A DNA stretch of 64,000 nucleotides, from NCBI GenBank assembly GCA_036556425.1, contig DATBJJ010000002.1:1521-65520 (forward strand). The letters run 5' to 3'. Both the position numbers and the translations under genes were made by a program. The notes below the pieces were generated by a model. The model was not told the DNA's origin. It saw nothing but the letters and a program-made list of their open reading frames with translations, and made no database searches. This document shows positions 1-64,000 of the stretch, in pieces. Numbering within the stretch: the first letter of the stretch is position 1; each line of letters begins with the position of its first letter. The stretch comes from Vicinamibacterales bacterium. Its GTDB lineage: Bacteria; Acidobacteriota; Vicinamibacteria; Vicinamibacterales; 2-12-FULL-66-21.

Positions 1-1
1 G

Positions 2-649
2 ATGCGCAATCTCCTCGGCGGCGAGGAAGGCCTGAAGGATGCGGGCGTGTCCGTGTCGAAGCTCGTGCTGAACCCGTGGTTCTTTCTCGAGGCGACCGGC
101 GAGGTCTATGCCGGCAACTCCGGCGTGTTCCAGACCCACGCGCGCAGCGACGTCAGCTGGCTCGGACGCGTGCGCGGCTATCGCGATCTCACCGAAGGAA
201 CCAATCTCGACATCGGCGCCTCGTTCGCCCGCGGCCACAACGATGCCGGGCCGGACTTCACGACGCGACTGTTCGGAGTCGACGCGACGTTCCGTTATCG
301 CCCGCTGCGTCGAGCGATCTACCGCCGACTCATCGGACGCACCGAGTTGATCTGGAGCCGCCGCGATCAAGAGGACGGCACGGTGCCGGCCTTCGGCATG
401 TATGTCGGCGGCGACTACCAGTTCGCGCGCCGGTGGTTCGCCGGCGTGCGGTACGACCGATCGGCGCGCGCGTTCGACGCGTCGCTCGTCGACAAGGGGC
501 CATCGTTTCTCGTGACCTATTGGCCGAGCGAGTTCAGCCAGATTCGCGGGCAGTACCGGCGCACGCGATACGCCGAGGGCGTCGTCGCGAACGAAGCGCT
601 GTTCCAATTCCTGTTCTCGATCGGCGCGCACGGCGCCCATGTGTTTTAG
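2..649 (+). CDS. Outer-membrane beta-barrel (porin-like) protein, C-terminal part; 5' end outside window
   Basis: ORF 2..649. It has an alternating beta-strand-like pattern rich in Y/F/R/G/D and ends ...SIGAHGAHVF (terminal Phe typical of OMP barrels). It lies directly upstream of a ZnuA-like gene. Family not identified. Confidence 0.55.
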   Translation: MRNLLGGEEGLKDAGVSVSKLVLNPWFFLEATGEVYAGNSGVFQTHARSDVSWLGRVRGYRDLTEGTNLDIGASFARGHNDAGPDFTTRLFGVDATFRYRPLRRAIYRRLIGRTELIWSRRDQEDGTVPAFGMYVGGDYQFARRWFAGVRYDRSARAFDASLVDKGPSFLVTYWPSEFSQIRGQYRRTRYAEGVVANEALFQFLFSIGAHGAHVF

Positions 650-650
650 A

Positions 651-690
651 CGCGGATCGCGCGGATGTCGCGGATCACGCGGATCGGATC
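651..690. repeat. Short tandem repeat, four ~9-10 nt units containing CGCGGAT (cgcggatcg/cgcggatgt/cgcggatca/cgcggatcg)
   Basis: Read directly between the OMP stop (649) and the znuA-like start (706). A related 'acgcggataacacggatca' follows the ku stop at 39661-39679. Confidence 0.7.
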
Positions 691-705
691 GTTCATAGAG
701 GGGTC

Positions 706-1635
706 ATGATCATGAAGAAACTGATACTCACGGCGATGACACTGGCGGCTTTCGCCGCGGCGGCGAACGCATCCGCAGCCGTCAAAGTCGTGACGACGAC
801 GCAGGATCTCGAGGCGATCGTGACCGAGATTGGCGGCGACAAGGTGGCGGTCGAGTCGATCGCGAAGGGCTATCAGGATCCGCACTTCGTCGAGGCGAAG
901 CCGAGCTTCATCATCAAGCTCCATTCCGCCGATCTCCTCGTCGTCGTCGGGCGCGAGCTGGAGATCGCGTGGCTGCCGGCGCTCGTGACGCAGAGCCGCA
1001 ACCCCAAGATCCAGCTTGGCGGCGCCGGTTATCTCGACGCGTCGCAGAACGTCCGAATTCTCGACATTCCGACGGGACAAATCACGCGCGCGATGGGCGA
1101 CGTGCACCCGTCGGGCAACCCGCACTACTGGCTGGATCCCGCGAACGGCCGGCAGATCGCGAAGGCCGTTCAGGAGAAGCTGACGCAGTTGAGCGCCGGC
1201 GACGCCGCGTACTTCGCGCAGCGCTACGCCGATTTCGATCGCCGCCTCGGCGAAGCGGAGAAGCGATGGAAGGCGGCGATGGCGCCGTACAAAGGGCTGA
1301 AGATCGTGACGTATCACCGGTCGTGGACGAATTTCGCGGACGCGTTCGGGTTGAACGTGGTTGGCTACGTCGAGCCGAAGCCGGGCATTCCGCCGTCGCC
1401 CGCGCACACGCTCTATCTCCAGCAGGAGATGAAGCGGCAGAGCGTGAAGATCCTGATCGTGGAGCCGTACTTCGACAGCAAGACGCCGAACGCGATCGGG
1501 CGCGAGACGGGCGCGAAAGTGCTCGTGCTGCCGCCCTCGGTCGGCGGCGTGAAGGAAGCCTCGGGGTACATTCAGTTGTTCGACTACGACGTCAATCTGC
1601 TCGTGTCGGCGATCAAGGAAACAGGAACACGCTAG
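706..1635 (+). CDS. Metal (Zn/Mn-type) ABC transporter substrate-binding protein, ZnuA/TroA family
   Basis: In-frame ATG at 706 (or 712) inside ORF 76..1635. Signal peptide MKKLILTAMTLAAFAAAANASA. Family-typical segments YQDPHFVEAKPS and DVHPSGNPHYWLDP. The stop abuts the permease start. Confidence 0.85.
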   Translation: MIMKKLILTAMTLAAFAAAANASAAVKVVTTTQDLEAIVTEIGGDKVAVESIAKGYQDPHFVEAKPSFIIKLHSADLLVVVGRELEIAWLPALVTQSRNPKIQLGGAGYLDASQNVRILDIPTGQITRAMGDVHPSGNPHYWLDPANGRQIAKAVQEKLTQLSAGDAAYFAQRYADFDRRLGEAEKRWKAAMAPYKGLKIVTYHRSWTNFADAFGLNVVGYVEPKPGIPPSPAHTLYLQQEMKRQSVKILIVEPYFDSKTPNAIGRETGAKVLVLPPSVGGVKEASGYIQLFDYDVNLLVSAIKETGTR

Positions 1636-2496
1636 ATGGGCGATCTCACGTTCGTTCAGATCGTCGATTTCCTGGCGGCGCCGTTCGTCGCCAGCCTGAT
1701 CCTCACGGGGATCCACGCCTACCTCGGCGTGCACGTCGTGGAGCGAGGGGTCATCTTCGTCGATCTCTCGCTCGCGCAGATCGCGGCGTTGGGCGCGACG
1801 ATTGCGATTCTTCTGCCGTGGTCCGAAGGCGATCCGCACGCGTCGTCGGTCTACTGGGTGAGCCTCGTGTTCACGTTCATCGGCGCGGGCATCTTCTCGA
1901 TGATCCGCGGCAAGCGCGCGCGCATTCCGCAGGAGGCGATCATCGGGATCAGCTACGCGGTGGCGTCCGCCGCGGCGATCCTCGCGATGAGCAAGTCGAC
2001 GTCCGAGGGAGAGCACCTCAAGCACATGCTGGTCGGCAACATCCTCGCGGTGTCGTGGCCCGAGGTCGTCAAGACGGCGGCGCTCTACGGCGCCATCGGC
2101 CTCTTCCACTACATCTTCCGCAAGCCGTTTCTCGCGATTTCGATGAACCACGACGCCGCGGAAGCGACCGGCCTCAACGTCAGATTCTGGGACTTCCTGT
2201 TCTACGCCTCGTTTGGATTCGTCGTGACCTCGTCGGTCGCGATTGCGGGCGTGCTGCTGGTGTTCTGCTATCTGATCGTGCCATCGGTGGCGGCGATGCT
2301 CTTCGCGGACACGATCGGCAAGCGCCTCGCGATCGGATGGAGCATGGGCACCGTCGTGTCGGCGCTCGGCGTGTACTTGTCGCTCGTGCTCGATCTGCCG
2401 ACCGGCGCGACGATCGTCTGCACGTTCGGCCTCGTGCTCGTCGTGATGGCGATGGTGCGCGTGCTCGCCTCTCCCTGTTACCTGACGTTACTGTGA
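1636..2496 (+). CDS. Metal ABC transporter permease (ABC-3 / ZnuB-MntB family)
   Basis: 286-aa polytopic membrane protein (FLAAPFVASLILTGIHAYLGVHVVERGVIFVDLSLAQIAALG...). The ATG directly follows the ZnuA-like stop. Confidence 0.85.
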   Translation: MGDLTFVQIVDFLAAPFVASLILTGIHAYLGVHVVERGVIFVDLSLAQIAALGATIAILLPWSEGDPHASSVYWVSLVFTFIGAGIFSMIRGKRARIPQEAIIGISYAVASAAAILAMSKSTSEGEHLKHMLVGNILAVSWPEVVKTAALYGAIGLFHYIFRKPFLAISMNHDAAEATGLNVRFWDFLFYASFGFVVTSSVAIAGVLLVFCYLIVPSVAAMLFADTIGKRLAIGWSMGTVVSALGVYLSLVLDLPTGATIVCTFGLVLVVMAMVRVLASPCYLTLL

Positions 2497-2544
2497 CGTC
2501 GGCTTGTCCGCTGCCGACGCCCAGTGTAAGGTAGGGGGTCAAAG

Positions 2545-3990
2545 GTGAGACGCGTGGCGTTCATAGACGACGACTTTCTTCTGCAGAACAAGACGGCGCG
2601 CTATCTGTACGAACGATACGCGGCGCCGCAGCCGGTCCTCGACTATCACAATCATCTGCCCCCTCGGGACATCGCCGAGAATCGCCGCTTCAAGAACCTG
2701 TTCGAGATCTGGCTCGAAGGGGATCACTACAAGTGGCGCGCGATGCGGACGAGCGGCGTCGACGAGCGCTACTGCACCGGCGATGCCGATCCGTTCGAGA
2801 AGTTCCTGGCGTGGGCGCGCACGGTGCCGCACTGCCTGCGCAATCCGCTCTATCACTGGACGCACCTCGAGCTGCAGCGCTACTTCGGGATCGACGAACT
2901 GCTCGACGAGAAGACGGCGGCGTCGATTTGGAGCCGCGCGAACGCGCTGCTCGCGACCGACGATCTGCGCGCGCACGGCATCCTCAAGAAATTCAACGTC
3001 GCCGCGCTCTGCACGACCGACGATCCGGCCGACACGCTCGACTGGCACGAGAAGATCCAGGCGTCATCGCTCGCGACGCGCGTGTATCCCGCGTTCCGTC
3101 CGGATCGCGCGCTCGAGGTCCACGCTCCGGACGCGTTCAACGCGTGGGTCGACCGGCTCTCCGCGGCGGCGGGCGTCGACATCGTCACGCTCGCCAGCTT
3201 CCGCGATGCGCTCGCGAAACGGCACCAGGATTTCCACGATCTCGGCGGGCGGCTGTCGGATCACGGCCTCGCGTACTGCTTCGCGCTCGACTGCGACGAG
3301 CGGACGGCGTCGGCCATCTTCGACAAGGCGCGCGCCGGCAAGGCGGGCAGCCGCGAAGAGGCCGAGCGCTTCGCGTCGTACATGATGCTGTTCTTCGGCC
3401 ATCTCGACGCGCAGAAGGGCTGGACCAAACAGCTTCATCTCGGCGCGCTGCGGAACGTCAGCACGCGAATGACGCGGATTCTCGGGCCGAACACCGGCTA
3501 CGACTCGATCGGCGACTGGCCGCAGGCGGAGATGCTCGGCCGCTATCTCGATCGCCTCGACGTCGAGGACGCGCTGCCGAAGACGATCGTCTACAACGTG
3601 AACCCCTCGGACAACTACGCGTTCGCGACGATGATCGGCAACTTCCAGCGCGGACCGATCGCCGGGAAGATCCAATTCGGGAGCTCGTGGTGGTTCCTCG
3701 ATCAGAAGGATGGGATCGAGTGGCAGCTCGACGCGCTGTCGAACGTCGGCCTGCTCGCGCACTTCGTCGGCATGCTGACCGACTCGCGCTCGTTCATGTC
3801 GTATCCGCGGCACGAGTACTTCCGCCGCGTGCTCTGCAGCCGGCTCGGACGCGAGATGGAGAGCGGCGAGCTGCCGGATCGCGAGGATCTGATCGGCACG
3901 CTCATCGAGAACGTCTGCTTCGGGAACGCGAACCGGTTCCTCGGGCTCGGCAACGAGAAGCCCGCGTCTACGGCTTCGACGCTGGCGTAA
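2545..3990 (+). CDS. uxaC: Glucuronate isomerase
   Basis: GTG start. N-terminus FIDDDFLLQNKTARYLYERYA, then DYHNHL, GDHYKWRAMR and WWFLDQKDG. Length 481 aa is typical of UxaC. Confidence 0.9.
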   Translation: MRRVAFIDDDFLLQNKTARYLYERYAAPQPVLDYHNHLPPRDIAENRRFKNLFEIWLEGDHYKWRAMRTSGVDERYCTGDADPFEKFLAWARTVPHCLRNPLYHWTHLELQRYFGIDELLDEKTAASIWSRANALLATDDLRAHGILKKFNVAALCTTDDPADTLDWHEKIQASSLATRVYPAFRPDRALEVHAPDAFNAWVDRLSAAAGVDIVTLASFRDALAKRHQDFHDLGGRLSDHGLAYCFALDCDERTASAIFDKARAGKAGSREEAERFASYMMLFFGHLDAQKGWTKQLHLGALRNVSTRMTRILGPNTGYDSIGDWPQAEMLGRYLDRLDVEDALPKTIVYNVNPSDNYAFATMIGNFQRGPIAGKIQFGSSWWFLDQKDGIEWQLDALSNVGLLAHFVGMLTDSRSFMSYPRHEYFRRVLCSRLGREMESGELPDREDLIGTLIENVCFGNANRFLGLGNEKPASTASTLA

Positions 3991-5527
3991 TCTTCAGCAC
4001 CACCCGCCGATAGGACGTCAGCGTCGGCGTTCCGTTGTCGACGACCTGCAGAATCACGTGCGCGGTGCCGGCGACGCGAGGCGTGACGGTCGCGCGCGCG
4101 CTATTCGCATTCTCGATCGTCGCGCGCGCGGGAGGATCGGGCGGTCCTCCAGAAGCCGCGGACGGAATGTTGCCTTCACCCGCCGGAACCGCGCGCACCG
4201 ATCCCGAATACACAGGCTGACCGGGGATTCCGCTGCCGGCTTCCGGATAGACGAACCACGTGTATTGAAGCGCGTTGCCGTCGGGATCGCGCGTGCCCGC
4301 CGCGTCGAGCACGATCGGCGTTCCGACGACGGCGTCGATCGCGAGCGGTTCCTTTCCCGAACGTCCGTTCACGACGACGTCCGGATTGTGATTCGCGTCG
4401 CGAACGTCCTTGATCGTCCAATCCATCCGCGCCGCGAAGTCGTGCTGGAACGCCTCGCGCCAGCGCCAGATCGTCGCCTGATCGGACGTATAGCGCTTTC
4501 CATCGGTGCCCGTCACCGTGTCCTTCGAGTTGTCGCGGCCCGGGTACGAATCCCCGCCCTGCGTCCACGTGGGACGCGGCTCGCCGTAGAACTGCCGCCA
4601 CACGTATCGGCCCGACCATCCGCCGTAGGTCGGACTCATGAAGCTCGCGAGGCCGTTGTTGATGAGGCCGAGGAACGCCGGCGTGTCGCCTTCGTGGATG
4701 CAGCACGGCATTGGATACAGCGTGCCGAGCGGACCTTTGCCGCGAATGTTCGCGTTGATCCAGTCGTCGGTGAACGTCGTGAAATCCGCGCCCGGCGCGT
4801 TCTTGTAGAAGCGATCGCCGCTGATCCCGGTCCACGTCGCGAGGTAGTACTGAGCGCCGTCCGGCGTCGACGGCATCACGACGTACGCGACCGACGGGAA
4901 CTCCCGCCTGATCCACGGCCCCGCATCGTCCTGATCGGAGATCGAATAGACACGCAGCTTCGCGACGGCTCGAGACAACTGATCCGGCGTACGTGTGGCG
5001 CGGAACGTCAGCAGCGCTTGCGCGAGCGTGTTCGCGCCGCCCCACGCGAGCACCCAGAGCGGACGCGGGTCGCTCGATTCGAGTCCCTTGATGATCGACT
5101 CGGCGCCCGGCGAGAGCTTGTCGGCGCCCACCGCCTGCATCCCGAACCCCTGCTGGCCCGGCGCGACGGTGTTCCGGAGCGCCGCGGCGGTGGGGAAGCC
5201 CGGCTCGTGCTTCGCCAAATTCGGCTGCACTTTGTCGTACGCGTCGAGCAATTGGTGAATCACGTCCGGCCGCACCTTGTTCCGCATCCACGTCGATGTC
5301 GTCGCCACCAGTCCTTCGACGTCGTACTGATTCGCGTAGACGAGGAATCGCACCATCGACATCTGATCGTCCGGCTCGTTCGCGATGTCGGTCATCACGA
5401 GGACCCGGGATTTCGCGACGTAGGGATCGATGCGCGAGGCGATCGGGTCCGGCGCCTGCGCGAGCGGCTGCGATGGAAGGGTGAGGGCGATGGTCAGGGC
5501 GAACGTAGACGCGACGGTGATTCTCAT
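3968..5527 (-). CDS. DUF1593-like secreted protein (nucleoside-hydrolase-like N-domain, Ig-like C-domain)
   Basis: Start set at ATG 5527 (MRITVASTFALTIALTLPSQPLAQA signal peptide). Segments VLVMTDIANEPDDQMSMVRFLVYAN and VLAWGGANTLAQAL. The upstream part of ORF 3968..5794 only translates the repeat array. Confidence 0.75.
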   Translation of the reverse strand: MRITVASTFALTIALTLPSQPLAQAPDPIASRIDPYVAKSRVLVMTDIANEPDDQMSMVRFLVYANQYDVEGLVATTSTWMRNKVRPDVIHQLLDAYDKVQPNLAKHEPGFPTAAALRNTVAPGQQGFGMQAVGADKLSPGAESIIKGLESSDPRPLWVLAWGGANTLAQALLTFRATRTPDQLSRAVAKLRVYSISDQDDAGPWIRREFPSVAYVVMPSTPDGAQYYLATWTGISGDRFYKNAPGADFTTFTDDWINANIRGKGPLGTLYPMPCCIHEGDTPAFLGLINNGLASFMSPTYGGWSGRYVWRQFYGEPRPTWTQGGDSYPGRDNSKDTVTGTDGKRYTSDQATIWRWREAFQHDFAARMDWTIKDVRDANHNPDVVVNGRSGKEPLAIDAVVGTPIVLDAAGTRDPDGNALQYTWFVYPEAGSGIPGQPVYSGSVRAVPAGEGNIPSAASGGPPDPPARATIENANSARATVTPRVAGTAHVILQVVDNGTPTLTSYRRVVLKITPASKP

Positions 5528-5550
5528 GGAGAAGCAGAGAGCATAACGAT

Positions 5551-5744
5551 CAGGGTGCCAGGGTGCCAAGGTGCAAGGGTGCCAGGGTGCAGGGTGCAAG
5601 GGTGCAGGGTGCAAGGGTGCAGGGTGCAAGGTGCAAAAGGGAGAGTGCAACGGTGCAGCGGAGCAGTGCACAGGCGTTGCACCCCTTGCACCTTTGCCTT
5701 TGCACCTTGCACCCTGGCACCCCTGCACCCTGGCACCCTTTGCG
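5551..5744. repeat. Heptamer/octamer-array inverted repeat, AGGTGCM family (locus R1)
   Basis: The left arm is tandem (a)gggtgcc/(a)gggtgca units. The right arm is their reverse complement (ttgcacc/ctggcacc). A ~30-nt non-repetitive centre separates them. It fills the divergent region between the DUF1593 gene and blaI. Confidence 0.9.
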
Positions 5745-5752
5745 GAAACCCC

Positions 5753-5804
5753 TTGACTACAACTGTCGTCAACTGGTAATGTCCTTGACGACACTTGTAG
5801 TCAC
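5753..5804 (+). promoter_or_regulatory. Candidate BlaI/CopY-type operator pair overlapping a sigma70-like promoter
   Basis: ttgactacaactgtcgtcaa (5753-5772) and ttgacgacacttgtagtcac (5785-5804) are 18/20 reverse complements. Each holds a TACAnnTGTN / NACAnnTGTA dyad like the TACAnnTGTA box of the BlaI/MecI/CopY family. TTGACT, a 16-nt spacer and GGTAAT resemble -35/-10 elements. Confidence 0.55.
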
Positions 5805-5829
5805 TGACCTGAACGGAATCGAGGCGGCG

Positions 5830-6219
5830 ATGTCTGAATCCTCTATCGGTGAACAAGAGCTCGCGCTGCTCCGGCACATTGCGGACCGCGGGAGCCTGAC
5901 GGTCGGCGAGGCGGCCGAGGAGTTCGGGGCCGGGCGCGGGCTCGCGCGGTCGACGGTGTTGACGATGATGGAGCGGCTGCGCGGGAAAGGCCACCTCGCG
6001 CGGAAGATGGTGGACGGCATTTACCGCTATCGCGCACGCGCGTCGTCGGCGGAGCTGCTGAAGGGGGCGGTGCAGCGCTTCGTCGAGCGCAATCTCGATG
6101 GATCGGTCTCGCCCTTCCTGGCGTATCTGTCAGAGGCCGATCGGATCTCGGACGCCGAGCTGAAAGAGCTGCAGGAGATCGTGGCGCGGCTGAACGCGGA
6201 TCGGCGAAAGGAACGGTGA
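5830..6219 (+). CDS. BlaI/MecI/CopY family transcriptional repressor
   Basis: MSESSIGEQELALLRHIADRGSLTVGEAAEEF...STVLTMMERLRGKGHLAR is a winged-helix Penicillinase_R pattern. About 129 aa. Followed 6 nt later by a BlaR1-like gene. Confidence 0.85.
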   Translation: MSESSIGEQELALLRHIADRGSLTVGEAAEEFGAGRGLARSTVLTMMERLRGKGHLARKMVDGIYRYRARASSAELLKGAVQRFVERNLDGSVSPFLAYLSEADRISDAELKELQEIVARLNADRRKER

Positions 6220-6225
6220 CCGATC

Positions 6226-8073
6226 ATGATGTCGACGCTTGCACGCGCATCGATCGACGGCGGGATCGTGGTCGCGATCGTCTGGGTCGTCGCGCGGGTG
6301 TTCAGATTGTCGCCGGCCGCGCGGACTGCGCTCTGGTGGTGCGCCGCCGCCAAGTTCGTCGTTGCGCTCATCTGGGTAAGTCCGGTTCTCGTTCCGATTC
6401 TGCCGCCGGTCGAGCGCATCGCTGCGCCGCCTGTGGCGACGGCCATCACCGCGCGCGAGCCGATCGCCGATTCTGCCGCGGCGATCGGAGGGCCTCGAAT
6501 CCGCGCGTCCAACGCCCTCGATCGATGGTCGGCAACGATCGTTGGCTTCTGGATGGCCGGATGCGTCGCGGCCGCCGTCATCGGTCTGCGCCGCGTCGAG
6601 AAGATGAAGCGCATCGTCGCGCGCTCCTCGCTCGCGCCGCCGCCGATTCAGGACATGGCGGAACGGCTGGCCGTCCGCCTGAAGCTGCGAAGGACGCCGC
6701 AGATTCGCATGTCCGATGGCGTGACGACGCCGCTCGTCGTGGGCGTGCTGAAGCCCGTCGTCCTCCTTCCAATCCAGAGCTTCGATCGGCTCGGCGAGAG
6801 CCAGCAGCTCATGGTGCTCTGCCACGAGCTCGCGCACGTCAAGCGCGGCGATCTCTGGTTCGGCTGCACGCCGGCGCTCGCGGAGCGCGTGTTCTTCTTT
6901 CACCCGCTCGCCCACTTGGCCGCGCGCGAGTACTCGCTCTGGCGTGAGGCCGCGTGCGACGCCGCGGTGCTCGACGCGCTCGACGCGGCGCCGCGCGATT
7001 ACGGCCGTCTCTTGCTCGACCTCGGCGTCGCGCGCAGGCGCACCGGGCTTGCCGCCGCCGGCGCCCCGTGGTCGTTCCCGAATCTCAAGCGGAGGATCGT
7101 CATGCTGCAGGATCCATCAATGCGCCCGAAAGGCTCGCGCTTCCTCTCCGCCGCCATGGTCAGCCTCGCGGCGTTCGCGATCGTGCCGCTGCAGTTGGCC
7201 GCGAGGCCCGCAGCCGGTCCGGGAGAGCAATCCAAGAGTGTCGAAACTAATGTCGAGAAGCACGACGAAGCCGAACAGCGCGACGGAAAGCCCAAGCCGC
7301 CGCAGAGCAGAGAGGAACTCACCCGCGAGCGAATACGCGAGCTGGAGCGTGAAATCGAGCGCTTCAAGGAACGCGAACGCGCGCGGAGCGACAGCGAACG
7401 GCCGATCGAATTCACCCGCGACGATGTCCGTTTCGTGGCGTTCTTTTCAGACGACCAGACGACGTCGTCCGGATCGGATGAGGACAGGGCGCGAGCGCGG
7501 CGGTATCGCCGGGGCAGCGATCCGATGATTTGGTTCATGCTGGATGGCCGCGAGTGTGTCGTGAGAGATCGCGAAACGATCGATCGCGTCCAAGCCGCGT
7601 GGAAGCCGGTCTACGAGATCGGCGATCTACAGGGCGTCATTGGCGGCGAGCAGGGCAAGCTCGGCGAAAAGCAGGGCGAGATCGGCGCGCTGCTGGGAAC
7701 GCTCGGCGCCAGGCAGGGCGAGCTGGGCGCGCTACAGGCGAAACTCGCCGAGGAGCAAGTGCGCTTGGCCGAACGGGAGGCGCGCGCGATGACCGATGCG
7801 GCGCGCGAGGCGCTGGAACGCGACCATCGCGGCATGGAGCGTGAGATCGATGCGCGAGCGAAGAAGTTGCACGACGAGATGCGTGAGCTGAACGCGCGCA
7901 TGCGCGAGCTCGACGAGCCCATCCGCAAGCTCAATGAGCCCATGGAGGAGCTCGCGCGCAAGATGTCGACCCTCAGCGGACAGATGGAAGAAGAGAGTCA
8001 CCGCGCGCGCATCGAAACGCGACGGATCTTCGAGCGCGCGATCGCGAACGGCTCCGCTGAAATCGTCAAGTAG
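6226..8073 (+). CDS. BlaR1/MecR1-like M56 peptidase-family signal transducer with coiled-coil C-terminal region (no penicillin-binding domain seen)
   Basis: N-terminal TM helices and the zinc-peptidase motif HELAHVKRGD. The C-terminal ~300 aa are charged/coiled-coil, with five heptads (GEQGKLG EKQGEIG ALLGTLG ARQGELG ALQAKLA). Confidence 0.85.
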   Translation: MMSTLARASIDGGIVVAIVWVVARVFRLSPAARTALWWCAAAKFVVALIWVSPVLVPILPPVERIAAPPVATAITAREPIADSAAAIGGPRIRASNALDRWSATIVGFWMAGCVAAAVIGLRRVEKMKRIVARSSLAPPPIQDMAERLAVRLKLRRTPQIRMSDGVTTPLVVGVLKPVVLLPIQSFDRLGESQQLMVLCHELAHVKRGDLWFGCTPALAERVFFFHPLAHLAAREYSLWREAACDAAVLDALDAAPRDYGRLLLDLGVARRRTGLAAAGAPWSFPNLKRRIVMLQDPSMRPKGSRFLSAAMVSLAAFAIVPLQLAARPAAGPGEQSKSVETNVEKHDEAEQRDGKPKPPQSREELTRERIRELEREIERFKERERARSDSERPIEFTRDDVRFVAFFSDDQTTSSGSDEDRARARRYRRGSDPMIWFMLDGRECVVRDRETIDRVQAAWKPVYEIGDLQGVIGGEQGKLGEKQGEIGALLGTLGARQGELGALQAKLAEEQVRLAEREARAMTDAAREALERDHRGMEREIDARAKKLHDEMRELNARMRELDEPIRKLNEPMEELARKMSTLSGQMEEESHRARIETRRIFERAIANGSAEIVK

Positions 8074-8103
8074 TCACGGCACGAAACGTGTAGGGCCGGC
8101 TGC

Positions 8104-9042
8104 ATGCGCACGCAAGGTATGCGGCCGCCCCTGCGGCTCGCGGATGACGTCTGGGTCGTTCGCACCGTCTTCGTCAACGTCTTCTTCGTCAGGACCGACA
8201 GCGCGACCCGCTGGTTTCTCGTCGACGCCGGCGTTCGCGGTTCGGCGGAAACGATCCGGCAGACCGCGCGTGCGCTCTTCGGCAGCGACGCGCGTCCGTT
8301 CGCGCTCGTGCTCACGCACGGGCACTTCGATCACGTCGGATCGCTCCGCCGGCTCGTCGACGAGTGGAACGTCCCGGTGTACGCGCACTGGCGCGAGGTT
8401 CCACATCTGACCGGCAGCGCACCGTACCCACCTCCAGATCCGACGGTCGGCGGGGGTCTTTTCGCGTGGTCGTCTTGGCTCTTCCCGAGCTCGTCGATCG
8501 ACGTGGCGGATCATCTGCTGCCGCTGCCCGAGGACGGCGCGATTCCCGGAGCCACGGGCTGGCGCGCGATTCCAACTCCCGGCCATACGAACGGCCACAT
8601 CGCGCTCTACCGCGAGCGCGACGGCACGTTGATCGCCGGAGACGCGGTGACGACGACCCGGCCGGAATCGGCGACGGCGGTCGCGCGGCAGCGCGCCGAA
8701 GTGCACGGGCCACCCGCGTATTTCACGAGCGACTGGGGCGCCGCGCATCGATCGGTACAAACGCTGGCCGCGTTGAACGCGGAGACGTTGGCGAGCGGCC
8801 ACGGTCCGGTGCTCTACGGCGAGACGATGCGTGAAGAACTGCGCAGGCTCGCGGATGGGTTCGTCGAACGCGCCGTTCCATCGCGGGGCCGCTACGTCCG
8901 GCAGCCGGCGCGAATCGAGCCCGACGGTTCCTTGATTCTTCCACCCGATCCGTTCCGGCCGGCGATGCGCACCGTCTTGGGCGCCGCGGCCGCGGCGGTC
9001 GTCGCGGCCGGCATCGTGAGGCGAATCCGAGCGTCTCGTTAG
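8104..9042 (+). CDS. MBL-fold metallo-hydrolase with C-terminal TM helix
   Basis: HxHxDH motif (LTHGHFDHVG) plus later His/Asp ligands (TPGHTNGH, AGD, SGHG). No N-terminal signal peptide. Hydrophobic tail VLGAAAAAVVAAGIV. Confidence 0.85.
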   Translation: MRTQGMRPPLRLADDVWVVRTVFVNVFFVRTDSATRWFLVDAGVRGSAETIRQTARALFGSDARPFALVLTHGHFDHVGSLRRLVDEWNVPVYAHWREVPHLTGSAPYPPPDPTVGGGLFAWSSWLFPSSSIDVADHLLPLPEDGAIPGATGWRAIPTPGHTNGHIALYRERDGTLIAGDAVTTTRPESATAVARQRAEVHGPPAYFTSDWGAAHRSVQTLAALNAETLASGHGPVLYGETMREELRRLADGFVERAVPSRGRYVRQPARIEPDGSLILPPDPFRPAMRTVLGAAAAAVVAAGIVRRIRASR

Positions 9043-9824
9043 CCTGGTGGGAACGTCTTCAGCCTGATATTCCGGTATTCGACTTTCATCGGCGGCCCGA
9101 CGTGCACTTGCACGCCCAGCAGCCCGTCCGCCGGTCTATTGGGTGCATCGTCGTCGACGACCACCGTCATGAGCCGCCCGTTGACGACGTGCGTCAACGA
9201 GTTGCCGCGCGCGATGATGTGGACGGCGTTCCACTCATCGGTCGCGATCGCCGCCATCTCCGCGGCATCGCCGAAGGTCGAGACCACGATCGGCGGACGG
9301 CCGCCGACGACGCGCGTGAGCTGGCCGCGCACGGCGAGGAATAACCGCCCTTTCTCCTCGTAGTTGTTTCCGACGTATCGCTTCGCGCCGTCGATGTCGC
9401 ACTGGTACCCGCGCATCGCGAACTTGTTGTCGGGCGTCACCGGATCGGGAACGGTCTCGCTTCGATAGTTGATGCCGCTGTTGCCGGCGGCGGTGATCCG
9501 GTATTCGAGCTTGAGCTCGAAATCCTTCGGCCTCCCGCCGCGCCAGATCACGAAGGTGTTGCTCTTGACCACGGTGGTCGGCGTGATCTCGCCGACGAGC
9601 GATCCGTTCTCCGCTCGCCAGTACGCCGGATTTCCCTCCCATCCCGCCAGCGATTTTCCGTCGAAGATCGACTGGAAGCCGGGTTCGTCGCCCTCGATTG
9701 GCTGTGGACGGTCGCTTTGCTTTGGAACGTACTGCGCGGCCCAATTCTCCCGCGCCGCGGCGATTGCGCTTCCAACGAGAGCGCACGCGCCCAGCGAGAT
9801 CGCCGCCGCTATCGCCTTCCTCAT
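9039..9824 (-). CDS. DUF1080 (3-keto-disaccharide hydrolase-like, concanavalin fold) secreted protein
   Basis: Start at ATG 9824 ([24 protein letters not shown]). Family-like segments [32 protein letters not shown] and [19 protein letters not shown]. Confidence 0.8.
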
Positions 9825-9835
9825 CGTCAGCTCCG

Positions 9836-10915
9836 CTAGGACACGCGCCGCAGCTTCGTGACGCGTCCGACCTCGACCCATTCGACGACGAAGATGTTGC
9901 CGTCGCGATCGAAGCAGGCGCCGTGCGGGCAGATGAACTGACCTGGAATGAACTTGTCGCGCGGCTCGCGCCGGAGCGGATTGTTCCATTGCGGCGCGTT
10001 CGAATCGCCGAGGTGCGCGACGATCGCGTTCTTCTCGTCGAGGAGCGTGACGCGACCGTGCAGATCGGGCACGACGACCATGCCTTTCCGCTCGTCGAAG
10101 TGACACGGCAGCCTGAAGCCTGGCACGAAGTCGATGTGCTTTCCGTCGAGCGCGAACCGCTGCAGCCGGTTGTTCCTTCGATCCGCGACGACGAGCACCG
10201 GCGGCGTGCCGCGCGTATCGACCCAGATCCCGTGCGGCTCGTTCAACTGGCCCGGATCCGCGCCGCGTCCGCCGAACGTGCGCACGTACTCCGCGCGGCT
10301 GTTGTACTGATTGATGTAGAACGAGCCGTAGCCGTCGCCGACGTAGATGTCGCCGTTCGGCGCGATCGCGACGTTGGTCGGGTTGTAGCGCGGCGGCGTA
10401 CCGTCGGCGCCCGGGCGGTACGCGTCGACCGGCGGCGGCCCTTGGATCTTCCACACGATTTCGCCCTTGAGCGTCGCCTTGACGACGACGGCCTGCAGAT
10501 CGGGCTGCGGAGTCATCTTCGGATTCGTCGCGTTGACGGTCAGGTAGAGGAACTCGTCGCGTCCTTCTTTGCGGAGGTGCAGACCGTGCGCGACCCCTCT
10601 GAACTCCTTGCCCCACGAGCGGACGAACTTGCCGTTCCTGTCGAAGACGACCATCGAGTCGGCGCTGTCGCTCGTCGCGTGCACCGTGTGGTGCACGTAG
10701 ATATTGCGCTGCGAGTCTTCGACGACGCCGTGCGTGTTGCCCCACTTGACGCTCGGCGGGAGCACGCCCCAGTCGTGGATCGCCTCGTATCGATGCGCGT
10801 CTTCGCCGAGGATCGGCGCCCGCGTTCCCGCTTTGTCCTGCATGCCGAGGAGCACGGGAGAGGCGAGCGGCGCCACGGCCGCGGTTGCGAGGAATTGGCG
10901 TCGCGTCGTTTTCAT
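9836..10915 (-). CDS. Tat-signal six-bladed beta-propeller (NHL-repeat / PAL-like) protein
   Basis: Start at ATG 10915 ([18 protein letters not shown], twin-arginine). Repeated blade-like segments ([43 protein letters not shown]). Confidence 0.7.
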
Positions 10916-10926
10916 GTCGTCACCCT

Positions 10927-12402
10927 CTAAGCGAACAGACCGAGATGAGGCTTGCCGATGCCGTCCTTCGTGACGTAGATGGGCCGCTTCTCCGCGACGT
11001 ACGCCGTATCGGGCGGGATGCCGAGCGCGTGATAGATCGTCGCGTGCAGATCTTCCATCACGATCGGGTGCTCGATCGTCGTGCACGGCCGTTCCTCAGC
11101 GGTCTTGCCGTACACGAAGCCTCGCTTGATGCCGCCGCCGAACATCAGCAGCGATCCGGCGGCCGTGAAATGCCGGTGCATGCCGTAGTGCCGCACTTCC
11201 GTCATCACGTCGGGAATGTTGATCGCTTGGTCCTTCACCTCTTTGCCGAATTTGCCTTCGGTGATCGCGTCGCGCCCGAACTCGCTCGCCAGGATCACGA
11301 GCGTGCGATTCAATAGACCGCGCTCGTCGAGATCGCGCACGAGCTGCGCGATCGGCGCGTCGATGATCTTCTTCATGGCTTCCGCGCGCTCGTGGCCGTG
11401 CTCGTGCGTGTCCCAATAGACGAACGGTATGTATTCGGACGTCACCTCGACGTAGCGCGCGCCGCCTTCGATCAGCCGCCGCGCGAGCAGACATCCTTGC
11501 CCGAAGCGGGACGTGTTGTACGCGTCGAATGTCTTCCGCGGCTCGAGCGAGACATCGAACGCCTTGGCGGACGGCGAGTTCAGCAGCCGGTCCGCTGCGT
11601 CGAGCGATCGCACGAGCGATTCGCGTTGGAAGTCGCTTCCGTGCTGCAGCACGGGCTCGCGCGCGAGCAGCTCTTGAAAGAGTTGGCGCCGCGTTCGAAA
11701 CCGCGCGTCGCCGAGCTCTTTCGGCGGGCGCACTGCGGACGCCGCGTCCTGCGGATCGACGATGAGAAACGGACCGTGCTCCGAGCCCAGGAAACCGGCC
11801 GTGTGAAACGCCTTCAGCGTTCCGATCTCGCCGGCGCCTTCGACCGTCTGCCCGATCGCGACGAACGCCGGCATGTCGGGATTCCGTGGACCCAGCGTGC
11901 GCGAGATGACGGAGCCGAGGTGAGGCATGGCCATCGGCTGCGGAGGAATGTAGCCGGTGTGCCAGTGATATTGATGACGCGAGTGGAGGATGAAGCCGAG
12001 ATCCGCCGCCATGAAGGAGCGGATGACGGCGCCGCGATCCATGACGCTGCCGACCTGCTCGAGCCCCTTCGTGAACTTGATGTGATCGACGGCCGTGTCG
12101 ATCGCCGGGAACGTGCTCAACACGTTTTCGATGCGTACGCCTTTCTCGAACGGCGTGTAGCGCTTGGGATCGAACGTCTCGGTCTGCGCCATGCCGCCGG
12201 CCATCCACAGCACGATGACGGCGTCGGCGGTCGCCTTCGGGTTCGGCTGCGCGCCGTGTACGAGCACCGGCTCGCGCCCGGCGAGCGCCGCGAGCGTGCC
12301 GGCGGCCGTCGCGCCCATGAAGCCGCGCCGGCTGATCGCCGAGTAGATCGATCGCTCTTCGCGTGAGAGGGTGGTTTCGGTGGTTGCCATGGCCGTCGTC
12401 AT
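10927..12402 (-). CDS. DUF1501 domain protein (sulfatase/alkaline-phosphatase-superfamily-like), Tat signal
   Basis: SRRGFMGATAAGTLAALAG, then VIVLWMAGGMAQTETFDPK, YWDTHEHGHE and ILASEFGR, typical of DUF1501. Confidence 0.85.
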   Translation of the reverse strand: MTTAMATTETTLSREERSIYSAISRRGFMGATAAGTLAALAGREPVLVHGAQPNPKATADAVIVLWMAGGMAQTETFDPKRYTPFEKGVRIENVLSTFPAIDTAVDHIKFTKGLEQVGSVMDRGAVIRSFMAADLGFILHSRHQYHWHTGYIPPQPMAMPHLGSVISRTLGPRNPDMPAFVAIGQTVEGAGEIGTLKAFHTAGFLGSEHGPFLIVDPQDAASAVRPPKELGDARFRTRRQLFQELLAREPVLQHGSDFQRESLVRSLDAADRLLNSPSAKAFDVSLEPRKTFDAYNTSRFGQGCLLARRLIEGGARYVEVTSEYIPFVYWDTHEHGHERAEAMKKIIDAPIAQLVRDLDERGLLNRTLVILASEFGRDAITEGKFGKEVKDQAINIPDVMTEVRHYGMHRHFTAAGSLLMFGGGIKRGFVYGKTAEERPCTTIEHPIVMEDLHATIYHALGIPPDTAYVAEKRPIYVTKDGIGKPHLGLFA

Positions 12403-12408
12403 CGCGAT

Positions 12409-14916
12409 CTAGTAGATCAGCTGAAATTCCGGCTTCATCAACACGGCCCAGAGAAGATCCGCCAGCCCGGTCGCCGACGGCCGGCCGGCGCGAGACGGAT
12501 CGCGCAGGGCCGCTTCGGAGATTCTACGCTCCGCGGGCGTTGGCGCGCGGCCGAGCGCGTGCCAGAAGACGCGATCGATGGCTTCGCCAATCGTCGCCGC
12601 CGGGGGAGGCGCCGGCAGCGGAGCGCCTTCGGATGGCGGAATCAGTCGTTCGAGATCGGGCGCGCGATCGAAGACGAAGAAGCGCGTCGACGGATTGAGC
12701 GTGCCTCCGATGTCGCTCGCCTTGTTCTCGAGGCCCATGACGCCGCGCAGCTCGGTGAAGCCCTTGCCGGCGATGTCGTAGACGAGCACCGAGGGATTCT
12801 TCACGCGAACGCCAGTGCCGTTCGTGCCCGGCACGCGAATCGCTCCATCCCCGGCTCGAATGCCCGAGCCGTCGATCGGCGTCAGCGACGACAGCGGCGT
12901 CGCGCCTCCAGGACCGATCAGCTCCGCTTGCGCCCACGCGGGCTCGATCGCTTCCGGCACGTTCGAACCGGTTTCCTGCACGACGAGCCAGAGCGTGCGC
13001 GATCGCGAGACGTCGACGACGAACGTGCTCGCCGCGGCGTTCCGCCCCGCGACCGCTCTGTTATAGAGGCTCGTGGGCTCGGGCGGCAGGTCGCCGATCA
13101 TGCGCCTCGCGCCGCGCGACAGCCAACGCGCGAGGATCTCTCCATTCGTCAGCTCCAAGGCCTGCAGCGTCGTCGAGGCCGCCGGACGCATCGAGATGAT
13201 CTGGTCGCGGATCGGACGTCCGAGCGCGCGGGTGAGATTGGAGGAGGCAACGCGCCACTCGCGCGCGTACATGCCGGACGTCGTCGGCTGTGACGGCGCG
13301 CCGCGTCCGGGTGCGGCCGGCGCCGCAGGCGCGGCAGGCGCGGGATTCCTGATCGGCGCGACGTTCCACTCGCCGGTGATCGCGCCGATCGCATCGGCGA
13401 ACTGCTCCGCCGTCAGCCGCCGCACTTCGGGACCGCCGAACACGTAGCCGCGAGCGGGCGCCTCGCTCTTTCGCGAGACCGACGGCATCTGATACGTCCG
13501 CGACGTCGCGATCGTGCGGATCAGATGCTTGAGATCGTATTTGTGCGCGACGAAGTCGGCGGCGAGCCAGTCCAGGAGCGCAGGGCTCCACGGCTCGCCG
13601 TCCATTTCATCCGGGTTGCCGACGATGCCGTGGCCGAGCAGCCGCTGCCAGACGCGGTTCACGATCGTTCTCGGCATGCGGCCCATGCGCGGATCGGTGA
13701 AGATCTCCGCGGCGGCGGCGCGTCGATCCGCGAGCGAGCTGGAGCGCGGCGCGCGCGTCAGCTCGGGAAAGAGAAAGCCCGGTTCCGCGTACGTGTCCTG
13801 CGCGACGTCGCATCGGTACAGCCGCAGCCTCGGCTCGGGCGCGAAGTACGCCGCGAGGCCGTACGCATCTTTCAACTTCCAGCGGTTCACGAAGCTGTCG
13901 TGGCACGAGGTGCACTTCAGGTTGATGCCGAGAAACACCTGCGCCGTGTTCTGCGACGCCTGCATCCACGGCGTGACCGCCGCGCTCGTCTCGCCGCGCC
14001 AGTTCACGCCGACGAGAAAGCCTTCGGGATCGGAGGGCAGCGTTGGATTGAGCAGCGTGGCGACGAAGCGGTCGTACGGGAGATTCGATCGAAGCGCTCG
14101 ATGCAGCCAATCGGTGATGCTCTTGCGTCCCGCCGTTTCGGAAAAGTACGTGACGCCATCCTCGTTCCGAAGGAGATCGTTCCAGAACGAAATCCAGTGA
14201 TCGGCGTACTTGTCGGCGTCGGCGAGCAGCCGATCGACGAGCGCGTCGCGTTTGTTCGGCGACGCATCGGCCGCGAACGCGCGGAGCTCACCGGGCGTGG
14301 GCAGGAGTCCCCAGACATCGAGATACACGCGGCGTGCGAACAGCGCGTCGGGGATGCCCGCCGGCATCGCTTGCCGCGTCGACAGATAGGCCGAGACGAA
14401 CCGATCGATCGGGGCGTTCCAACGCGTCCACGCCGCGGTGGGCAGGGCCGGACGATCGAGCGCGAGCGGCGCTTCCCACGGCGCGGGCGCCGGCGGAGCG
14501 GCGGGCGCCGCACGCGCGCCTTCGTCGATCCACGCGCGAATGATCGCGATCTCGTTCGAGTCGAGCGGGAGCTCGTCCTTCGGCATGCGAGGCTCGACGC
14601 TGCCGGTGACGCGATGGATCAGCAAGCTGTTGCCGCTGTTTCCCGGCCGCACGACCGGGCCGTCCTTGCCGCCCTCCAGCACGTCCGCGTACGCGGCGAG
14701 CGAGAGTCCGCCCTTCCGCTTGTCCTGCGAATGGCATTCGAGACAGCGCTCCGCCAGGATCGGCTGCACCTGACGCTGAAAGTCGATGCGTCCCGCGCGC
14801 GCCGCAGGCACGCGGGTGGTCTGCTGCGGCGGGCTCTGCGCGAAGACGATCGACGCCGCCAGCCCGCAGACGCCGAGCGTCACGAGCGATCGAGAGCGGA
14901 TGTTCGGAAGACTCAT
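12409..14916 (-). CDS. PSCyt1 / DUF1549 / DUF1553 / PSD1-type multidomain protein
   Basis: N-terminal heme-like motif ERCLECHSQDKRKGGLSL (planctomycete cytochrome c domain). DUF1549-like FARRVYLDVWGLLPTPGE. DUF1553-like CTSCHDSFVNRWKLKD. C-terminal LADLLWAVLMKPEFQLIY. Confidence 0.85.
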   Translation of the reverse strand: MSLPNIRSRSLVTLGVCGLAASIVFAQSPPQQTTRVPAARAGRIDFQRQVQPILAERCLECHSQDKRKGGLSLAAYADVLEGGKDGPVVRPGNSGNSLLIHRVTGSVEPRMPKDELPLDSNEIAIIRAWIDEGARAAPAAPPAPAPWEAPLALDRPALPTAAWTRWNAPIDRFVSAYLSTRQAMPAGIPDALFARRVYLDVWGLLPTPGELRAFAADASPNKRDALVDRLLADADKYADHWISFWNDLLRNEDGVTYFSETAGRKSITDWLHRALRSNLPYDRFVATLLNPTLPSDPEGFLVGVNWRGETSAAVTPWMQASQNTAQVFLGINLKCTSCHDSFVNRWKLKDAYGLAAYFAPEPRLRLYRCDVAQDTYAEPGFLFPELTRAPRSSSLADRRAAAAEIFTDPRMGRMPRTIVNRVWQRLLGHGIVGNPDEMDGEPWSPALLDWLAADFVAHKYDLKHLIRTIATSRTYQMPSVSRKSEAPARGYVFGGPEVRRLTAEQFADAIGAITGEWNVAPIRNPAPAAPAAPAAPGRGAPSQPTTSGMYAREWRVASSNLTRALGRPIRDQIISMRPAASTTLQALELTNGEILARWLSRGARRMIGDLPPEPTSLYNRAVAGRNAAASTFVVDVSRSRTLWLVVQETGSNVPEAIEPAWAQAELIGPGGATPLSSLTPIDGSGIRAGDGAIRVPGTNGTGVRVKNPSVLVYDIAGKGFTELRGVMGLENKASDIGGTLNPSTRFFVFDRAPDLERLIPPSEGAPLPAPPPAATIGEAIDRVFWHALGRAPTPAERRISEAALRDPSRAGRPSATGLADLLWAVLMKPEFQLIY

Positions 14917-15740
14917 GGGCTGACGCGAGGGGTGTCGGGTCTCGCGTAATGATAGCCGTCCGACTCCGCGACGGCGACGGGCATTCCAAACAGCTCAGTC
15001 AGGCGCGCGGAGGTGAGCGCGACACGTTTGACACCGTCCGCCACGATACGTCCCGAGTGGAGGAGCACCACGCGATCGATCTCCGGAATGATCTCCTCGA
15101 TGTGATGCGTGATCAGGATGACGGTCGTGCCCTGGCGCGCGATCTCGCGGATCCGTTCCATGAACCCGTGCCGGGCGGCGAGGTCGAGGCCCGTCGTCGG
15201 CTCGTCGAGGACGAGCGCGCGCGGCGAGGTCACGAGCACGCGCGCCAGCATCACGCGGCGCGCTTCGCCGCTCGACATCCGATCGAGCCATCGCGTGGCC
15301 AGATGCGGCGCGCCGACGATCTCGAGCGCGCGCGCGGCTCTCGCGCGCATGTCGTCGGTGATGCGCCCGTACCGAAGGATGCCGTGCGACGCGAGAAACG
15401 CCGAGAGCACCGCCGCGTCGCCGCGAATCCGCCCTTCGCTGTTGCCCGCGACGAAATGCAGATGGAGATCCGCCGACACGATGCCAAGCTGCGCGCGCAG
15501 CTCGGCCACGTTCCAGTCCGCTTCGCCGAAGACGCACACCGGCGGCGTGCCGTCGATGCGGGCGAGCGGGCGTTCGTCGTGCGTCAGGAGATTGAGGAGG
15601 AGCGATTTGCCCGCGCCGTTCGGCCCGAGAATCGCGGTGTGTTCCCCATCGTGAATCGTCAGCGAGAGCCCGTCGAGCACGCACCGATCGTCCTTGACGA
15701 GGGTCGCGTCCGAGAGCTCCAAGATTGGCCGTCGGTTCAC
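14913..15740 (-). CDS. Orphan ABC-type ATPase (single NBD, YlmA/ModF-like), no cognate permease adjacent
   Basis: Walker A GPNGAGKS, signature MSSGEARRVMLAR, Walker B LVLDEPTTGLD, H-loop ITHH. GTG start. Its TGA overlaps the ATG of the downstream gene (ATGA). Confidence 0.85.
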   Translation of the reverse strand: MNRRPILELSDATLVKDDRCVLDGLSLTIHDGEHTAILGPNGAGKSLLLNLLTHDERPLARIDGTPPVCVFGEADWNVAELRAQLGIVSADLHLHFVAGNSEGRIRGDAAVLSAFLASHGILRYGRITDDMRARAARALEIVGAPHLATRWLDRMSSGEARRVMLARVLVTSPRALVLDEPTTGLDLAARHGFMERIREIARQGTTVILITHHIEEIIPEIDRVVLLHSGRIVADGVKRVALTSARLTELFGMPVAVAESDGYHYARPDTPRVSP

Positions 15741-15780
15741 CGACGGTGATCATGCCATGAGTTGGGAAGGGCGCGTAATA

Positions 15781-16063
15781 GTCGGGAGTCGGCAGTCGGA
15801 AGTCGGGAGTCGCGGTCGGCAGTCACAGTCGGCAGTCAGTCGGGAGTCAGTCGGAAGTCAGTCGGCAGTCTGAGTCGATAGGCACAGTCAACAGACGTGC
15901 GTCCGCTGCAAAGATTGTCGATCGCCGGCTGCGACTGTCGACTCTCGACTGTCGACTCTCGACTGTCGACTCTGGACTGTCGACTGTCGACTGTCGACTC
16001 TCGACTGTCGACTGTGACTGTCGACTGCGACTCCCGACTTCCGACTGACGACTCCCGACTGAC
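15781..16063. repeat. Heptamer-array inverted repeat, GACTNNC family (locus R2)
   Basis: The left arm has 14 AGTC-containing units (gggagtc ggcagtc ggaagtc ...). The right arm has 19 GACT-containing units (gactgtc gactctc ...). Part of the outer ends, a 19-nt tract, is perfectly complementary (gtcggaagtcgggagtcgc / gcgactcccgacttccgac). Confidence 0.9.
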
Positions 16064-16075
16064 ACATTTCTCCAA

Positions 16076-16659
16076 CTAGCCGCCCCAATCGGATGAAGCG
16101 AGCGCAGTCTCGAGACACTTCGGGCAGATGCCGTGGCTGAATTTCACGTCCGCGTGCTCGGTCACGTACTCCTCGACGCGGTGCCAATAGTCCGAGTCGT
16201 CGCGAATGGCCTTACAGTAGCTGCAGATCGGCAGCAGCCCGTTCAGGCGGCGCACGTTCGCCAGCGCGGATTCGAGCTCGGTGACCTTTCCCGCCAGACG
16301 CTGTTGAAGATCGATGATGCGCGTGCCCGCGTTCACGCGCGCGCGCAGCTCCTGCGGATCGAACGGCTTCACGAGATAGTCGTCCGCGCCGGCGTCGAGC
16401 CCGGCGACGATGTCGGCGCGCTCGGTCTTCGACGTGAGCAGGATCAGATAGTTCGTGCCGCCGGCCTCTCGCAGGCGCCGGCAGACGTCGGGGCCGTCGA
16501 GGCCCGGCATCATCCAGTCGAGCAGTGCGAGCTGCGGCGGCTGCTCCGACACGAGCTCGGCGAGCGCCGCGGGCCCGTCTTTCACCAGCACCGTCTCGTG
16601 CCCCCACGAGCGGTTCAACTGCTCGAGGATGCGCGCGGTCACGACGTCGTCTTCAGCGA

Positions 16660-16672
<13 letters not shown>
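16076..16672 (-). CDS. Response regulator: receiver + coiled-coil + C-terminal four-Cys module
   Basis: MRILIAEDD...[11 protein letters not shown]...LVKPF receiver. C-terminus [40 protein letters not shown]. Start at ATG 16672, overlapping the kinase gene by 13 nt. Confidence 0.9.
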
Positions 16673-19397
<2,725 letters not shown>

Positions 19398-19401
<4 letters not shown>

Positions 19402-19982
19402 CGATCTCCTGCGGCGGCCCGGACGGGGTGCACCGTCCGCGCGAGCGCCAGCAGCTTCGAGCTCACCTTGAGCTTCGACCGCTCCGCTGCGTCGAGGTTG
19501 ATGTCGAATCGCACGTGGTTGCCTTCCTGCGTGAGCGCGATCACGCCTCCTTGGTGGCAGAACTTGTCGACGTCGGAGACGGTCAGCACGCTGGTGCCGT
19601 CGAGCCGCTTCAACAGGTCCGGGATGCGCGATTTCTCCGACGCGCCGACGAAGAACAGATCCAGGCTGGCGAGGTCGTCGTTGGCCGTGACGCGGCGCGA
19701 CGCGAGCGAGCGGCCGTTGACCGATTTGCCCCGGACGATCTCGCGCAGCGAGTCGCTGACGTTGTCGTTGCCGAGCACGCCGATCTGGAGCGGCCCGGCA
19801 TCGCCGTCCGGCCACTCGACGAACTTCGCGAAGTTGAAGAGAAACGCCGCCTTCACCTCGTCGATCGTCGCGGTCTGGCTGCGCGCCCCGGTCGAGAGCG
19901 CCGCGACACACAGCACCGTTAGCGCGGCGGCGAGCCGCGCGCGATACGTCACGAGTGTCGACGCCGAACCAGAGTTCCCCAT
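19398..19982 (-). CDS. YfiR-family (DUF4154) periplasmic protein
   Basis: Signal peptide, then [16 protein letters not shown] and VLTVSD...GGVIAL...FDINL, typical of DUF4154. Confidence 0.8.
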
Positions 19983-20081
19983 CCGTGCGCTCAGAGCTCC
20001 ACGACTAGCGCCGCGCCAGAATCGTCACAGCCTTTTCAGTTCTGTGATTGCGCGCTTCTGCACGGCGGCGCAGCGAGCGCA

Positions 20082-22073
20082 TCAGAACCGCCATTCGAGC
20101 CTCGCGCGCAGCGTCCGTCCCTGCTGCGCGATGACGTCGCCGGGATGCTCCTCCGCGCCGGGATCGACGAGCGAGCGGTTGAACAGGTTGCCGATCGTGA
20201 GCGAGATCCGCGCGCGTGAGAGCTCTCGCGACGTGAGCGTGAGGTTCCCGAGAAACGCTCCCTCCGCCACGTTGCCGGCCAGCGTCAAGCGATCGCCCGT
20301 GTAGAGTCCCTCGGCGCCGAAGAACACCCATCGCGGGAGGAGCGGGCCCGTCACGCGCGCGTGCGTCAGGTGCCTCGGAGAGTTGCTCAGCGGTGCGTTG
20401 CCGGGATGGCTGTGGACTCTCTGATGCGTGTAGCTCGCGAGCATGTGCAGGCCGTTCCACGAGCCCTCGGCCTCGAGCTCGACGCCGGACGCGTGCGCTT
20501 CGTCCAGGTTGCCGAACGCGAACTGATCCGCCGGATCGACTGGCGATCCTTGCGAGATCAAGTCGCGCGCGCGGTACGTGAATCCGGACATCGAGAGGCG
20601 GACGCGATGTTCGAGGTACTGCTCCCACACGACCTCGGTCGTGCGTATGCGCTCGGGCACCAGCGGCACCGGGTTCTCGTAGTAGTGGAGCTCGTACGGA
20701 TTCGGCGCCCGGAACGCGCTGCCGTGCAGGACCTTCACCGCCGCGTTCGCGATGGGCTTCACGATGACCGCCGCACGAAGGTTCGTCGATCCGTTCCACG
20801 CCGAATGCTCATCGTGCCGGACGCCGGCGTTCAGCGTGAGGCGCGGCGAGATCGTGAATTCGTCCTGCGCGTAGACGGCGACCGCGCGCGAGGTATCGTT
20901 CCGATCGAGCGTGCGCGGCTCGGCCTCGTATCCGGACCACTGAGCCTGCCGCAAGTGCTCTCGATACTCGATGCCTCCGGTCAGGAAGTGCTGCTTCGCC
21001 ACGCGCCGCGTGAGCATCACCTCGCTGCTCAGCCAATCAGCTCCTGCGTAATCTGCGTAAGCCGCCCGCCGGGCCGGCTCGTCACCCTCGAAGAGGTCGT
21101 ACATGTACGTCCCGTTGTACGTGTAGCGATCGTACGACCCGCGCCACAGGAGACCGTTTCCGCGCCACGTGCCGTCGTAGGAGACCTCGATGAAGCCGCG
21201 GTTGTCCTCCGTCGCCGACCGACGATCGTCGAGGACGATGCCGAACGCGCCGGTCGGGATTCCTTTGTTCCGCGTGGAGTAGAGTGCCCGCACCGACCAA
21301 TTCTTTCGCGATGCCGATGCGAAGAACGATCGAGCCAGCTCGTCATCCATGTTCTCCGCGATGCCGACGCCTGGCACGGTGTAGCTCGAGATCCCGTCGC
21401 TCGCGAACGCCGTGCCCGCGAGCACGAATTCCGCGCCCGAGGCCATCGTATGCCCGAAGGTCGCGCTGCCCGCCCGCGTGCCGAGCGAGCCGCCTTCGAC
21501 CGATCCGCGCAGCGCGCGCAGCGACGACGCGCGCTTCGTGACGACGTTCACGACCGCGAAGAACGCGCTCGTGCCGTAGATCGACGAGCTCGGGCCTCTG
21601 ACGATCTCGACGCGCTCGATCAGATCGACCGACATCGGAAAGTCCATGCCGATGTAAGCGGAGTCGTAGATCGTCTCGTTGAGCCGGTGGCCGTCGAGCA
21701 GCACGAGGATGCGGCTGTTGTAGTCGCCGGGCCTGTTGAACCCGCGGACGCCGAGATAGCTGTAGTTGCGATCGTTCGTGACGTAGAACCCGCGGACGCC
21801 GCGCAGCACGTCCGCGAGGGTCCGGTACCCGAACCGCTGGATCTCTTCATGCGTCACGATGCTGACGGAGGCTGGCGCGTCGACGACTTTCTGCTGATAG
21901 CGGGACGCGCCGAACACGGTGCCGACCTCGATGTTCAAGAGCTGCTCGATGCTCGCCTCGGACACCGACGGTTGATCCGCCACGCCCGGGGCCTGAGCGA
22001 GCGCGGCTATCGGATTCGTGAAGACGAGGCCAAGCGCCACGGCGCCGATGAAGGATGGCTTTGCTCTGGTCAT
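20082..22073 (-). CDS. TonB-dependent outer-membrane receptor
   Basis: Start at ATG 22073 with a signal peptide. Plug-domain segments (APASVSIVTHEEIQRFGYRTLADVLRGVRGF, IERVEIVRGPSSSIYG). Long beta-barrel ending ...RLEWRF. Confidence 0.9.
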   Translation of the reverse strand: MTRAKPSFIGAVALGLVFTNPIAALAQAPGVADQPSVSEASIEQLLNIEVGTVFGASRYQQKVVDAPASVSIVTHEEIQRFGYRTLADVLRGVRGFYVTNDRNYSYLGVRGFNRPGDYNSRILVLLDGHRLNETIYDSAYIGMDFPMSVDLIERVEIVRGPSSSIYGTSAFFAVVNVVTKRASSLRALRGSVEGGSLGTRAGSATFGHTMASGAEFVLAGTAFASDGISSYTVPGVGIAENMDDELARSFFASASRKNWSVRALYSTRNKGIPTGAFGIVLDDRRSATEDNRGFIEVSYDGTWRGNGLLWRGSYDRYTYNGTYMYDLFEGDEPARRAAYADYAGADWLSSEVMLTRRVAKQHFLTGGIEYREHLRQAQWSGYEAEPRTLDRNDTSRAVAVYAQDEFTISPRLTLNAGVRHDEHSAWNGSTNLRAAVIVKPIANAAVKVLHGSAFRAPNPYELHYYENPVPLVPERIRTTEVVWEQYLEHRVRLSMSGFTYRARDLISQGSPVDPADQFAFGNLDEAHASGVELEAEGSWNGLHMLASYTHQRVHSHPGNAPLSNSPRHLTHARVTGPLLPRWVFFGAEGLYTGDRLTLAGNVAEGAFLGNLTLTSRELSRARISLTIGNLFNRSLVDPGAEEHPGDVIAQQGRTLRARLEWRF

Positions 22074-22248
22074 ATCGTGCGCAGATCTCTGGCTGGGGAT
22101 GCCCGACCCGGGTGCAATCCCCAGACCGCCCGGGCGCGCGGGCTCGTGCACGAAATTGCTTGGAAATCCGCGTCATGTGCGTTGGCGCGGGCCCGAAGCG
22201 CACACTCGATCGGGCCTCGGCGCACATACCGCCCGTAGGGGTGTCAGG

Positions 22249-24189
22249 CTAGCCGAGCACCTCGCGAACCTTGTGGGCGAGGCCCTGCGGCGTGAAGGGC
22301 TTGTGGATGAACGGCGTGCCTTCGTCCAGCACGCCGTGATGCACGATCGCATCGTCGGTGTATCCGGACATGAAGAGCACCCGCATGCCGGGTTTCGAGG
22401 GAAGAATCCGATCGGCGAGCGCGCGGCCGCTCATCTGCGGGAGCACGACGTCCGAAATGAGCAGCGAGATGTTCTCGGTCGTCGACGCGGCAATGTCGGT
22501 CGCGTCCTTCGGCGTCGGGGCGGTCAGCACGCGATAGCCATATCGCTCGAGCACTTTGCGAACGAGCGTGCGGACGGCCTCTTCGTCTTCGACGACGAGA
22601 ATCGTTTCAGATCCCCGGAGCGAGCTCGTGGGCTGGCGGACGACGGCGGGCCCGACGGCCTCGTCGACGCGCGGCAAGTACACGCGGAAGGTCGCCCCTT
22701 TACCAGGCTCGCTGTCGACCCAGATATAACCGCCGCTCTGTTTCACGATGCCGTAGACGGTGGAGAGTCCAAGGCCGGTGCCTTTGCCTTTGTGTTTCGT
22801 CGTGAAGAACGGCTCGAAGACGCGAGCGCGCGTCGCGTCGTCCATGCCCTCGCCCGTGTCGGTGACGGTGAGCCGCATGTATCGTCCGGGCACGACGGTG
22901 GCGCCGTTGCGCGCGTCGGATTCCTTCATCGCGTCGTCGGCGACTTCGAACGCGAGCCGGCCGCCGTTCGGCATCGCATCGCGCGCGTTGATCGCGAGGT
23001 TCAGGATGACCTGCTCGATCTGTCCCGGGTCCGCTTTGATTCGCCCGGTCGCCTTCGTGCCGCGGACGGTGACCTCGACGTCTTCGCCGATCAACCTTCG
23101 CAGCATCGGCTCCATCGTTCGCAGCGACTCGCGAAGATCGAGCACGCGCGGCTCGAGAATCTGCCTGCGGCTGAACGCGAGCAGCTGGCGCGTCAGGCCG
23201 GTCGCGCGTTCGGCCGCGCGCCGGACTTCGGCGAGGTGCGCCTGATGCGGACTGTCGGCCGGGAGGCCTTCCGCGATGAGCATGCAGTAGCCTTCGATGG
23301 CGGTCAGCAGATTGTTGAAGTCGTGCGCGATTCCGCCGGCGAGCTGGCCGACGGCTTCCATCTTCTGCGACTGGCGATACTGCTCCTCGAGACGCACCCG
23401 CTCGGTGACGTCGAGGCCGATCCCGGCCGCGCGCACCGGCTTTCCACGGCCATCGAGGAACACGCGGCCGCTGCCGGTAATCCAATGAATGCTGCCGTCG
23501 GGCCACCGCGTGCGATACGTGACGCTCGCATCCGTCGCTTCTTCGCCGGCGAGCTGGATGCTCTTGAGCACCCGCTCGCGATCTTCTGGATCGATCAAAC
23601 CGACGAGCGCTTCGAGCGTGCCCGCGAACGATCGGGGCGCGAGACCGTGCAGCGCTTCGAGCATCTCGGAGAAGCGGATCGCGCCGGCGGGAATGTCGGC
23701 TTCCCAGATGCCGACGCGCGAGGCCTCGATCGCGAAGCGAATGCGTTCTTCCGCCTGCACCAACGCCTGCTCGGCCTCGCGCTTCGCGCGCTTCAACCGG
23801 CGTTCGTCGATCGCGCGCTGCACCGCCTGACCGAGCCGCGAGAGTCGATCTTTGAGGAGATAGTCGGCGGCGCCGCTGCTGAGAAGGGAGATTGCGGTCT
23901 CCTCGCCGATGCTGCCGGAGACGACGATGACGGGGACGTCGAGGCGCGCGTTGTTGACGATCGCCAACGCGCGCGGCGCGTCGAAGCCGCGGATGTTGAA
24001 GTCGGCGAGGATGACGTCGAGCGCGTCGTCGAGCGCCGCGGCGAAGTCGCGCTCGGTGTCGACGCGCGTCCAGTCGAGGTCGAAGCCAGACTGCTCCAGT
24101 TCTCGTACCATCAACGCAGCATCGGTGTGCTGATCTTCGAGAATCAAGACACGGATACGTTGTCGGTCCAAGCGTACGCACTTTAGCAT
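22249..24189 (-). CDS. Hybrid histidine kinase: receiver - PAS - HisKA (CckA-like H-box) - HATPase - receiver
   Basis: [17 protein letters not shown], a PAS region, [46 protein letters not shown], and [24 protein letters not shown]. Start is ATG 24189 or TTG 24171. Confidence 0.88.
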
Positions 24190-26772
24190 ATGCACGTGAG
24201 CACTCCGGCGATCGAACCGCTCGTGGATCGCGTCGCGCGATTCACGAGATACGCGCACATCCTCGCGGCGTTCGTCGCGATCAGCGGAGTCGTCGTGTTC
24301 ATCGGGTGGGCCCTGGACGTTTCTGTCCTGAAGAGTCCGCTTCCACCTGCCACGATGAAAGCCAATACAGCAATTGGGTTCCTACTGATCGGTGTGTCGC
24401 TCTTGCTGTCGGCATCGGCGCGCGCGCCTCGCCTCGCGATCGCGCTCGCCGCCGCGGTCATCCTTCTGGGCGGCGCGACGGCGAGCCAGGACATCGTCGG
24501 ATGGAATCTCGGCATCGACGAGATCGCGATTGCGGATCTTTCGATGCGGGGCCAAATACCGGGACGAATGGCGTTGACAACGTCGATCTGCTTCATCGCG
24601 CTCGGCGTCGCGCTCCTGTGCTGTCATCGCAAGACAACCACTTGGGTCGGACACGTCCTCGCGATCGGCGTCACGCTCGTCGGCGCGGTCGCATGTCTCG
24701 GCTACTTCTATGGCGTCCGCGCGATCGCTGGTCCGAGCCCCTACACGGTGATCGCGACGCACACCGCGGTGCTCCTCGTCGCTGCCGCGCTCGGCATCTT
24801 GTTCGGCCATCCGTCCGCCGGTCTGATGATCGCGATCGCGAGCGGAACGATCGGCGGCGCGATGGCGCGCCGGGTGCTCCCCGTCGCGATCCTCGTGCCG
24901 ATTGCCGTCGGCGGGATCTGGTTGTGGGGCGCGCGCCGCGGCGTCTACGGATTGGAGATCGGCATCTCGGCGGTCGTCGTCTCGATGATCGTCGTGCTGT
25001 CGATCGTGATCTGGTGGAGCGCCGGCGATCTGCTGCGCATCGAATCGGATCGCCGGAAGGCTGAGCACGCGCTGAAGCAGCGCGAGGCGCACACCGCGTC
25101 GATCCTCGAGACGTCGCTCGACGCCGTCATCAGCATGGACGAGAAGGGGCGCGTCACGCACTGGAACCGCCGCGCGGAGGCGGTGTTCGGCTGGGCGAGC
25201 GACGACGCGCTGGGACGCGATCTCGCCGATCTGATCATGCCCGAGCGTTTCCGCGAGCAGCACCGGCGCGGCCTCGCGCGGTTCCTCGAGACGGGCAGCG
25301 GCCCGATCCTCGGCCGGCGCATCGAGACGATCGGCCTCCGCCGATCGCAAACGGAGTTTCCCGTCGAGTTGTCGGTCATCGCGCTGCCGCTCGATGGGTC
25401 GTACACGTTCAACGCGTTCATCGCGGACATCACGGAGCGCAAGGAAACGGAGCACGATCTTCGCATTCGCGAGCAGCACAAGACGTCGCTCCTGCGTCTG
25501 TCGCGCAAGCTCGAGCTCGCGGCGACGGAAGCCGAAGTGATGGAGGCCGCGCTCCAGGAAATCAAGGTCGTGATGGGATATCGGTCCGCGTGGGCGTACC
25601 TGTTCGCGGACGACGGGGAGACGGCGTCGATCATCCACGCGAGCGGCGACGTGGCGAAGACAGCCTCGGACGAGCTGCCCGTGATTCGCGTCGCCGGCGA
25701 CACGTTCCTCGAGGAGCTGCGCGACGCGAAGGACGTCGTCGTGGTGGAGGATGCGCGCACGGATCCGAGGACGAACAAGGACGTCGTCGCGCAGGTTGGG
25801 AATCGCACGATCGTCAACGCGCCGATGCTGCTCGCGGATCGAAAGATCGGCATCGTGGGAACGGGCAGCATGGGTGACGAGGGCGTCAAGGTGCCCGATC
25901 GCCGCCAGTTGGACTTCTTCGCCGCGATGGTCGGGCACGTGGCCCTGGCGATCGATCGAATCCGGCTGCTGGCCGATCGCGCGCGCGCGGTCGAGGAAAC
26001 ACGAGGGCTCAACGCGGAGCTGAACGCGCGCGTGGTCGAGCGTACGACGCAACTGCAAGCGGCGAACAAAGAGCTCGAGGCGTTCTCGTACTCGGTGTCG
26101 CACGATCTGCGCGCGCCGCTGCGGCACATCGACGGGTTTTCGAAGATCCTCCTGGACGACTACGGCGCCGCGCTCGATCCGAGGGCGCAGCGGTATCTGT
26201 CGCTCATCCGCGGCGGCGCGGTGACGATGGGCCGCATGATCGACGACCTGCTGCAGATGGCGCGCGTCGATCGGCGCGATCTGTCGTTCACCGAAACCGA
26301 TCTCAACGAGATCGTCGAAGAGGTGATCGACGAGCTGCGCGCGGACGTCGGCGATCGCGCAGTCGAGTGGGAGATCGAGCCGCTGCCCGTCGTCGTCTGC
26401 GATCCCGGCCTCGTCAAGCTCGTGTTCGCGAATCTCCTCTCGAACGCGGTCAAATACACGCGCGACAAGGAGCGCGCGCACATTCGCGTCTCGCGCGAGC
26501 CGGGCAGCGAGCCGCCGATCATCGTCGTGCAGGACAACGGCGCGGGTTTCGATCCGCGGTACGCCGACAGACTGTTCGGCGTGTTCCAACGATTGCATCG
26601 CGCCGAAGAGTTCGAGGGTACCGGCATTGGGCTCGCGACGGTGCAGCGCATCGTACAGAAGCACGGTGGGCGCGTGTGGGCGGACGCCGGTGTCGGCAAG
26701 GGCGCGACGTTTTCGTTCACCCTGTCCCCCGCGGCGTCGGCACCGGACGCGACCAGTGATACCCTGGTGTGA
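24190..26772 (+). CDS. Membrane sensor histidine kinase (polytopic N-domain, PAS, GAF, HisKA, HATPase)
   Basis: About 280 aa of TM helices, then PAS (SILETSLDAVISMDEKGRVTHWN) and a GAF-like region. H-box FSYSVSHDLRAPLRHI, plus NLLSNAVKYT, DNGAGF and GTGIGLA. Exact start uncertain. Confidence 0.88.
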   Translation: MHVSTPAIEPLVDRVARFTRYAHILAAFVAISGVVVFIGWALDVSVLKSPLPPATMKANTAIGFLLIGVSLLLSASARAPRLAIALAAAVILLGGATASQDIVGWNLGIDEIAIADLSMRGQIPGRMALTTSICFIALGVALLCCHRKTTTWVGHVLAIGVTLVGAVACLGYFYGVRAIAGPSPYTVIATHTAVLLVAAALGILFGHPSAGLMIAIASGTIGGAMARRVLPVAILVPIAVGGIWLWGARRGVYGLEIGISAVVVSMIVVLSIVIWWSAGDLLRIESDRRKAEHALKQREAHTASILETSLDAVISMDEKGRVTHWNRRAEAVFGWASDDALGRDLADLIMPERFREQHRRGLARFLETGSGPILGRRIETIGLRRSQTEFPVELSVIALPLDGSYTFNAFIADITERKETEHDLRIREQHKTSLLRLSRKLELAATEAEVMEAALQEIKVVMGYRSAWAYLFADDGETASIIHASGDVAKTASDELPVIRVAGDTFLEELRDAKDVVVVEDARTDPRTNKDVVAQVGNRTIVNAPMLLADRKIGIVGTGSMGDEGVKVPDRRQLDFFAAMVGHVALAIDRIRLLADRARAVEETRGLNAELNARVVERTTQLQAANKELEAFSYSVSHDLRAPLRHIDGFSKILLDDYGAALDPRAQRYLSLIRGGAVTMGRMIDDLLQMARVDRRDLSFTETDLNEIVEEVIDELRADVGDRAVEWEIEPLPVVVCDPGLVKLVFANLLSNAVKYTRDKERAHIRVSREPGSEPPIIVVQDNGAGFDPRYADRLFGVFQRLHRAEEFEGTGIGLATVQRIVQKHGGRVWADAGVGKGATFSFTLSPAASAPDATSDTLV

Positions 26773-27224
26773 AGCCGCCGATGCCGTCGCGAACCGCAGA
26801 TATCTTGCTCGTCGAGGACAGCCCGCATGATGTCGAGCTCGCGCTGCACGCGCTGCGCCAGCATTGCGCGGAGACCATCGTGCACGTCGCGCGCGACGGC
26901 GAAGAGGCGCTCGATTATCTGTTTTGCCGTGGCTCGTTCGATTCCAGACCGTTCGGTCTGCCGCGGCTCGTCCTCCTCGATCTCAAGCTGCCGAAGGTCG
27001 ACGGCATCGAAGTGCTCGAAGCGATTCGAAGCGATCCGCGCACGAACGCGATTCCCGTTGTCGTGCTCACGTCCTCGAAGGAGCAGCGCGACATCGCCGC
27101 GAGCTATCGGCTGCACGTGAACAGCTACATCCAGAAGCCGGTCAACTTCGGAGAGTTCCAGGACACGGTGCGACAGCTCGGGTTCTATTGGCTCGTCGTC
27201 AACGAGACGCCGGCCGCGTCGTGA
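26769..27224 (+). CDS. Single-domain response regulator (Rcp1/phytochrome-associated type)
   Basis: ILLVEDSPHDVEL...LLDLKLPKVDG...VVVLTSS...IQKP. The GTG overlaps the kinase stop (GTGA). An alternative ATG lies at 26781. Confidence 0.88.
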   Translation: MKPPMPSRTADILLVEDSPHDVELALHALRQHCAETIVHVARDGEEALDYLFCRGSFDSRPFGLPRLVLLDLKLPKVDGIEVLEAIRSDPRTNAIPVVVLTSSKEQRDIAASYRLHVNSYIQKPVNFGEFQDTVRQLGFYWLVVNETPAAS

Positions 27225-27358
27225 GCGATCGACTGTGCGGGATTCGCCTCGCGGCTGTGCGCAACCGCTCAAACCGCCGCTGTTCGCTATTGAGCCTCTC
27301 CCGTAAACCACACAACCCACAGTAACTTGTCCCGCGCCGCGCCGTTCGCCGCGGGGGC

Positions 27359-28618
27359 ATGCGCCTTGAAGCAGCAGTCGCGATGCATGTTTACGGCGCG
27401 CCCGGCACGCGTGAATGGCCCGCGTCCGAGGACGGCGCGAACGAGACGGAGACGGCCGCGCGGATTCGTCAAGCCACGAAGATGGAAGCCGTCGGGCGGC
27501 TCGCGGGCGGCGTCGCGCACGATTTCAACAATCTGCTGACCGCGATTCTCGGATACGCGAACCTCGTGCTCGACGAGCTCGGTGCCGATCACCCATCGCG
27601 GCCCGACGTCGAGCAGATCCAGCACGCGGCCGAGAGCGCCGCGTCGCTGACGCGGCAGCTCCTCGCGTTCAGCCGGCGGCAGCTCCTGCAGCCCCAGATT
27701 CTCGATCTGAACGACGTCGTTCGAAGCATGGAGTCGATGCTGCGCCGGATGATCGGCGAGCACATCGTGCTGGACACGGATCTCGCGCCCACGCTCTCGC
27801 ACGTCGACGCGGATCAGGGACAGCTCGAGCAGGTGTTGATGAACCTCGTCATCAACGCGCGGGACGCGATGCCCGCCGGAGGCCGGCTGCTCATCGCGAC
27901 GAAGGACGTCATCGTCGGCGAAGAAATGATGCGGGCGCACCGAGGTCTCACCGCGGGTGCGTACGTATCGCTCGACGTGTGCGACACCGGCTTCGGCATG
28001 GACGAGAACGTGCTCGCGAATCTGTTCGAGCCGTTCTTCACGACGAAGAGGCGCGGTGAAGGCACCGGGCTCGGGCTCGCGACGGTCTACGGCATCATCA
28101 AGCAGAGCGGCGGCTACATCGCCGTGCAGAGCGACATCGGCGTCGGCACGACGTTCACGATCTATCTGCCGCGCACGTCGAAAGAGGCGCGGCCCACCGA
28201 GTCGAAGCCGACCGAAACGCCGAACGGCGGAAACGAGACGATTCTGCTGGTCGAGGATCAGCCCGAGGTTCGCGCGATCGCGCGCACGCTGCTGACGCGG
28301 CAGGGCTATACCGTGATCGAAGCGGACGGTGGACCGCAGGCGCTGACGCTGGTGCGCTCGCAGACGGCCCCGATTCATTTGCTGTTGACGGATGTCGTGA
28401 TGCCGGCCATCGGCGGGCCGGAACTGGCGCGGCAGCTTCGCGTGATCCATCCGGAGCTGCGCGTTCTATTCGCGTCCGGTTATACCGACGACGCACTGGC
28501 GCAGCAAGGCGTGCTGCAGCCGGGATCAGATCTGATTCAGAAGCCGTTTACGCGAGAGGCGCTGCTGCAGAAGGTCCGTTCGGTGCTGGATGCTGCAACG
28601 CGTGCAGCGCACCGCTGA
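27359..28618 (+). CDS. Hybrid histidine kinase without recognisable sensor domain (HisKA-HATPase-receiver)
   Basis: Only ~40 aa precede [23 protein letters not shown]. Then NLVINARDAM, DTGFGM, GTGLGLA, and receiver ILLVEDQPEV..LTDVVMPAIGG..IQKPF. Confidence 0.85.
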   Translation: MRLEAAVAMHVYGAPGTREWPASEDGANETETAARIRQATKMEAVGRLAGGVAHDFNNLLTAILGYANLVLDELGADHPSRPDVEQIQHAAESAASLTRQLLAFSRRQLLQPQILDLNDVVRSMESMLRRMIGEHIVLDTDLAPTLSHVDADQGQLEQVLMNLVINARDAMPAGGRLLIATKDVIVGEEMMRAHRGLTAGAYVSLDVCDTGFGMDENVLANLFEPFFTTKRRGEGTGLGLATVYGIIKQSGGYIAVQSDIGVGTTFTIYLPRTSKEARPTESKPTETPNGGNETILLVEDQPEVRAIARTLLTRQGYTVIEADGGPQALTLVRSQTAPIHLLLTDVVMPAIGGPELARQLRVIHPELRVLFASGYTDDALAQQGVLQPGSDLIQKPFTREALLQKVRSVLDAATRAAHR

Positions 28619-28934
28619 TCCCCGCGAACCGCATTTGCGCGCGCGCGAGCACCTGCTGCGCGTCGCCGCAGCGTCCTTCGACGGCGAGGTCCTCCACCAT
28701 CCGCAATTGCTCGGCGAGCGCGGCGACGCCGCACATGCCGCTGGCTCCGGACGCGCCGTGCACGAGCCGTGCGGCCTCGCGAGCGTCGCCGGCCGCCAGC
28801 GCGGCTGACGCGAGCGCCAACTGTTTCCGCGTATCCTCCGACCACATCTCCACGAGATCGTCGAACGCGAGGCCGGATTCCTCCGCCAACTCGCCCAGCT
28901 TCTGTATCGCGATTGCCGCGTCCTGGTTGCCCAC
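28548..28934 (-). CDS. HPt (histidine phosphotransfer) domain protein
   Basis: GTG 28934 is preceded by GGAGG 6 nt upstream. Helical ~128 aa with an HPt-like motif REAARLVHGASGASGMCG. High third-position GC in this frame. The other two overlapping frames are rejected. Confidence 0.65.
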   Translation of the reverse strand: MGNQDAAIAIQKLGELAEESGLAFDDLVEMWSEDTRKQLALASAALAAGDAREAARLVHGASGASGMCGVAALAEQLRMVEDLAVEGRCGDAQQVLARAQMRFAGISGALHALQHPAPNGPSAAAPLA

Positions 28935-29018
28935 GACAGACCTCCGGGCATTCGCTGAGCAAGACGCGGGCCTGCCGGCGCGTTCGGCTAACATCTCCTG
29001 AGTCAGCGACTTACATTT

Positions 29019-29034
29019 TGGTTCCGGCCGTGCA
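29019..29034 (+). promoter_or_regulatory. Candidate sigma54 (-24/-12) promoter
   Basis: TGGTTC-CGGCC-GTGCA has the GG and GC dinucleotides at the canonical spacing of TGGCAC-N5-TTGCA. It lies ~90 nt upstream of the sigma54-activator gene. Confidence 0.3.
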
Positions 29035-29122
29035 CAGCGGTCCGCGATGTGTGCGCTGGGCGGCTTCGCACGGGTCGGCGCGCCGGCCGAGCTCGAACAC
29101 CCCGCGTGAAAACGATCGCATA

Positions 29123-30547
29123 ATGCCTTCGAGCATGCCGTCCGGTTCCCATTCCCCGACGCTTCTCGTCGTCGACGACGAAGCTGCCATCCGCAACATC
29201 TTGAAAGAGGTGGCACAAAAGGTCGGCTTCCAGGTGGTCACGTGCCCGGGCGGGCGCGAAGCGCTCGATCACCTGCGCGATCACCACGCGGACATGGCAG
29301 CCGTCGATCTGCAGATGCCGGGGATCGGCGGAATGGACGTGCTGCGCGCGATCCGCGAAACCGATCCGGATTGTCAGGTGTTGCTCATGACGGGCCGCGC
29401 GACGATCGAAAGCGCCGTCGAAGCCGTCAAGCTCGGCGCGATCGATTACCTGACGAAGCCGCTCAACTTCGATCGCATCAAGGAACTGCTGACGAACGTC
29501 CGCGAGAGCGCGTCGAAGCGGCAGCGGCTGCTCGAGGCAGAGCAGCAGGCCGCGAAGAATGCCGAGTTCTGCGGCATGATCGGGCGAGGTCCGGCGATGC
29601 TGGAGCTGTTCGGGCTGATCCAGCGGCTCGCGCCCCACGTTCGCACCGCGCTCATCACGGGAGAGACGGGTACCGGCAAGGAGCTCGTCGCCCGCGCGCT
29701 CTATCGATCCGGTCCGCGCCGCGACAAGCGGTTCGTCGTCATCAATTCGTCCGCGATCGTGCCCACGCTCTTCGAGAGCGAGCTGTTCGGCCACGCGCGC
29801 GGTGCGTTCACGGGCGCATCCGACAACAAGCCGGGGCTCTTCGAGTACGCGCACGGCGGCACGCTCTTCCTCGACGAGATCGGCGAGCTTCCGCTGGCGG
29901 TGCAAGCCAAGCTGCTGCGCGTGCTCGAAACGGGCGAAGTGCAGCGCGTCGGCACGATGGAGCCGAGGCGCGTCGACGTCCACGTGCTCGCGGCAACGAA
30001 CCGCGATCTCGCCGGCGAGGTCGCGGCTGGCCGATTCCGCGCCGACCTCCTGTACCGCCTCAACGTCGTCGAGGTTCACGTGCCGCCGCTTCGCGAGCGG
30101 CGGGAAGACATTCCCTATTTGACGGCGGCGTTCGTGCGAGAATCGGCGGCGCGTCTGGGAAAGCGGTTGAGCGGTTTGACGCCCTCGGCGGAGCGAACGC
30201 TCATGAGCGCGCGCTGGGACGGCAACGTGCGCGAGCTGCGGAACGTGATCGAGCGCGCGTGCATCCTCGCCGATGGAGAATTCGTCACCGAACGGGAGCT
30301 GACGCAGGGGCGGCCGCGCGCCGCGCCCAGCGCGGAGCCGATCGCGGCCGCGTCGGCGGACGACGAAGCCGCGGAAGATGGCCCGTTGTCGTCGATCGAG
30401 CGCGAGCACATCGTGCGCGTGATGGAAAGCGTGGGCGGCAATAAGATGTCTGCGGCGCGCATTCTGGGAATTGGACGCCGCGCGCTCTATCGGCGCCTCG
30501 AGCGCTACGGGATCGGGACCATCGAAAAGCGCGACAAGCGCAAGTGA
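29123..30547 (+). CDS. Sigma54-dependent response regulator (NtrC family: receiver, AAA+, Fis-type HTH)
   Basis: LLVVDDEAAIRN..DLQMPGIGG, Walker A GETGTGKE, ESELFGHARGAFTGA (GAFTGA loop), and C-terminal NKMSAARILGIGRRALYRRL. Confidence 0.92.
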   Translation: MPSSMPSGSHSPTLLVVDDEAAIRNILKEVAQKVGFQVVTCPGGREALDHLRDHHADMAAVDLQMPGIGGMDVLRAIRETDPDCQVLLMTGRATIESAVEAVKLGAIDYLTKPLNFDRIKELLTNVRESASKRQRLLEAEQQAAKNAEFCGMIGRGPAMLELFGLIQRLAPHVRTALITGETGTGKELVARALYRSGPRRDKRFVVINSSAIVPTLFESELFGHARGAFTGASDNKPGLFEYAHGGTLFLDEIGELPLAVQAKLLRVLETGEVQRVGTMEPRRVDVHVLAATNRDLAGEVAAGRFRADLLYRLNVVEVHVPPLRERREDIPYLTAAFVRESAARLGKRLSGLTPSAERTLMSARWDGNVRELRNVIERACILADGEFVTERELTQGRPRAAPSAEPIAAASADDEAAEDGPLSSIEREHIVRVMESVGGNKMSAARILGIGRRALYRRLERYGIGTIEKRDKRK

Positions 30548-31347
30548 CAGCAGCGAAAGCAGCCGACATGATTCCGAGCGCAGACAAGTTCCTCAAGGTG
30601 CGGATCACGACGCGAGACGACTTCGCCGACGACCTCTGGATGATCCGCGTCGATCCCGGAACGGAGTTCAAGTTCGCCGCCGGACAGTACGCGACGCTCG
30701 GCGTCGAGAACGAGAAAGGGCTCGTCGAGCGCGCGTATTCGATCGTGTCGTCGCCGTACGAGCGGGAGCTGGAGTTCTTCTTCGAGCTCGTGCCCAAGGG
30801 GGAGCTGACACCGCTCCTCTACAAGCTCAACCCGGGCGAAACGCTGACGGCGCGCAAGGTCGCGAAGGGCCGCTTCACGCTCGACACGACGAGCGGACGG
30901 ACGAATCATTTTCTCTTGTGCACGGTGACCGGAGTCGCGCCGTTCGTCAGCTTCGCCCGCGGACTGATGACCGACTGGAAGGCCGGACGATTCAAGGGCG
31001 AGCACAAGCTGTACGTCGTCCACGGCGCGAGCCATTCGCGCGAGTTCGGGTACCGGGACGAGATGGAGCGAATCGCCGCGGACATGCCGTGGCTGACCTA
31101 CGTGCCGACGATCAGCCGGCCGTGGGACGATCCCGAGTGGCCGAACGAAACTGGACGCGTCGACGATCTGATCCGCAAGTACTCCGATCTATGGGAGCTC
31201 GACACGAATACGACGACCGCGTATCTCTGCGGTCATCCCGAGATGGTGGAGCACGGCAAGGCGATTCTGCGCAGGCGCGGGTGGAAGAAAGAAGCGTTGA
31301 AGGAAGAGATCTATTTCGTGCCGGCGAAGCCGGGCGCGACCGAGTAA
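30544..31347 (+). CDS. Ferredoxin--NADP(+) reductase-type flavoprotein (Fpr-like)
   Basis: FAD motif ERAYSIVSSP and NAD(P) motif LLCTVTGVAPFVSF. C-terminal EEIYFVP. GTG 30544 overlaps the upstream stop. An alternative ATG lies at 30568. Confidence 0.8.
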   Translation: MTAAKAADMIPSADKFLKVRITTRDDFADDLWMIRVDPGTEFKFAAGQYATLGVENEKGLVERAYSIVSSPYERELEFFFELVPKGELTPLLYKLNPGETLTARKVAKGRFTLDTTSGRTNHFLLCTVTGVAPFVSFARGLMTDWKAGRFKGEHKLYVVHGASHSREFGYRDEMERIAADMPWLTYVPTISRPWDDPEWPNETGRVDDLIRKYSDLWELDTNTTTAYLCGHPEMVEHGKAILRRRGWKKEALKEEIYFVPAKPGATE

Positions 31348-31358
31348 GAGGTGGGACG

Positions 31359-32177
31359 ATGCTCAAAGCTGCGACGTTGTCGGTGATTGTTCTCGCCGGT
31401 GCGGCGGCCGCGCCGGCGTTCGCGCAAACGGCGCCCGATCAGTACAAGCCGACGGTCGGACAGCCGGGAAAAGACGCCGTGTGGGTTCCGACGTCGCCGG
31501 CGCTCGTCGAGAAGATGCTCGACATGGCGAAGGTGACGGCGTCGGACTTCGTGATGGATCTCGGCTCGGGCGACGGACGCAACGTCATCGCCGCCGCGAA
31601 GCGCGGCGCGCGCGGGGTGGGCGTCGAGTACAACCCGGATCTCGTCGTGTACTCGAACCGCATCGCGGAGAAGGAAGGCGTCGCCGACAAGGCGAAGTTC
31701 GTGCAGGGCGATATGTACGCGGCGGACATCTCGAAAGCATCGGTGCTCGCGCTGTTCTTGTTGACGGAGAACCTCGATCGGCTGGTGCCGAAGTTCCTCG
31801 ATCTTCGTCCGGGCACGCGCATCGTCGCCAACACGTTCGGCATCACGGGATGGACGCCCGACGAGACGCAACAGCTCGAGCACGATTGCACGAACTGGTG
31901 CACGTCGCTCTTGTGGATCGTGCCGGCGAAAGTGCAGGGAGCGTGGACGGTGCCCAACACCGGCGAGCTGTCGCTGAAGCAGGAATTCCAGATGGTGACG
32001 GGCACGCTGACGATCGGCGGCGCGGCGAAATCGATCAGCAACGCCCGCCTGCGCGGCGATCAGATTCGATTCACCGCCGACGGCGCGGACTACGAAGGAC
32101 GCGTGAACGGCAAGGCTATCGAAGGAACGGTCACGAAGAACGGCGCGACCAGCAAGTGGACAGCGATGAAGAAGTGA
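31359..32177 (+). CDS. Class I SAM-dependent methyltransferase-like protein with N-terminal signal peptide
   Basis: MLKAATLSVIVLAGAAAAPAFAQ, then motif I VMDLGSGDGR and VGVEYNPD. An extra ~90-aa C-terminal beta-rich domain. Confidence 0.7.
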   Translation: MLKAATLSVIVLAGAAAAPAFAQTAPDQYKPTVGQPGKDAVWVPTSPALVEKMLDMAKVTASDFVMDLGSGDGRNVIAAAKRGARGVGVEYNPDLVVYSNRIAEKEGVADKAKFVQGDMYAADISKASVLALFLLTENLDRLVPKFLDLRPGTRIVANTFGITGWTPDETQQLEHDCTNWCTSLLWIVPAKVQGAWTVPNTGELSLKQEFQMVTGTLTIGGAAKSISNARLRGDQIRFTADGADYEGRVNGKAIEGTVTKNGATSKWTAMKK

Positions 32178-32338
32178 GTCGGCAGTCGTCAGTCGACAGT
32201 CGTCAGTCGCAGTCGGTAGTCGCAGTCGGCAGTCGACAGTCGCGCTGTGATACGATCGCACTTCGTGTTGCGACTCTCGACCGTCGACTGTGACTGTCGA
32301 CTCCGACTGTCGATCGACGACTAGCGACTGTCGACTGC
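32177..32338. repeat. Heptamer-array inverted repeat, GACTNNC family (locus R3)
   Basis: Left arm agtcggc agtcgtc agtcgac ..., right arm gcgactctcgaccgtcgactgtgactgtcgact... It starts at the methyltransferase stop codon and ends 7 nt before the tRNA. Confidence 0.9.
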
Positions 32339-32345
32339 AACGTGT

Positions 32346-32419
<74 letters not shown>

Positions 32420-32630
32420 CTTTATTATCCGGGGGGCTTCGCCCCGCCGGACCTCCTACACGCGCGCTGCGCTCGTTCGTGTGAACGGGCGCTTCCTCCC
32501 TCGCATTCCCTGATCTCCTCCTCGACGTAAGGTTCGTCGACCGCTGCGATCCACCAGCGCGGCCGTTCACTATTGTCGATCTCGTCGACGGTCGATCGAC
32601 GTATGAATAGAACTTAGAGAGGAGTGTCTC

Positions 32631-34013
32631 GTGTCACACGCAACGTCATCACTTTTGATTCCAACGCTCCGCGCGGAGCTCAACGGCAGCGTGATCGCGC
32701 CGGGGGATAGCGGGTACGACAACGCTCGAACGATCTTCTTGGGTGGATTCGATGTTCGCCCGGCCGTGATCGTCCGGCCGAACGACGCGGCAGGCGTCGC
32801 GCGCGTGATTGCGCTCGCGCGCGAGACGGGCCTTCCGCTCGCCGTCAGGAGCGGGGGCCACAGCGGCGCGGGCTACAGCACCGTCGAAGACGGCATTATG
32901 CTCGACGTGCGCGGCCTCAGAGCGCTCGACGTCGACGCGAAAGCACGAACGGCGTGGGCGGGATCGGGCCTGACGGCCGGCGAGTACTCGCGAGCCGTCG
33001 GCGAGCAGGGTCTCGCGACGGGCTTCGGCGACACCGGCTCCGTCGGCCTCGGCGGCATCACGCTCGGCGGCGGAATTGGATACCTCACGCGCAAGCATGG
33101 AATGACGATCGACAGCGTCCTCGCCGCGGAGCTCGTGACGGCCGCGGGCGGCGTGATTCACGTGGACGACGCATCGCATCCCGATCTCTTCTGGGCGATC
33201 CGCGGAGGCGGCGGCAACTTCGGCGTCGTCACGCGCTTCAAGTACCGCCTGCATCCCGTCGATCGCGTGGTCGGAGGCATGCTGCTGTTGCCGGCGACGC
33301 CGGAGGTGATCGTCGGAATCATCGATCGTGCGTGGGAAGCGCCGGAAGAGTTGTCGCTCATCGCGAACGTCATGCCGGCGCCGCCGATGCCGTTCGTCCC
33401 GCAGGAGCATCATGGGCGTCTGTCCGTCATGATCCTTTTGTGCTACGCCGGCGACGAAGAGTCGGGCGCGCGCGCGGTCGCGCCGCTGCGCTCGCTCGCA
33501 GCGCCAATCGTCGACATGGTCCGGCCAATCCGCTATCCGGAAATGTTTCCGCCCGACGATCCGTCGTACCATCCGGCCGCGATCTCGCGGACGATGTTCA
33601 TCGATCGCGTCGATCGGCCGACGGCGGAGACGATCGTGGGCTATTTGCAGCGATCCGATGCGAGCATGCGCGTCGCGCAGCTGCGCGTGCTCGGCGGCGC
33701 GATGGCGCGCGTCCCGCCGGACGCGACGGCATTCGCTCACCGGCAGAGTCGAATTCTCGTGAACGTCGCCGCGTTCTACGAGGGTCCCGATCGTCCGATG
33801 CGCGAAGCGTGGGTTGCCGAGTTCTCCAAGGCGCTGAACCAAGGAGACGATGGCGCGTACGTCAGCTTCCTCGGAGATGAAGGCGATGCGCGCGTGCGCG
33901 CCGCGTATCCGGGCGCGACGTGGTCACGGCTCGCCGCGGTGAAGGCGAAATACGATCCAGCGAACGTGTTCAGCAGAACCCATAATGTGCTCCCGTCAGT
34001 CGACAGTCGTTAG
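32631..34013 (+). CDS. FAD-linked oxidase (PCMH-type FAD-binding domain + BBE-like C-terminus)
   Basis: GTG start with AGAGGAG upstream. VIVRPNDAAGVARVIALARETGLPLAVRSGGHSGAGYS, and C-terminal KAKYDPANVFSRTHNV. The last codons run into repeat R4. Confidence 0.85.
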   Translation: MSHATSSLLIPTLRAELNGSVIAPGDSGYDNARTIFLGGFDVRPAVIVRPNDAAGVARVIALARETGLPLAVRSGGHSGAGYSTVEDGIMLDVRGLRALDVDAKARTAWAGSGLTAGEYSRAVGEQGLATGFGDTGSVGLGGITLGGGIGYLTRKHGMTIDSVLAAELVTAAGGVIHVDDASHPDLFWAIRGGGGNFGVVTRFKYRLHPVDRVVGGMLLLPATPEVIVGIIDRAWEAPEELSLIANVMPAPPMPFVPQEHHGRLSVMILLCYAGDEESGARAVAPLRSLAAPIVDMVRPIRYPEMFPPDDPSYHPAAISRTMFIDRVDRPTAETIVGYLQRSDASMRVAQLRVLGGAMARVPPDATAFAHRQSRILVNVAAFYEGPDRPMREAWVAEFSKALNQGDDGAYVSFLGDEGDARVRAAYPGATWSRLAAVKAKYDPANVFSRTHNVLPSVDSR

Positions 34014-34233
34014 TCGGCAGTCGAGAGTCACAGTCGACAGTCACAGTCGATCGTCGACAGTCGGAATCGAGGTCGAGCGATTCGTGTTAGGATTAGGGTT
34101 TCGATTCCGCCGTCGTTTGAGACTGTCGACTCTCGACTCTCGACTGAGACTTTCGACTGTCGACTCTCGACTGCGACTTTCGACTGTGACTCTCGACTGC
34201 GACTCTCGACTGCCGACTACCGACTGCCGACTG
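33995..34233. repeat. Heptamer-array inverted repeat, GACTNNC family (locus R4)
   Basis: Left arm cagtcgacagtcgttagtcggcagtcgagagtcacagtcgac..., right arm gactgtcgactctcgactctcgactgagactttcgactgtcgact... It ends 4 nt before the tRNA. Confidence 0.9.
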
Positions 34234-34237
34234 TTAT

Positions 34238-34311
34238 GCGCCCGTAGCTCAATTGGATAGAGCGTCGGCCTCCGGAGCCGAAGGTTGCAGGTTCGAGCCC
34301 TGCCGGGCGCG
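34238..34311 (+). tRNA. tRNA-Arg (anticodon CCG)
   Basis: Hand-folded cloverleaf: acceptor gcgcccg/cgggcgc, anticodon arm tcggc-cTCCGga-gccga, T-arm gcagg-ttcgagc-cctgc. 74 nt. Followed by hairpin cgaggg-gcttcga-ccctcg. Confidence 0.85.
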
Positions 34312-34333
34312 TTTATGAATCGAGGGGCTTCGA

Positions 34334-34352
34334 CCCTCGAACTCCCCTACAC
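34334..34352 (+). repeat. 19-bp direct repeat, copy 1 (ccctcgaactcccctacac)
   Basis: 18/19 identical to 34901-34919. It lies 23 nt downstream of tRNA-Arg(CCG). Confidence 0.75.
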
Positions 34353-34409
34353 GCTCTCTCGCCGCGTTGGGTCTTCGTTCGGTGGCGGGATGAGCGCCGG
34401 TGCTGCTGA

Positions 34410-34838
34410 TTAGTCGGGCACTCTTTTCCCCACACCGCGCTTGATAGTCTGACTCTTCTCGAGCATTTGCGCCGTTCTCATGGTGTCACCGTCCATGATT
34501 AATGAAATGACGGCCCATATCGGCGCTCCGTTTTCGCGCATTCCAGCCTGATGGCTGATCGTGAACACCAGCATCTCTCCGTCCTTGAAGATGCCGGTCG
34601 CCTCGATCGCAGGGAACTTGCCGATCTGAACGCTTGCGCCGATAACGCCGTTCTTCTGCGAGACTCTTATTGTCTGCTGCGAACCTTTTAAGGCCTCCGG
34701 CTCCGTCATCGTGAACGCCCACGTTCCAACGAACGCAGCCAACTGTGCGTCAGGAGTCGGCGATTTTTGCCCGCTCGCGACTGCTGTCACGAGCACAACA
34801 AGCAGGGCCGCCGTCGTAAGGATTTTTCGGTGCGCCAT
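34410..34838 (-). CDS. Hypothetical small secreted protein (visibly lower GC than surroundings)
   Basis: MAHRKILTTAALLVVLVTAVASGQ signal peptide. 142 aa, beta-rich. I recognise no family motif. Confidence 0.65.
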   Translation of the reverse strand: MAHRKILTTAALLVVLVTAVASGQKSPTPDAQLAAFVGTWAFTMTEPEALKGSQQTIRVSQKNGVIGASVQIGKFPAIEATGIFKDGEMLVFTISHQAGMRENGAPIWAVISLIMDGDTMRTAQMLEKSQTIKRGVGKRVPD

Positions 34839-34900
34839 CGTTCGTCTCCGCTAGACGAAACCTCGCCGAAGCTCGAACAACGTGAGCGGGCTCTCGCGCG

Positions 34901-34919
34901 CCCTCGAACTCCCTTACAC
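34901..34919 (+). repeat. 19-bp direct repeat, copy 2 (ccctcgaactcccttacac)
   Basis: Matches 34334-34352. It overlaps the stop codon of the FkbM-like gene. Confidence 0.75.
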
Positions 34920-35801
34920 TCCCAGCGCCGATGAGATCCCGCTGAACAAGAGGAAGGTGAAGAAAAACGGATCGTGCCAGTCCTCCGCGCCGGAAGGACG
35001 GCTCTGATCGATCCACGCGCGGTGCCAGCGATGAGGGTGGAACTTCGCGGCGAGTGTGCCGAAGACGCGCTGCGCGAGCGTACGGCGCTGCGGCAGCGGT
35101 TCTTCGCCCAGCGTGCGGACGAAATCGTCCTGTCCGTACGCACGCAGCGCGAGGGCGAATCGCGAGCGATCCGCCGGCGCGATCTCCTCGCGATAGTAGA
35201 GCGCATCGCCATGAACGACGGTGCCGCCCGCCGACCCTTCGAAGGTGCGTCGCCACGCCGATCGCCGGATGCCGAGCAGCATGAAGCCTTCGTCGCGCAG
35301 AAAGCGATCGACGTCGCCGAAGAGCGGCTGCCCGAGATAGAGCGGATTGAATTCAACTTCCATCTCGACGAGGAACGCGTGCGACAACGCGTCGCGGCCG
35401 CCTCGCAGAACGTGCAGCTCGGAGCCCTGCGTATCGATCTTGATGACGTCGGGGCTGATGCGCTCGCGGTCGCACAGGCTGTCGAGCGTCGTGAGCGTCA
35501 ACGGAACCGTCCGTTCGATGGTGAACTCCTCGCCATACGGAAACTGCGCGAGAAACGCGCGGTTCGGCTGGAGCACCGACGAGCAGCCTCGGTGCCGCGT
35601 CAAATAGAGCGTCGCGTGTTCGCCGTCGCACGCGCCGAGCGCCGCGGCGATAGGCCGGAACTGGACCGGGAACGTCAGCCGCGCGAGACGCGCGCATTCG
35701 TCGGCGTCAGCTTCGACGCCGACGACGTCGACCATTTGCGCGAAGGGATACCACCGTGGATCGGGTCCGCCGCGCACGCCGATGTCGAGGACCGTCAGCA
35801 T
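34914..35801 (-). CDS. FkbM-family methyltransferase
   Basis: VLDIGVRGG..., CDGEHATLYLTRHRGCSSVL, VIKIDTQGSELHVLRG and EVEFNPLY, typical of Methyltransf_21/FkbM. Confidence 0.75.
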   Translation of the reverse strand: MLTVLDIGVRGGPDPRWYPFAQMVDVVGVEADADECARLARLTFPVQFRPIAAALGACDGEHATLYLTRHRGCSSVLQPNRAFLAQFPYGEEFTIERTVPLTLTTLDSLCDRERISPDVIKIDTQGSELHVLRGGRDALSHAFLVEMEVEFNPLYLGQPLFGDVDRFLRDEGFMLLGIRRSAWRRTFEGSAGGTVVHGDALYYREEIAPADRSRFALALRAYGQDDFVRTLGEEPLPQRRTLAQRVFGTLAAKFHPHRWHRAWIDQSRPSGAEDWHDPFFFTFLLFSGISSALGV

Positions 35802-35955
35802 GCCACCTCGGAAAGAGGAATGAGCCTACCGCCGGACGGCGGCCGACGACAAGCGAATTACGACATAACGGTGTAAAGATCGGAAAGTTCAGGCAGTCAC
35901 GAATTGTCCGCTTCGATCGTGATGCGCGGGATACGGGATCGCGTCGGCGGCCGGG

Positions 35956-36333
35956 TCAGCGCGATCGCGGATCGGGGAGTGGATTCTTCGCGAAGCAGAG
36001 ATCTTTCACGATGCGGCCGCCGATGAGGTGCTCTTGAATGATCCGCTCGGCGTTGTCGGGCGTGACGTCGCGGTACCACGTCCCCTCGGGATAGACGACG
36101 CAGATCGGACCGTCGGTGCAGATGCGAAGGCATTGCACCTTCGTGCGGTAGAAGGGGCCGTCGGCGCCAGTAATGTTGAGCTCCTTCATCCGCTTCTTCA
36201 GATAGTCCCAGGTCCGCTCGCCGTCGTCGCGATCGCAGCAGTCGGGACCGAGGCAGAGAAACAGATGCCGCGTGAGCTTGCCGACGCCGAACGCTTCCGC
36301 CGCGAGCTCGGGTGTCTTGAACTTCTTGCCCAT
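35956..36333 (-). CDS. Thioredoxin-like [2Fe-2S] ferredoxin domain protein
   Basis: 125 aa. Cys pattern [11 protein letters not shown] ... [22 protein letters not shown] is characteristic of this family. Confidence 0.75.
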
Positions 36334-36359
36334 CCGCACGCGATCATATCGCAGCGCGC

Positions 36360-38378
36360 TCAGGCGTACTTCCGGAAGACGGCTTCGAGATTGGCTGGTT
36401 TTCCAGTGCGCAGCCGCGCCCACAGATCGCCGACCTCGCGAAAGCGCGACGGCGCCGTGACGATCGTGTAGTCGCGCGGATCGATTCCTTCGTCGATCTC
36501 TTTCCAGGTGAGCGGCGTCGAAACGCCGGCGTAGTCGCTCGCGCGCGCGCTGTACGCCGTCGCGAGCGTCTTGCCGAGAATGTTCTGCAGGAAGTCGACG
36601 TAGACCGTGCCGCGCGGGCGGCGCTTCACCATGCGCTCGACCGTCGCGACCTTCGGGTGCTTCGCCGCGACGACGGTTGCGACGATCTGGCAGAAGAGCT
36701 GTCCCGATTCGTACGAGGTGCCGGGCGGCAGCGGCACGTAGATGTGCAGCCCGCTCGATCCCGACGTCTTCGGCACCGCAGTGACCTTCAGCGAGTCGAG
36801 CTCGTCGCGCACCCACCGCGCCACGTCGAGCACGCGCGAGAACGGCGTGTGGTCGTCGGGATCGAGATCGAGCGCGACGTAGTCGGCGTCGAGCGGCGAC
36901 TGCACGCGCGAGAACCAGGGATCCTGCGAGATGGCGGCAAGCTGCGTCATGTAGAGCAGCGTGATCAGGTTGCCGCCGATGAATCGCTTCGCGCCCGGTC
37001 CGGCGACCGGATCGAGATCTTCTGGCAGCACCTCGACGCGAACGCCTTCCGGCGGCTGTTCCTGCTGTTTCTTCTGCTGATAGAACGCCGCCCCGTCGAC
37101 GCCGTGCGGAAAGCGTTTCATCACGAGCGCCCGATCCTCCACCGCGGGCAAGGCGAACGGCGCGACGGTCGCGTAGTAGCGGAGCAGGTCGCCCTTCGTC
37201 AGCTTCAGCTTCGGCCAGAACGGTTTCGCGAGATTCGTGACGCCCAGGCGCGTGCCGTCCGGGAGCGCGATGGTCCCGTCCTTGCGCGCGTCCTCGAGCG
37301 CCTGCAGTTGCGCGACGACCGGCGACGTGTCGAGCTCGGGGTCTTTCTTCTTCGCCTTTCGTTTTCGATCGGTTTTCACGACTTCCCGCACGACCTGTTT
37401 GGCCATCTTGTCGTCCCGCAATCCGAGATACACCGGATGGCGCAGCTTGCGATCGTCGGTCCATTCGGTGAAGCGCACCTGCGCGACCAATTCCGGTTTC
37501 GCCCAATGCGCGGGCTCGTTCGTCTTGATCGGTCCGTTGAACGGAGAGACGCGCGTTTCGCGCGTCTTGAGCAGCTTCGAGACGCGATCGAGCTCACGCT
37601 GGTCGAAGCCGGTACCGGTGTGTCCGACGTATGTGAGGCCTGACTTGCCGTCCTCGTGAACCCCGAGCAGGAGCGCGCCGAAATGGGCGCGCGTCTGGCG
37701 CGGCTCCGTCCAGCCGCCCACGACGAACTCCTGCTGCTGGACGATCTTCATCTTGCGCCAGGTCGGACTGCGTCGTCCCGACTGATACGGCGCGGCGGCC
37801 TCCTTGACGATGAGGCCCTCCCAGCCTTCGCGCGTCGCGCGGTCGTGCAGCGCGCGGCCGTCGTTGAACGCCTGCTCGCTCAAGCGAAGCGTCTTCGAAT
37901 GCGCGGGCTCGAACAGCCGCTCGAGACGCGCGCGGCGCTCGGTCAGCGGCAGCCCGCGAAGATCGTCGTTTCCGTCGCGGAGCAGATCGAACGCGATGAG
38001 CGCGACCGGCTGCTCGCGATCGATCCGCTCGACCTCTTTCGCGCCCGCGAGATGAATCCGCCCTTGCAGCCGTTGGAATCCCGTCGGCCGTCCGTCGCGA
38101 TCGAGCGCGACGATCTCGCCGTCGATCACGAGCGGCCGTCCGGCCGCCGCGCCGAGCCGCTCGAGCGCCGACACGATCGACGGAAACTGCGACGTCTTCT
38201 CGTTGCCGAGGCGCGACCAGAGGTGCACCGCGGCGCCACCGCGCGACGGCGTCAGTTCGGCGATAGCGCGAATGCCGTCGTACTTCGGTTCGTAAACGAG
38301 GTTCTTGCCGGTGAGCGGTGGGTCGGCGAGCGTGGCCAGCATGGGCCGCGCGCCTCCAGGCTTCTCGCGCCAGATCAC
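36360..38378 (-). CDS. ligD: DNA ligase D, two-domain form (ATP-dependent ligase + primase-polymerase; no phosphoesterase domain seen)
   Basis: PMLATL, adenylation motif [14 protein letters not shown], and an OB-fold region. The C-terminal half has LigD-Pol features ([31 protein letters not shown]). GTG 38378 or ATG 38342. Confidence 0.9.
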
Positions 38379-38453
38379 GGAGCGAGCATATAGAAAATCG
38401 TGCGGCGGCGGGTCCGGGGGACGAACTCCCCGAAAAAAGGAAATCGGTCGCCA

Positions 38454-38532
38454 AGTATTCGGAGACTGACGAACGCGGGCAGGGCGGGAGGAGGATGCCC
38501 TAGCTCCACATCTGACTCAATCTCCGAATACT
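38454..38532. promoter_or_regulatory. Perfect 12-bp inverted repeat agtattcggaga ... tctccgaatact with a 55-nt G-rich spacer, in the ligD/ku divergent region
   Basis: Read directly. The spacer contains gggcagggcgggaggagg. It could be an operator pair or an RNA stem. Confidence 0.5.
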
Positions 38533-38805
38533 AGGCAACCGACTGCGAACATCTTCAACCAATTGCCTACATTAATCAACACCCTTTCGGGATATGCGGT
38601 GCACTTCTAGCGTCATAATTGAGACGAATTATTAGCGTTTTCGGCCGAGTCGCGGGCCGGCCGACCGGCTGAGCCGGCGGGGGGCCGTGGAAGGGTCCGG
38701 CTTTGGCCGGACCCGAGCGCTGCATGCAATTCTGTGCAGCCGATACGGCCCTGGTCCAAACGGCCGATAATCAAGGCGCATCTCAAACCTACGACAGGAG
38801 CGCAC

Positions 38806-39660
38806 ATGGCGGCTCGTCCCACGTGGAAAGGGTTTCTGAAAATCAGTCTCGTGAACATCCCCGTGCGCGTGTTTCCAGCGACGGACGCCGCGGCCACGAT
38901 CAGCTTCAACCAGCTCCACGCCGAATGCCAGACGCGCATTCAGCAGAAGCGCTGGTGCCCGAAGTGCGAGCGCGAGGTTCCAATCTCCGAGATTGCGAAG
39001 GGCTACGAGTTTGAGAAGGGACGCTACGTCGTCATGACAGAGGACGACATCGCGAAAGTGCGGCCCGAATCGACGCGCGTGATCGATCTCGTGCAGTTCA
39101 CCGATGCCGCGGCGATCGATCCGATCTACGTCGAGCGTCCGTACTATCTCGCGCCCGACGGCGCGATCGCGCGCGAGGCCTTCGCCGTCATGCGCGAGGG
39201 CATGAAAGGGAAGGCGGGCATCGGGAAGCTCGCGCTCTACGGACGCGAGTATCTCGTCGCCGTGCAGGCGCGCGAGAAGGGGCTGGTGATGTACACCATG
39301 CGGCACGCGAAGGAAGTGCGCAGCATGGAGAACATCGAGGAGCTCGAGGACGTGCCGACGAAGGTGAAGCCGGACGAGATCAAGCTCGCGAAGCAGGTGA
39401 TCGGCAACTTCGAGGCGGCGCTCAATCTCGAGGAGTACAGCGACAAGTATCAGGAGGAGCTGCAGCGGATCATCGACGCAAAAGTGGCGGGCGAGGAGGT
39501 CGTGGCGACGGCGGAGGAGACGCCACCGAAGGTCGTCAACCTCATGGACGCGCTGCGCCAGAGCCTCGATCGCGTGAGCAGCGGCAAGAAGAAGTCGGCC
39601 AAGGCAGAGATCGAGAAGCCCGTGAAAGCGGTTCCGAAGAAGAAAGCCGCAGCAAGGTAA
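38806..39660 (+). CDS. ku: Ku protein (bacterial NHEJ)
   Basis: ATG 38806 with AGGAG upstream. MAARPTWKGFLKISLVNIPVRVFPAT, YYLAPD, and a Lys-rich C-terminal tail. Confidence 0.92.
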   Translation: MAARPTWKGFLKISLVNIPVRVFPATDAAATISFNQLHAECQTRIQQKRWCPKCEREVPISEIAKGYEFEKGRYVVMTEDDIAKVRPESTRVIDLVQFTDAAAIDPIYVERPYYLAPDGAIAREAFAVMREGMKGKAGIGKLALYGREYLVAVQAREKGLVMYTMRHAKEVRSMENIEELEDVPTKVKPDEIKLAKQVIGNFEAALNLEEYSDKYQEELQRIIDAKVAGEEVVATAEETPPKVVNLMDALRQSLDRVSSGKKKSAKAEIEKPVKAVPKKKAAAR

Positions 39661-39680
39661 ACGCGGATAACACGGATCAA

Positions 39681-39890
39681 AGTGCAAGGGTGCCAGGGTG
39701 CAGGGGTGCCAAGGTGCAAGGTGCCAAGGTGCAAGGTGCCAAGGTGCAAGGTGCCTAGGTGCAAGGTGCCTAGGTGCAAGGTGCCTAGGTAAGGTGCCAA
39801 GGTGCTTTGCATCTGAGACGTGGCACCCTGCACTCTGCACTCTGGCACCCTGCACTCTGGCACCCTTGCACCTTGGCACCTTGGCACCCT
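39681..39890. repeat. Heptamer/octamer-array inverted repeat, AGGTGCM family (locus R5)
   Basis: Left arm caagggtgcc agggtgc aggggtgcc aaggtgc aaggtgcc ... taggtgc. Short centre tttgcatctgagacg. Right arm tggcaccc tgcactc tgcactc tggcaccc ... ttggcacc. Confidence 0.9.
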
Positions 39891-40580
39891 GATCGTCACC
39901 TCCTCTTCGATGTGATCGGCGCGGCTGCCGGCGTGATCGTCTTCGCGCCGGCGATGGCGCTGATCGCGATAGCCATCCTGATCGAGGACGGCGGGCCGGT
40001 GCTCTTTCGTCAGCCGCGTCTCGGCTACCGACGCGTCCCGTTCGACATTCTCAAGTTTCGATCGATGCGCGACGGACGGATCACGCGTGTAGGTCGAGTG
40101 CTCCGCGCGACGGGTCTCGACGAGATCCCGCAGTTGTTCAACATCCTTCGCGGCGAGATGAGCGCGGTCGGCCCGCGGCCGCTGACGGCGGCCGACGTGG
40201 ACCGGCTGGGTTGGAGCGGCGAACGGTTCGACTTCCGGTGGGAATGCGCCCCGGGCCTGACCGGCCTGGCGCAGCTGTTGGGCATGGGCGCGGCGGACGC
40301 CGCGCTCGCGTGGGACCGCGTGCACGCGGAGCGGTGGAGTCCGTGGCTGGATTGCCAGCTCATCGCGTGGTCGTTCGTCGTCAACGCGTTCGGGAAGGCA
40401 CGCACGCGCCGCTGGATTCACCGTTACGCCCAGCGATTCGCCGCGGAGCAATTCGCGCTTGCCGTCGCGGGGCGAGTCAATGACAATACGCCCATTCGGG
40501 TCGAGCCGCCGCCGTCGGACAACGAGCCGGACGGCCCGCAGGCAAGCGCCGGGCGAAGCCGCATCGAGGAGGGCTCATGA
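39873..40580 (+). CDS. Bacterial sugar transferase (small phosphoglycosyl-transferase, WbaP/PglC-like); start uncertain
   Basis: LFDVIGAAAGVIVFAPAMALIAIAILIEDGGPVLFRQPRLG, FDILKFRSM and DEIPQLFNILRGEMSAVGPRP. Possible starts are ATG 39807 and TTG 39873 (both inside repeat R5) and GTG 39912 (truncates the conserved N-terminus). Confidence 0.75.
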   Translation: MAPWHPDRHLLFDVIGAAAGVIVFAPAMALIAIAILIEDGGPVLFRQPRLGYRRVPFDILKFRSMRDGRITRVGRVLRATGLDEIPQLFNILRGEMSAVGPRPLTAADVDRLGWSGERFDFRWECAPGLTGLAQLLGMGAADAALAWDRVHAERWSPWLDCQLIAWSFVVNAFGKARTRRWIHRYAQRFAAEQFALAVAGRVNDNTPIRVEPPPSDNEPDGPQASAGRSRIEEGS

Positions 40581-42034
40581 AGGCGACGAGGAAGAAACGC
40601 CAGCGGACGATGACACGCCGTGAGTTCGTCGGCGGGCTGACCGCCGCGGGAATCGTCACCGGCGCGCCGGCGCTGCTCCGCGGGCGCAATCTCAACGAGA
40701 AGCTCGATATCGCGTTCATCGGCTGCGGCGGTCGCGGGATGGCGAGCCTCAGCGAGCTCACGATCGATCCGAATCGTCCGCCGAACGCGGCGCAGGGCCG
40801 CGGCGGCGGCAACATCGCGCCGGGCGTGCCGCATCCGGACGAGAACGTCGCCGTCCTCTGCGACACCAACCAGCTCGCGGTCGACGCGGCGATGAAGCGC
40901 TTTCCGAAAGCGCGAGCGCTCAACGATCTCCGGCGCCTGTTCGACAAGCCGAACGACTTCGACGCGGTCGTCGTCTCGACCGCCGAGCACACCCACGCGT
41001 TCGCGACGTACCTCGCGCTGACGCACGGCAAGCACGTCTACTGCGAGAAGCCGCTGACCTACAACATCTGGGAAGCGCGCTTCATTCGAGAGGTTGCGGC
41101 GAAGTACCCGAAGCTGTCCACGCAGATGGGCAACCAAGGGCACGCGTCTCCCGCGCGCCGCTCGATCAAGGAGATCCTCATGACGGGCGTTATCGGTCCC
41201 GTTCGCGAGGTGCACGTGTGGGCCGATCGCGCGTGGGGGCTCCAGGACTTCGAGTCCGCGGATCGGTACGACCGGCCGCACGGCTTCTACAAGGACGTGC
41301 AGATCGTCGATCGATTCAAGGAAGAAATGGTCCCGCCGCCAAACATGCACTGGGATCTCTGGGTGGGTCCCGCGCCGCTGCGGCCGTTCCACGAGACGTA
41401 CTTCCCCGGACCGCGATGGTATCGGTGGTGGGACTTCGGCAACGGCACGATGAGCGATCTCGGCAGCCACGACAACGACGTGCCGTACACCGTGCTCGAC
41501 ATCAAGACGCCGTTGACGATCGAAGCGAAGTCGCCGAACGGACCGGTGGCGCACAAAGAGCTCGCGCCGGCGACGATGACGGTGACCTACCAGTTCGCCG
41601 CGTCGCCGTCGGGCGCGCCGCCCGTGAAATTGATTTGGCACCAGGGCGACAGCAAGCCGCCAGGCTGGGTCCCCGCGTGGGGCGGACGATCGCAGATCTT
41701 CATCGGCGACAACGGCATGCTGCTCGGCAACGGCACGCTGCTGCCCGAGGAGAAGTTCAAAGACTTCCAGAAGCCGGCCGAGACGCTGCCTCGCTCGCCG
41801 GGCCACTGGGTGGAGTGGGTGAATTACGCCAAAGGCACCGGACCGGTGCCCGGCTCGAACTTCCAGTATTCCGGTTGGACGACGGAAGCGAACCATCTCG
41901 GCAACGTCGCGTATCGCGCCGGGAAGAAGCTCGAGTGGGACTACAAGAACCTGCGCGCGACGAACGCGCCGGAAGCCGCGCCGTTCATCAAACGGCAATA
42001 CCGAAAAGGTTGGGACGATATTCTCAGGACCTGA
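40577..42034 (+). CDS. Gfo/Idh/MocA-family oxidoreductase with Tat signal
   Basis: MTRREFVGGLTAAGIVTGAPALL, then Rossmann motif IAFIGCGGRG and EKPLT. The ATG overlaps the upstream stop (ATGA). Confidence 0.88.
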   Translation: MKATRKKRQRTMTRREFVGGLTAAGIVTGAPALLRGRNLNEKLDIAFIGCGGRGMASLSELTIDPNRPPNAAQGRGGGNIAPGVPHPDENVAVLCDTNQLAVDAAMKRFPKARALNDLRRLFDKPNDFDAVVVSTAEHTHAFATYLALTHGKHVYCEKPLTYNIWEARFIREVAAKYPKLSTQMGNQGHASPARRSIKEILMTGVIGPVREVHVWADRAWGLQDFESADRYDRPHGFYKDVQIVDRFKEEMVPPPNMHWDLWVGPAPLRPFHETYFPGPRWYRWWDFGNGTMSDLGSHDNDVPYTVLDIKTPLTIEAKSPNGPVAHKELAPATMTVTYQFAASPSGAPPVKLIWHQGDSKPPGWVPAWGGRSQIFIGDNGMLLGNGTLLPEEKFKDFQKPAETLPRSPGHWVEWVNYAKGTGPVPGSNFQYSGWTTEANHLGNVAYRAGKKLEWDYKNLRATNAPEAAPFIKRQYRKGWDDILRT

Positions 42035-42035
42035 C

Positions 42036-42127
42036 GGGACCCGGGATCCGGGACCCGGGATCCGATAACTGACAGCTGACAGCTGATAGCTGATAGCTGA
42101 CAGCTGACAGCTGAAAGCTCGGAGCTT
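42036..42127. repeat. Tandem heptamer array with palindromic cores (locus R6)
   Basis: gggacccgggatcc x2, followed by gacagct gacagct gatagct gatagct gacagct gacagct (mirror-symmetric order). Confidence 0.85.
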
Positions 42128-42130
42128 CTC

Positions 42131-43033
42131 ATGCGACTGTCGCGACGAGACTTCGTGACGCACACGGCGATCGCGTCTGCGTTGATGCCCGGCGTTGCGC
42201 GCGCCCAGGCGAAGACGGCCGTCAACCCCGTGCCGGTGCGCGTCGGGATGACGGATTGGAACCTCGGCCAGCGCGGTGACATCACCAAGATCTCGCTCGC
42301 GCGCGAGATCGGCCTCGACGGGATCCAGGTCAGCGTGCAGTACCCAACGGATCCCTCGGCGCCGACACTGCGCGACCCGAAGACGCAGGCGGCGTTCAAG
42401 CGCGCGGCGCTCGACAACGGCATCCAGATCTGCTCGCTCGCGATTGGATCGCCCGGCAAGTCGCGGCTCCCGCTGCACACGAACCCCGCCGCGGCGATTC
42501 TGCTCGCCGAGGCCGTCGAGATCGCGCACAACATCGGCACGAACAACATCCTCGTGCCGATCCTCGGCGACAGCCACATCGACATGACGAACGCGTCGCA
42601 GGTGAATGCGTTCGTCGCGATGATGAAGGAGATTGCCCGCTACGCGGAGAGGTTGGACGTCGTGGTCGGCATCGAGGATTGGATCTCGGCCGAGGACAAT
42701 ATCAAGCTCCTCGACGCGATCGGATCGGATCACATCGCCGTCTACTACGACGCGCACAACATCGTCTCTCGCGCGGCGACGAAGGACATCTACGCGGAGC
42801 CGAAGCTGCTCGGCAAGCGGATCAACCAGATCCACGTGAAGAACGCGAACATGCTGTTGTCCGATCCGGGCGGCAAGCTGGACTGGCCGCGCATGGCGCA
42901 GGAGTTCTACGAGATCGGCTATCGCGGCTGGTACGTGCTCGAGACGCCCGCGCCGAGCAAAGACCTCGTCGCCGATACACGCGCGAACATCGAGTACGTG
43001 AAGAAGACGTTTCGCATGCCGCCGGCCAGCTAG
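42131..43033 (+). CDS. Xylose-isomerase-like TIM-barrel protein (sugar phosphate isomerase/epimerase family) with Tat signal
   Basis: MRLSRRDFVTHTAIASALMPGVARAQA. Segments GLDGIQV, VGIEDW and GWYVLE are typical of the AP_endonuc_2 fold. Confidence 0.82.
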   Translation: MRLSRRDFVTHTAIASALMPGVARAQAKTAVNPVPVRVGMTDWNLGQRGDITKISLAREIGLDGIQVSVQYPTDPSAPTLRDPKTQAAFKRAALDNGIQICSLAIGSPGKSRLPLHTNPAAAILLAEAVEIAHNIGTNNILVPILGDSHIDMTNASQVNAFVAMMKEIARYAERLDVVVGIEDWISAEDNIKLLDAIGSDHIAVYYDAHNIVSRAATKDIYAEPKLLGKRINQIHVKNANMLLSDPGGKLDWPRMAQEFYEIGYRGWYVLETPAPSKDLVADTRANIEYVKKTFRMPPAS

Positions 43034-43042
43034 GCCGCGCGG

Positions 43043-44113
43043 TCAGCTCTTCTTCTTCTTCTTCCACTCCCACCAGTCTTCGACGACGGCGTCGACCATG
43101 TCCCGGGCGGCTTTTTCGAGCCATCCGGACTTTCGTTTCTTCAGATCGCGAACGATGAGCGACGGCCGCGCCGTGCCGAGGTGCACGTTCGCGAGCTCCC
43201 ACCCCATCGCGCGCAGCAGCTTGCGCTCGAACGTCCGGCCCGGAAGATACGCGACGTCGATCTTCGTGCAGTCCGGCGAGAGCCGCCGGACGCTCCACCC
43301 TTTCCGAATCGCGAAGAACGGATCGCGGTCACGCACCGCACGCTCGAAGATCGTGGAGGACAAGGTGCGTGCGCCGGCCTCGCCAGCCGCCCACGCGAAC
43401 GCGGACGGCACGACCGCCTTGGCTTCTCTCGCGATCGACGCGCCACGGTACGTCCCGAGTGCGACGAAACGCGGACGGCCGAGGCTGCCCATGCCCGCGA
43501 TGCGCCTGCGGATCCGAATGCCCGACGTGCCCTTCGGCAGACGCAGGATCCCGGCCGCGTCGCGCGGAGGGCGTCCGTGCTTCGGCGCGGAGTCGAGCTT
43601 CTTCCAGAAGTTGTGCGGATCCTTGAGCGAGTATTTCGCGATCTCGCCCAGCCACTGGTGCGTTTCGGCGAGCACGACTGGATCGCCGCCGGACGTCATC
43701 GAGGCGGCGTAGCCTTCGAGGATCGCCCTGCACAGATTCCGTATCGATATCGCGAGCTCTCCCTGATGCTTCGCGAGCGCGGCGCTCGTCGCGAGCCGAA
43801 CGAGGTCTTGAGTGTAGGGAAGCCGGTACGCTTCGTCGGGATCGTTCACGCCCCACACTAGCCGGCCCTCGTCGTCGCGCCAGGTGCCGAAGTTCTCGAG
43901 GTGGAGATCGCCGACCGCCACGACCTGCGGCGCGTCGGCGAGATCGGAGCACATGGCGGGCCAGATCTGCGCCCATCGATAGAACGTGGCGCGGAGGAAC
44001 ACGAACGGGTTCCGCTTCATTTCCTCGTGCTTGAGGCGAAGGTCGGAGGACACGACGCCGGTGTGCGCGCGAAGCCACGATTCGTAGGAGCGCGTGGCTT
44101 TGAGGATGTTCAT
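43043..44113 (-). CDS. DUF2252 domain protein
   Basis: FVFLRATFYRW and AVGDLHLENFGTWRDDEGRLVWGVNDPDEA match my memory of DUF2252. Confidence 0.75.
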   Translation of the reverse strand: MNILKATRSYESWLRAHTGVVSSDLRLKHEEMKRNPFVFLRATFYRWAQIWPAMCSDLADAPQVVAVGDLHLENFGTWRDDEGRLVWGVNDPDEAYRLPYTQDLVRLATSAALAKHQGELAISIRNLCRAILEGYAASMTSGGDPVVLAETHQWLGEIAKYSLKDPHNFWKKLDSAPKHGRPPRDAAGILRLPKGTSGIRIRRRIAGMGSLGRPRFVALGTYRGASIAREAKAVVPSAFAWAAGEAGARTLSSTIFERAVRDRDPFFAIRKGWSVRRLSPDCTKIDVAYLPGRTFERKLLRAMGWELANVHLGTARPSLIVRDLKKRKSGWLEKAARDMVDAVVEDWWEWKKKKKS

Positions 44114-44128
44114 CGCCCGGCGAGTATA

Positions 44129-44581
44129 TTAGGTGCGGTCTCTGGCGGCGCGCCTGCCGGTGACGCGGTCTATTTGAATGCGGTAGACGACCATTTCGTG
44201 GCGCTCGCCCGATCTCAGCCGTCCCGCGGCGGGGAGCCACCATTCGCGGCGCTCCTGGAAGAGGCGCTCGGCGCGCCGGCGCGCCTCCGCTTCCTTCGGC
44301 GATTGGTGAATCTCCTCGTACCGCCCGAAGACGACGACCGTCGTCCAATGATCCTTATCGGCGATGTCTTCGATCTCGAGACAGACCTTGGGGTTCTGTC
44401 GCATCCACTCGATCTTCTGGCCGATCGTCGAGAACGCGTAGACGCAGTGCCGATCGGCGTCGAACGAAAAGTGGATCGGGATGATGTAGGGCTGGTTGTC
44501 GTGCGCGCAACCCAGGCGTCCGAGATGGACCCGGCTCAGGATGTCGAGGCACTGCGAGGACGTCAGCTCGAGAATGCGCAT
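44129..44581 (-). CDS. Pyridoxamine 5'-phosphate oxidase-family (FMN-binding split barrel) protein
   Basis: LSSQCLDILSRVHLGRLGC..NQPYIIPIHF and WTTVVVFGRYEEI. Paralogous to 45144..45692. Confidence 0.8.
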   Translation of the reverse strand: MRILELTSSQCLDILSRVHLGRLGCAHDNQPYIIPIHFSFDADRHCVYAFSTIGQKIEWMRQNPKVCLEIEDIADKDHWTTVVVFGRYEEIHQSPKEAEARRRAERLFQERREWWLPAAGRLRSGERHEMVVYRIQIDRVTGRRAARDRT

Positions 44582-44703
44582 TCCGCCGCGAGTATACGAC
44601 GAACCCCGCGGGCGGTTTCTCCGCGGGGATTTTTCCGCGGCGCCGGAGAAATCCCGCGTCTCGATGCTCGATTGACGCGGGTTTTCGGTGGTTTTCGCGC
44701 GGC

Positions 44704-45138
44704 ATGGAACATGCCTCTGATCGCTCCGAGGTCACTGCCATGGAATGCGCGGAGCGGCGACTGGTTCTGGATCGATCCTTCGACGAGGCGGTCGACGTCG
44801 TGCTCGATGCGTTCATTCGAGAGGGGTTCAGCGTCCGGTCGCTCGACGGCGGCGATCTGCGAGGCGGCAGGATCGAATCGTCGCGCCGCTATGCGCTGCT
44901 CGACGTCGTGCTGCCCGAGCTGACGTGTTGTGCGACAACGCTCCACGCCGACGACAACGTGCTCGTCGGGTGCCGGTTGGCGCTGTTCGAGCTGACCGGC
45001 TCGTGCACGCTCCTGACCGCGGAAAACCCGATGATGCGGTTTCCCGTGCTCGCGGACCTCGTGTCGAAGGTCAACGAACGGATCGGATGCGCATTGCGGA
45101 CCGTCGGCGAGAGCCGCACGGCCGTGAGCGCGGCGTGA
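44704..45138 (+). CDS. DUF302-like protein (tentative)
   Basis: SFDEAVDVVLDAFIREGFSV..., RRYALLDVVLPEL and LVGCRLALFE resemble the DUF302 pattern. Confidence 0.5.
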   Translation: MEHASDRSEVTAMECAERRLVLDRSFDEAVDVVLDAFIREGFSVRSLDGGDLRGGRIESSRRYALLDVVLPELTCCATTLHADDNVLVGCRLALFELTGSCTLLTAENPMMRFPVLADLVSKVNERIGCALRTVGESRTAVSAA

Positions 45139-45143
45139 CAGCC

Positions 45144-45692
45144 ATGCGGATCAAAGCGCTTTCGCTCGAGGAATGTCAGGACGCGCTGCGGCGCGCCGGC
45201 GTGGGCCGCCTCGCGTGCGTTCGGTACAACCAGCCGTACATCGTGCCGATCTCGTTCGAGCTCGTCGACGACGCGCTCTATGGGTTCGCGATGGCGGGAC
45301 GCAAGATCCACTGGATGCGATCGAATCCGAACGTGTGCGTCGAGGTCGACGACATTCGCGATCGCTTCAATTGGACGTCGGTGATCGTCGAGGGCCGGTA
45401 CGAGGAGCTGACCGATTCGAAGACGCACGAGGCCGACCGCGCGAGGGCCGAGCAGTTGTTCCGAGGCCGCCCGCATTGGCGGTATCCGGCGTCCGCGACG
45501 CTCGATCCGGCGCGCGCGTTGAATCCGGTGTTCTATCGCATCCAGATCGAATCGATCAGCGGCCGCCACGCGTTCCAGCCGTCGCGTCTCGATCGACTCA
45601 AGGTCGCGACCCGCGCCGCGAGGCTGCGGCAATGGTGGCGGCGCGTCGCTCGTATCGAGAAACCGCGCGTGGCAGCGCGTAGTGAGATGTGA
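45144..45692 (+). CDS. Pyridoxamine 5'-phosphate oxidase-family protein (second copy)
   Basis: LSLEECQDALRRAGVGRLACVRYNQPYIVPISF and WTSVIVEGRYEEL. Confidence 0.8.
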   Translation: MRIKALSLEECQDALRRAGVGRLACVRYNQPYIVPISFELVDDALYGFAMAGRKIHWMRSNPNVCVEVDDIRDRFNWTSVIVEGRYEELTDSKTHEADRARAEQLFRGRPHWRYPASATLDPARALNPVFYRIQIESISGRHAFQPSRLDRLKVATRAARLRQWWRRVARIEKPRVAARSEM

Positions 45693-45718
45693 ACGCGACC
45701 GCTCGACGCGCCTAGACG

Positions 45719-46423
45719 TCAGCCGTCGATCAGTCGGACGGCTTCGGGTCCGTAGCGCGCCAGCATGTCTCGAAGCGCCTTGCCCGCTTCGTCCTCGAAC
45801 GTCTCGTCGAGCATCGTGGATGCCGTGACGCGATCGAGGCGGAAGTTCCGGAAGTCTCGGCGCAGCTCGCACCAGGCGGCCAGCGTCCACGTCCGGCCCC
45901 AGAAGAAGATCCCCAGCGGACGCACGGTCCGCTTCGTCGCCGCCCCATCGGCCTTCGCGTACAACAGCTCGAGCTTGCGGCGTGCGATCAGCGCTTCGCG
46001 CGCGAGCGCGAGCGCATCGGCGGATCTTCCCGCGCCGATCGTCGAGGGCACGAACAGCCGCGTCTCGGCGACGAACGGCGCGAGATCTTTCGGGACGATC
46101 GCCGCGACCTTGCCGAGAATCGTATCGCTCGCGCGCGCCAGCGCGGGATCGCCGAACTGCCGGACGATGCGCGCGCCGAGCACGAGCGCCTGGATCTCAT
46201 CGCGGTCGAACATGAGCGGCGGCAGGTCGTAGCCGGGACGGATCCGGTAGCCGACGCCCGCTTCGCCGTCGATCGGCGTGCCGGCGAGGATCAGATCTCG
46301 TATGTCGCGATAGACCGTGCGCTCCGACACGCCGAGCCGCTCGGCAAGATGCGCGGCGGTCGTCGCCGTCCGGCGCCGCCGCAACACGCTCACGATTTGG
46401 AACAGCCGATCGGCTCGACGCAT
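45719..46423 (-). CDS. YafY-family transcriptional regulator (HTH + WYL domain)
   Basis: MRRADRLFQIVSVLRRRR..TAAHLAERLGVSERTVYRDIRDL, followed by a WYL-type C-terminal half. Confidence 0.85.
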   Translation of the reverse strand: MRRADRLFQIVSVLRRRRTATTAAHLAERLGVSERTVYRDIRDLILAGTPIDGEAGVGYRIRPGYDLPPLMFDRDEIQALVLGARIVRQFGDPALARASDTILGKVAAIVPKDLAPFVAETRLFVPSTIGAGRSADALALAREALIARRKLELLYAKADGAATKRTVRPLGIFFWGRTWTLAAWCELRRDFRNFRLDRVTASTMLDETFEDEAGKALRDMLARYGPEAVRLIDG

Positions 46424-46438
46424 CGGAGGATTGTGCCA

Positions 46439-46789
46439 TCAGGCGGCCTGTGCTTCGACGAGGCCGATCGCGTGCCCCTCGGGATCTTCGAAGATCCCGA
46501 GCGTGACGCCGGGCATGACGGTGCGCGGCATGACGACGCGTCCGCCCAGCCGCTCGACGTCGGCGAGCGACGCGGTGACGTCGGGCGTCTGGACGTAGAA
46601 GGTGACCCACTCGCGCGTGCCCGGATAGCTCACGCCAACCCCGCCCGGAATGCCGCGGCCGTTCGACTGCACCAATCCGTACGTCGACGGGTCGCCACCG
46701 AACGACCAGCCGAAGAGGGAGCCGTAGAACTGACAGAGCTTGCCCGCGTCCTTGCCGAGGACCTCGAACCACATCACCGGATGCTTCAT
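46439..46789 (-). CDS. VOC (glyoxalase/bleomycin-resistance fold) family protein
   Basis: 116 aa. MWFEVLGKDAGKLCQFYGSLFGW ... GIFEDPEGHAIGLV. Confidence 0.8.
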   Translation of the reverse strand: MKHPVMWFEVLGKDAGKLCQFYGSLFGWSFGGDPSTYGLVQSNGRGIPGGVGVSYPGTREWVTFYVQTPDVTASLADVERLGGRVVMPRTVMPGVTLGIFEDPEGHAIGLVEAQAA

Positions 46790-46824
46790 TGCTGTCTCCT
46801 TTCAACGTGCAGGATGACAGCCGG

Positions 46825-46848
46825 CTGCTGACACCGTCCTGTCAGCAG
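46825..46848 (-). terminator. Perfect 9-bp stem hairpin (ctgctgaca-N6-tgtcagcag) downstream of the FixL-like kinase gene
   Basis: Read directly. No U-tract follows, so the terminator function is tentative. Confidence 0.35.
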
Positions 46849-46882
46849 TCACTCCGTCGTTGAGTGTTCACGGCGGGCTGGA

Positions 46883-48112
46883 CTAGAACTGCACGGGCAG
46901 CGTGACGGTGACGACCGTACCGCCGGTTGACGGACACGCGATCGAGATCGCGCCGTTCTGCGCTTCGATCAAACGCTTGGCCGTGGGAAGTCCCAGCCCC
47001 GAGCCGCGGGACTTCGTGGTGAAGAACGGCGTGAAAATCTTCTCGCGCACCTCCGCGGGGATGCCGGGCCCGGTGTCGGCGAACGCCACGACGCACGAAC
47101 CATCATCCGTCTTCACATCCACCTGGATCCGTCCCTGTCCGGACATCGCGTGCGCGCTGTTGAGGATCAGATTGTGGAAGACGATCTTCAGCATTTCCGG
47201 ATCCGCGGGAATCGCGGGCGCCGTGCCGACGACCTCGATATCGACGTGTCGCAGCGCGGGGTCTTCTTTGAGGAGGTTGACGGTCATCTTCACGAGCGTC
47301 GCGATCTCCGTCGGCGCGGGCCTCGGCTTGGGAGGACGCGCGAAAAGCAGCAGATCCTTCATCATGTCGTTCAGCGCGTCGATGCGCGCGACAATCTCTT
47401 TGATCATCGGCGCGCCGCGGCTGTCGGGCGGCAGCTGCGGCCCGATCGCCTGAATCGCTCCGCGAATGCCCGCGAGCGGATTTCGCACTTCGTGCGCGAT
47501 GACGGCCGCCATTTCACCCAGCCGCGCGAGCGCCGCGCGCTCGCGCAGCTGCTCCTCCATCCGGACGCGGCTGCTCAGGTCGTGCAGGATGCCGGTGAAC
47601 TTCCGTTCGCCGCCGAGCGTGAACTGGCCGACGGACAAATGCACGGGGAACGTCGTGCCGTCTTTTCGCTTCGCCGAGACCTCGCGGCCGATGCCGATGA
47701 TCCTTGCGTGCCCCGTCTCGAGATAGCGCCCGAGATATCCGTCGTGCTCCTCGCGGTATGGCGACGGCATCAGCATGTTGACGTTGCGGCCGATGACTTC
47801 CTGCTCCGAATAGCCGAACAGCCGCTCCGCCGCGGGATTGAAGGCTTCCACGCGGCCCGTGCCATCGATCACGATGATGCCGTCGACGACCGTGTTGAAC
47901 ACAGCGTCGAGCTGTCCGGCGCGCCCCGTGCTCTGCGCGGCGGTCGTGCGGTGCGACGCTTCAGCCGAGAGCCGCCGGTGGTTCAGCCATGAGATCACAA
48001 GGCCGGCCAGGACGACGAGGGCGACCGAGAGCGGCGCCCGATCCCAATACGCCACGATTGCCGCGCCTGCGGCAATGGCGATCGCGTAGCCGAGAATGGG
48101 TGAGCGGACCAC
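46883..48112 (-). CDS. FixL-type heme-PAS sensor histidine kinase
   Basis: Two TM helices. The PAS segment NVNMLMPSPYREEHDGYLGRYLETGHARIIGIGREVSAKRKDGTTFPVHLSVGQFTLGGERKFTGILHDLS closely parallels the Bradyrhizobium FixL heme pocket as I remember it (NVNILMPEP..RHDSYISRY...IIGIGR.V.GKRRDGTTFPMHLSIGEM..GGE..FTGF.RDLT). H-box AHEVRNPL, plus NLILNSAHAM, DTGPGI and GSGLGL. Confidence 0.85.
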   Translation of the reverse strand: MVRSPILGYAIAIAAGAAIVAYWDRAPLSVALVVLAGLVISWLNHRRLSAEASHRTTAAQSTGRAGQLDAVFNTVVDGIIVIDGTGRVEAFNPAAERLFGYSEQEVIGRNVNMLMPSPYREEHDGYLGRYLETGHARIIGIGREVSAKRKDGTTFPVHLSVGQFTLGGERKFTGILHDLSSRVRMEEQLRERAALARLGEMAAVIAHEVRNPLAGIRGAIQAIGPQLPPDSRGAPMIKEIVARIDALNDMMKDLLLFARPPKPRPAPTEIATLVKMTVNLLKEDPALRHVDIEVVGTAPAIPADPEMLKIVFHNLILNSAHAMSGQGRIQVDVKTDDGSCVVAFADTGPGIPAEVREKIFTPFFTTKSRGSGLGLPTAKRLIEAQNGAISIACPSTGGTVVTVTLPVQF

Positions 48113-48135
48113 GAGCGAAGTGGAGCGCCTCCTCG

Positions 48136-48369
48136 TCAGCGCTCGCCGTGTATCTTGTGGACGTAGTCCGAGCGAGCCTCGATCTCGCTCAGGCGCTCGC
48201 TGGCGTGCAGCGCGGCGTCCGCGAGCAACTTCCGAGCCTCGGCGTCGTTTCGCGCAAGCAGCTCGTGATAGTCGAGGCCGGCAGCCGACAGGTACTCGGT
48301 GATGAATTGCCGCTCCAATCCGGAGAGCGGCTCCTCGATCGGTCGTTGCTCGGGATCCTTGGTCGTCAT
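48136..48369 (-). CDS. Hypothetical small helical protein (77 aa)
   Basis: ATG 48369 is preceded by GGAGAGG. No recognised motif. It lies between the MlaF-like ATPase and the FixL-like kinase on the same strand. Confidence 0.5.
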   Translation of the reverse strand: MTTKDPEQRPIEEPLSGLERQFITEYLSAAGLDYHELLARNDAEARKLLADAALHASERLSEIEARSDYVHKIHGER

Positions 48370-48428
48370 GGTGCCTCTCCGAACGATCTTATAGCCGCGG
48401 TCGTCCGTCGGCTGGACATTTTTTCCGT

Positions 48429-49331
48429 CTACCAAGGCGGGAGCGTCATGAACAGAAACTCGCGCAGGAAGTCCTCCTGCGACGCGAGGAGCTCCGTGCC
48501 GTTTCCGCGAAACGTGATCCGGCCCTCGTGCAGCACCATGAACGTCGCGTGCGCCGCGCGCTCCTGCGGAACCTCTTCGATTCGAAGCGTCCCGTTCTCG
48601 CGGACGGCTTGGTGCGTGGCGACGTAGAACGCGTCGCGGATTTGGTGCGTCACCACGATCGACGTGACGCCTTCCAAGTCGCGCAGCTTGACGATCTCGT
48701 CGTCGACGGACGCCGCCGTGATTGGATCGAGGCCGGTCGTGGGATCGTCGAAGAGCAGGAGGTTCGGCCGCGACGCGATCGCGCGAGCGATCGCGACGCG
48801 CCGCCGTTGGCCGCCGGACAGCTCGGACGGCATGCGCGCAATGAAGTCCTTGAGCCCGACGAAGCCGAGCACCTCCTCGACGCGCGTGCGGACGTGATCG
48901 AGCGGCATGTCGCTCTCTTCGTACAACCGGTAGCCGACGTTCTCGTCGACCGTCAGCGAGTCGAAGAGCGCGTTCTCCTGGAAGAGCATCCCGACGTCGG
49001 CTCTGATCGCCATCAGCTCGCCCTCGCGCATGGCGACGATGTCCTGCCCGTTGACGAGGATCGTGCCGGAATCGGGTCGCAGCAGCCCGAGAATGAGCTT
49101 GAGGACCACCGACTTTCCGGCGCCGCTCGCGCCGAGGAGCAGCTGCATGCTGCCCTTGGGCACCGTGAAGCTGACGTCCCGCAAGACGGCGTGATCGTCG
49201 AACGAGAAGGACACTCTGTCGAAGACGACGGCCGGCGCGCTGTTCTTGCTTGGAATCACGTCTTGGGATGATATCGGAAGCTGGATATCATTGCGGGACT
49301 CGGCTCGTTTCAACGGCTCCGGGGCTGCCAT
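48429..49331 (-). CDS. ABC transporter ATP-binding protein (MlaF/Mkl-like), no permease adjacent
   Basis: Walker A GASGAGKS, Q-loop, signature LSGGQRRRVAIARA, Walker B LLLFDDPTTGLD, H-loop VTHQ. Confidence 0.85.
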   Translation of the reverse strand: MAAPEPLKRAESRNDIQLPISSQDVIPSKNSAPAVVFDRVSFSFDDHAVLRDVSFTVPKGSMQLLLGASGAGKSVVLKLILGLLRPDSGTILVNGQDIVAMREGELMAIRADVGMLFQENALFDSLTVDENVGYRLYEESDMPLDHVRTRVEEVLGFVGLKDFIARMPSELSGGQRRRVAIARAIASRPNLLLFDDPTTGLDPITAASVDDEIVKLRDLEGVTSIVVTHQIRDAFYVATHQAVRENGTLRIEEVPQERAAHATFMVLHEGRITFRGNGTELLASQEDFLREFLFMTLPPW

Positions 49332-49423
49332 GCGACGAGCTTCCGTGCGGTTCGCGGTAGCCGGACTAATGTCCGGCGCGTTTGCGGTCGTTTTCGGTCA
49401 AGACGTGGCTTTAGATCCCCTGA

Positions 49424-50686
49424 ATGGAGAGGCCGATGGACGCAAAGCAATCGAGGTTGACGCGCCGCGCGGTGCTCGCGGGCGCCGCCGCCGCTTCGGT
49501 GCACTTCTGGATTCCCAAGCCGGTGACCGGCTACTCGTCCGCCGAGCTTCGCGCGATGACGGTCAACGAGAAGGTCGTGCCCGGCATCTCGAAGTGGGAT
49601 CTCGAGACGCCGGCGCTCTGCCTGGATCTGGACAAGATGGAGAAGAACGTCGCGGCCATGCAGGCCGCGTTGAAGAAGTACGGTCTTCCCAGCCGCCCGC
49701 ACGCGAAGACCCACAAGTGCGCGGCGATTGCCAAATACCAGTTGTCGACCGGATCGATCGGGATTTGCTGCGCGAAGCTCGGCGAAGCGGAAGCGTTCGC
49801 GGCCAGCGGGATCGACAAGATTCTGATGACGACGTCGAATCTCGCGCCGACGAAGATCAAGCGCGCGATGCAGCTGCGCAAATCGAACCGCTACTTCATT
49901 CAAGCGGTGGACGAAGAGCGGAACGCGCGCGATCTGTCAGCCGCGGCGAAAGCCGCGGGCGTCGTGGCGGATGTCGTCATCGACGTCGCGGTCGGCACGC
50001 GCAGCGGGATCCCGCCCGGAGAGGGGGCCGTGAAGCTCGGTCAGCTGATTGACACGCTGCCGAATCTGAAGCTGCGCGGCATCCTTTCGTACGACGGCGG
50101 CGTCCAACACGCGAAAGGATTCCAGAGCCGCAAGGAGCGCGCGCTCAAAGCCATCGCTCCGAACGTCGAGACGTTCGATCTGATGAAGAAGGCCGGCCTG
50201 AACATGGAGATCTTCAGCGGCGGCGGAACGGGCACGTACAACATCATGCATCTCGTGCCGGGATTCACCGATCTGCAGGTAGGCAGCTACCTCTTCATGG
50301 ACATGCAGTACCTCGCGATCGGGAGTGAGAGCGGCGACGAGGTCTACACCGACTTCGCGCCGTCGCTCACGGTCCTGACGACGGTGATGAACAACCGTTT
50401 TCCCGGACGCTTGACGACGGATGCCGGCGCGAAGGCGCTGACGCTCAACACGCCGAACGCGGGCGTCATCGGCGAGCCCGGCATGGACTACAGCGCGAGC
50501 TCGGACGAGTTCGGGGCGATTCGATTCACCGCTCCGCCCACGAAGGACTACAGGATCGGCGACAAGCTCGAGGTCATCGTCCCGCACTGCGATCCCGTCG
50601 TGAACGAATACGACCAGGTGTACGGCACGCGCAAAGATCGCGTCGACGTCGTCTGGAAAATCACCGCCCGCGGGAAGTCCCAGTAG
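49424..50686 (+). CDS. DSD1-family PLP enzyme (alanine-racemase-fold, D-Ser/D-Thr dehydratase/aldolase-like) with Tat-like signal
   Basis: SRLTRRAVLAGAAAA. PLP-lysine context RPHAKTHKC. GSYLFMD and VIVPHCDPVVNEYD. Confidence 0.75.
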   Translation: MERPMDAKQSRLTRRAVLAGAAAASVHFWIPKPVTGYSSAELRAMTVNEKVVPGISKWDLETPALCLDLDKMEKNVAAMQAALKKYGLPSRPHAKTHKCAAIAKYQLSTGSIGICCAKLGEAEAFAASGIDKILMTTSNLAPTKIKRAMQLRKSNRYFIQAVDEERNARDLSAAAKAAGVVADVVIDVAVGTRSGIPPGEGAVKLGQLIDTLPNLKLRGILSYDGGVQHAKGFQSRKERALKAIAPNVETFDLMKKAGLNMEIFSGGGTGTYNIMHLVPGFTDLQVGSYLFMDMQYLAIGSESGDEVYTDFAPSLTVLTTVMNNRFPGRLTTDAGAKALTLNTPNAGVIGEPGMDYSASSDEFGAIRFTAPPTKDYRIGDKLEVIVPHCDPVVNEYDQVYGTRKDRVDVVWKITARGKSQ

Positions 50687-50754
50687 CGCTCGATCCGCTT
50701 CCACACGTTCTCGCGACTCGGCCGCAAGCGGTCGGGCCGTTCGGTTTCGTATCG

Positions 50755-51654
50755 CTAGCGCGCCGCCGATTTCGCGACCTCGGCGAGCGCCGCCTTGAAG
50801 CCACTGGCGAGCTTCTCGGCGGGGCCCGTTCCCCAGTAGTGGAGGAAGAATACCGTCGGCTGCGTCCCGGTCATGTGGTGATGAATCGCCACGACGTCGA
50901 GCCCGTTCTTGCGCAGCGCTTTCAACACGGGCGTCACTTCGTTCGCCAGCATCGCGACATCGCCGGCGATCGCAGCGTTGTCGTTCGAGCCGACGAACGC
51001 GGCCCACGTGTTCAGCCCCATGCGCGCGTTGATCGGCGCGCCCATTTCGGTCAGCTTCAAGTCGTCGCGGCCGATCGTGATCTTGTAGACGGCGCCGGTC
51101 TGCTCGCCTTGCGTGCCGACGATCTGCACGATCTTCGCCGTATCGAGCGTCGCCGTTGACGCGGCGGGTGCGGCGGGCGTCGGCGTGGGCTGCGAGGATC
51201 CCTTGCCGATCAGGTCCAGCGCGGGCTTGAGGTTCTTCGCGAGCTCCGACGCCCGTCCATGGCCGTGCACGTGCATGTAGAACATGCGTGGCTCGTCCCA
51301 GAAGAAATGGTTGTGGAGCGCGGTGACCTCGATTCCGCTGTCGAGGAGCGCCGACACCACCGGGTTCACTTCATCCTGCGTCAGGACGAGATCGCCCATG
51401 AGCACTTCGATGCCGCCAGCGCCCTTCGTGAGCGCGACCCATCCGCCGAACCCGAACGGCGTCGGCGTCTTCACGTTCTTCACGGTCACGCTGAGGTCGT
51501 TCCTCGGCACGTTGACCTTGAGAACGTTCGCTTTGTAGTCGCCCTGCTTTCCAAGCGCGGTCAGGACGTCCTTGTATTCCGCCGGCATCTCCTGCGCCCA
51601 CGCCGTCGTCGAGAGCGCCAGCGAGATTGCGATGCTTGCAACGATCCGTTTCAT
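50755..51654 (-). CDS. DUF1259 (LppY/LpqO-like) secreted protein
   Basis: ATG 51654 with GGAGG upstream and a signal peptide. Two repeats of the ...GGWVAL../..TALHNHF and ..NTWAAF../..VAIHHHM pattern. Confidence 0.75.
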   Translation of the reverse strand: MKRIVASIAISLALSTTAWAQEMPAEYKDVLTALGKQGDYKANVLKVNVPRNDLSVTVKNVKTPTPFGFGGWVALTKGAGGIEVLMGDLVLTQDEVNPVVSALLDSGIEVTALHNHFFWDEPRMFYMHVHGHGRASELAKNLKPALDLIGKGSSQPTPTPAAPAASTATLDTAKIVQIVGTQGEQTGAVYKITIGRDDLKLTEMGAPINARMGLNTWAAFVGSNDNAAIAGDVAMLANEVTPVLKALRKNGLDVVAIHHHMTGTQPTVFFLHYWGTGPAEKLASGFKAALAEVAKSAAR

Positions 51655-51750
51655 GATGGCCTCCAACGGAATTCAGACGGCCGCCAGCAGCACATGAGCC
51701 AGCTTCCGCTCGTCTTACGACGGCAGCAGAAGGCAAGGACGCGCTGACCG

Positions 51751-54207
51751 CTACTGCGTCCGCAGCGCCACAACCGGATCGACGCGCGCCGCGCGCCGTG
51801 CCGGCAAGTACGCGGCCGCCGCCGCGACGACGGTCATCACCAGCAGGACGGAAACCAACGTCAAGGGATCCGAGGGCTGAACGCCGAACAGCTGTGATCT
51901 GATCAGCCGCGCGAGGCCGAGAGCGGCGGCGATGCCGAGCAAGACGCCGATCACCGTGAGCGCCATTCCGCGCTGCACGACCATTCGCGACACGTCGATC
52001 CGCCGCGCGCCGATCGCCATGCGAATGCCGATCTCGCGCGTGCGCTGCGACACCGAGTAGGCGATCACGCCGTAGATGCCGAGCAGCGCCAGCGCCGTCG
52101 CGAGAACGCCGAACACGGCGAGCAGGCGCATCAGGAACCGCCGCTGCGACAGCGCCGATCCGATCAGCTCGGGCATCGTCCGCACGGAATACACCGGCAA
52201 GTCGGGATCGACGGCTCTGATTTCACGCGCGAGCGCCTCGCTCAAGCGCGGCGTGTCGCCGCGCGTGCGGAGGAGCAGCGCGAGCGACAAGTCGGACGAC
52301 TGCTCGAGCGATCGATACATGATCGGCTGCGGCTGATCGGTCAGCCGGCGGTGGATGACGTCGTTCACGACGCCGACGACCGTCATCCACGGAAGCTCCG
52401 GAGACAGCCGGACGCGCTGGCCGATCGGATCCTGATCTCTCCACAACGTGCGCGCCGCAGCGTCGCTGACGATGACAACGAGCTCGGAGCCGGCGCGATC
52501 GGAGTCGCTGAACGGACGCCCTCTGAGAAGCTTGATTCCCAGCGTGTCGAAGTAGCCGGGGGAGACCTGAAAGTCGTGCATCACGGGCCGAAGGCTTCGA
52601 TCGTCCGACTCGCGTCCCTGAATCTCGACGAACAGCGGCGGATTGAAGCCGCCGAGCGGGATCTGCGTCGACATCGCCGCGCGCTCGACACCGGGAATCG
52701 CCGCGACGCGCCGCACCGCCTCGCGATAGAACGCGACGCGCCGCGCGGGATCGAGATACGCCGCGCGAGCGGGATCGTTCGGCCGCGGCAGCGTGATGCG
52801 AGCGGTCACGAGACGATCCGTCTCGAAGCCGGGCGGAACGTTCAGCAAGCCCACGAGGCTTCGAACGAGGAGCCCCGCGCCGACGAGCAGAACGGTTGCC
52901 ATCGCCACTTCCGCGGCGACGAGGATGTCGCGCGCGCGCCCGGCGCGTCCGCCGGTGGTTCGTTCCCGTCCGCCTTCTTTCAGCGCGGCGAACGTCTCGA
53001 CGCGGCGCGCGTTGAATGCCGGAACGAAGCCAATGAGAACGGTGACCGCCAGCGAGATTGCGCCGGCGACGAGAATTGCGGTCACGTCGAGAGTGACCAT
53101 TTCGATCCGCGGAACGCGGCTCGGCGCGAGCGTCAGCAACATGCGCAGTCCCCAGGACGCCACGAGCACGGCCAGCGCGCCGCCGGCTGCCGCGAGGAGC
53201 GCGCTTTCCGTCACGAGCTGCGAGATCAAGCGTCCGGCGCTCGCGCCCAGTGCCTGACGGATCGCGATCTCCTGACGGCGGCCCGCCGAGCGCGCGAGGA
53301 CGAGATGCGTCACGTTCACGCACGCGACGAGCAGCAGAAGACCAACGCCGCACAGCAGCATGAACATCGCCGTCGACACGCCGCCGACCACGTCGTCTCT
53401 GAGAGAAACGAGTCGCGGCCGCCAGCCCGTCTGCGCGGGGTAGTCGGATGGAAACTGTTGGCTGATCGTCACGCCGTAATCGGCGAGGCGCGCCTGCGCC
53501 TGCTCGAACGTGACGCCAGGCTGCAGCCGCGCGAGGCAGCCTTCGACCCGGCGCCGGCTGCGGCTCGACGATCCCGGCGCCGTGCCGCGGAAACCGGCGG
53601 GACTCCACACCTCGACGTCGGTCTGAAGCGTGCGTCCTGGATGACGAAATCCGGCGGGCATCACGCCGACGACGAGGATCGGATCCTCGTCGATGACGAT
53701 CGTCCGGCCGACGGCGGCCGGATCCGCGCCGAGCTTGCGCCTCCAGAATCCGTCGCTGACGACGGCGATGTTCGCGACGCCTGGGGTATCGTCGGATGCC
53801 GCGAACACTCGCCCATGTGCCGGCGCGACGCCGAGCACCGCGAAGTAGTTCCAACTGACGAGCATCATCTCGACGCGCTCCGGCGTGCCGCCGCTCGTCA
53901 CGTTCGCGTTGATCGGCAGCAGTCCGGCGACGCCGGTGAACAGGTCCGAGCGCGTCTGATAATCGGCAAGCTCCGCTGCCGAAACGCCCGTGTCCGTTGC
54001 GCCGAACCCGCGCAGCTCGCTGGTGATGCGCACGAGTTGCCGCGGCTCGGGGTACTCGAGCGGCCGCAACACGACCGCGTTGACGACGCTGAAGATGGCG
54101 GTGCTCGCGCCGATGCCCAGGGCGAGCGTCAGAACGACGACAATCGTGAAGCCGGGCGATCGTGTGAGGTTGCGAATGGCGAATTGCGCGTCGCGCAGCG
54201 TGCGCAT
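51751..54207 (-). CDS. ADOP-family duplicated FtsX/MacB-like permease (1 of 3)
   Basis: MRTLRDAQFAIRNLTRSPGFTIVVVLTLALGIGASTAIFSVVNAVVLRPL. Two MacB-PCD + FtsX modules, ending ...ARVDPVVALRTQ. An alternative start lies at 54243. Confidence 0.88.
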   Translation of the reverse strand: MRTLRDAQFAIRNLTRSPGFTIVVVLTLALGIGASTAIFSVVNAVVLRPLEYPEPRQLVRITSELRGFGATDTGVSAAELADYQTRSDLFTGVAGLLPINANVTSGGTPERVEMMLVSWNYFAVLGVAPAHGRVFAASDDTPGVANIAVVSDGFWRRKLGADPAAVGRTIVIDEDPILVVGVMPAGFRHPGRTLQTDVEVWSPAGFRGTAPGSSSRSRRRVEGCLARLQPGVTFEQAQARLADYGVTISQQFPSDYPAQTGWRPRLVSLRDDVVGGVSTAMFMLLCGVGLLLLVACVNVTHLVLARSAGRRQEIAIRQALGASAGRLISQLVTESALLAAAGGALAVLVASWGLRMLLTLAPSRVPRIEMVTLDVTAILVAGAISLAVTVLIGFVPAFNARRVETFAALKEGGRERTTGGRAGRARDILVAAEVAMATVLLVGAGLLVRSLVGLLNVPPGFETDRLVTARITLPRPNDPARAAYLDPARRVAFYREAVRRVAAIPGVERAAMSTQIPLGGFNPPLFVEIQGRESDDRSLRPVMHDFQVSPGYFDTLGIKLLRGRPFSDSDRAGSELVVIVSDAAARTLWRDQDPIGQRVRLSPELPWMTVVGVVNDVIHRRLTDQPQPIMYRSLEQSSDLSLALLLRTRGDTPRLSEALAREIRAVDPDLPVYSVRTMPELIGSALSQRRFLMRLLAVFGVLATALALLGIYGVIAYSVSQRTREIGIRMAIGARRIDVSRMVVQRGMALTVIGVLLGIAAALGLARLIRSQLFGVQPSDPLTLVSVLLVMTVVAAAAAYLPARRAARVDPVVALRTQ

Positions 54208-54279
54208 GGTCGAAGCCCTCTGGCGGACCGACGGATCGGTCACAGCGTGAGGTGCGCGACGCCTCTTGTCAAGCTGATG

Positions 54280-55254
54280 TCAATGACAGGCGCCGCTCCC
54301 GGAATCGCGCACGCGTCCGTCGATTCCGATGAACTCCCACGTGTACGACGCGCTCCTCAGCGTCAGCTTCAGCACGCCGTACTCGTTGACGATGGTCTCC
54401 GTGTTCGCGGCGACCCGCACCGTCGGATAGAGCTCCGCGCCGCCCGTGCCGACGGTGAATTGGCGAATGCCGCGCGCGGCGTCCATTCTCCCGTCCGGAT
54501 CCTGAGGCGCGAAACGCTCGTAGAGATGGTCGTGACCGTTGAGGATGACGTCCACGCCGGCGTCGTACAGCGATCGCCACAGGCCGCGCGTCTCCGGAAG
54601 GCCGCCGTGCGGTCCCGAGCTGAACAATGGATGGTGCCAATACGCGACGGCGCACGGCGTCTGCGACTGTTGAAGCGCGCTCTGCAGCCACACCACCTGT
54701 GAAGACGAGGAGGACATCGGCACGTTGCTGTTGAGCGAGAACGCCGTCCACTCGCCGGCGCGGAAGCTGTAGTACCCGAGTCCGCCGGGACCGGCGGCCG
54801 CGCCGAAGTACTCGAAATACGGGACCGCGCCGGCCGTGTAGTAGTCGTGATTGCCCGGCGACGGACGGGTGCGGTCGCGGTGGCGCCCCCACGTCGGGTG
54901 GTAGCAGTCGCGAAAGTCCGCGGACGTCCCGAGCGGGTACGCGTTGTCTCCCGCAGTGAAGATGGTGCCTGGAATTGCGTCGAGAAGCCGCGCCGTCGCC
55001 TCGGTGGCCGACGACGCGCAGACGCCGATATCGCCGGCGCCGACCAGCGTCGCAGTCGTCGACCCCGAAGAGACCGGCGTGGACGACGGACCGATCGGCC
55101 CTTCGGTGCCGCAGCCGGCAATCAAGATACACGTGATCGCGAGGAACGTCCGGCGACCGAGGCTCTGAATGGTCGCACTCCGAGGGGAGACAATCCACTG
55201 TACCGAAAAACATGCTTTCCGACAAGCGTTGACGTGTTGACTGCCAACACACAA
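54280..55254 (-). CDS. Calcineurin-like metallophosphoesterase lipoprotein
   Basis: Lipobox LIAGC. Motifs GDIG, GDNAY, GNHDY, WHHP and GHDHLYER. The only in-frame start is TTG 55254, 19 nt from the divergent neighbour. Confidence 0.8.
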   Translation of the reverse strand: MCVGSQHVNACRKACFSVQWIVSPRSATIQSLGRRTFLAITCILIAGCGTEGPIGPSSTPVSSGSTTATLVGAGDIGVCASSATEATARLLDAIPGTIFTAGDNAYPLGTSADFRDCYHPTWGRHRDRTRPSPGNHDYYTAGAVPYFEYFGAAAGPGGLGYYSFRAGEWTAFSLNSNVPMSSSSSQVVWLQSALQQSQTPCAVAYWHHPLFSSGPHGGLPETRGLWRSLYDAGVDVILNGHDHLYERFAPQDPDGRMDAARGIRQFTVGTGGAELYPTVRVAANTETIVNEYGVLKLTLRSASYTWEFIGIDGRVRDSGSGACH

Positions 55255-55273
55255 ACGTGTAGGCTGCCAACCG

Positions 55274-57985
55274 ATGATCCTCCGAGGTCTCTTTCGCGCG
55301 CGTCGGCTGAACCAGGACCTTCGCGATCAGATCGACGCGCACCTCCAGGAAGCCACCGAGGAGTACATCCGGCAAGGAATGTCGCCCGACAACGCTCGCC
55401 GCGCGGCGCGGCTCGACTTCGGCAGCGTCGCCGCGTCGGAAGAAGCGTACCGCGACGTCGCCGGGCGCTGGCACGACGACCTGTCGAAGGACGTCGCGTA
55501 CGGGTTCCGCATTCTGCGCCGCAATCCCGGATTCGCGGCCGTGGCGATCTTCTCGCTCGCGCTGGGCATCGGCGCGAACAGCGCGATCTTCAGCATCATC
55601 AATGCGATGCTGCTGCGCCCGCGGCCGTTCGCGAATCCCGATCAGATCGTCGACCTGTTCACCGGCGACCGCGCCCATCCATACGAGACCACGTCGTATC
55701 CGAGCTACGTCGAGTTCCGCGAGCGCAACGGCGTGTTCACGGGACTCGCCGCCTATGGCATCAGGCAATTCAATCTTGGCGATGCCAATGAAGTGGAAGA
55801 GATCTGGGGAGAGGCCGTCTCCGCCAATTATTTCGACGTCATTGGCCTGCCGGCTGCCGTGGGAAGAACGTTCGCCGGTGACGAGGACGTCGTGCCTGGG
55901 AGGAACCCGGTCGTCGTGATCGGCCACGGGCTGTGGCGGCGGCGGTTCGATTCGGATCCGAACGTCATCGGCCGGCCAATCACGATCAACGGCCAGCAGT
56001 TGACGGTGATCGGCGTCGCTCCGGCGCATTACGCGGGGATCATCCGCGGCCTCGCCAGCGACGTCTGGGTGCCGACGACGATGATGCCGCTGCTCGAACC
56101 GGCGCGAGGGAAGGCGATCCTGACCCGCGGCAGCCGGTGGCTCGCGATGCTGGGCCGCCTCGCACCGGGAGTGACGCTGGAGCAGGCGAAAGCGCGATTC
56201 GATCTGCTCAGCCTGGAAATGCAGGCGGCGCATCCGCAGGAGTGGAAGTCGAAGCAACAATCGGGATCCATTCGCGAGCTGTTCGTGTCGGTGCTGCCCG
56301 AGCGCGACGCGCGAATCCTTCCGGATCTGCAAGGCGGTGCGTACGCGATGGCCGCGCTGCTCGCGGTCATCGTGAACATCGTGCTCGCCGTCGCGTGCAC
56401 GAACCTCGCGAACATGCTGCTCTCGCGCGCGGTCGTGCGGCGGAAGGAGATTGCCGTCCGGCTCGCGCTCGGCGCGGGCCGCTGGCGGATCGTACGGCAG
56501 CTCCTCGCGGAGAGCGTGTTGCTTTCGCTCATTGCCGGAGCGATCGGTATCGTCATTGCCGTCTGGTGGCTGGATCTGCTGCTGGCGCTCATGCCTTCGC
56601 TGCCAACCGGCATTCGCCCCGCGCTCGATCTGCAACTCGACTGGCGTGCCGTGATCTACACGTTCGCGTTCTCGATGGCGACCGGCGTGTTGTTCGGGCT
56701 CGCGCCGGCGCTCCAGAGCGCGCGCGCGGATGTCGCGTCGGTCTTGAAGGATGACGCGGTCGCGTTCGCCCGGAGCGTGCGCAAGTCGCGTGTCAGGGCG
56801 GCGTCGATCGTGGCGCAGGTCGCGTTTTCGCTGCTGCTGTTGATCGCCGCCGCGCTCGTCCTGCGAAGCCTGGACAAAGTGAGACCGGTGCGATTGGGTT
56901 ACACCACCGAGGAGGTCGTCGTCGCGTGGCTGCGGGCGGACGAGCCTCGCTACGACCGGCCGCGGATGCTCGCGTTCTACCGGGACCTCACCGAGCGCTT
57001 GTCCGCGCTGCCCGGCGTGCAAACCGTGACGCTGGTGGACGGCATGCCCGGTGGATTCTTCGGCGGATCGCGCCGGGGCACCGAGATCGAAGGATATCAA
57101 CCAGCTCCCGACGAGAGCCTGGAGATCGACAACGCCATCGTCGGTCCGAGCTACTTCGCGAACATGAGCGTGCCGATCGTGGAGGGGCGCGACTTCGACG
57201 CCCGCGATCGCGATGGCGCGCCGTGCGCCGCCGTCGTCAACGAAGCCTTCGGCCGGCGCTACTTCAGCGGGAGCGGCTCGCCGCTGGGCAAACATCTCGC
57301 GCAGTACGACTCGTCTGGAGCGAAACAGCCGTGCACGATCGTCGGCGTCGTCCGCGACGACCGCTGGCAGTCGCTCGAGGCGCGGGTGCGGCCGTTCTAC
57401 TGGCTGTCCGTGTACCAATCCAATCAGAGACGCATGTCGGTGTTCGTCCATACGGCGAGCGACGCGGCGAGCCGGATTGCGGAGGTCAGGCAGACGATTC
57501 GCGCGCTCGATCCGAACATGCCGTTGAACGACGTCGCCACGCTGCACCAGTTCTTCAACGCGTTCGTATATCCGTACCGTCTGCTGGGTATGGTATTCGG
57601 CGCGGCGGGTGTGATGGCGCTGGTGCTCGCGACGATTGGGATCTATGGAGTCGTGTCGTATGCGGCCGCCCAGCGGACCCGCGAGGTCGGCATCCGGATG
57701 GCCCTCGGCGCGCTGCGCCATCAGATTCTGCGCATGGTTCTTGGACAGGGTGTGACGCTCGTCGCGTGGGGCCTCGCGTTCGGCCTGGCGCTGAGCGCCG
57801 CATTGACGTGGATTCTTTCGAGCTCGCTCTTCGAAATCGAGCTGCTGTTCGGCGTGAGCGCGATCGACTCGCTCACGTTCGTGGGCGTGACGCTGCTGTT
57901 CTCGATCGTTTCGCTGATCGCGTGCTATGTGCCGGCGCTTCGCGCGACGAACGTCGATCCGATCGACGCGTTGCGCTACGAATGA
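55274..57985 (+). CDS. ADOP-family duplicated permease with N-terminal 'permease prefix' helix region (2 of 3)
   Basis: LDFGSVAASEEAYRD prefix, then FRILRRNPGFAAVAIFSLALGIGANSAIFSIINAMLLRP. Ends ...TNVDPIDALRYE. Confidence 0.88.
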   Translation: MILRGLFRARRLNQDLRDQIDAHLQEATEEYIRQGMSPDNARRAARLDFGSVAASEEAYRDVAGRWHDDLSKDVAYGFRILRRNPGFAAVAIFSLALGIGANSAIFSIINAMLLRPRPFANPDQIVDLFTGDRAHPYETTSYPSYVEFRERNGVFTGLAAYGIRQFNLGDANEVEEIWGEAVSANYFDVIGLPAAVGRTFAGDEDVVPGRNPVVVIGHGLWRRRFDSDPNVIGRPITINGQQLTVIGVAPAHYAGIIRGLASDVWVPTTMMPLLEPARGKAILTRGSRWLAMLGRLAPGVTLEQAKARFDLLSLEMQAAHPQEWKSKQQSGSIRELFVSVLPERDARILPDLQGGAYAMAALLAVIVNIVLAVACTNLANMLLSRAVVRRKEIAVRLALGAGRWRIVRQLLAESVLLSLIAGAIGIVIAVWWLDLLLALMPSLPTGIRPALDLQLDWRAVIYTFAFSMATGVLFGLAPALQSARADVASVLKDDAVAFARSVRKSRVRAASIVAQVAFSLLLLIAAALVLRSLDKVRPVRLGYTTEEVVVAWLRADEPRYDRPRMLAFYRDLTERLSALPGVQTVTLVDGMPGGFFGGSRRGTEIEGYQPAPDESLEIDNAIVGPSYFANMSVPIVEGRDFDARDRDGAPCAAVVNEAFGRRYFSGSGSPLGKHLAQYDSSGAKQPCTIVGVVRDDRWQSLEARVRPFYWLSVYQSNQRRMSVFVHTASDAASRIAEVRQTIRALDPNMPLNDVATLHQFFNAFVYPYRLLGMVFGAAGVMALVLATIGIYGVVSYAAAQRTREVGIRMALGALRHQILRMVLGQGVTLVAWGLAFGLALSAALTWILSSSLFEIELLFGVSAIDSLTFVGVTLLFSIVSLIACYVPALRATNVDPIDALRYE

Positions 57986-57986
57986 G

Positions 57987-60398
57987 TCAGTCGATCCGCA
58001 GCGCCACGATAGGGTCGACCTTCGCGGCGCGATGGGCCGGAAGCACGTTGGCGACGAGCGCCGCGGACGCGAGCGTCGCGACGGTCAGCACGAGCGACGC
58101 GAGATCGCGCGGCGTCACGCCGAACAACAATCCGGACATCGCGGGGGCGGAGAGAATTCCCACGGCGGTGCCGGCCGCGAGACCGGCGGCGGCGGGCGAC
58201 AGCCCTCCGCGCAGCATGAGACCAATCACGTCGCGGCGCGATGCGCCGAGCGCGACGCGAATGCCGATCTCCTTGGTCCGCGACGTCACCGCGAACGCCG
58301 AGACCGCGTAGACGCCCACGGCCGCCAGGAGGAGCGCGACGGCGGCAAACGCGCCCACGAGCTGCAGGTTGAATCGGCGCGCCGCGAGCGTGCCCTCCAT
58401 CCATTGATCCATGCTGCGCACGAACGATGCAGGAACCGCCGGATCGACCGCGCCAATCTCCCGGCGCACGGCCTGCGCCGCGCCGAGCGGCGCGCCGTCG
58501 GTCTGGACGACCCAATACATGTTGTTCGCCAGCCAGATGGTCGTCGGGTCCGGGACCTGCGCGATCGGCACGTACACTTCGATCGTGGCTTCGCGCTCGA
58601 GGCCAAAGTGCCGCACGTCGCCGACGATGCCGACGATCTGTACCTCGCGCGGCGTCTTCTGCCCATCGTCGAGACGCATGCGCGCGCCGAGCGGATCGCG
58701 CCCATCGAAGAACTGCCTGGCGAGCGTCTCGTTGATGATGGCGACCGGAGCCGAGTCGCTGCGATCGGTGGCGTCGAACGCGCGGCCGCGGCGCAGCGCG
58801 ATGCCCAGCGTCCGGAAATAGTCCGGACTGATCATCCGGTAGTGCGCCGCGGGCGCGTCCTTTGCGATCACGCCGTCCACGTAGAATCCCGCGGTCGCAA
58901 GATACCCGTTCATCGGCACGACATTTCCCGCGGCAACGGCGCGGACGCCGGAGAGCGACGCGATTCTCGGCTGCAGTTGGTCGTAGAAGTTCTCGATCGC
59001 CGCGCGATTGCCGTATCGCGCACGCGGCAGCGACAACCGGACGGTCAGCACGTGCGACGGCCGGAATCCTGGATCCACGGACTGGACGTGCTGAAAGCTT
59101 CGCGCGAGGAGCGCGGCCGTCATGAGCAGGACGGTCGAGAGCGCGACCTCGGCGAAGACGAGGACACCGCGAAGGCGATTGCCGCCGCCGCTCGACCCGC
59201 GCTCGCCTTGCTGCAGCGCATCGCGCAAGTCGCGGCGCGCCGCCTGCAGCGCCGGCACGATGCCGACGAGAACGCTCGTGCCGAGCGACACGATCAACGT
59301 GAAGAGGGCGACGCGGAGATCGATGCCGACCTCAGCCACGCGCGGCAGATTCGCCGGTCCCGTCGCGATGAGCGTTCCCATCAACGCGCGCGCGATGAGC
59401 AGCCCCAGCGCGCCGCCGAACACACCGAGCATCGTGGTTTCCGTCAGCAACTGCGTCACGATCCGGCCGCGCGAGGCGCCAAGCGCCGCGCGAACTGCGA
59501 GCTCTCGCCGGTACGCGGTGCCGCGAACGAGGAGCAGGTTCGCGATGTTCGCGCAGGCGACGAGCAGCACGAGCGCCACCGCACCGAGCAGCATCCACAG
59601 CATCGCCGCCGACCGTCCGCTGACGTCTTCGTGCAGCGCGACGACTCGAACCGCGGTGTCGGAACCGTGGGAATCCGGATGCTCGTCGCGAAGCCGTCTC
59701 CCGATCGCGGAGAGATCGTCCGCCGCCTGCGCGAGGGAGACTCCCGGTTTCAACCTGGCGATGACGCGCAGGAATCCCTGCGCGCGGTTGCTGCGCCGCA
59801 CGTCGGTGGCCGGCGAGTAGGGGACCACGATGTCGGCGTCGCGGACGAGCGTCACGAAGTCCGGCCGCAGGACGCCGACGATCGTGAACGTCTCGCCGTT
59901 CAGGACGATTGACTTTCCGACGGCGTCCGAGGCGCCGCCGAACCGCCGCTGCCACGTGCCGTGGCTGAGGAGCGCGACGGCACGCTGCTCGTCGTCTTCG
60001 CGCAGAGGGCGCCCGAGTGCGACGGGCGCGCCCGTTACGGCGAAGTAGTCGGCAGAGACGCGCATGCCGGAGAGGCGCTCCGCCTCGCCGCCGCCGGTGA
60101 CGTTCGCGCTCCATCCGAACATCGAGACGATGCCGTCCAACGTGCGATTGGATTCCTTGAAGTCTCCGACGTCCAGGAGCGAGAGGGGCTGGCGGTCGGT
60201 GCCGGGCCGCACGATTGTGAACGTGATCAAGCGATCCGGATCGGCGAACGGCAGCGGACGCAGGAGAATGCCGTTCACCAGCGCGAACATCGCGGTGTTG
60301 GCGCCGATGGCGAGGGCGAGCACCGCGGTCACGCAGAGCGCGAAGACCGGCTGCCGGCGCAGACGCCGAAGGGACTGCCGAAGCTCGAGGAATCGCAT
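57987..60398 (-). CDS. ADOP-family duplicated permease (3 of 3)
   Basis: MRFLELRQSLRRLRRQPVFALCVTAVLALAIGANTAMFALVNGILLRPL. Ends ...AKVDPIVALRID. The longer ORF start at 60449 is less likely. Confidence 0.88.
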   Translation of the reverse strand: MRFLELRQSLRRLRRQPVFALCVTAVLALAIGANTAMFALVNGILLRPLPFADPDRLITFTIVRPGTDRQPLSLLDVGDFKESNRTLDGIVSMFGWSANVTGGGEAERLSGMRVSADYFAVTGAPVALGRPLREDDEQRAVALLSHGTWQRRFGGASDAVGKSIVLNGETFTIVGVLRPDFVTLVRDADIVVPYSPATDVRRSNRAQGFLRVIARLKPGVSLAQAADDLSAIGRRLRDEHPDSHGSDTAVRVVALHEDVSGRSAAMLWMLLGAVALVLLVACANIANLLLVRGTAYRRELAVRAALGASRGRIVTQLLTETTMLGVFGGALGLLIARALMGTLIATGPANLPRVAEVGIDLRVALFTLIVSLGTSVLVGIVPALQAARRDLRDALQQGERGSSGGGNRLRGVLVFAEVALSTVLLMTAALLARSFQHVQSVDPGFRPSHVLTVRLSLPRARYGNRAAIENFYDQLQPRIASLSGVRAVAAGNVVPMNGYLATAGFYVDGVIAKDAPAAHYRMISPDYFRTLGIALRRGRAFDATDRSDSAPVAIINETLARQFFDGRDPLGARMRLDDGQKTPREVQIVGIVGDVRHFGLEREATIEVYVPIAQVPDPTTIWLANNMYWVVQTDGAPLGAAQAVRREIGAVDPAVPASFVRSMDQWMEGTLAARRFNLQLVGAFAAVALLLAAVGVYAVSAFAVTSRTKEIGIRVALGASRRDVIGLMLRGGLSPAAAGLAAGTAVGILSAPAMSGLLFGVTPRDLASLVLTVATLASAALVANVLPAHRAAKVDPIVALRID

Positions 60399-60444
60399 GA
60401 CCATCAGCGTACGGACCGTGCGCGGTATAATGAAGCTCATTGTT

Positions 60445-60461
60445 TTCATCCGAATGATGAA
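60445..60461. promoter_or_regulatory. Dyad TTCATC-N5-GATGAA plus TATAAT (60426-60431) in the AT-richer divergent region upstream of the LysR gene
   Basis: Read directly. It could be a LysR-type autoregulatory site. Confidence 0.35.
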
Positions 60462-60469
60462 GTGAGTTC

Positions 60470-61405
60470 ATGGATATCGACGTCCGGCATCTCCAGATGG
60501 TGGCCGCGATTGCCTCGGCGGGCGGCGTGACGCAGGCGGCAGGACACCTGCACCTGACGCAGTCGGCGGTGAGCCACCAGCTTCGCGGGATCGAGGAACG
60601 GCTCGGGACCGCGCTCTTCCTGCGCGTGGGGAAGCGCATGCTGTTGACGCCGGCCGGAGAGAAAGTGCTCGCCGCGGCGCGCCGCGTGCTCGACGACATC
60701 GAGCGCACCGAGGCGGACGTCCGGCGTCTGGGCGCCGGCGGCGCGGGCGTGCTTCGCGTGTGCGCGCAGTGCAACACGGGTTACCACTGGCTGCCGCCGC
60801 TCGTCGAAGCGTATCGGCGCAAGTATCCCGCGGTCGACGTCGCGCTGGCCGTCGAGTGTACGATGCGGCCCGTGGAATCGCTGCTCGAGGGCAAGCTCGA
60901 CGTCGCGATCGTCACGGCGGCCGTGCGGCGCGAGCACGTCCGCGTGCGCCCGCTCTTCGAGGACGAGCACGCGGCCATCGTCGCGCCCGATCACCCGTTC
61001 GCCACACGAGCGTTCGTGCGCCCCGAGGATCTGGCCGGCGAGCGGCTGCTCCTCTATTCGAGCTCGCCGGACGACAGCTTCACGCTGCAGACGATCCTGC
61101 GGCCCGCGGGCGTTACGGCACGCCGCGTGTCGTTCGTGATGCTGACGGAAGCAATTCTCGAGATGGTGAAGGCGCGCCTGGGCGTCAGCGTGATGCAGAC
61201 GTGGGCGATCGAGCCCGCGCTCGCCGCCGGCGACGTTCGCGCGGTCCCCATCACCGCCGCGGGCATCCGACGGCAATGGAGCGCTGCGACGTTGAAGGAA
61301 GCCGGCCGCGTGCCGCACGTCGACGCGTTCATCGATTTGCTCGCCGCCCGCGCGATGCCGGCACGTCAACGCCCCTTGTCGCGCCGCCGCACGAGACGAC
61401 GTTGA
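60470..61405 (+). CDS. LysR-family transcriptional regulator (MetR-like)
   Basis: HLQMVAAIASAGGVTQAAGHLHLTQSAVSHQLRGIEERLG HTH region, followed by a LysR substrate-binding domain. Confidence 0.9.
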   Translation: MDIDVRHLQMVAAIASAGGVTQAAGHLHLTQSAVSHQLRGIEERLGTALFLRVGKRMLLTPAGEKVLAAARRVLDDIERTEADVRRLGAGGAGVLRVCAQCNTGYHWLPPLVEAYRRKYPAVDVALAVECTMRPVESLLEGKLDVAIVTAAVRREHVRVRPLFEDEHAAIVAPDHPFATRAFVRPEDLAGERLLLYSSSPDDSFTLQTILRPAGVTARRVSFVMLTEAILEMVKARLGVSVMQTWAIEPALAAGDVRAVPITAAGIRRQWSAATLKEAGRVPHVDAFIDLLAARAMPARQRPLSRRRTRRR

Positions 61406-61463
61406 GCGCGGCGCGTACGGCGCGCGAGGGAAGCGCTGCGAAATCGCATCGATCCGACGTCGG

Positions 61464-62360
61464 CTACTTGACGCGCGTCAATCGGGTGCGGCTGTACACC
61501 TCGAATTCCTTCCCGGGCTCCGCGAGCTCGAAGATCTCTTCGAATTGGTCTGTTCCCGAGAACACATGCGTCTCGCGCGCGCGAAAGCCGGGCGGAATGT
61601 TCTCGATCGATTCGCTCGTGAAGACCAGACGATCCGGAGAATCGGCCGGCTCGAGCACGTACTGAGTGACGAAGCCTTCGGTGTGAAACTGCCTGAACAC
61701 GATTCGCTTTCGACCTCGGTCGAAGCCGAGGAAGCCGATGTCCTCGTGCGTCTCGCCTTTGGGGTTTTTCTCCTGCGGCGGATAGACACTGCGATTGCGC
61801 GCTTGAATGAAGCGGTCGCCAAGCACGCGTTCGTACGATCGTTCGACACGTCCCTTGCCCGGCTGTCCTTCGGACGTTCCCGTCCAGCGGCCGACGAGCC
61901 GCGCGACCGGTGCCAGCGAATCGCTTGAATTTGTCGGTTGAGCGCCGACACCGACACCCGCGTTCGGGAGAGCCGCAGCGAGGAGAAAGAAGATCGCGGT
62001 CGACGCCGGTCGCGTCGGCGGCGCGCCTTGCGGATATCGCTGCGTGACGAAGCCGACGATCGCTCCCACGAGCATCCCTGGGAGTACGATCTCGAAGTAG
62101 TGATCGCTCTGACCGATTGCGGCGAGCGAGCTGAGGACGAGGCCGATCAGGACGCCGGCGCCGATGCCGAGCGTCATCGAACGGCGCGCTCGCGCGATGA
62201 CGCCGGCGGCGAGTCCCGTGACGAGGCCTTTGACGGTCGACCCGAGGACGATCGTCAGCATCATCGAGCGCGCTTCCGGTGAGAACCAGGCCGAGCAGCC
62301 GTCCAGGAATCCCAGGACGGCTCCAACCGTGAGGCCGAGCATCGGCTTGCTCACAGACAT
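61464..62360 (-). CDS. Hypothetical membrane protein with C-terminal lipocalin/nitrobindin-like beta-barrel domain (tentative)
   Basis: About 5 TM helices, then LVGRWTGTSEGQ...ERSYERVLGDRFIQ...FLGFDRGRKRIVFRQFHTEGF... Confidence 0.6.
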   Translation of the reverse strand: MSVSKPMLGLTVGAVLGFLDGCSAWFSPEARSMMLTIVLGSTVKGLVTGLAAGVIARARRSMTLGIGAGVLIGLVLSSLAAIGQSDHYFEIVLPGMLVGAIVGFVTQRYPQGAPPTRPASTAIFFLLAAALPNAGVGVGAQPTNSSDSLAPVARLVGRWTGTSEGQPGKGRVERSYERVLGDRFIQARNRSVYPPQEKNPKGETHEDIGFLGFDRGRKRIVFRQFHTEGFVTQYVLEPADSPDRLVFTSESIENIPPGFRARETHVFSGTDQFEEIFELAEPGKEFEVYSRTRLTRVK

Positions 62361-62590
62361 CCCTCCCCGCGATCCCTATTACACACGCGAAGAGTCGTTT
62401 GTACGCCACTGATTACATCAGTCGTCCGACGTGAAGGACCGGCGCGCGTGTGCGGCTATACTCCAGCCGAGAGGGGTGACTGCATACGGGCGTTGATCGT
62501 CGCCTTCCGCCCCGCGGGAAAGAGCAAAGGATTCTCGTGCGTCGTGATTGCGACGCTCGCGGTCGCGACCGCCGCCAAGACGGCGACCGG

Positions 62591-63013
62591 CTACTTGGGA
62601 TTGCTCAACGAACGCGTATACGCAACGAGCGCCGCCATATCGTCGCCTTTGATTTGCGGGTGGCTCGGCATCAGCGGTTTGCCTTTCATCGCGCCGCCCA
62701 TTTGAATCACGTCCGTGATCTGCTTGTCGGTCAGCGTGCTCATGTACGCGCGATCGGTGTGATCGCGCGGCGGCGGCTTCATCACCCCGCCCGCGGGCCC
62801 GTCGCCCTTCCCGGTTTCACCGTGGCACGCGACGCAGTAGGTCTTGTAGACTCCGCGCCCTTTTTCGAGCATCGCAGCGGATACCGCCGGAGTGGCGGCC
62901 GCGCCAGGCGTACCGCTCGCCGCGTTGGGTGGCGCGGCCTGGGACGAGCACGCGGCGCCGCCGGCAAGGCCAAGGAAAACCACGAGGATTGAGATGCCGT
63001 TTGCAAGTTTCAT
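62591..63013 (-). CDS. Class I c-type cytochrome lipoprotein (possible independent translation unit nested in the longer ORF)
   Basis: Internal ATG 63013 with GGAG 5 nt upstream. Lipobox LAGGAAC, heme motif CVACH, distal Met region GKPLMPSHP. Confidence 0.65.
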   Translation of the reverse strand: MKLANGISILVVFLGLAGGAACSSQAAPPNAASGTPGAAATPAVSAAMLEKGRGVYKTYCVACHGETGKGDGPAGGVMKPPPRDHTDRAYMSTLTDKQITDVIQMGGAMKGKPLMPSHPQIKGDDMAALVAYTRSLSNPK

Positions 63014-64000
63014 TGGTACTCCGAACACGAGCGATCGTCTTTCGCTCGGCAGCGTGAATTTGATCACCGCGCCGATGACGGGCATCGCGATCCACAACGC
63101 GAGCGATGCGAGGAGGAGCGCCGCGGCGCCGGACGGCGCGAGGCGCGCCGTCAGGAATGCGCCCGCGGGACCCAGAAGATAGAGATCGGGCTCGAGCGCG
63201 AGGACGCCGAGCACTCGCGCGGCATCGACGGGATTGGCGACGAGCGACGCAGCCAGCCATCCGATCGGTAGTCCGCTGACCGCGAGTGACGACATCAGCA
63301 CCAGGTCGTACAGGAGCACGAACGCGAACCAGGTGAAGACGGCGGTGCCCTGCGACTGCGCGGCGGAACGGCTCGCGACCGAGATGAAGAGTCCCACGCC
63401 GGCGAGGGCAGCGCCCGCCAGGAGCGCGATCGCCGGAAACAGCAGGTAATGGCCGATGATGTCCGCGCCGGCGTGTGCCGCGATGAGCGCGCCGGCCGGA
63501 AGGAAACCTGCGAGCGTCGCGATCGACAATGCGATGAGCAGTCCCGCGTACTTCGCCAGCAGCAGGCCGGAGCGCGCAATCGGCTGCGCGAGAAGATAGT
63601 CCAGCGTTCCGCGCTCCTGTTCACCGGTGATGGAAGCGGCACCCATCAACACCGCGACGAGCGGAGCGAGCAGCAGACACAGATTCATCAGTGTCGCCGT
63701 GGTCCGCCCGAACGCCTGCAGCGCGAGGCCCGATGCGCTGTCGATGCCGACGGATGCCGCGGCGAGTCCGAGCACGGCCAGAAGCGACGCATACCCGATC
63801 AGCCATCGGCTGCTGATTGCGTCCGTGAGCTCTTTCGTGACGATCGGCAGGAGCGCGCCGCGACGGATCGGATCGGTCGGCGAGATCGATGCCTGCGAAT
63901 CGGCGGGTGCGATCGCTTCATCCGCGATGACGCGGCCGTCTTCGAGCACGACGCGGCGATGACCGGAGTCGAGGAGCTCCTGGCTCGCATGAGTTGACAC
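62591..64000 (-). CDS. Continuous ORF: ABC NBD C-terminus (window edge) - NosY-like ABC-2 permease - extra TM - cytochrome c domain; 5' end outside window
   Basis: STHASQELLDSGHRRVVLEDGRVIADE looks like the H-loop/C-terminus of an ABC ATPase. KELTDAISSRWLIGYASLLAVLGL... with 6 TM helices is NosY/ABC-2-like. No stop codon and no ATG/GTG/TTG at either junction. Confidence 0.6.
   Translation of the reverse strand: MSTHASQELLDSGHRRVVLEDGRVIADEAIAPADSQASISPTDPIRRGALLPIVTKELTDAISSRWLIGYASLLAVLGLAAASVGIDSASGLALQAFGRTTATLMNLCLLLAPLVAVLMGAASITGEQERGTLDYLLAQPIARSGLLLAKYAGLLIALSIATLAGFLPAGALIAAHAGADIIGHYLLFPAIALLAGAALAGVGLFISVASRSAAQSQGTAVFTWFAFVLLYDLVLMSSLAVSGLPIGWLAASLVANPVDAARVLGVLALEPDLYLLGPAGAFLTARLAPSGAAALLLASLALWIAMPVIGAVIKFTLPSERRSLVFGVPMKLANGISILVVFLGLAGGAACSSQAAPPNAASGTPGAAATPAVSAAMLEKGRGVYKTYCVACHGETGKGDGPAGGVMKPPPRDHTDRAYMSTLTDKQITDVIQMGGAMKGKPLMPSHPQIKGDDMAALVAYTRSLSNPK

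Follow-up and report, generated by a model that had tools for sequence, protein, structure and literature searches.

Intergenic heptanucleotide SSRs are over-represented in bacteria (PMC4692102). In Xanthomonas, each genome has 70-75 pairs of GGGAATC heptamer arrays in inverted ("convergent") arrangement (Rehm et al. 2015, PMC4692102); these arrays are mostly transcribed, show no gene-orientation preference, and vary in length between close relatives while usually keeping their single or inverted type (PMC4692102). Only a few inverted heptamer pairs have been reported from Nostoc (PMC4692102), and cyanobacterial STRR heptanucleotides have been on record since 1990 (Mazel et al. 1990, as cited in PMC4692102). 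TAACTGA repeats occur in Beggiatoaceae, Cyanobacteria and Bacteroidetes (MacGregor 2015, PMC4679880), and GATAGRA repeats in Chloroflexus are a related case (PMC6749651). The (ATCTTTC)n repeat of Haemophilus influenzae hmw1A forms a 5'-UTR hairpin for which RNase III processing and expression effects have been shown (PMC12721329). REPs, as outlined in PMC3733652, each consist of one imperfect palindrome of 20-40 nt that carries a GTAG/CGTC tag, and they are linked to RAYT transposases.

The locus studied here, array B, lies at positions 15780-16063 of the 64-kb stretch of DNA that was analyzed (the window), and we confirmed it as a real inverted pair of 7-nt tandem-repeat arrays. The initial annotation had counted 14 AGTC-containing units in the left arm and 19 reverse-complement units in the right arm, and exact counts agree: AGTC occurs exactly 14 times in 15780-15875 and GACT 19 times in 15925-16063. 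TRF reported period-7 arrays at 15780-15870 and 15932-16061, the latter with 18.9 copies and a score of 162. Two of the original measurements are revised here, as the spacer is 57 nt long rather than about 45 nt and the longest perfectly complementary run between the arms is 21 nt (15793-15813 with 16027-16047) rather than 19 nt. The flanking genes had been placed correctly, and Pfam-supported open reading frames agree on the response-regulator stop at 16076, 13 nt beyond the right arm, and on the ABC ATPase (14913-15740) starting at 15740. On the - strand, which is the sense strand for both flanking genes, the left arm is the gene-proximal (GACTNCC)n arm, 40 nt from the ABC ATPase GTG. GC skew is +0.35 in the left arm and -0.17 in the right arm; the G-rich strands of these opposite-strand arrays of one unit are convergent across the spacer, as they also are in arrays A, C, D and E of the window (Table 1).

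Folding of both strands, which had been suggested as a check, predicted a strong hairpin with an imperfect stem of about 100 bp. Folding energies (MFE) were -212.9 kcal/mol for the + strand and -191.2 for the - strand, compared with -136 and -123 after shuffling (z = -13.1 and -11.2), and none of the shuffles matched the native energy. The outer arms constitute a 58-nt inverted repeat with 93% complementarity. Because the order of unit variants is mirrored, these outer 58 nt are a true inverted duplication; none of 500 unit-order shuffles reached the observed arm-to-arm score. The outer stem has four mismatches, of which three are G.T on the + strand and become C.A in the expected - strand RNA, so that RNA-level selection on the sense transcript is not evident. 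The best Rfam match in 15700-16120, to a plant miRNA-precursor model, scored 42.9 bits where the gathering score is 168 and is of a kind generic to long hairpins, and a scan of the whole window at gathering thresholds passed two tRNAs and nothing else.

Four hairpin arrays and one direct array accompany array B in the window (Table 1). The GACT family accounts for three of the six loci and the GGTGC family for two; the sixth has two further units. Every recurrence listed in the initial annotation proved to be real (5551-5740, 32177-32337, 33997-34234, 39678-39891 and 42035-42119). It had also seen correctly that there is more than one unit family, that the arrays are intergenic and that some immediately precede tRNAs; tRNA-Arg genes start 3-8 nt past arrays C and D. 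Arrays A, C, D, E and F each fold with z between -7 and -17. Mirrored unit order also holds for array D, where 3 of 500 shuffles reached the observed score; it is marginal for array A (32 of 500) and absent for arrays C and E, which indicates that not every hairpin is a simple inverted duplication. Higher-order periods of 11, 13, 15 and 27 detected by TRF in the window arrays are sums of 7 with 4, 6 or 8.

Table 1. Positions and repeat units of the heptamer arrays in the window.
Feature	Position	Strand	Units and context
Array A left arm	5551..5636	+	GGTGCAA/GGTGCCA, 7-8 nt; 24 nt upstream of divergent gene 3968-5527 (-)
Array A right arm	5677..5744	+	TTGCACC units
Array B left arm	15780..15874	+	14 AGTC units: AGTCGGG/AGTCGGC/AGTCGGA, with AGTCAGTCGGN 11-mers towards the spacer
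Array B spacer	15875..15931	.	unique, 57 nt, loop of the predicted hairpin
Array B right arm	15932..16063	+	19 GACTNNC units: GACTGTC/GACTCTC alternating, then GACTCCC/GACTTCC/GACTGAC
Array C left arm	32177..32243	+	AGTCGNC units; begins on the TGA stop (32177) of a methyltransferase-like gene
Array C spacer box	32248..32256	+	TGaTACGAT, extended -10-like
Array C right arm	32271..32338	+	GACTNNC units; ends 8 nt ahead of tRNA-Arg(tcg) 32346-32420
Array D left arm	33997..34063	+	AGTCGAC units
Array D spacer box	34085..34093	+	TGtTAGGAT, extended -10-like
Array D right arm	34121..34234	+	17 GACTNNC units; higher-order periods 13 and 27
Array E left arm	39678..39805	+	CAAGGTGC/AAGGTGC, 15-nt super-unit (8+7); begins 18 nt past the Ku gene stop (39660)
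Array E right arm	39821..39891	+	GGCACCC/TGCACTC units
Array F, direct only	42035..42119	+	(CGGGAYC)x4 then (CAGCTGA)x7

All six arrays sit between called genes or tRNAs, with small overlaps at arrays D and E. The left arm of array D overlaps the 3' end of a FAD_binding_4/BBE gene (32631-34013), taking in its final five codons together with the TAG stop (34011-34013), and the right arm stops 3 nt ahead of tRNA-Arg(ccg) (34237-34312). The TTG start (39873) and first codons of a Bac_transf (sugar-transferase) gene are probably inside the right arm of array E. The assertion that the arrays are never frame-preserving and carry no coding sequence is thus not strictly true, given array D and probably array E. 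We infer that the right arm of array C forms the 5' leader of the pre-tRNA. Downstream of the right arm of array A come a promoter-like site (TTGACT-18-TAATGT) and the gene for a BlaI-type repressor (~5779/5821-6219, +), and array F fills the 96-97-nt spacer between a GFO_IDH-like stop (42034) and the ATG of an AP_endonuc_2 gene (42131).

The initial annotation had not recognized these elements as REP/BIME, ERIC, a TIR-bounded MITE or CRISPR, and had named a match to a described repeat family as a refutation of its view. Such a match was found, to the heptamer SSRs of Xanthomonas, Beggiatoaceae and Chloroflexus. Array B is a member of the intergenic heptanucleotide SSR class (STRR-like; compare the inverted GGGAATC pairs of Xanthomonas) and does not represent a novel type: its units run head to tail at 7 nt each, with an occasional 6 or 8, the loci are non-coding and dispersed, and unit number varies. 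Like the Xanthomonas arrays, those of the window are dispersed intergenic tandem 7-mers, often with inverted neighbors able to form stem-loops, and the C-rich reading of the Xanthomonas unit, GATTCCC, is one transition away from the GACTCCC of the window, both pointing outward. They differ in phylum, in their longer arms (up to 19 units; 95 + 132 nt), in the presence of several unit families within 64 kb and in units that are mostly not G-tract or quadruplex formers. The GGG in every unit that characterizes the Xanthomonas G-tract/G-quadruplex type is absent from the window arrays, in which only a minority of units carry GGG (AGTCGGG) and most are AGTCGAC, AGTCGGC or GACTGTC. Unusually large inverted versions of such heptamer arrays are shown here to occur in soil Acidobacteriota (uncultured, Vicinamibacterales type).

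STRRs resemble the window arrays as tandem non-coding heptamers with several families per genome and differ in having been described mostly as direct arrays. Their units are reportedly CCCCAGT, TTGGTCA and CAACAGT. STRR1 and STRR3 in tandem contain an AGTC/GACT core, as does the GACT family of the window. The TAACTGA repeats likewise place a single heptamer family at numerous intergenic positions, frequently close ahead of start codons and with a patchy spread across phyla, but they come as short sets (2-6 copies) that are almost all direct, with one indirect repeat in 170 sets. REP/BIME elements share intergenic location, palindromic character, dispersal and hairpins in mRNA, and differ in that they are not arrays of 7-nt units. 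To our knowledge, there is no accepted explanation for the 7-nt unit, for the reach of one family to many loci or for the role of such arrays.

An exact 25-mer of the element was found in 14 species from many phyla, and (GACTNNC)4GACT in at least 120 species, which represent nearly every bacterial phylum, and also in 61 viral contigs. Period 7 dominated among co-located arrays (109; period 8 had 24 and period 6 had 4), and it accounted for 44 rows in about 956 kb of protein-ascertained Acidobacteriota DNA, where other periods each had at most 5. The 4-bp palindrome proposed as the core of every unit holds for the units of the window; in 293 heptamer units from other genomes, such palindromes were observed 86 times against 119.5 expected from shuffled units. 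Since palindromes are not enriched in heptamer units generally, the suggested role as a sink for methyltransferases or restriction enzymes recognizing tetranucleotide palindromes loses its basis.

Metagenome contigs from five JGI samples, with neighboring proteins 100% identical to those of the window, allowed a comparison within the species. The spacer occupied by array F measures 83, 97, 104, 104 and 132 nt in the five samples and 97 nt in the window, with 5 to 12 CAGCTGA units. Array B is base-for-base identical to the window in the independent contig L139, while contig L142 misses 28 nt (4 units) from the spacer-proximal part of the right arm; the right-arm units of array D are rearranged between contig L148 and the window. 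The heterogeneity in unit number that the initial annotation had suggested looking for is therefore present at arrays B and F. These whole-unit differences among same-species contigs show that strand slippage builds and remodels the arrays by adding and removing entire 7-nt units and that the arrays are no product of assembly; unit turnover is quick. A metagenome scan for the array B spacer gave no match, though the JGI contigs carrying it were reached via their encoded proteins.

A related MAG (~85% protein identity) lacks any array ahead of its ortholog of the ABC gene, which shows that array B is lineage-specific at its site and, as this is the nearest relative, dispensable. The same MAG retains arrays at both tRNA-Arg genes at ~15-20% nucleotide divergence. 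The full hairpin is found at the orthologous tRNA-Arg(tcg) (L152 998-1185), and the tRNA-Arg(ccg) ortholog (L015) has a single array that is orthologous to the right arm of array D, the left arm being absent. GTGnTAnGAT is invariant in all four tRNA-Arg upstream regions (two loci in two genomes), and this conserved extended -10 box sits in the spacers of the arrays, so at two tRNA genes the arrays bracket the predicted promoter. A more distant relative has neither tRNA-Arg array; there the tRNA is instead preceded, at a distance of about 48 nt, by a promoter of the form TTGCAC-17-TATGAT.

We favor, with moderate confidence, the reading that array B is an inverted heptamer-SSR pair, remodelled by slippage, with a tuning role as structured RNA. 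By analogy with hmw1A, our best guess is that it works as structured RNA within a UTR or between cistrons, with a tunable unit number and with RNase III as the probable nuclease. Array B would fill dispensable DNA between the response-regulator stop and the start of the ABC/PSCyt operon, and so would be transcribed as intercistronic or 5'-UTR RNA. A transcript over both arms could form the imperfect ~100-bp stem, and its cutting by RNase III may uncouple or tune expression of the downstream operon. Changes in unit number would then provide heritable, reversible tuning, comparable to that demonstrated by experiment for the hmw1A (ATCTTTC)n 5'-UTR hairpin. If the spacer houses the promoter, which is the arrangement at the tRNA loci, the leader would hold only the gene-proximal (GACUNNC)n arm, and the distal arm would act only in read-through RNA or as DNA. 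Every functional step proposed for array B is taken by analogy. Both systems have a heptamer SSR, transcribed in hmw1A, that makes up an arm of a long stable RNA hairpin (in silico for array B) and varies in unit number within populations. They differ in that the partner arm in hmw1A is a unique G-rich segment and not a second array, and in that hmw1A is one lone contingency locus of a pathogen adapted to its host. For hmw1A, the dependence on RNase III and the effect on expression have been demonstrated, which offers a tested mechanism by which an element of this sort can act. Such arrays are candidates for tunable UTR structures.

A possible, if rather unlikely, alternative is that the arrays are neutral or selfish by-products that grow by slippage and spread in selection-free DNA, the hairpin being of no consequence to the cell. 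In favor of this reading, arrays turn over fast between relatives, unit number is polymorphic, and the arrays halt at gene boundaries or overlap them only slightly. Hairpins were found in 16 tandem, 5 convergent and 5 divergent contexts, similar to background. Single skewed arrays between tandem genes were C-rich in the sense strand in 41 cases and G-rich in 40, and this lack of sense/antisense bias fits neutral filler better than a dedicated regulator. The idea that a C-rich arm must be masked for Rho-avoidance was rejected on the same counts. However, both tRNA-Arg arrays are kept at the divergence given above, including the hairpin form at tRNA-Arg(tcg), and 83% of Xanthomonas arrays are in the same gene context between species (PMC4692102). 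RNase III, moreover, would hardly be able to ignore a transcribed stem of ~100 bp. Slippage alone also leaves the 7-nt preference, the presence of one unit family at several unlinked loci of the window and the fixed, motif-oriented polarity unaccounted for.

This polarity appears to be fixed per unit family. Inverted GACT-family pairs from several phyla and viral contigs have one orientation in 18 of 18 cases. In a set of 107 arrays, each from a different species, the array abutted the gene lying 3' along the GACT strand in 83 cases versus 24, irrespective of how that gene was oriented, although all gene-distance statistics rest on a crude gene caller. The same test on viral contigs gave the reversed outcome; since this set is dominated by one lineage of related phages with a homologous locus, it is neither a replicate nor a clean refutation. 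A rule of "G-rich arm first" was suggested by pattern-ascertained loci (23 versus 2) and dropped as a general rule when protein-ascertained Acidobacteriota loci gave 4 versus 4. It is conceivable, though in our judgment improbable, that a motif-oriented process, and not symmetric slippage, deposits heptamer arrays or spreads them in one direction. One possibility would be polar growth or overwriting, 5' to 3' along the GACT strand, from an intergenic core to selected sequence, with the inverted giant hairpins being two outward-running arrays around a promoter or terminator core. Such a process would explain the single polarity of the 18 pairs, the abutment bias and the tRNA-Arg promoters in spacers. 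If true, it would also speak to a puzzle that has stood for 35 years, the accumulation of 7-nt repeats in bacteria. Should the polarity be upheld on curated complete genomes, it would constrain the mechanism, as symmetric slippage alone should not yield it, and would offer a testable handle on array origin.

Whether the arrays act as DNA, bracketing promoter cores as cruciforms, as supercoiling-sensitive structures or as tandem sites for RNA polymerase, nucleoid proteins or regulators, is a reading that we consider doubtful. It draws on the extended -10 box in both tRNA-Arg hairpin spacers and their orthologs, and on the -35-like character of TCGACA and TTGCAC units, TTGCAC being the -35 of the array-less relative. 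Heptad repeats are also reported to bind regulators at the V. cholerae ctxAB promoter and at SARP-regulated Streptomyces promoters. Array B itself contains a 9/12 sigma-70 match on the - strand (15941-15914), with the last array unit as -35-like TCGACA and a -10-like GACAAT in the spacer, but this is a weak, lone consensus hit of a kind expected 0.2 times per 2 kb. Many arrays follow stop codons or separate convergent genes, where no promoter is needed, and unit sequences differ so widely between genomes that no single protein fits. Among the roles first proposed, an RNA-processing platform and a DNA-level structure are still candidates.

The initial annotation also proposed bidirectional terminators or insulators; such a role at the border of transcription units, whether the termination be intrinsic or Rho-dependent, is very unlikely. 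The array B hairpin is indeed very stable on both strands and lies directly past the stop codon of the upstream gene. Yet neither arm is followed by a T-tract (the next bases are ACACATTTC on the + strand and ATTACGCG on the - strand), a scan of both strands over 15000-17000 detected no terminator-like site, and the same architecture occurs directly upstream of tRNAs and between divergent genes. The near-equal counts of C-rich and G-rich sense strands and the background-like contexts also argue against termination.

Insertion of a non-autonomous mobile element (MITE- or REP-like) as a unit is highly improbable. Copies are dispersed, the architecture is that of an inverted repeat, one unit family recurs at several loci, and arrays A and E have 15 nt (ACGATCAGGGTGCCA) in common at one boundary. 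Against this, arrays B, C and D lack common termini, target-site duplications and a shared spacer, their spacers being unrelated except for the tRNA promoter box common to C and D. Arm length and unit number vary, a lone arm can occur (L015), no Rfam family matched, and polymorphism is by single units and not by presence or absence of the whole element, with no empty/filled site pairs seen. The initial judgment that the arrays are not REP/BIME, MITE or CRISPR is upheld: the 7-nt units lack the GTAG/CGTC-tagged palindrome of REP/BIME, and they are contiguous, which excludes the 23-50-nt repeats with unique spacers of CRISPR; Rfam gave only sub-threshold generic hairpins. An origin in DSB healing (NHEJ), prompted by the adjacent Ku/LigD genes, was set aside because the spacers hold ancestral unique sequence homologous to array-less or one-armed relatives. 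The probability of an assembly artefact is negligible, given that array B is identical in L139, that L142 spans both of its flanks and that orthologous arrays occur in long-read MAGs (L015, L152), even though short-read conspecific contigs end in or beside arrays (L140, L141 and both ends of L148). The arrays break short-read assemblies and are a source of MAG fragmentation.

Array B consists of 14 AGTC-bearing units, a unique spacer of 57 nt and 19 GACTNNC units, and TRF reports period-7 tandem arrays on either side of the spacer. The outer arms are 93% complementary over 58 nt, with a perfect run of at most 21 nt, and each strand is predicted to fold into a single long hairpin (-212.9 kcal/mol, z -13.1 for the + strand; -191.2 kcal/mol, z -11.2 for the - strand; 0 shuffles equaled either value). 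The hairpin of inverted heptamer arrays described in the initial annotation is thus borne out by unit counts, TRF, arm complementarity and folding. Randomizing the order of units in one arm and scoring that arm again against its partner reached the observed score of array B in 0 of 500 shuffles. Since such shuffles never match the observed score, the outer stem of array B is an inverted duplication or conversion tract. The same test gave 3/500 for array D and a marginal 32/500 for array A, while shuffles of arrays C and E often reached the observed score; hairpins other than B may perhaps be independent arrays of like units. A search of the window and array B against Rfam matched no family other than the tRNAs.

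Gene settings were taken from Pfam matches and a GC3-based gene call, and tRNA positions were called separately. Tandem-repeat search and sequence reading confirmed where the initial annotation had placed the other arrays, and arrays A, C, D, E and F all give folds much more stable than those of shuffled sequences (z -7 to -17). Judging from these settings, the arrays take up nearly all of the DNA between neighbouring genes. The earlier statement that they are never coding is slightly too strong. The FAD_binding_4/BBE gene ends inside the left arm of array D (overlap at 33997-34013), which holds its final five codons and TAG stop; the BBE domain match stops at residue 453 of 460. At 39807-39915, the sugar transferase (Bac_transf) ORF stays open across array E's right arm, and upstream of its conserved N-terminal motif LLFDVIGAA the one plausible start is the TTG in this arm; for this reason, array E seems to provide Bac_transf with its start codon and first residues.

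Heptamer arrays of the window with their neighbouring genes, and promoter-like boxes at tRNA-Arg loci of the window and of its nearest relative (contigs L152 and L015)
Feature	Coordinates	Units	Left neighbour	Right neighbour
Array A, hairpin	5551-5740	GGTGCAA/TTGCACC	Sde182-like gene, 3968-5527 (-)	BlaI-type repressor gene (+), divergent
Array B, hairpin	15780-16063	AGTC-type/GACTNNC	ABC ATPase/PSCyt operon, start 15740 (-)	Response-regulator gene, stop 16076 (-)
Array C, hairpin	32177-32338	AGTCGNC/GACTNNC	Gene stop 32177, overlapping first unit	tRNA-Arg(tcg), 32346
Array D, hairpin	33997-34234	AGTCGNC/GACTNNC	FAD/BBE gene	tRNA-Arg(ccg), 34237
Array E, hairpin	39678-39891	GGTGCAA/TTGCACC	Ku stop	Sugar-transferase gene, likely TTG start 39873 inside right arm
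Array F, direct double array filling 96-nt spacer	42035-42119		Stop 42034	ATG 42131
GTGnTAnGAT-type box, array C spacer	32248-32256
GTGnTAnGAT-type box, array D spacer	34085-34093
GTGnTAnGAT-type box, L152	~1080-1104
GTGnTAnGAT-type box, L015	~18115-18125

Several features adjoin arrays A and E. To the right of array A (5745-5800), a TTGACT-18-TAATGT promoter-like site is overlapped by an inverted TGTCGTCAA/TTGACGACA pair, which looks like an operator of the adjacent BlaI/MecI-type repressor gene. Arrays A (5545-5560) and E (39880-39896, reverse complement) have 15 identical bases, ACGATCAGGGTGCCA, over one array-flank boundary; seven of these lie outside the repeat, and the identity may be due to chance or hint at copying between loci. 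Next to array E, at 36360-39660, lie non-homologous end-joining genes for Ku and for a LigD-type ligase/primase-polymerase. A link of these genes to array formation was set aside because the spacers hold ancestral sequence.

Conspecific contigs were found by exact-protein look-up in five JGI metagenomes and one Logan assembly, and the heterogeneity in unit number that the initial annotation had raised is evident in arrays F, B and D. The spacer holding array F measures 97 nt in the window and 83, 97, 104, 104 and 132 nt in conspecific contigs; every difference is a multiple of 7 and is confined to the CAGCTGA part, in which unit variants are reshuffled. This (CAGCTGA)n stretch (42069-42119; contigs L143-L147) has 5, 7, 7, 8, 8 and 12 units including the window, with a 100% identical downstream protein, and the (CGGGAYC)4 block beside it is stable save for one C/T change. 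Array B is identical to the window in contig L139 and lacks 28 nt, or four units, in the spacer-proximal part of its long arm in contig L142, and the right arm of array D differs from the window in contig L148. This comparison shows that the arrays change as strains diverge, in a slippage-type manner. An assembly artefact is excluded by the presence of array B in conspecific contigs and by the whole-unit differences. Compared with window positions 16064-16076, L142 (~430-510) also carries 76 additional nt between the response-regulator stop, which they follow immediately, and an otherwise identical start of array B. Short-read metagenome contigs of this species terminate within an array or beside one (L140, L141, and L148 at both ends); arrays of this kind are likely to fragment MAGs in this lineage.

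The source of the window is an uncultured Acidobacteriota. Within the GTDB set, the closest genome to it is MAG MFD06229.bin.2.238, with protein identities of 87% and 82% for two genes (L015 and L152), and the next-nearest matches are Vicinamibacterales at ~70% protein identity. This MAG has the full hairpin at tRNA-Arg(tcg) (L152 998-1185) and only the tRNA-proximal GACTNNC arm at tRNA-Arg(ccg). No array is present at its array B site, where the upstream neighbour gene is also different, or at its array E site, which has a different downstream gene. Array B is dispensable at its site. A more distant relative (L017) has both tRNA-Arg genes side by side, with arrays absent from this locus and a TTGCAC-17-TATGAT promoter ~48 nt upstream of the tRNA.

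In an alignment of four tRNA-Arg upstream regions, representing two loci in two genomes, an extended -10-like box GTGnTAnGAT is invariant between the arms in all four. The tRNA-Arg promoters thus seem to be located within the "hairpin loop". With this placement, a pre-tRNA 5' leader of ~80-140 nt would be formed by the right arm, leaving the left arm at and upstream of the -35. For array B, the sole promoter-like match in 2 kb combines TCGACA of an array unit as -35 with GACAAT of the spacer as -10; this weak, single consensus match has the same orientation as the ABC operon.

Array B is real and well described, and its class, though unexplained in function, is known. The initial annotation had regarded the repeats as unrecognised, and the class is already in the literature. 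According to PMC4692102, bacteria have an excess of heptamer SSRs, and the cyanobacterial STRR consist of heptanucleotides in tandem. Xanthomonas GGGAATC arrays include 70-75 inverted "convergent" pairs per genome, differ in length between species and are mostly transcribed (PMC4692102); TAACTGA repeats occur in Beggiatoaceae (PMC4679880) and (GATAGRA)n in Chloroflexus (PMC6749651). The best-worked case is (ATCTTTC)n of Haemophilus influenzae hmw1A, which is transcribed in the 5'-UTR as a long hairpin cut by RNase III, and in which changes in unit number depend on the hairpin (PMC12721329). One preprint reports modest promoter effects of heptamer repeats in Nostoc. We found no explanation for the function of heptamer repeats in the literature searched.

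The exact 25-mer GACTGTCGACTCTCGACTGTCGACT was detected in 14 species from many phyla. The pattern (GACTNNC)4GACT was detected in at least 120 species, the matches listed including Xanthomonas, Streptomyces, Nostoc, Moorena, Bacteroidota, Planctomycetota and Chloroflexota, and also in 61 IMG/VR contigs. Other tandem arrays in these loci have mostly period 7 (109), followed by period 8 (24) and period 6 (4). In a sample of ~956 kb of Acidobacteriota DNA, comprising 80 loci (L152-L231) picked by a protein and not by repeats, 44 of the 62 strong TRF rows have period 7, and no more than five share any other period. Heptamer arrays number 55, in 28 of the 80 loci, and 20 of the 55 are paired as hairpins. 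Genome-specific unit families in this sample include CTCGGGG, GGAAGCG/AGCTTCC, GGTGCGA and CCGGCAA. A central 4-bp palindrome, initially proposed as a general property of the units, was not borne out among heptamer units elsewhere.

All 18 inverted pairs of the GACT family (three from the window, 12 from GTDB loci, one from the relative and two from viral contigs) are arranged as 5'-(AGTCnnn)...(nnnGACT)-3'. Among GTDB arrays from different species, our own crude gene caller, on which these polarity statistics rest, placed the nearer gene 3' of the GACT strand in 83 and on the other side in 24 (p 9e-9), irrespective of the orientation of that gene. Median gaps after a stop codon are 15 nt for arrays that are AGTC-type in the mRNA sense versus 104 nt for GACT-type arrays, and before a start codon 55 nt for GACT-sense versus 158 nt for AGTC-sense arrays. 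The asymmetry is seen in high-GC and low-GC genomes alike, and flanks lying 5' of the GACT strand retain a little more of the period-7 signal. Symmetric slippage does not account for this fixed polarity. A general "G-rich arm first" rule (23:2 at first) was not replicated (4:4).

The heptamer arrays are driven by slippage, with inverted duplication in array B. On the most probable reading, array B would be transcribed as intercistronic or 5'-UTR RNA, and a transcript across both arms would form a ~100-bp stem for RNase III to cut; unit changes would then tune the downstream operon. A promoter in the spacer would leave only the proximal arm in the leader. The main rival reading is that the arrays are neutral filler. 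Hairpins show roughly the background distribution over gene contexts (tandem 16, convergent 5, divergent 5), and single arrays show no preference for sense or antisense. A terminator role, among those suggested initially, did not hold up, with no T-tract and 0 terminator-scan matches around array B. MITEs were rejected since the copies have no common spacer, termini or target duplication, their arms vary by units and a lone arm occurs. REP/BIME and CRISPR are excluded by unit size.

The polarity is reversed in the viral contigs, a set in which a single phage lineage sharing a homologous locus predominates. Related phages of this kind (GC 0.43-0.49; IMG/VR contigs L232-L292, e.g. L234 860-891, L239, L250 and L263) have a conserved arrangement at the heptamer locus: a gene whose product has an S/D-rich C-terminus ends in a stop codon, followed in turn by (GACTTTC/GACTATC)n, GACTATG and an intrinsic terminator hairpin. 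The polarity in this phage lineage is opposite to that in cellular genomes.
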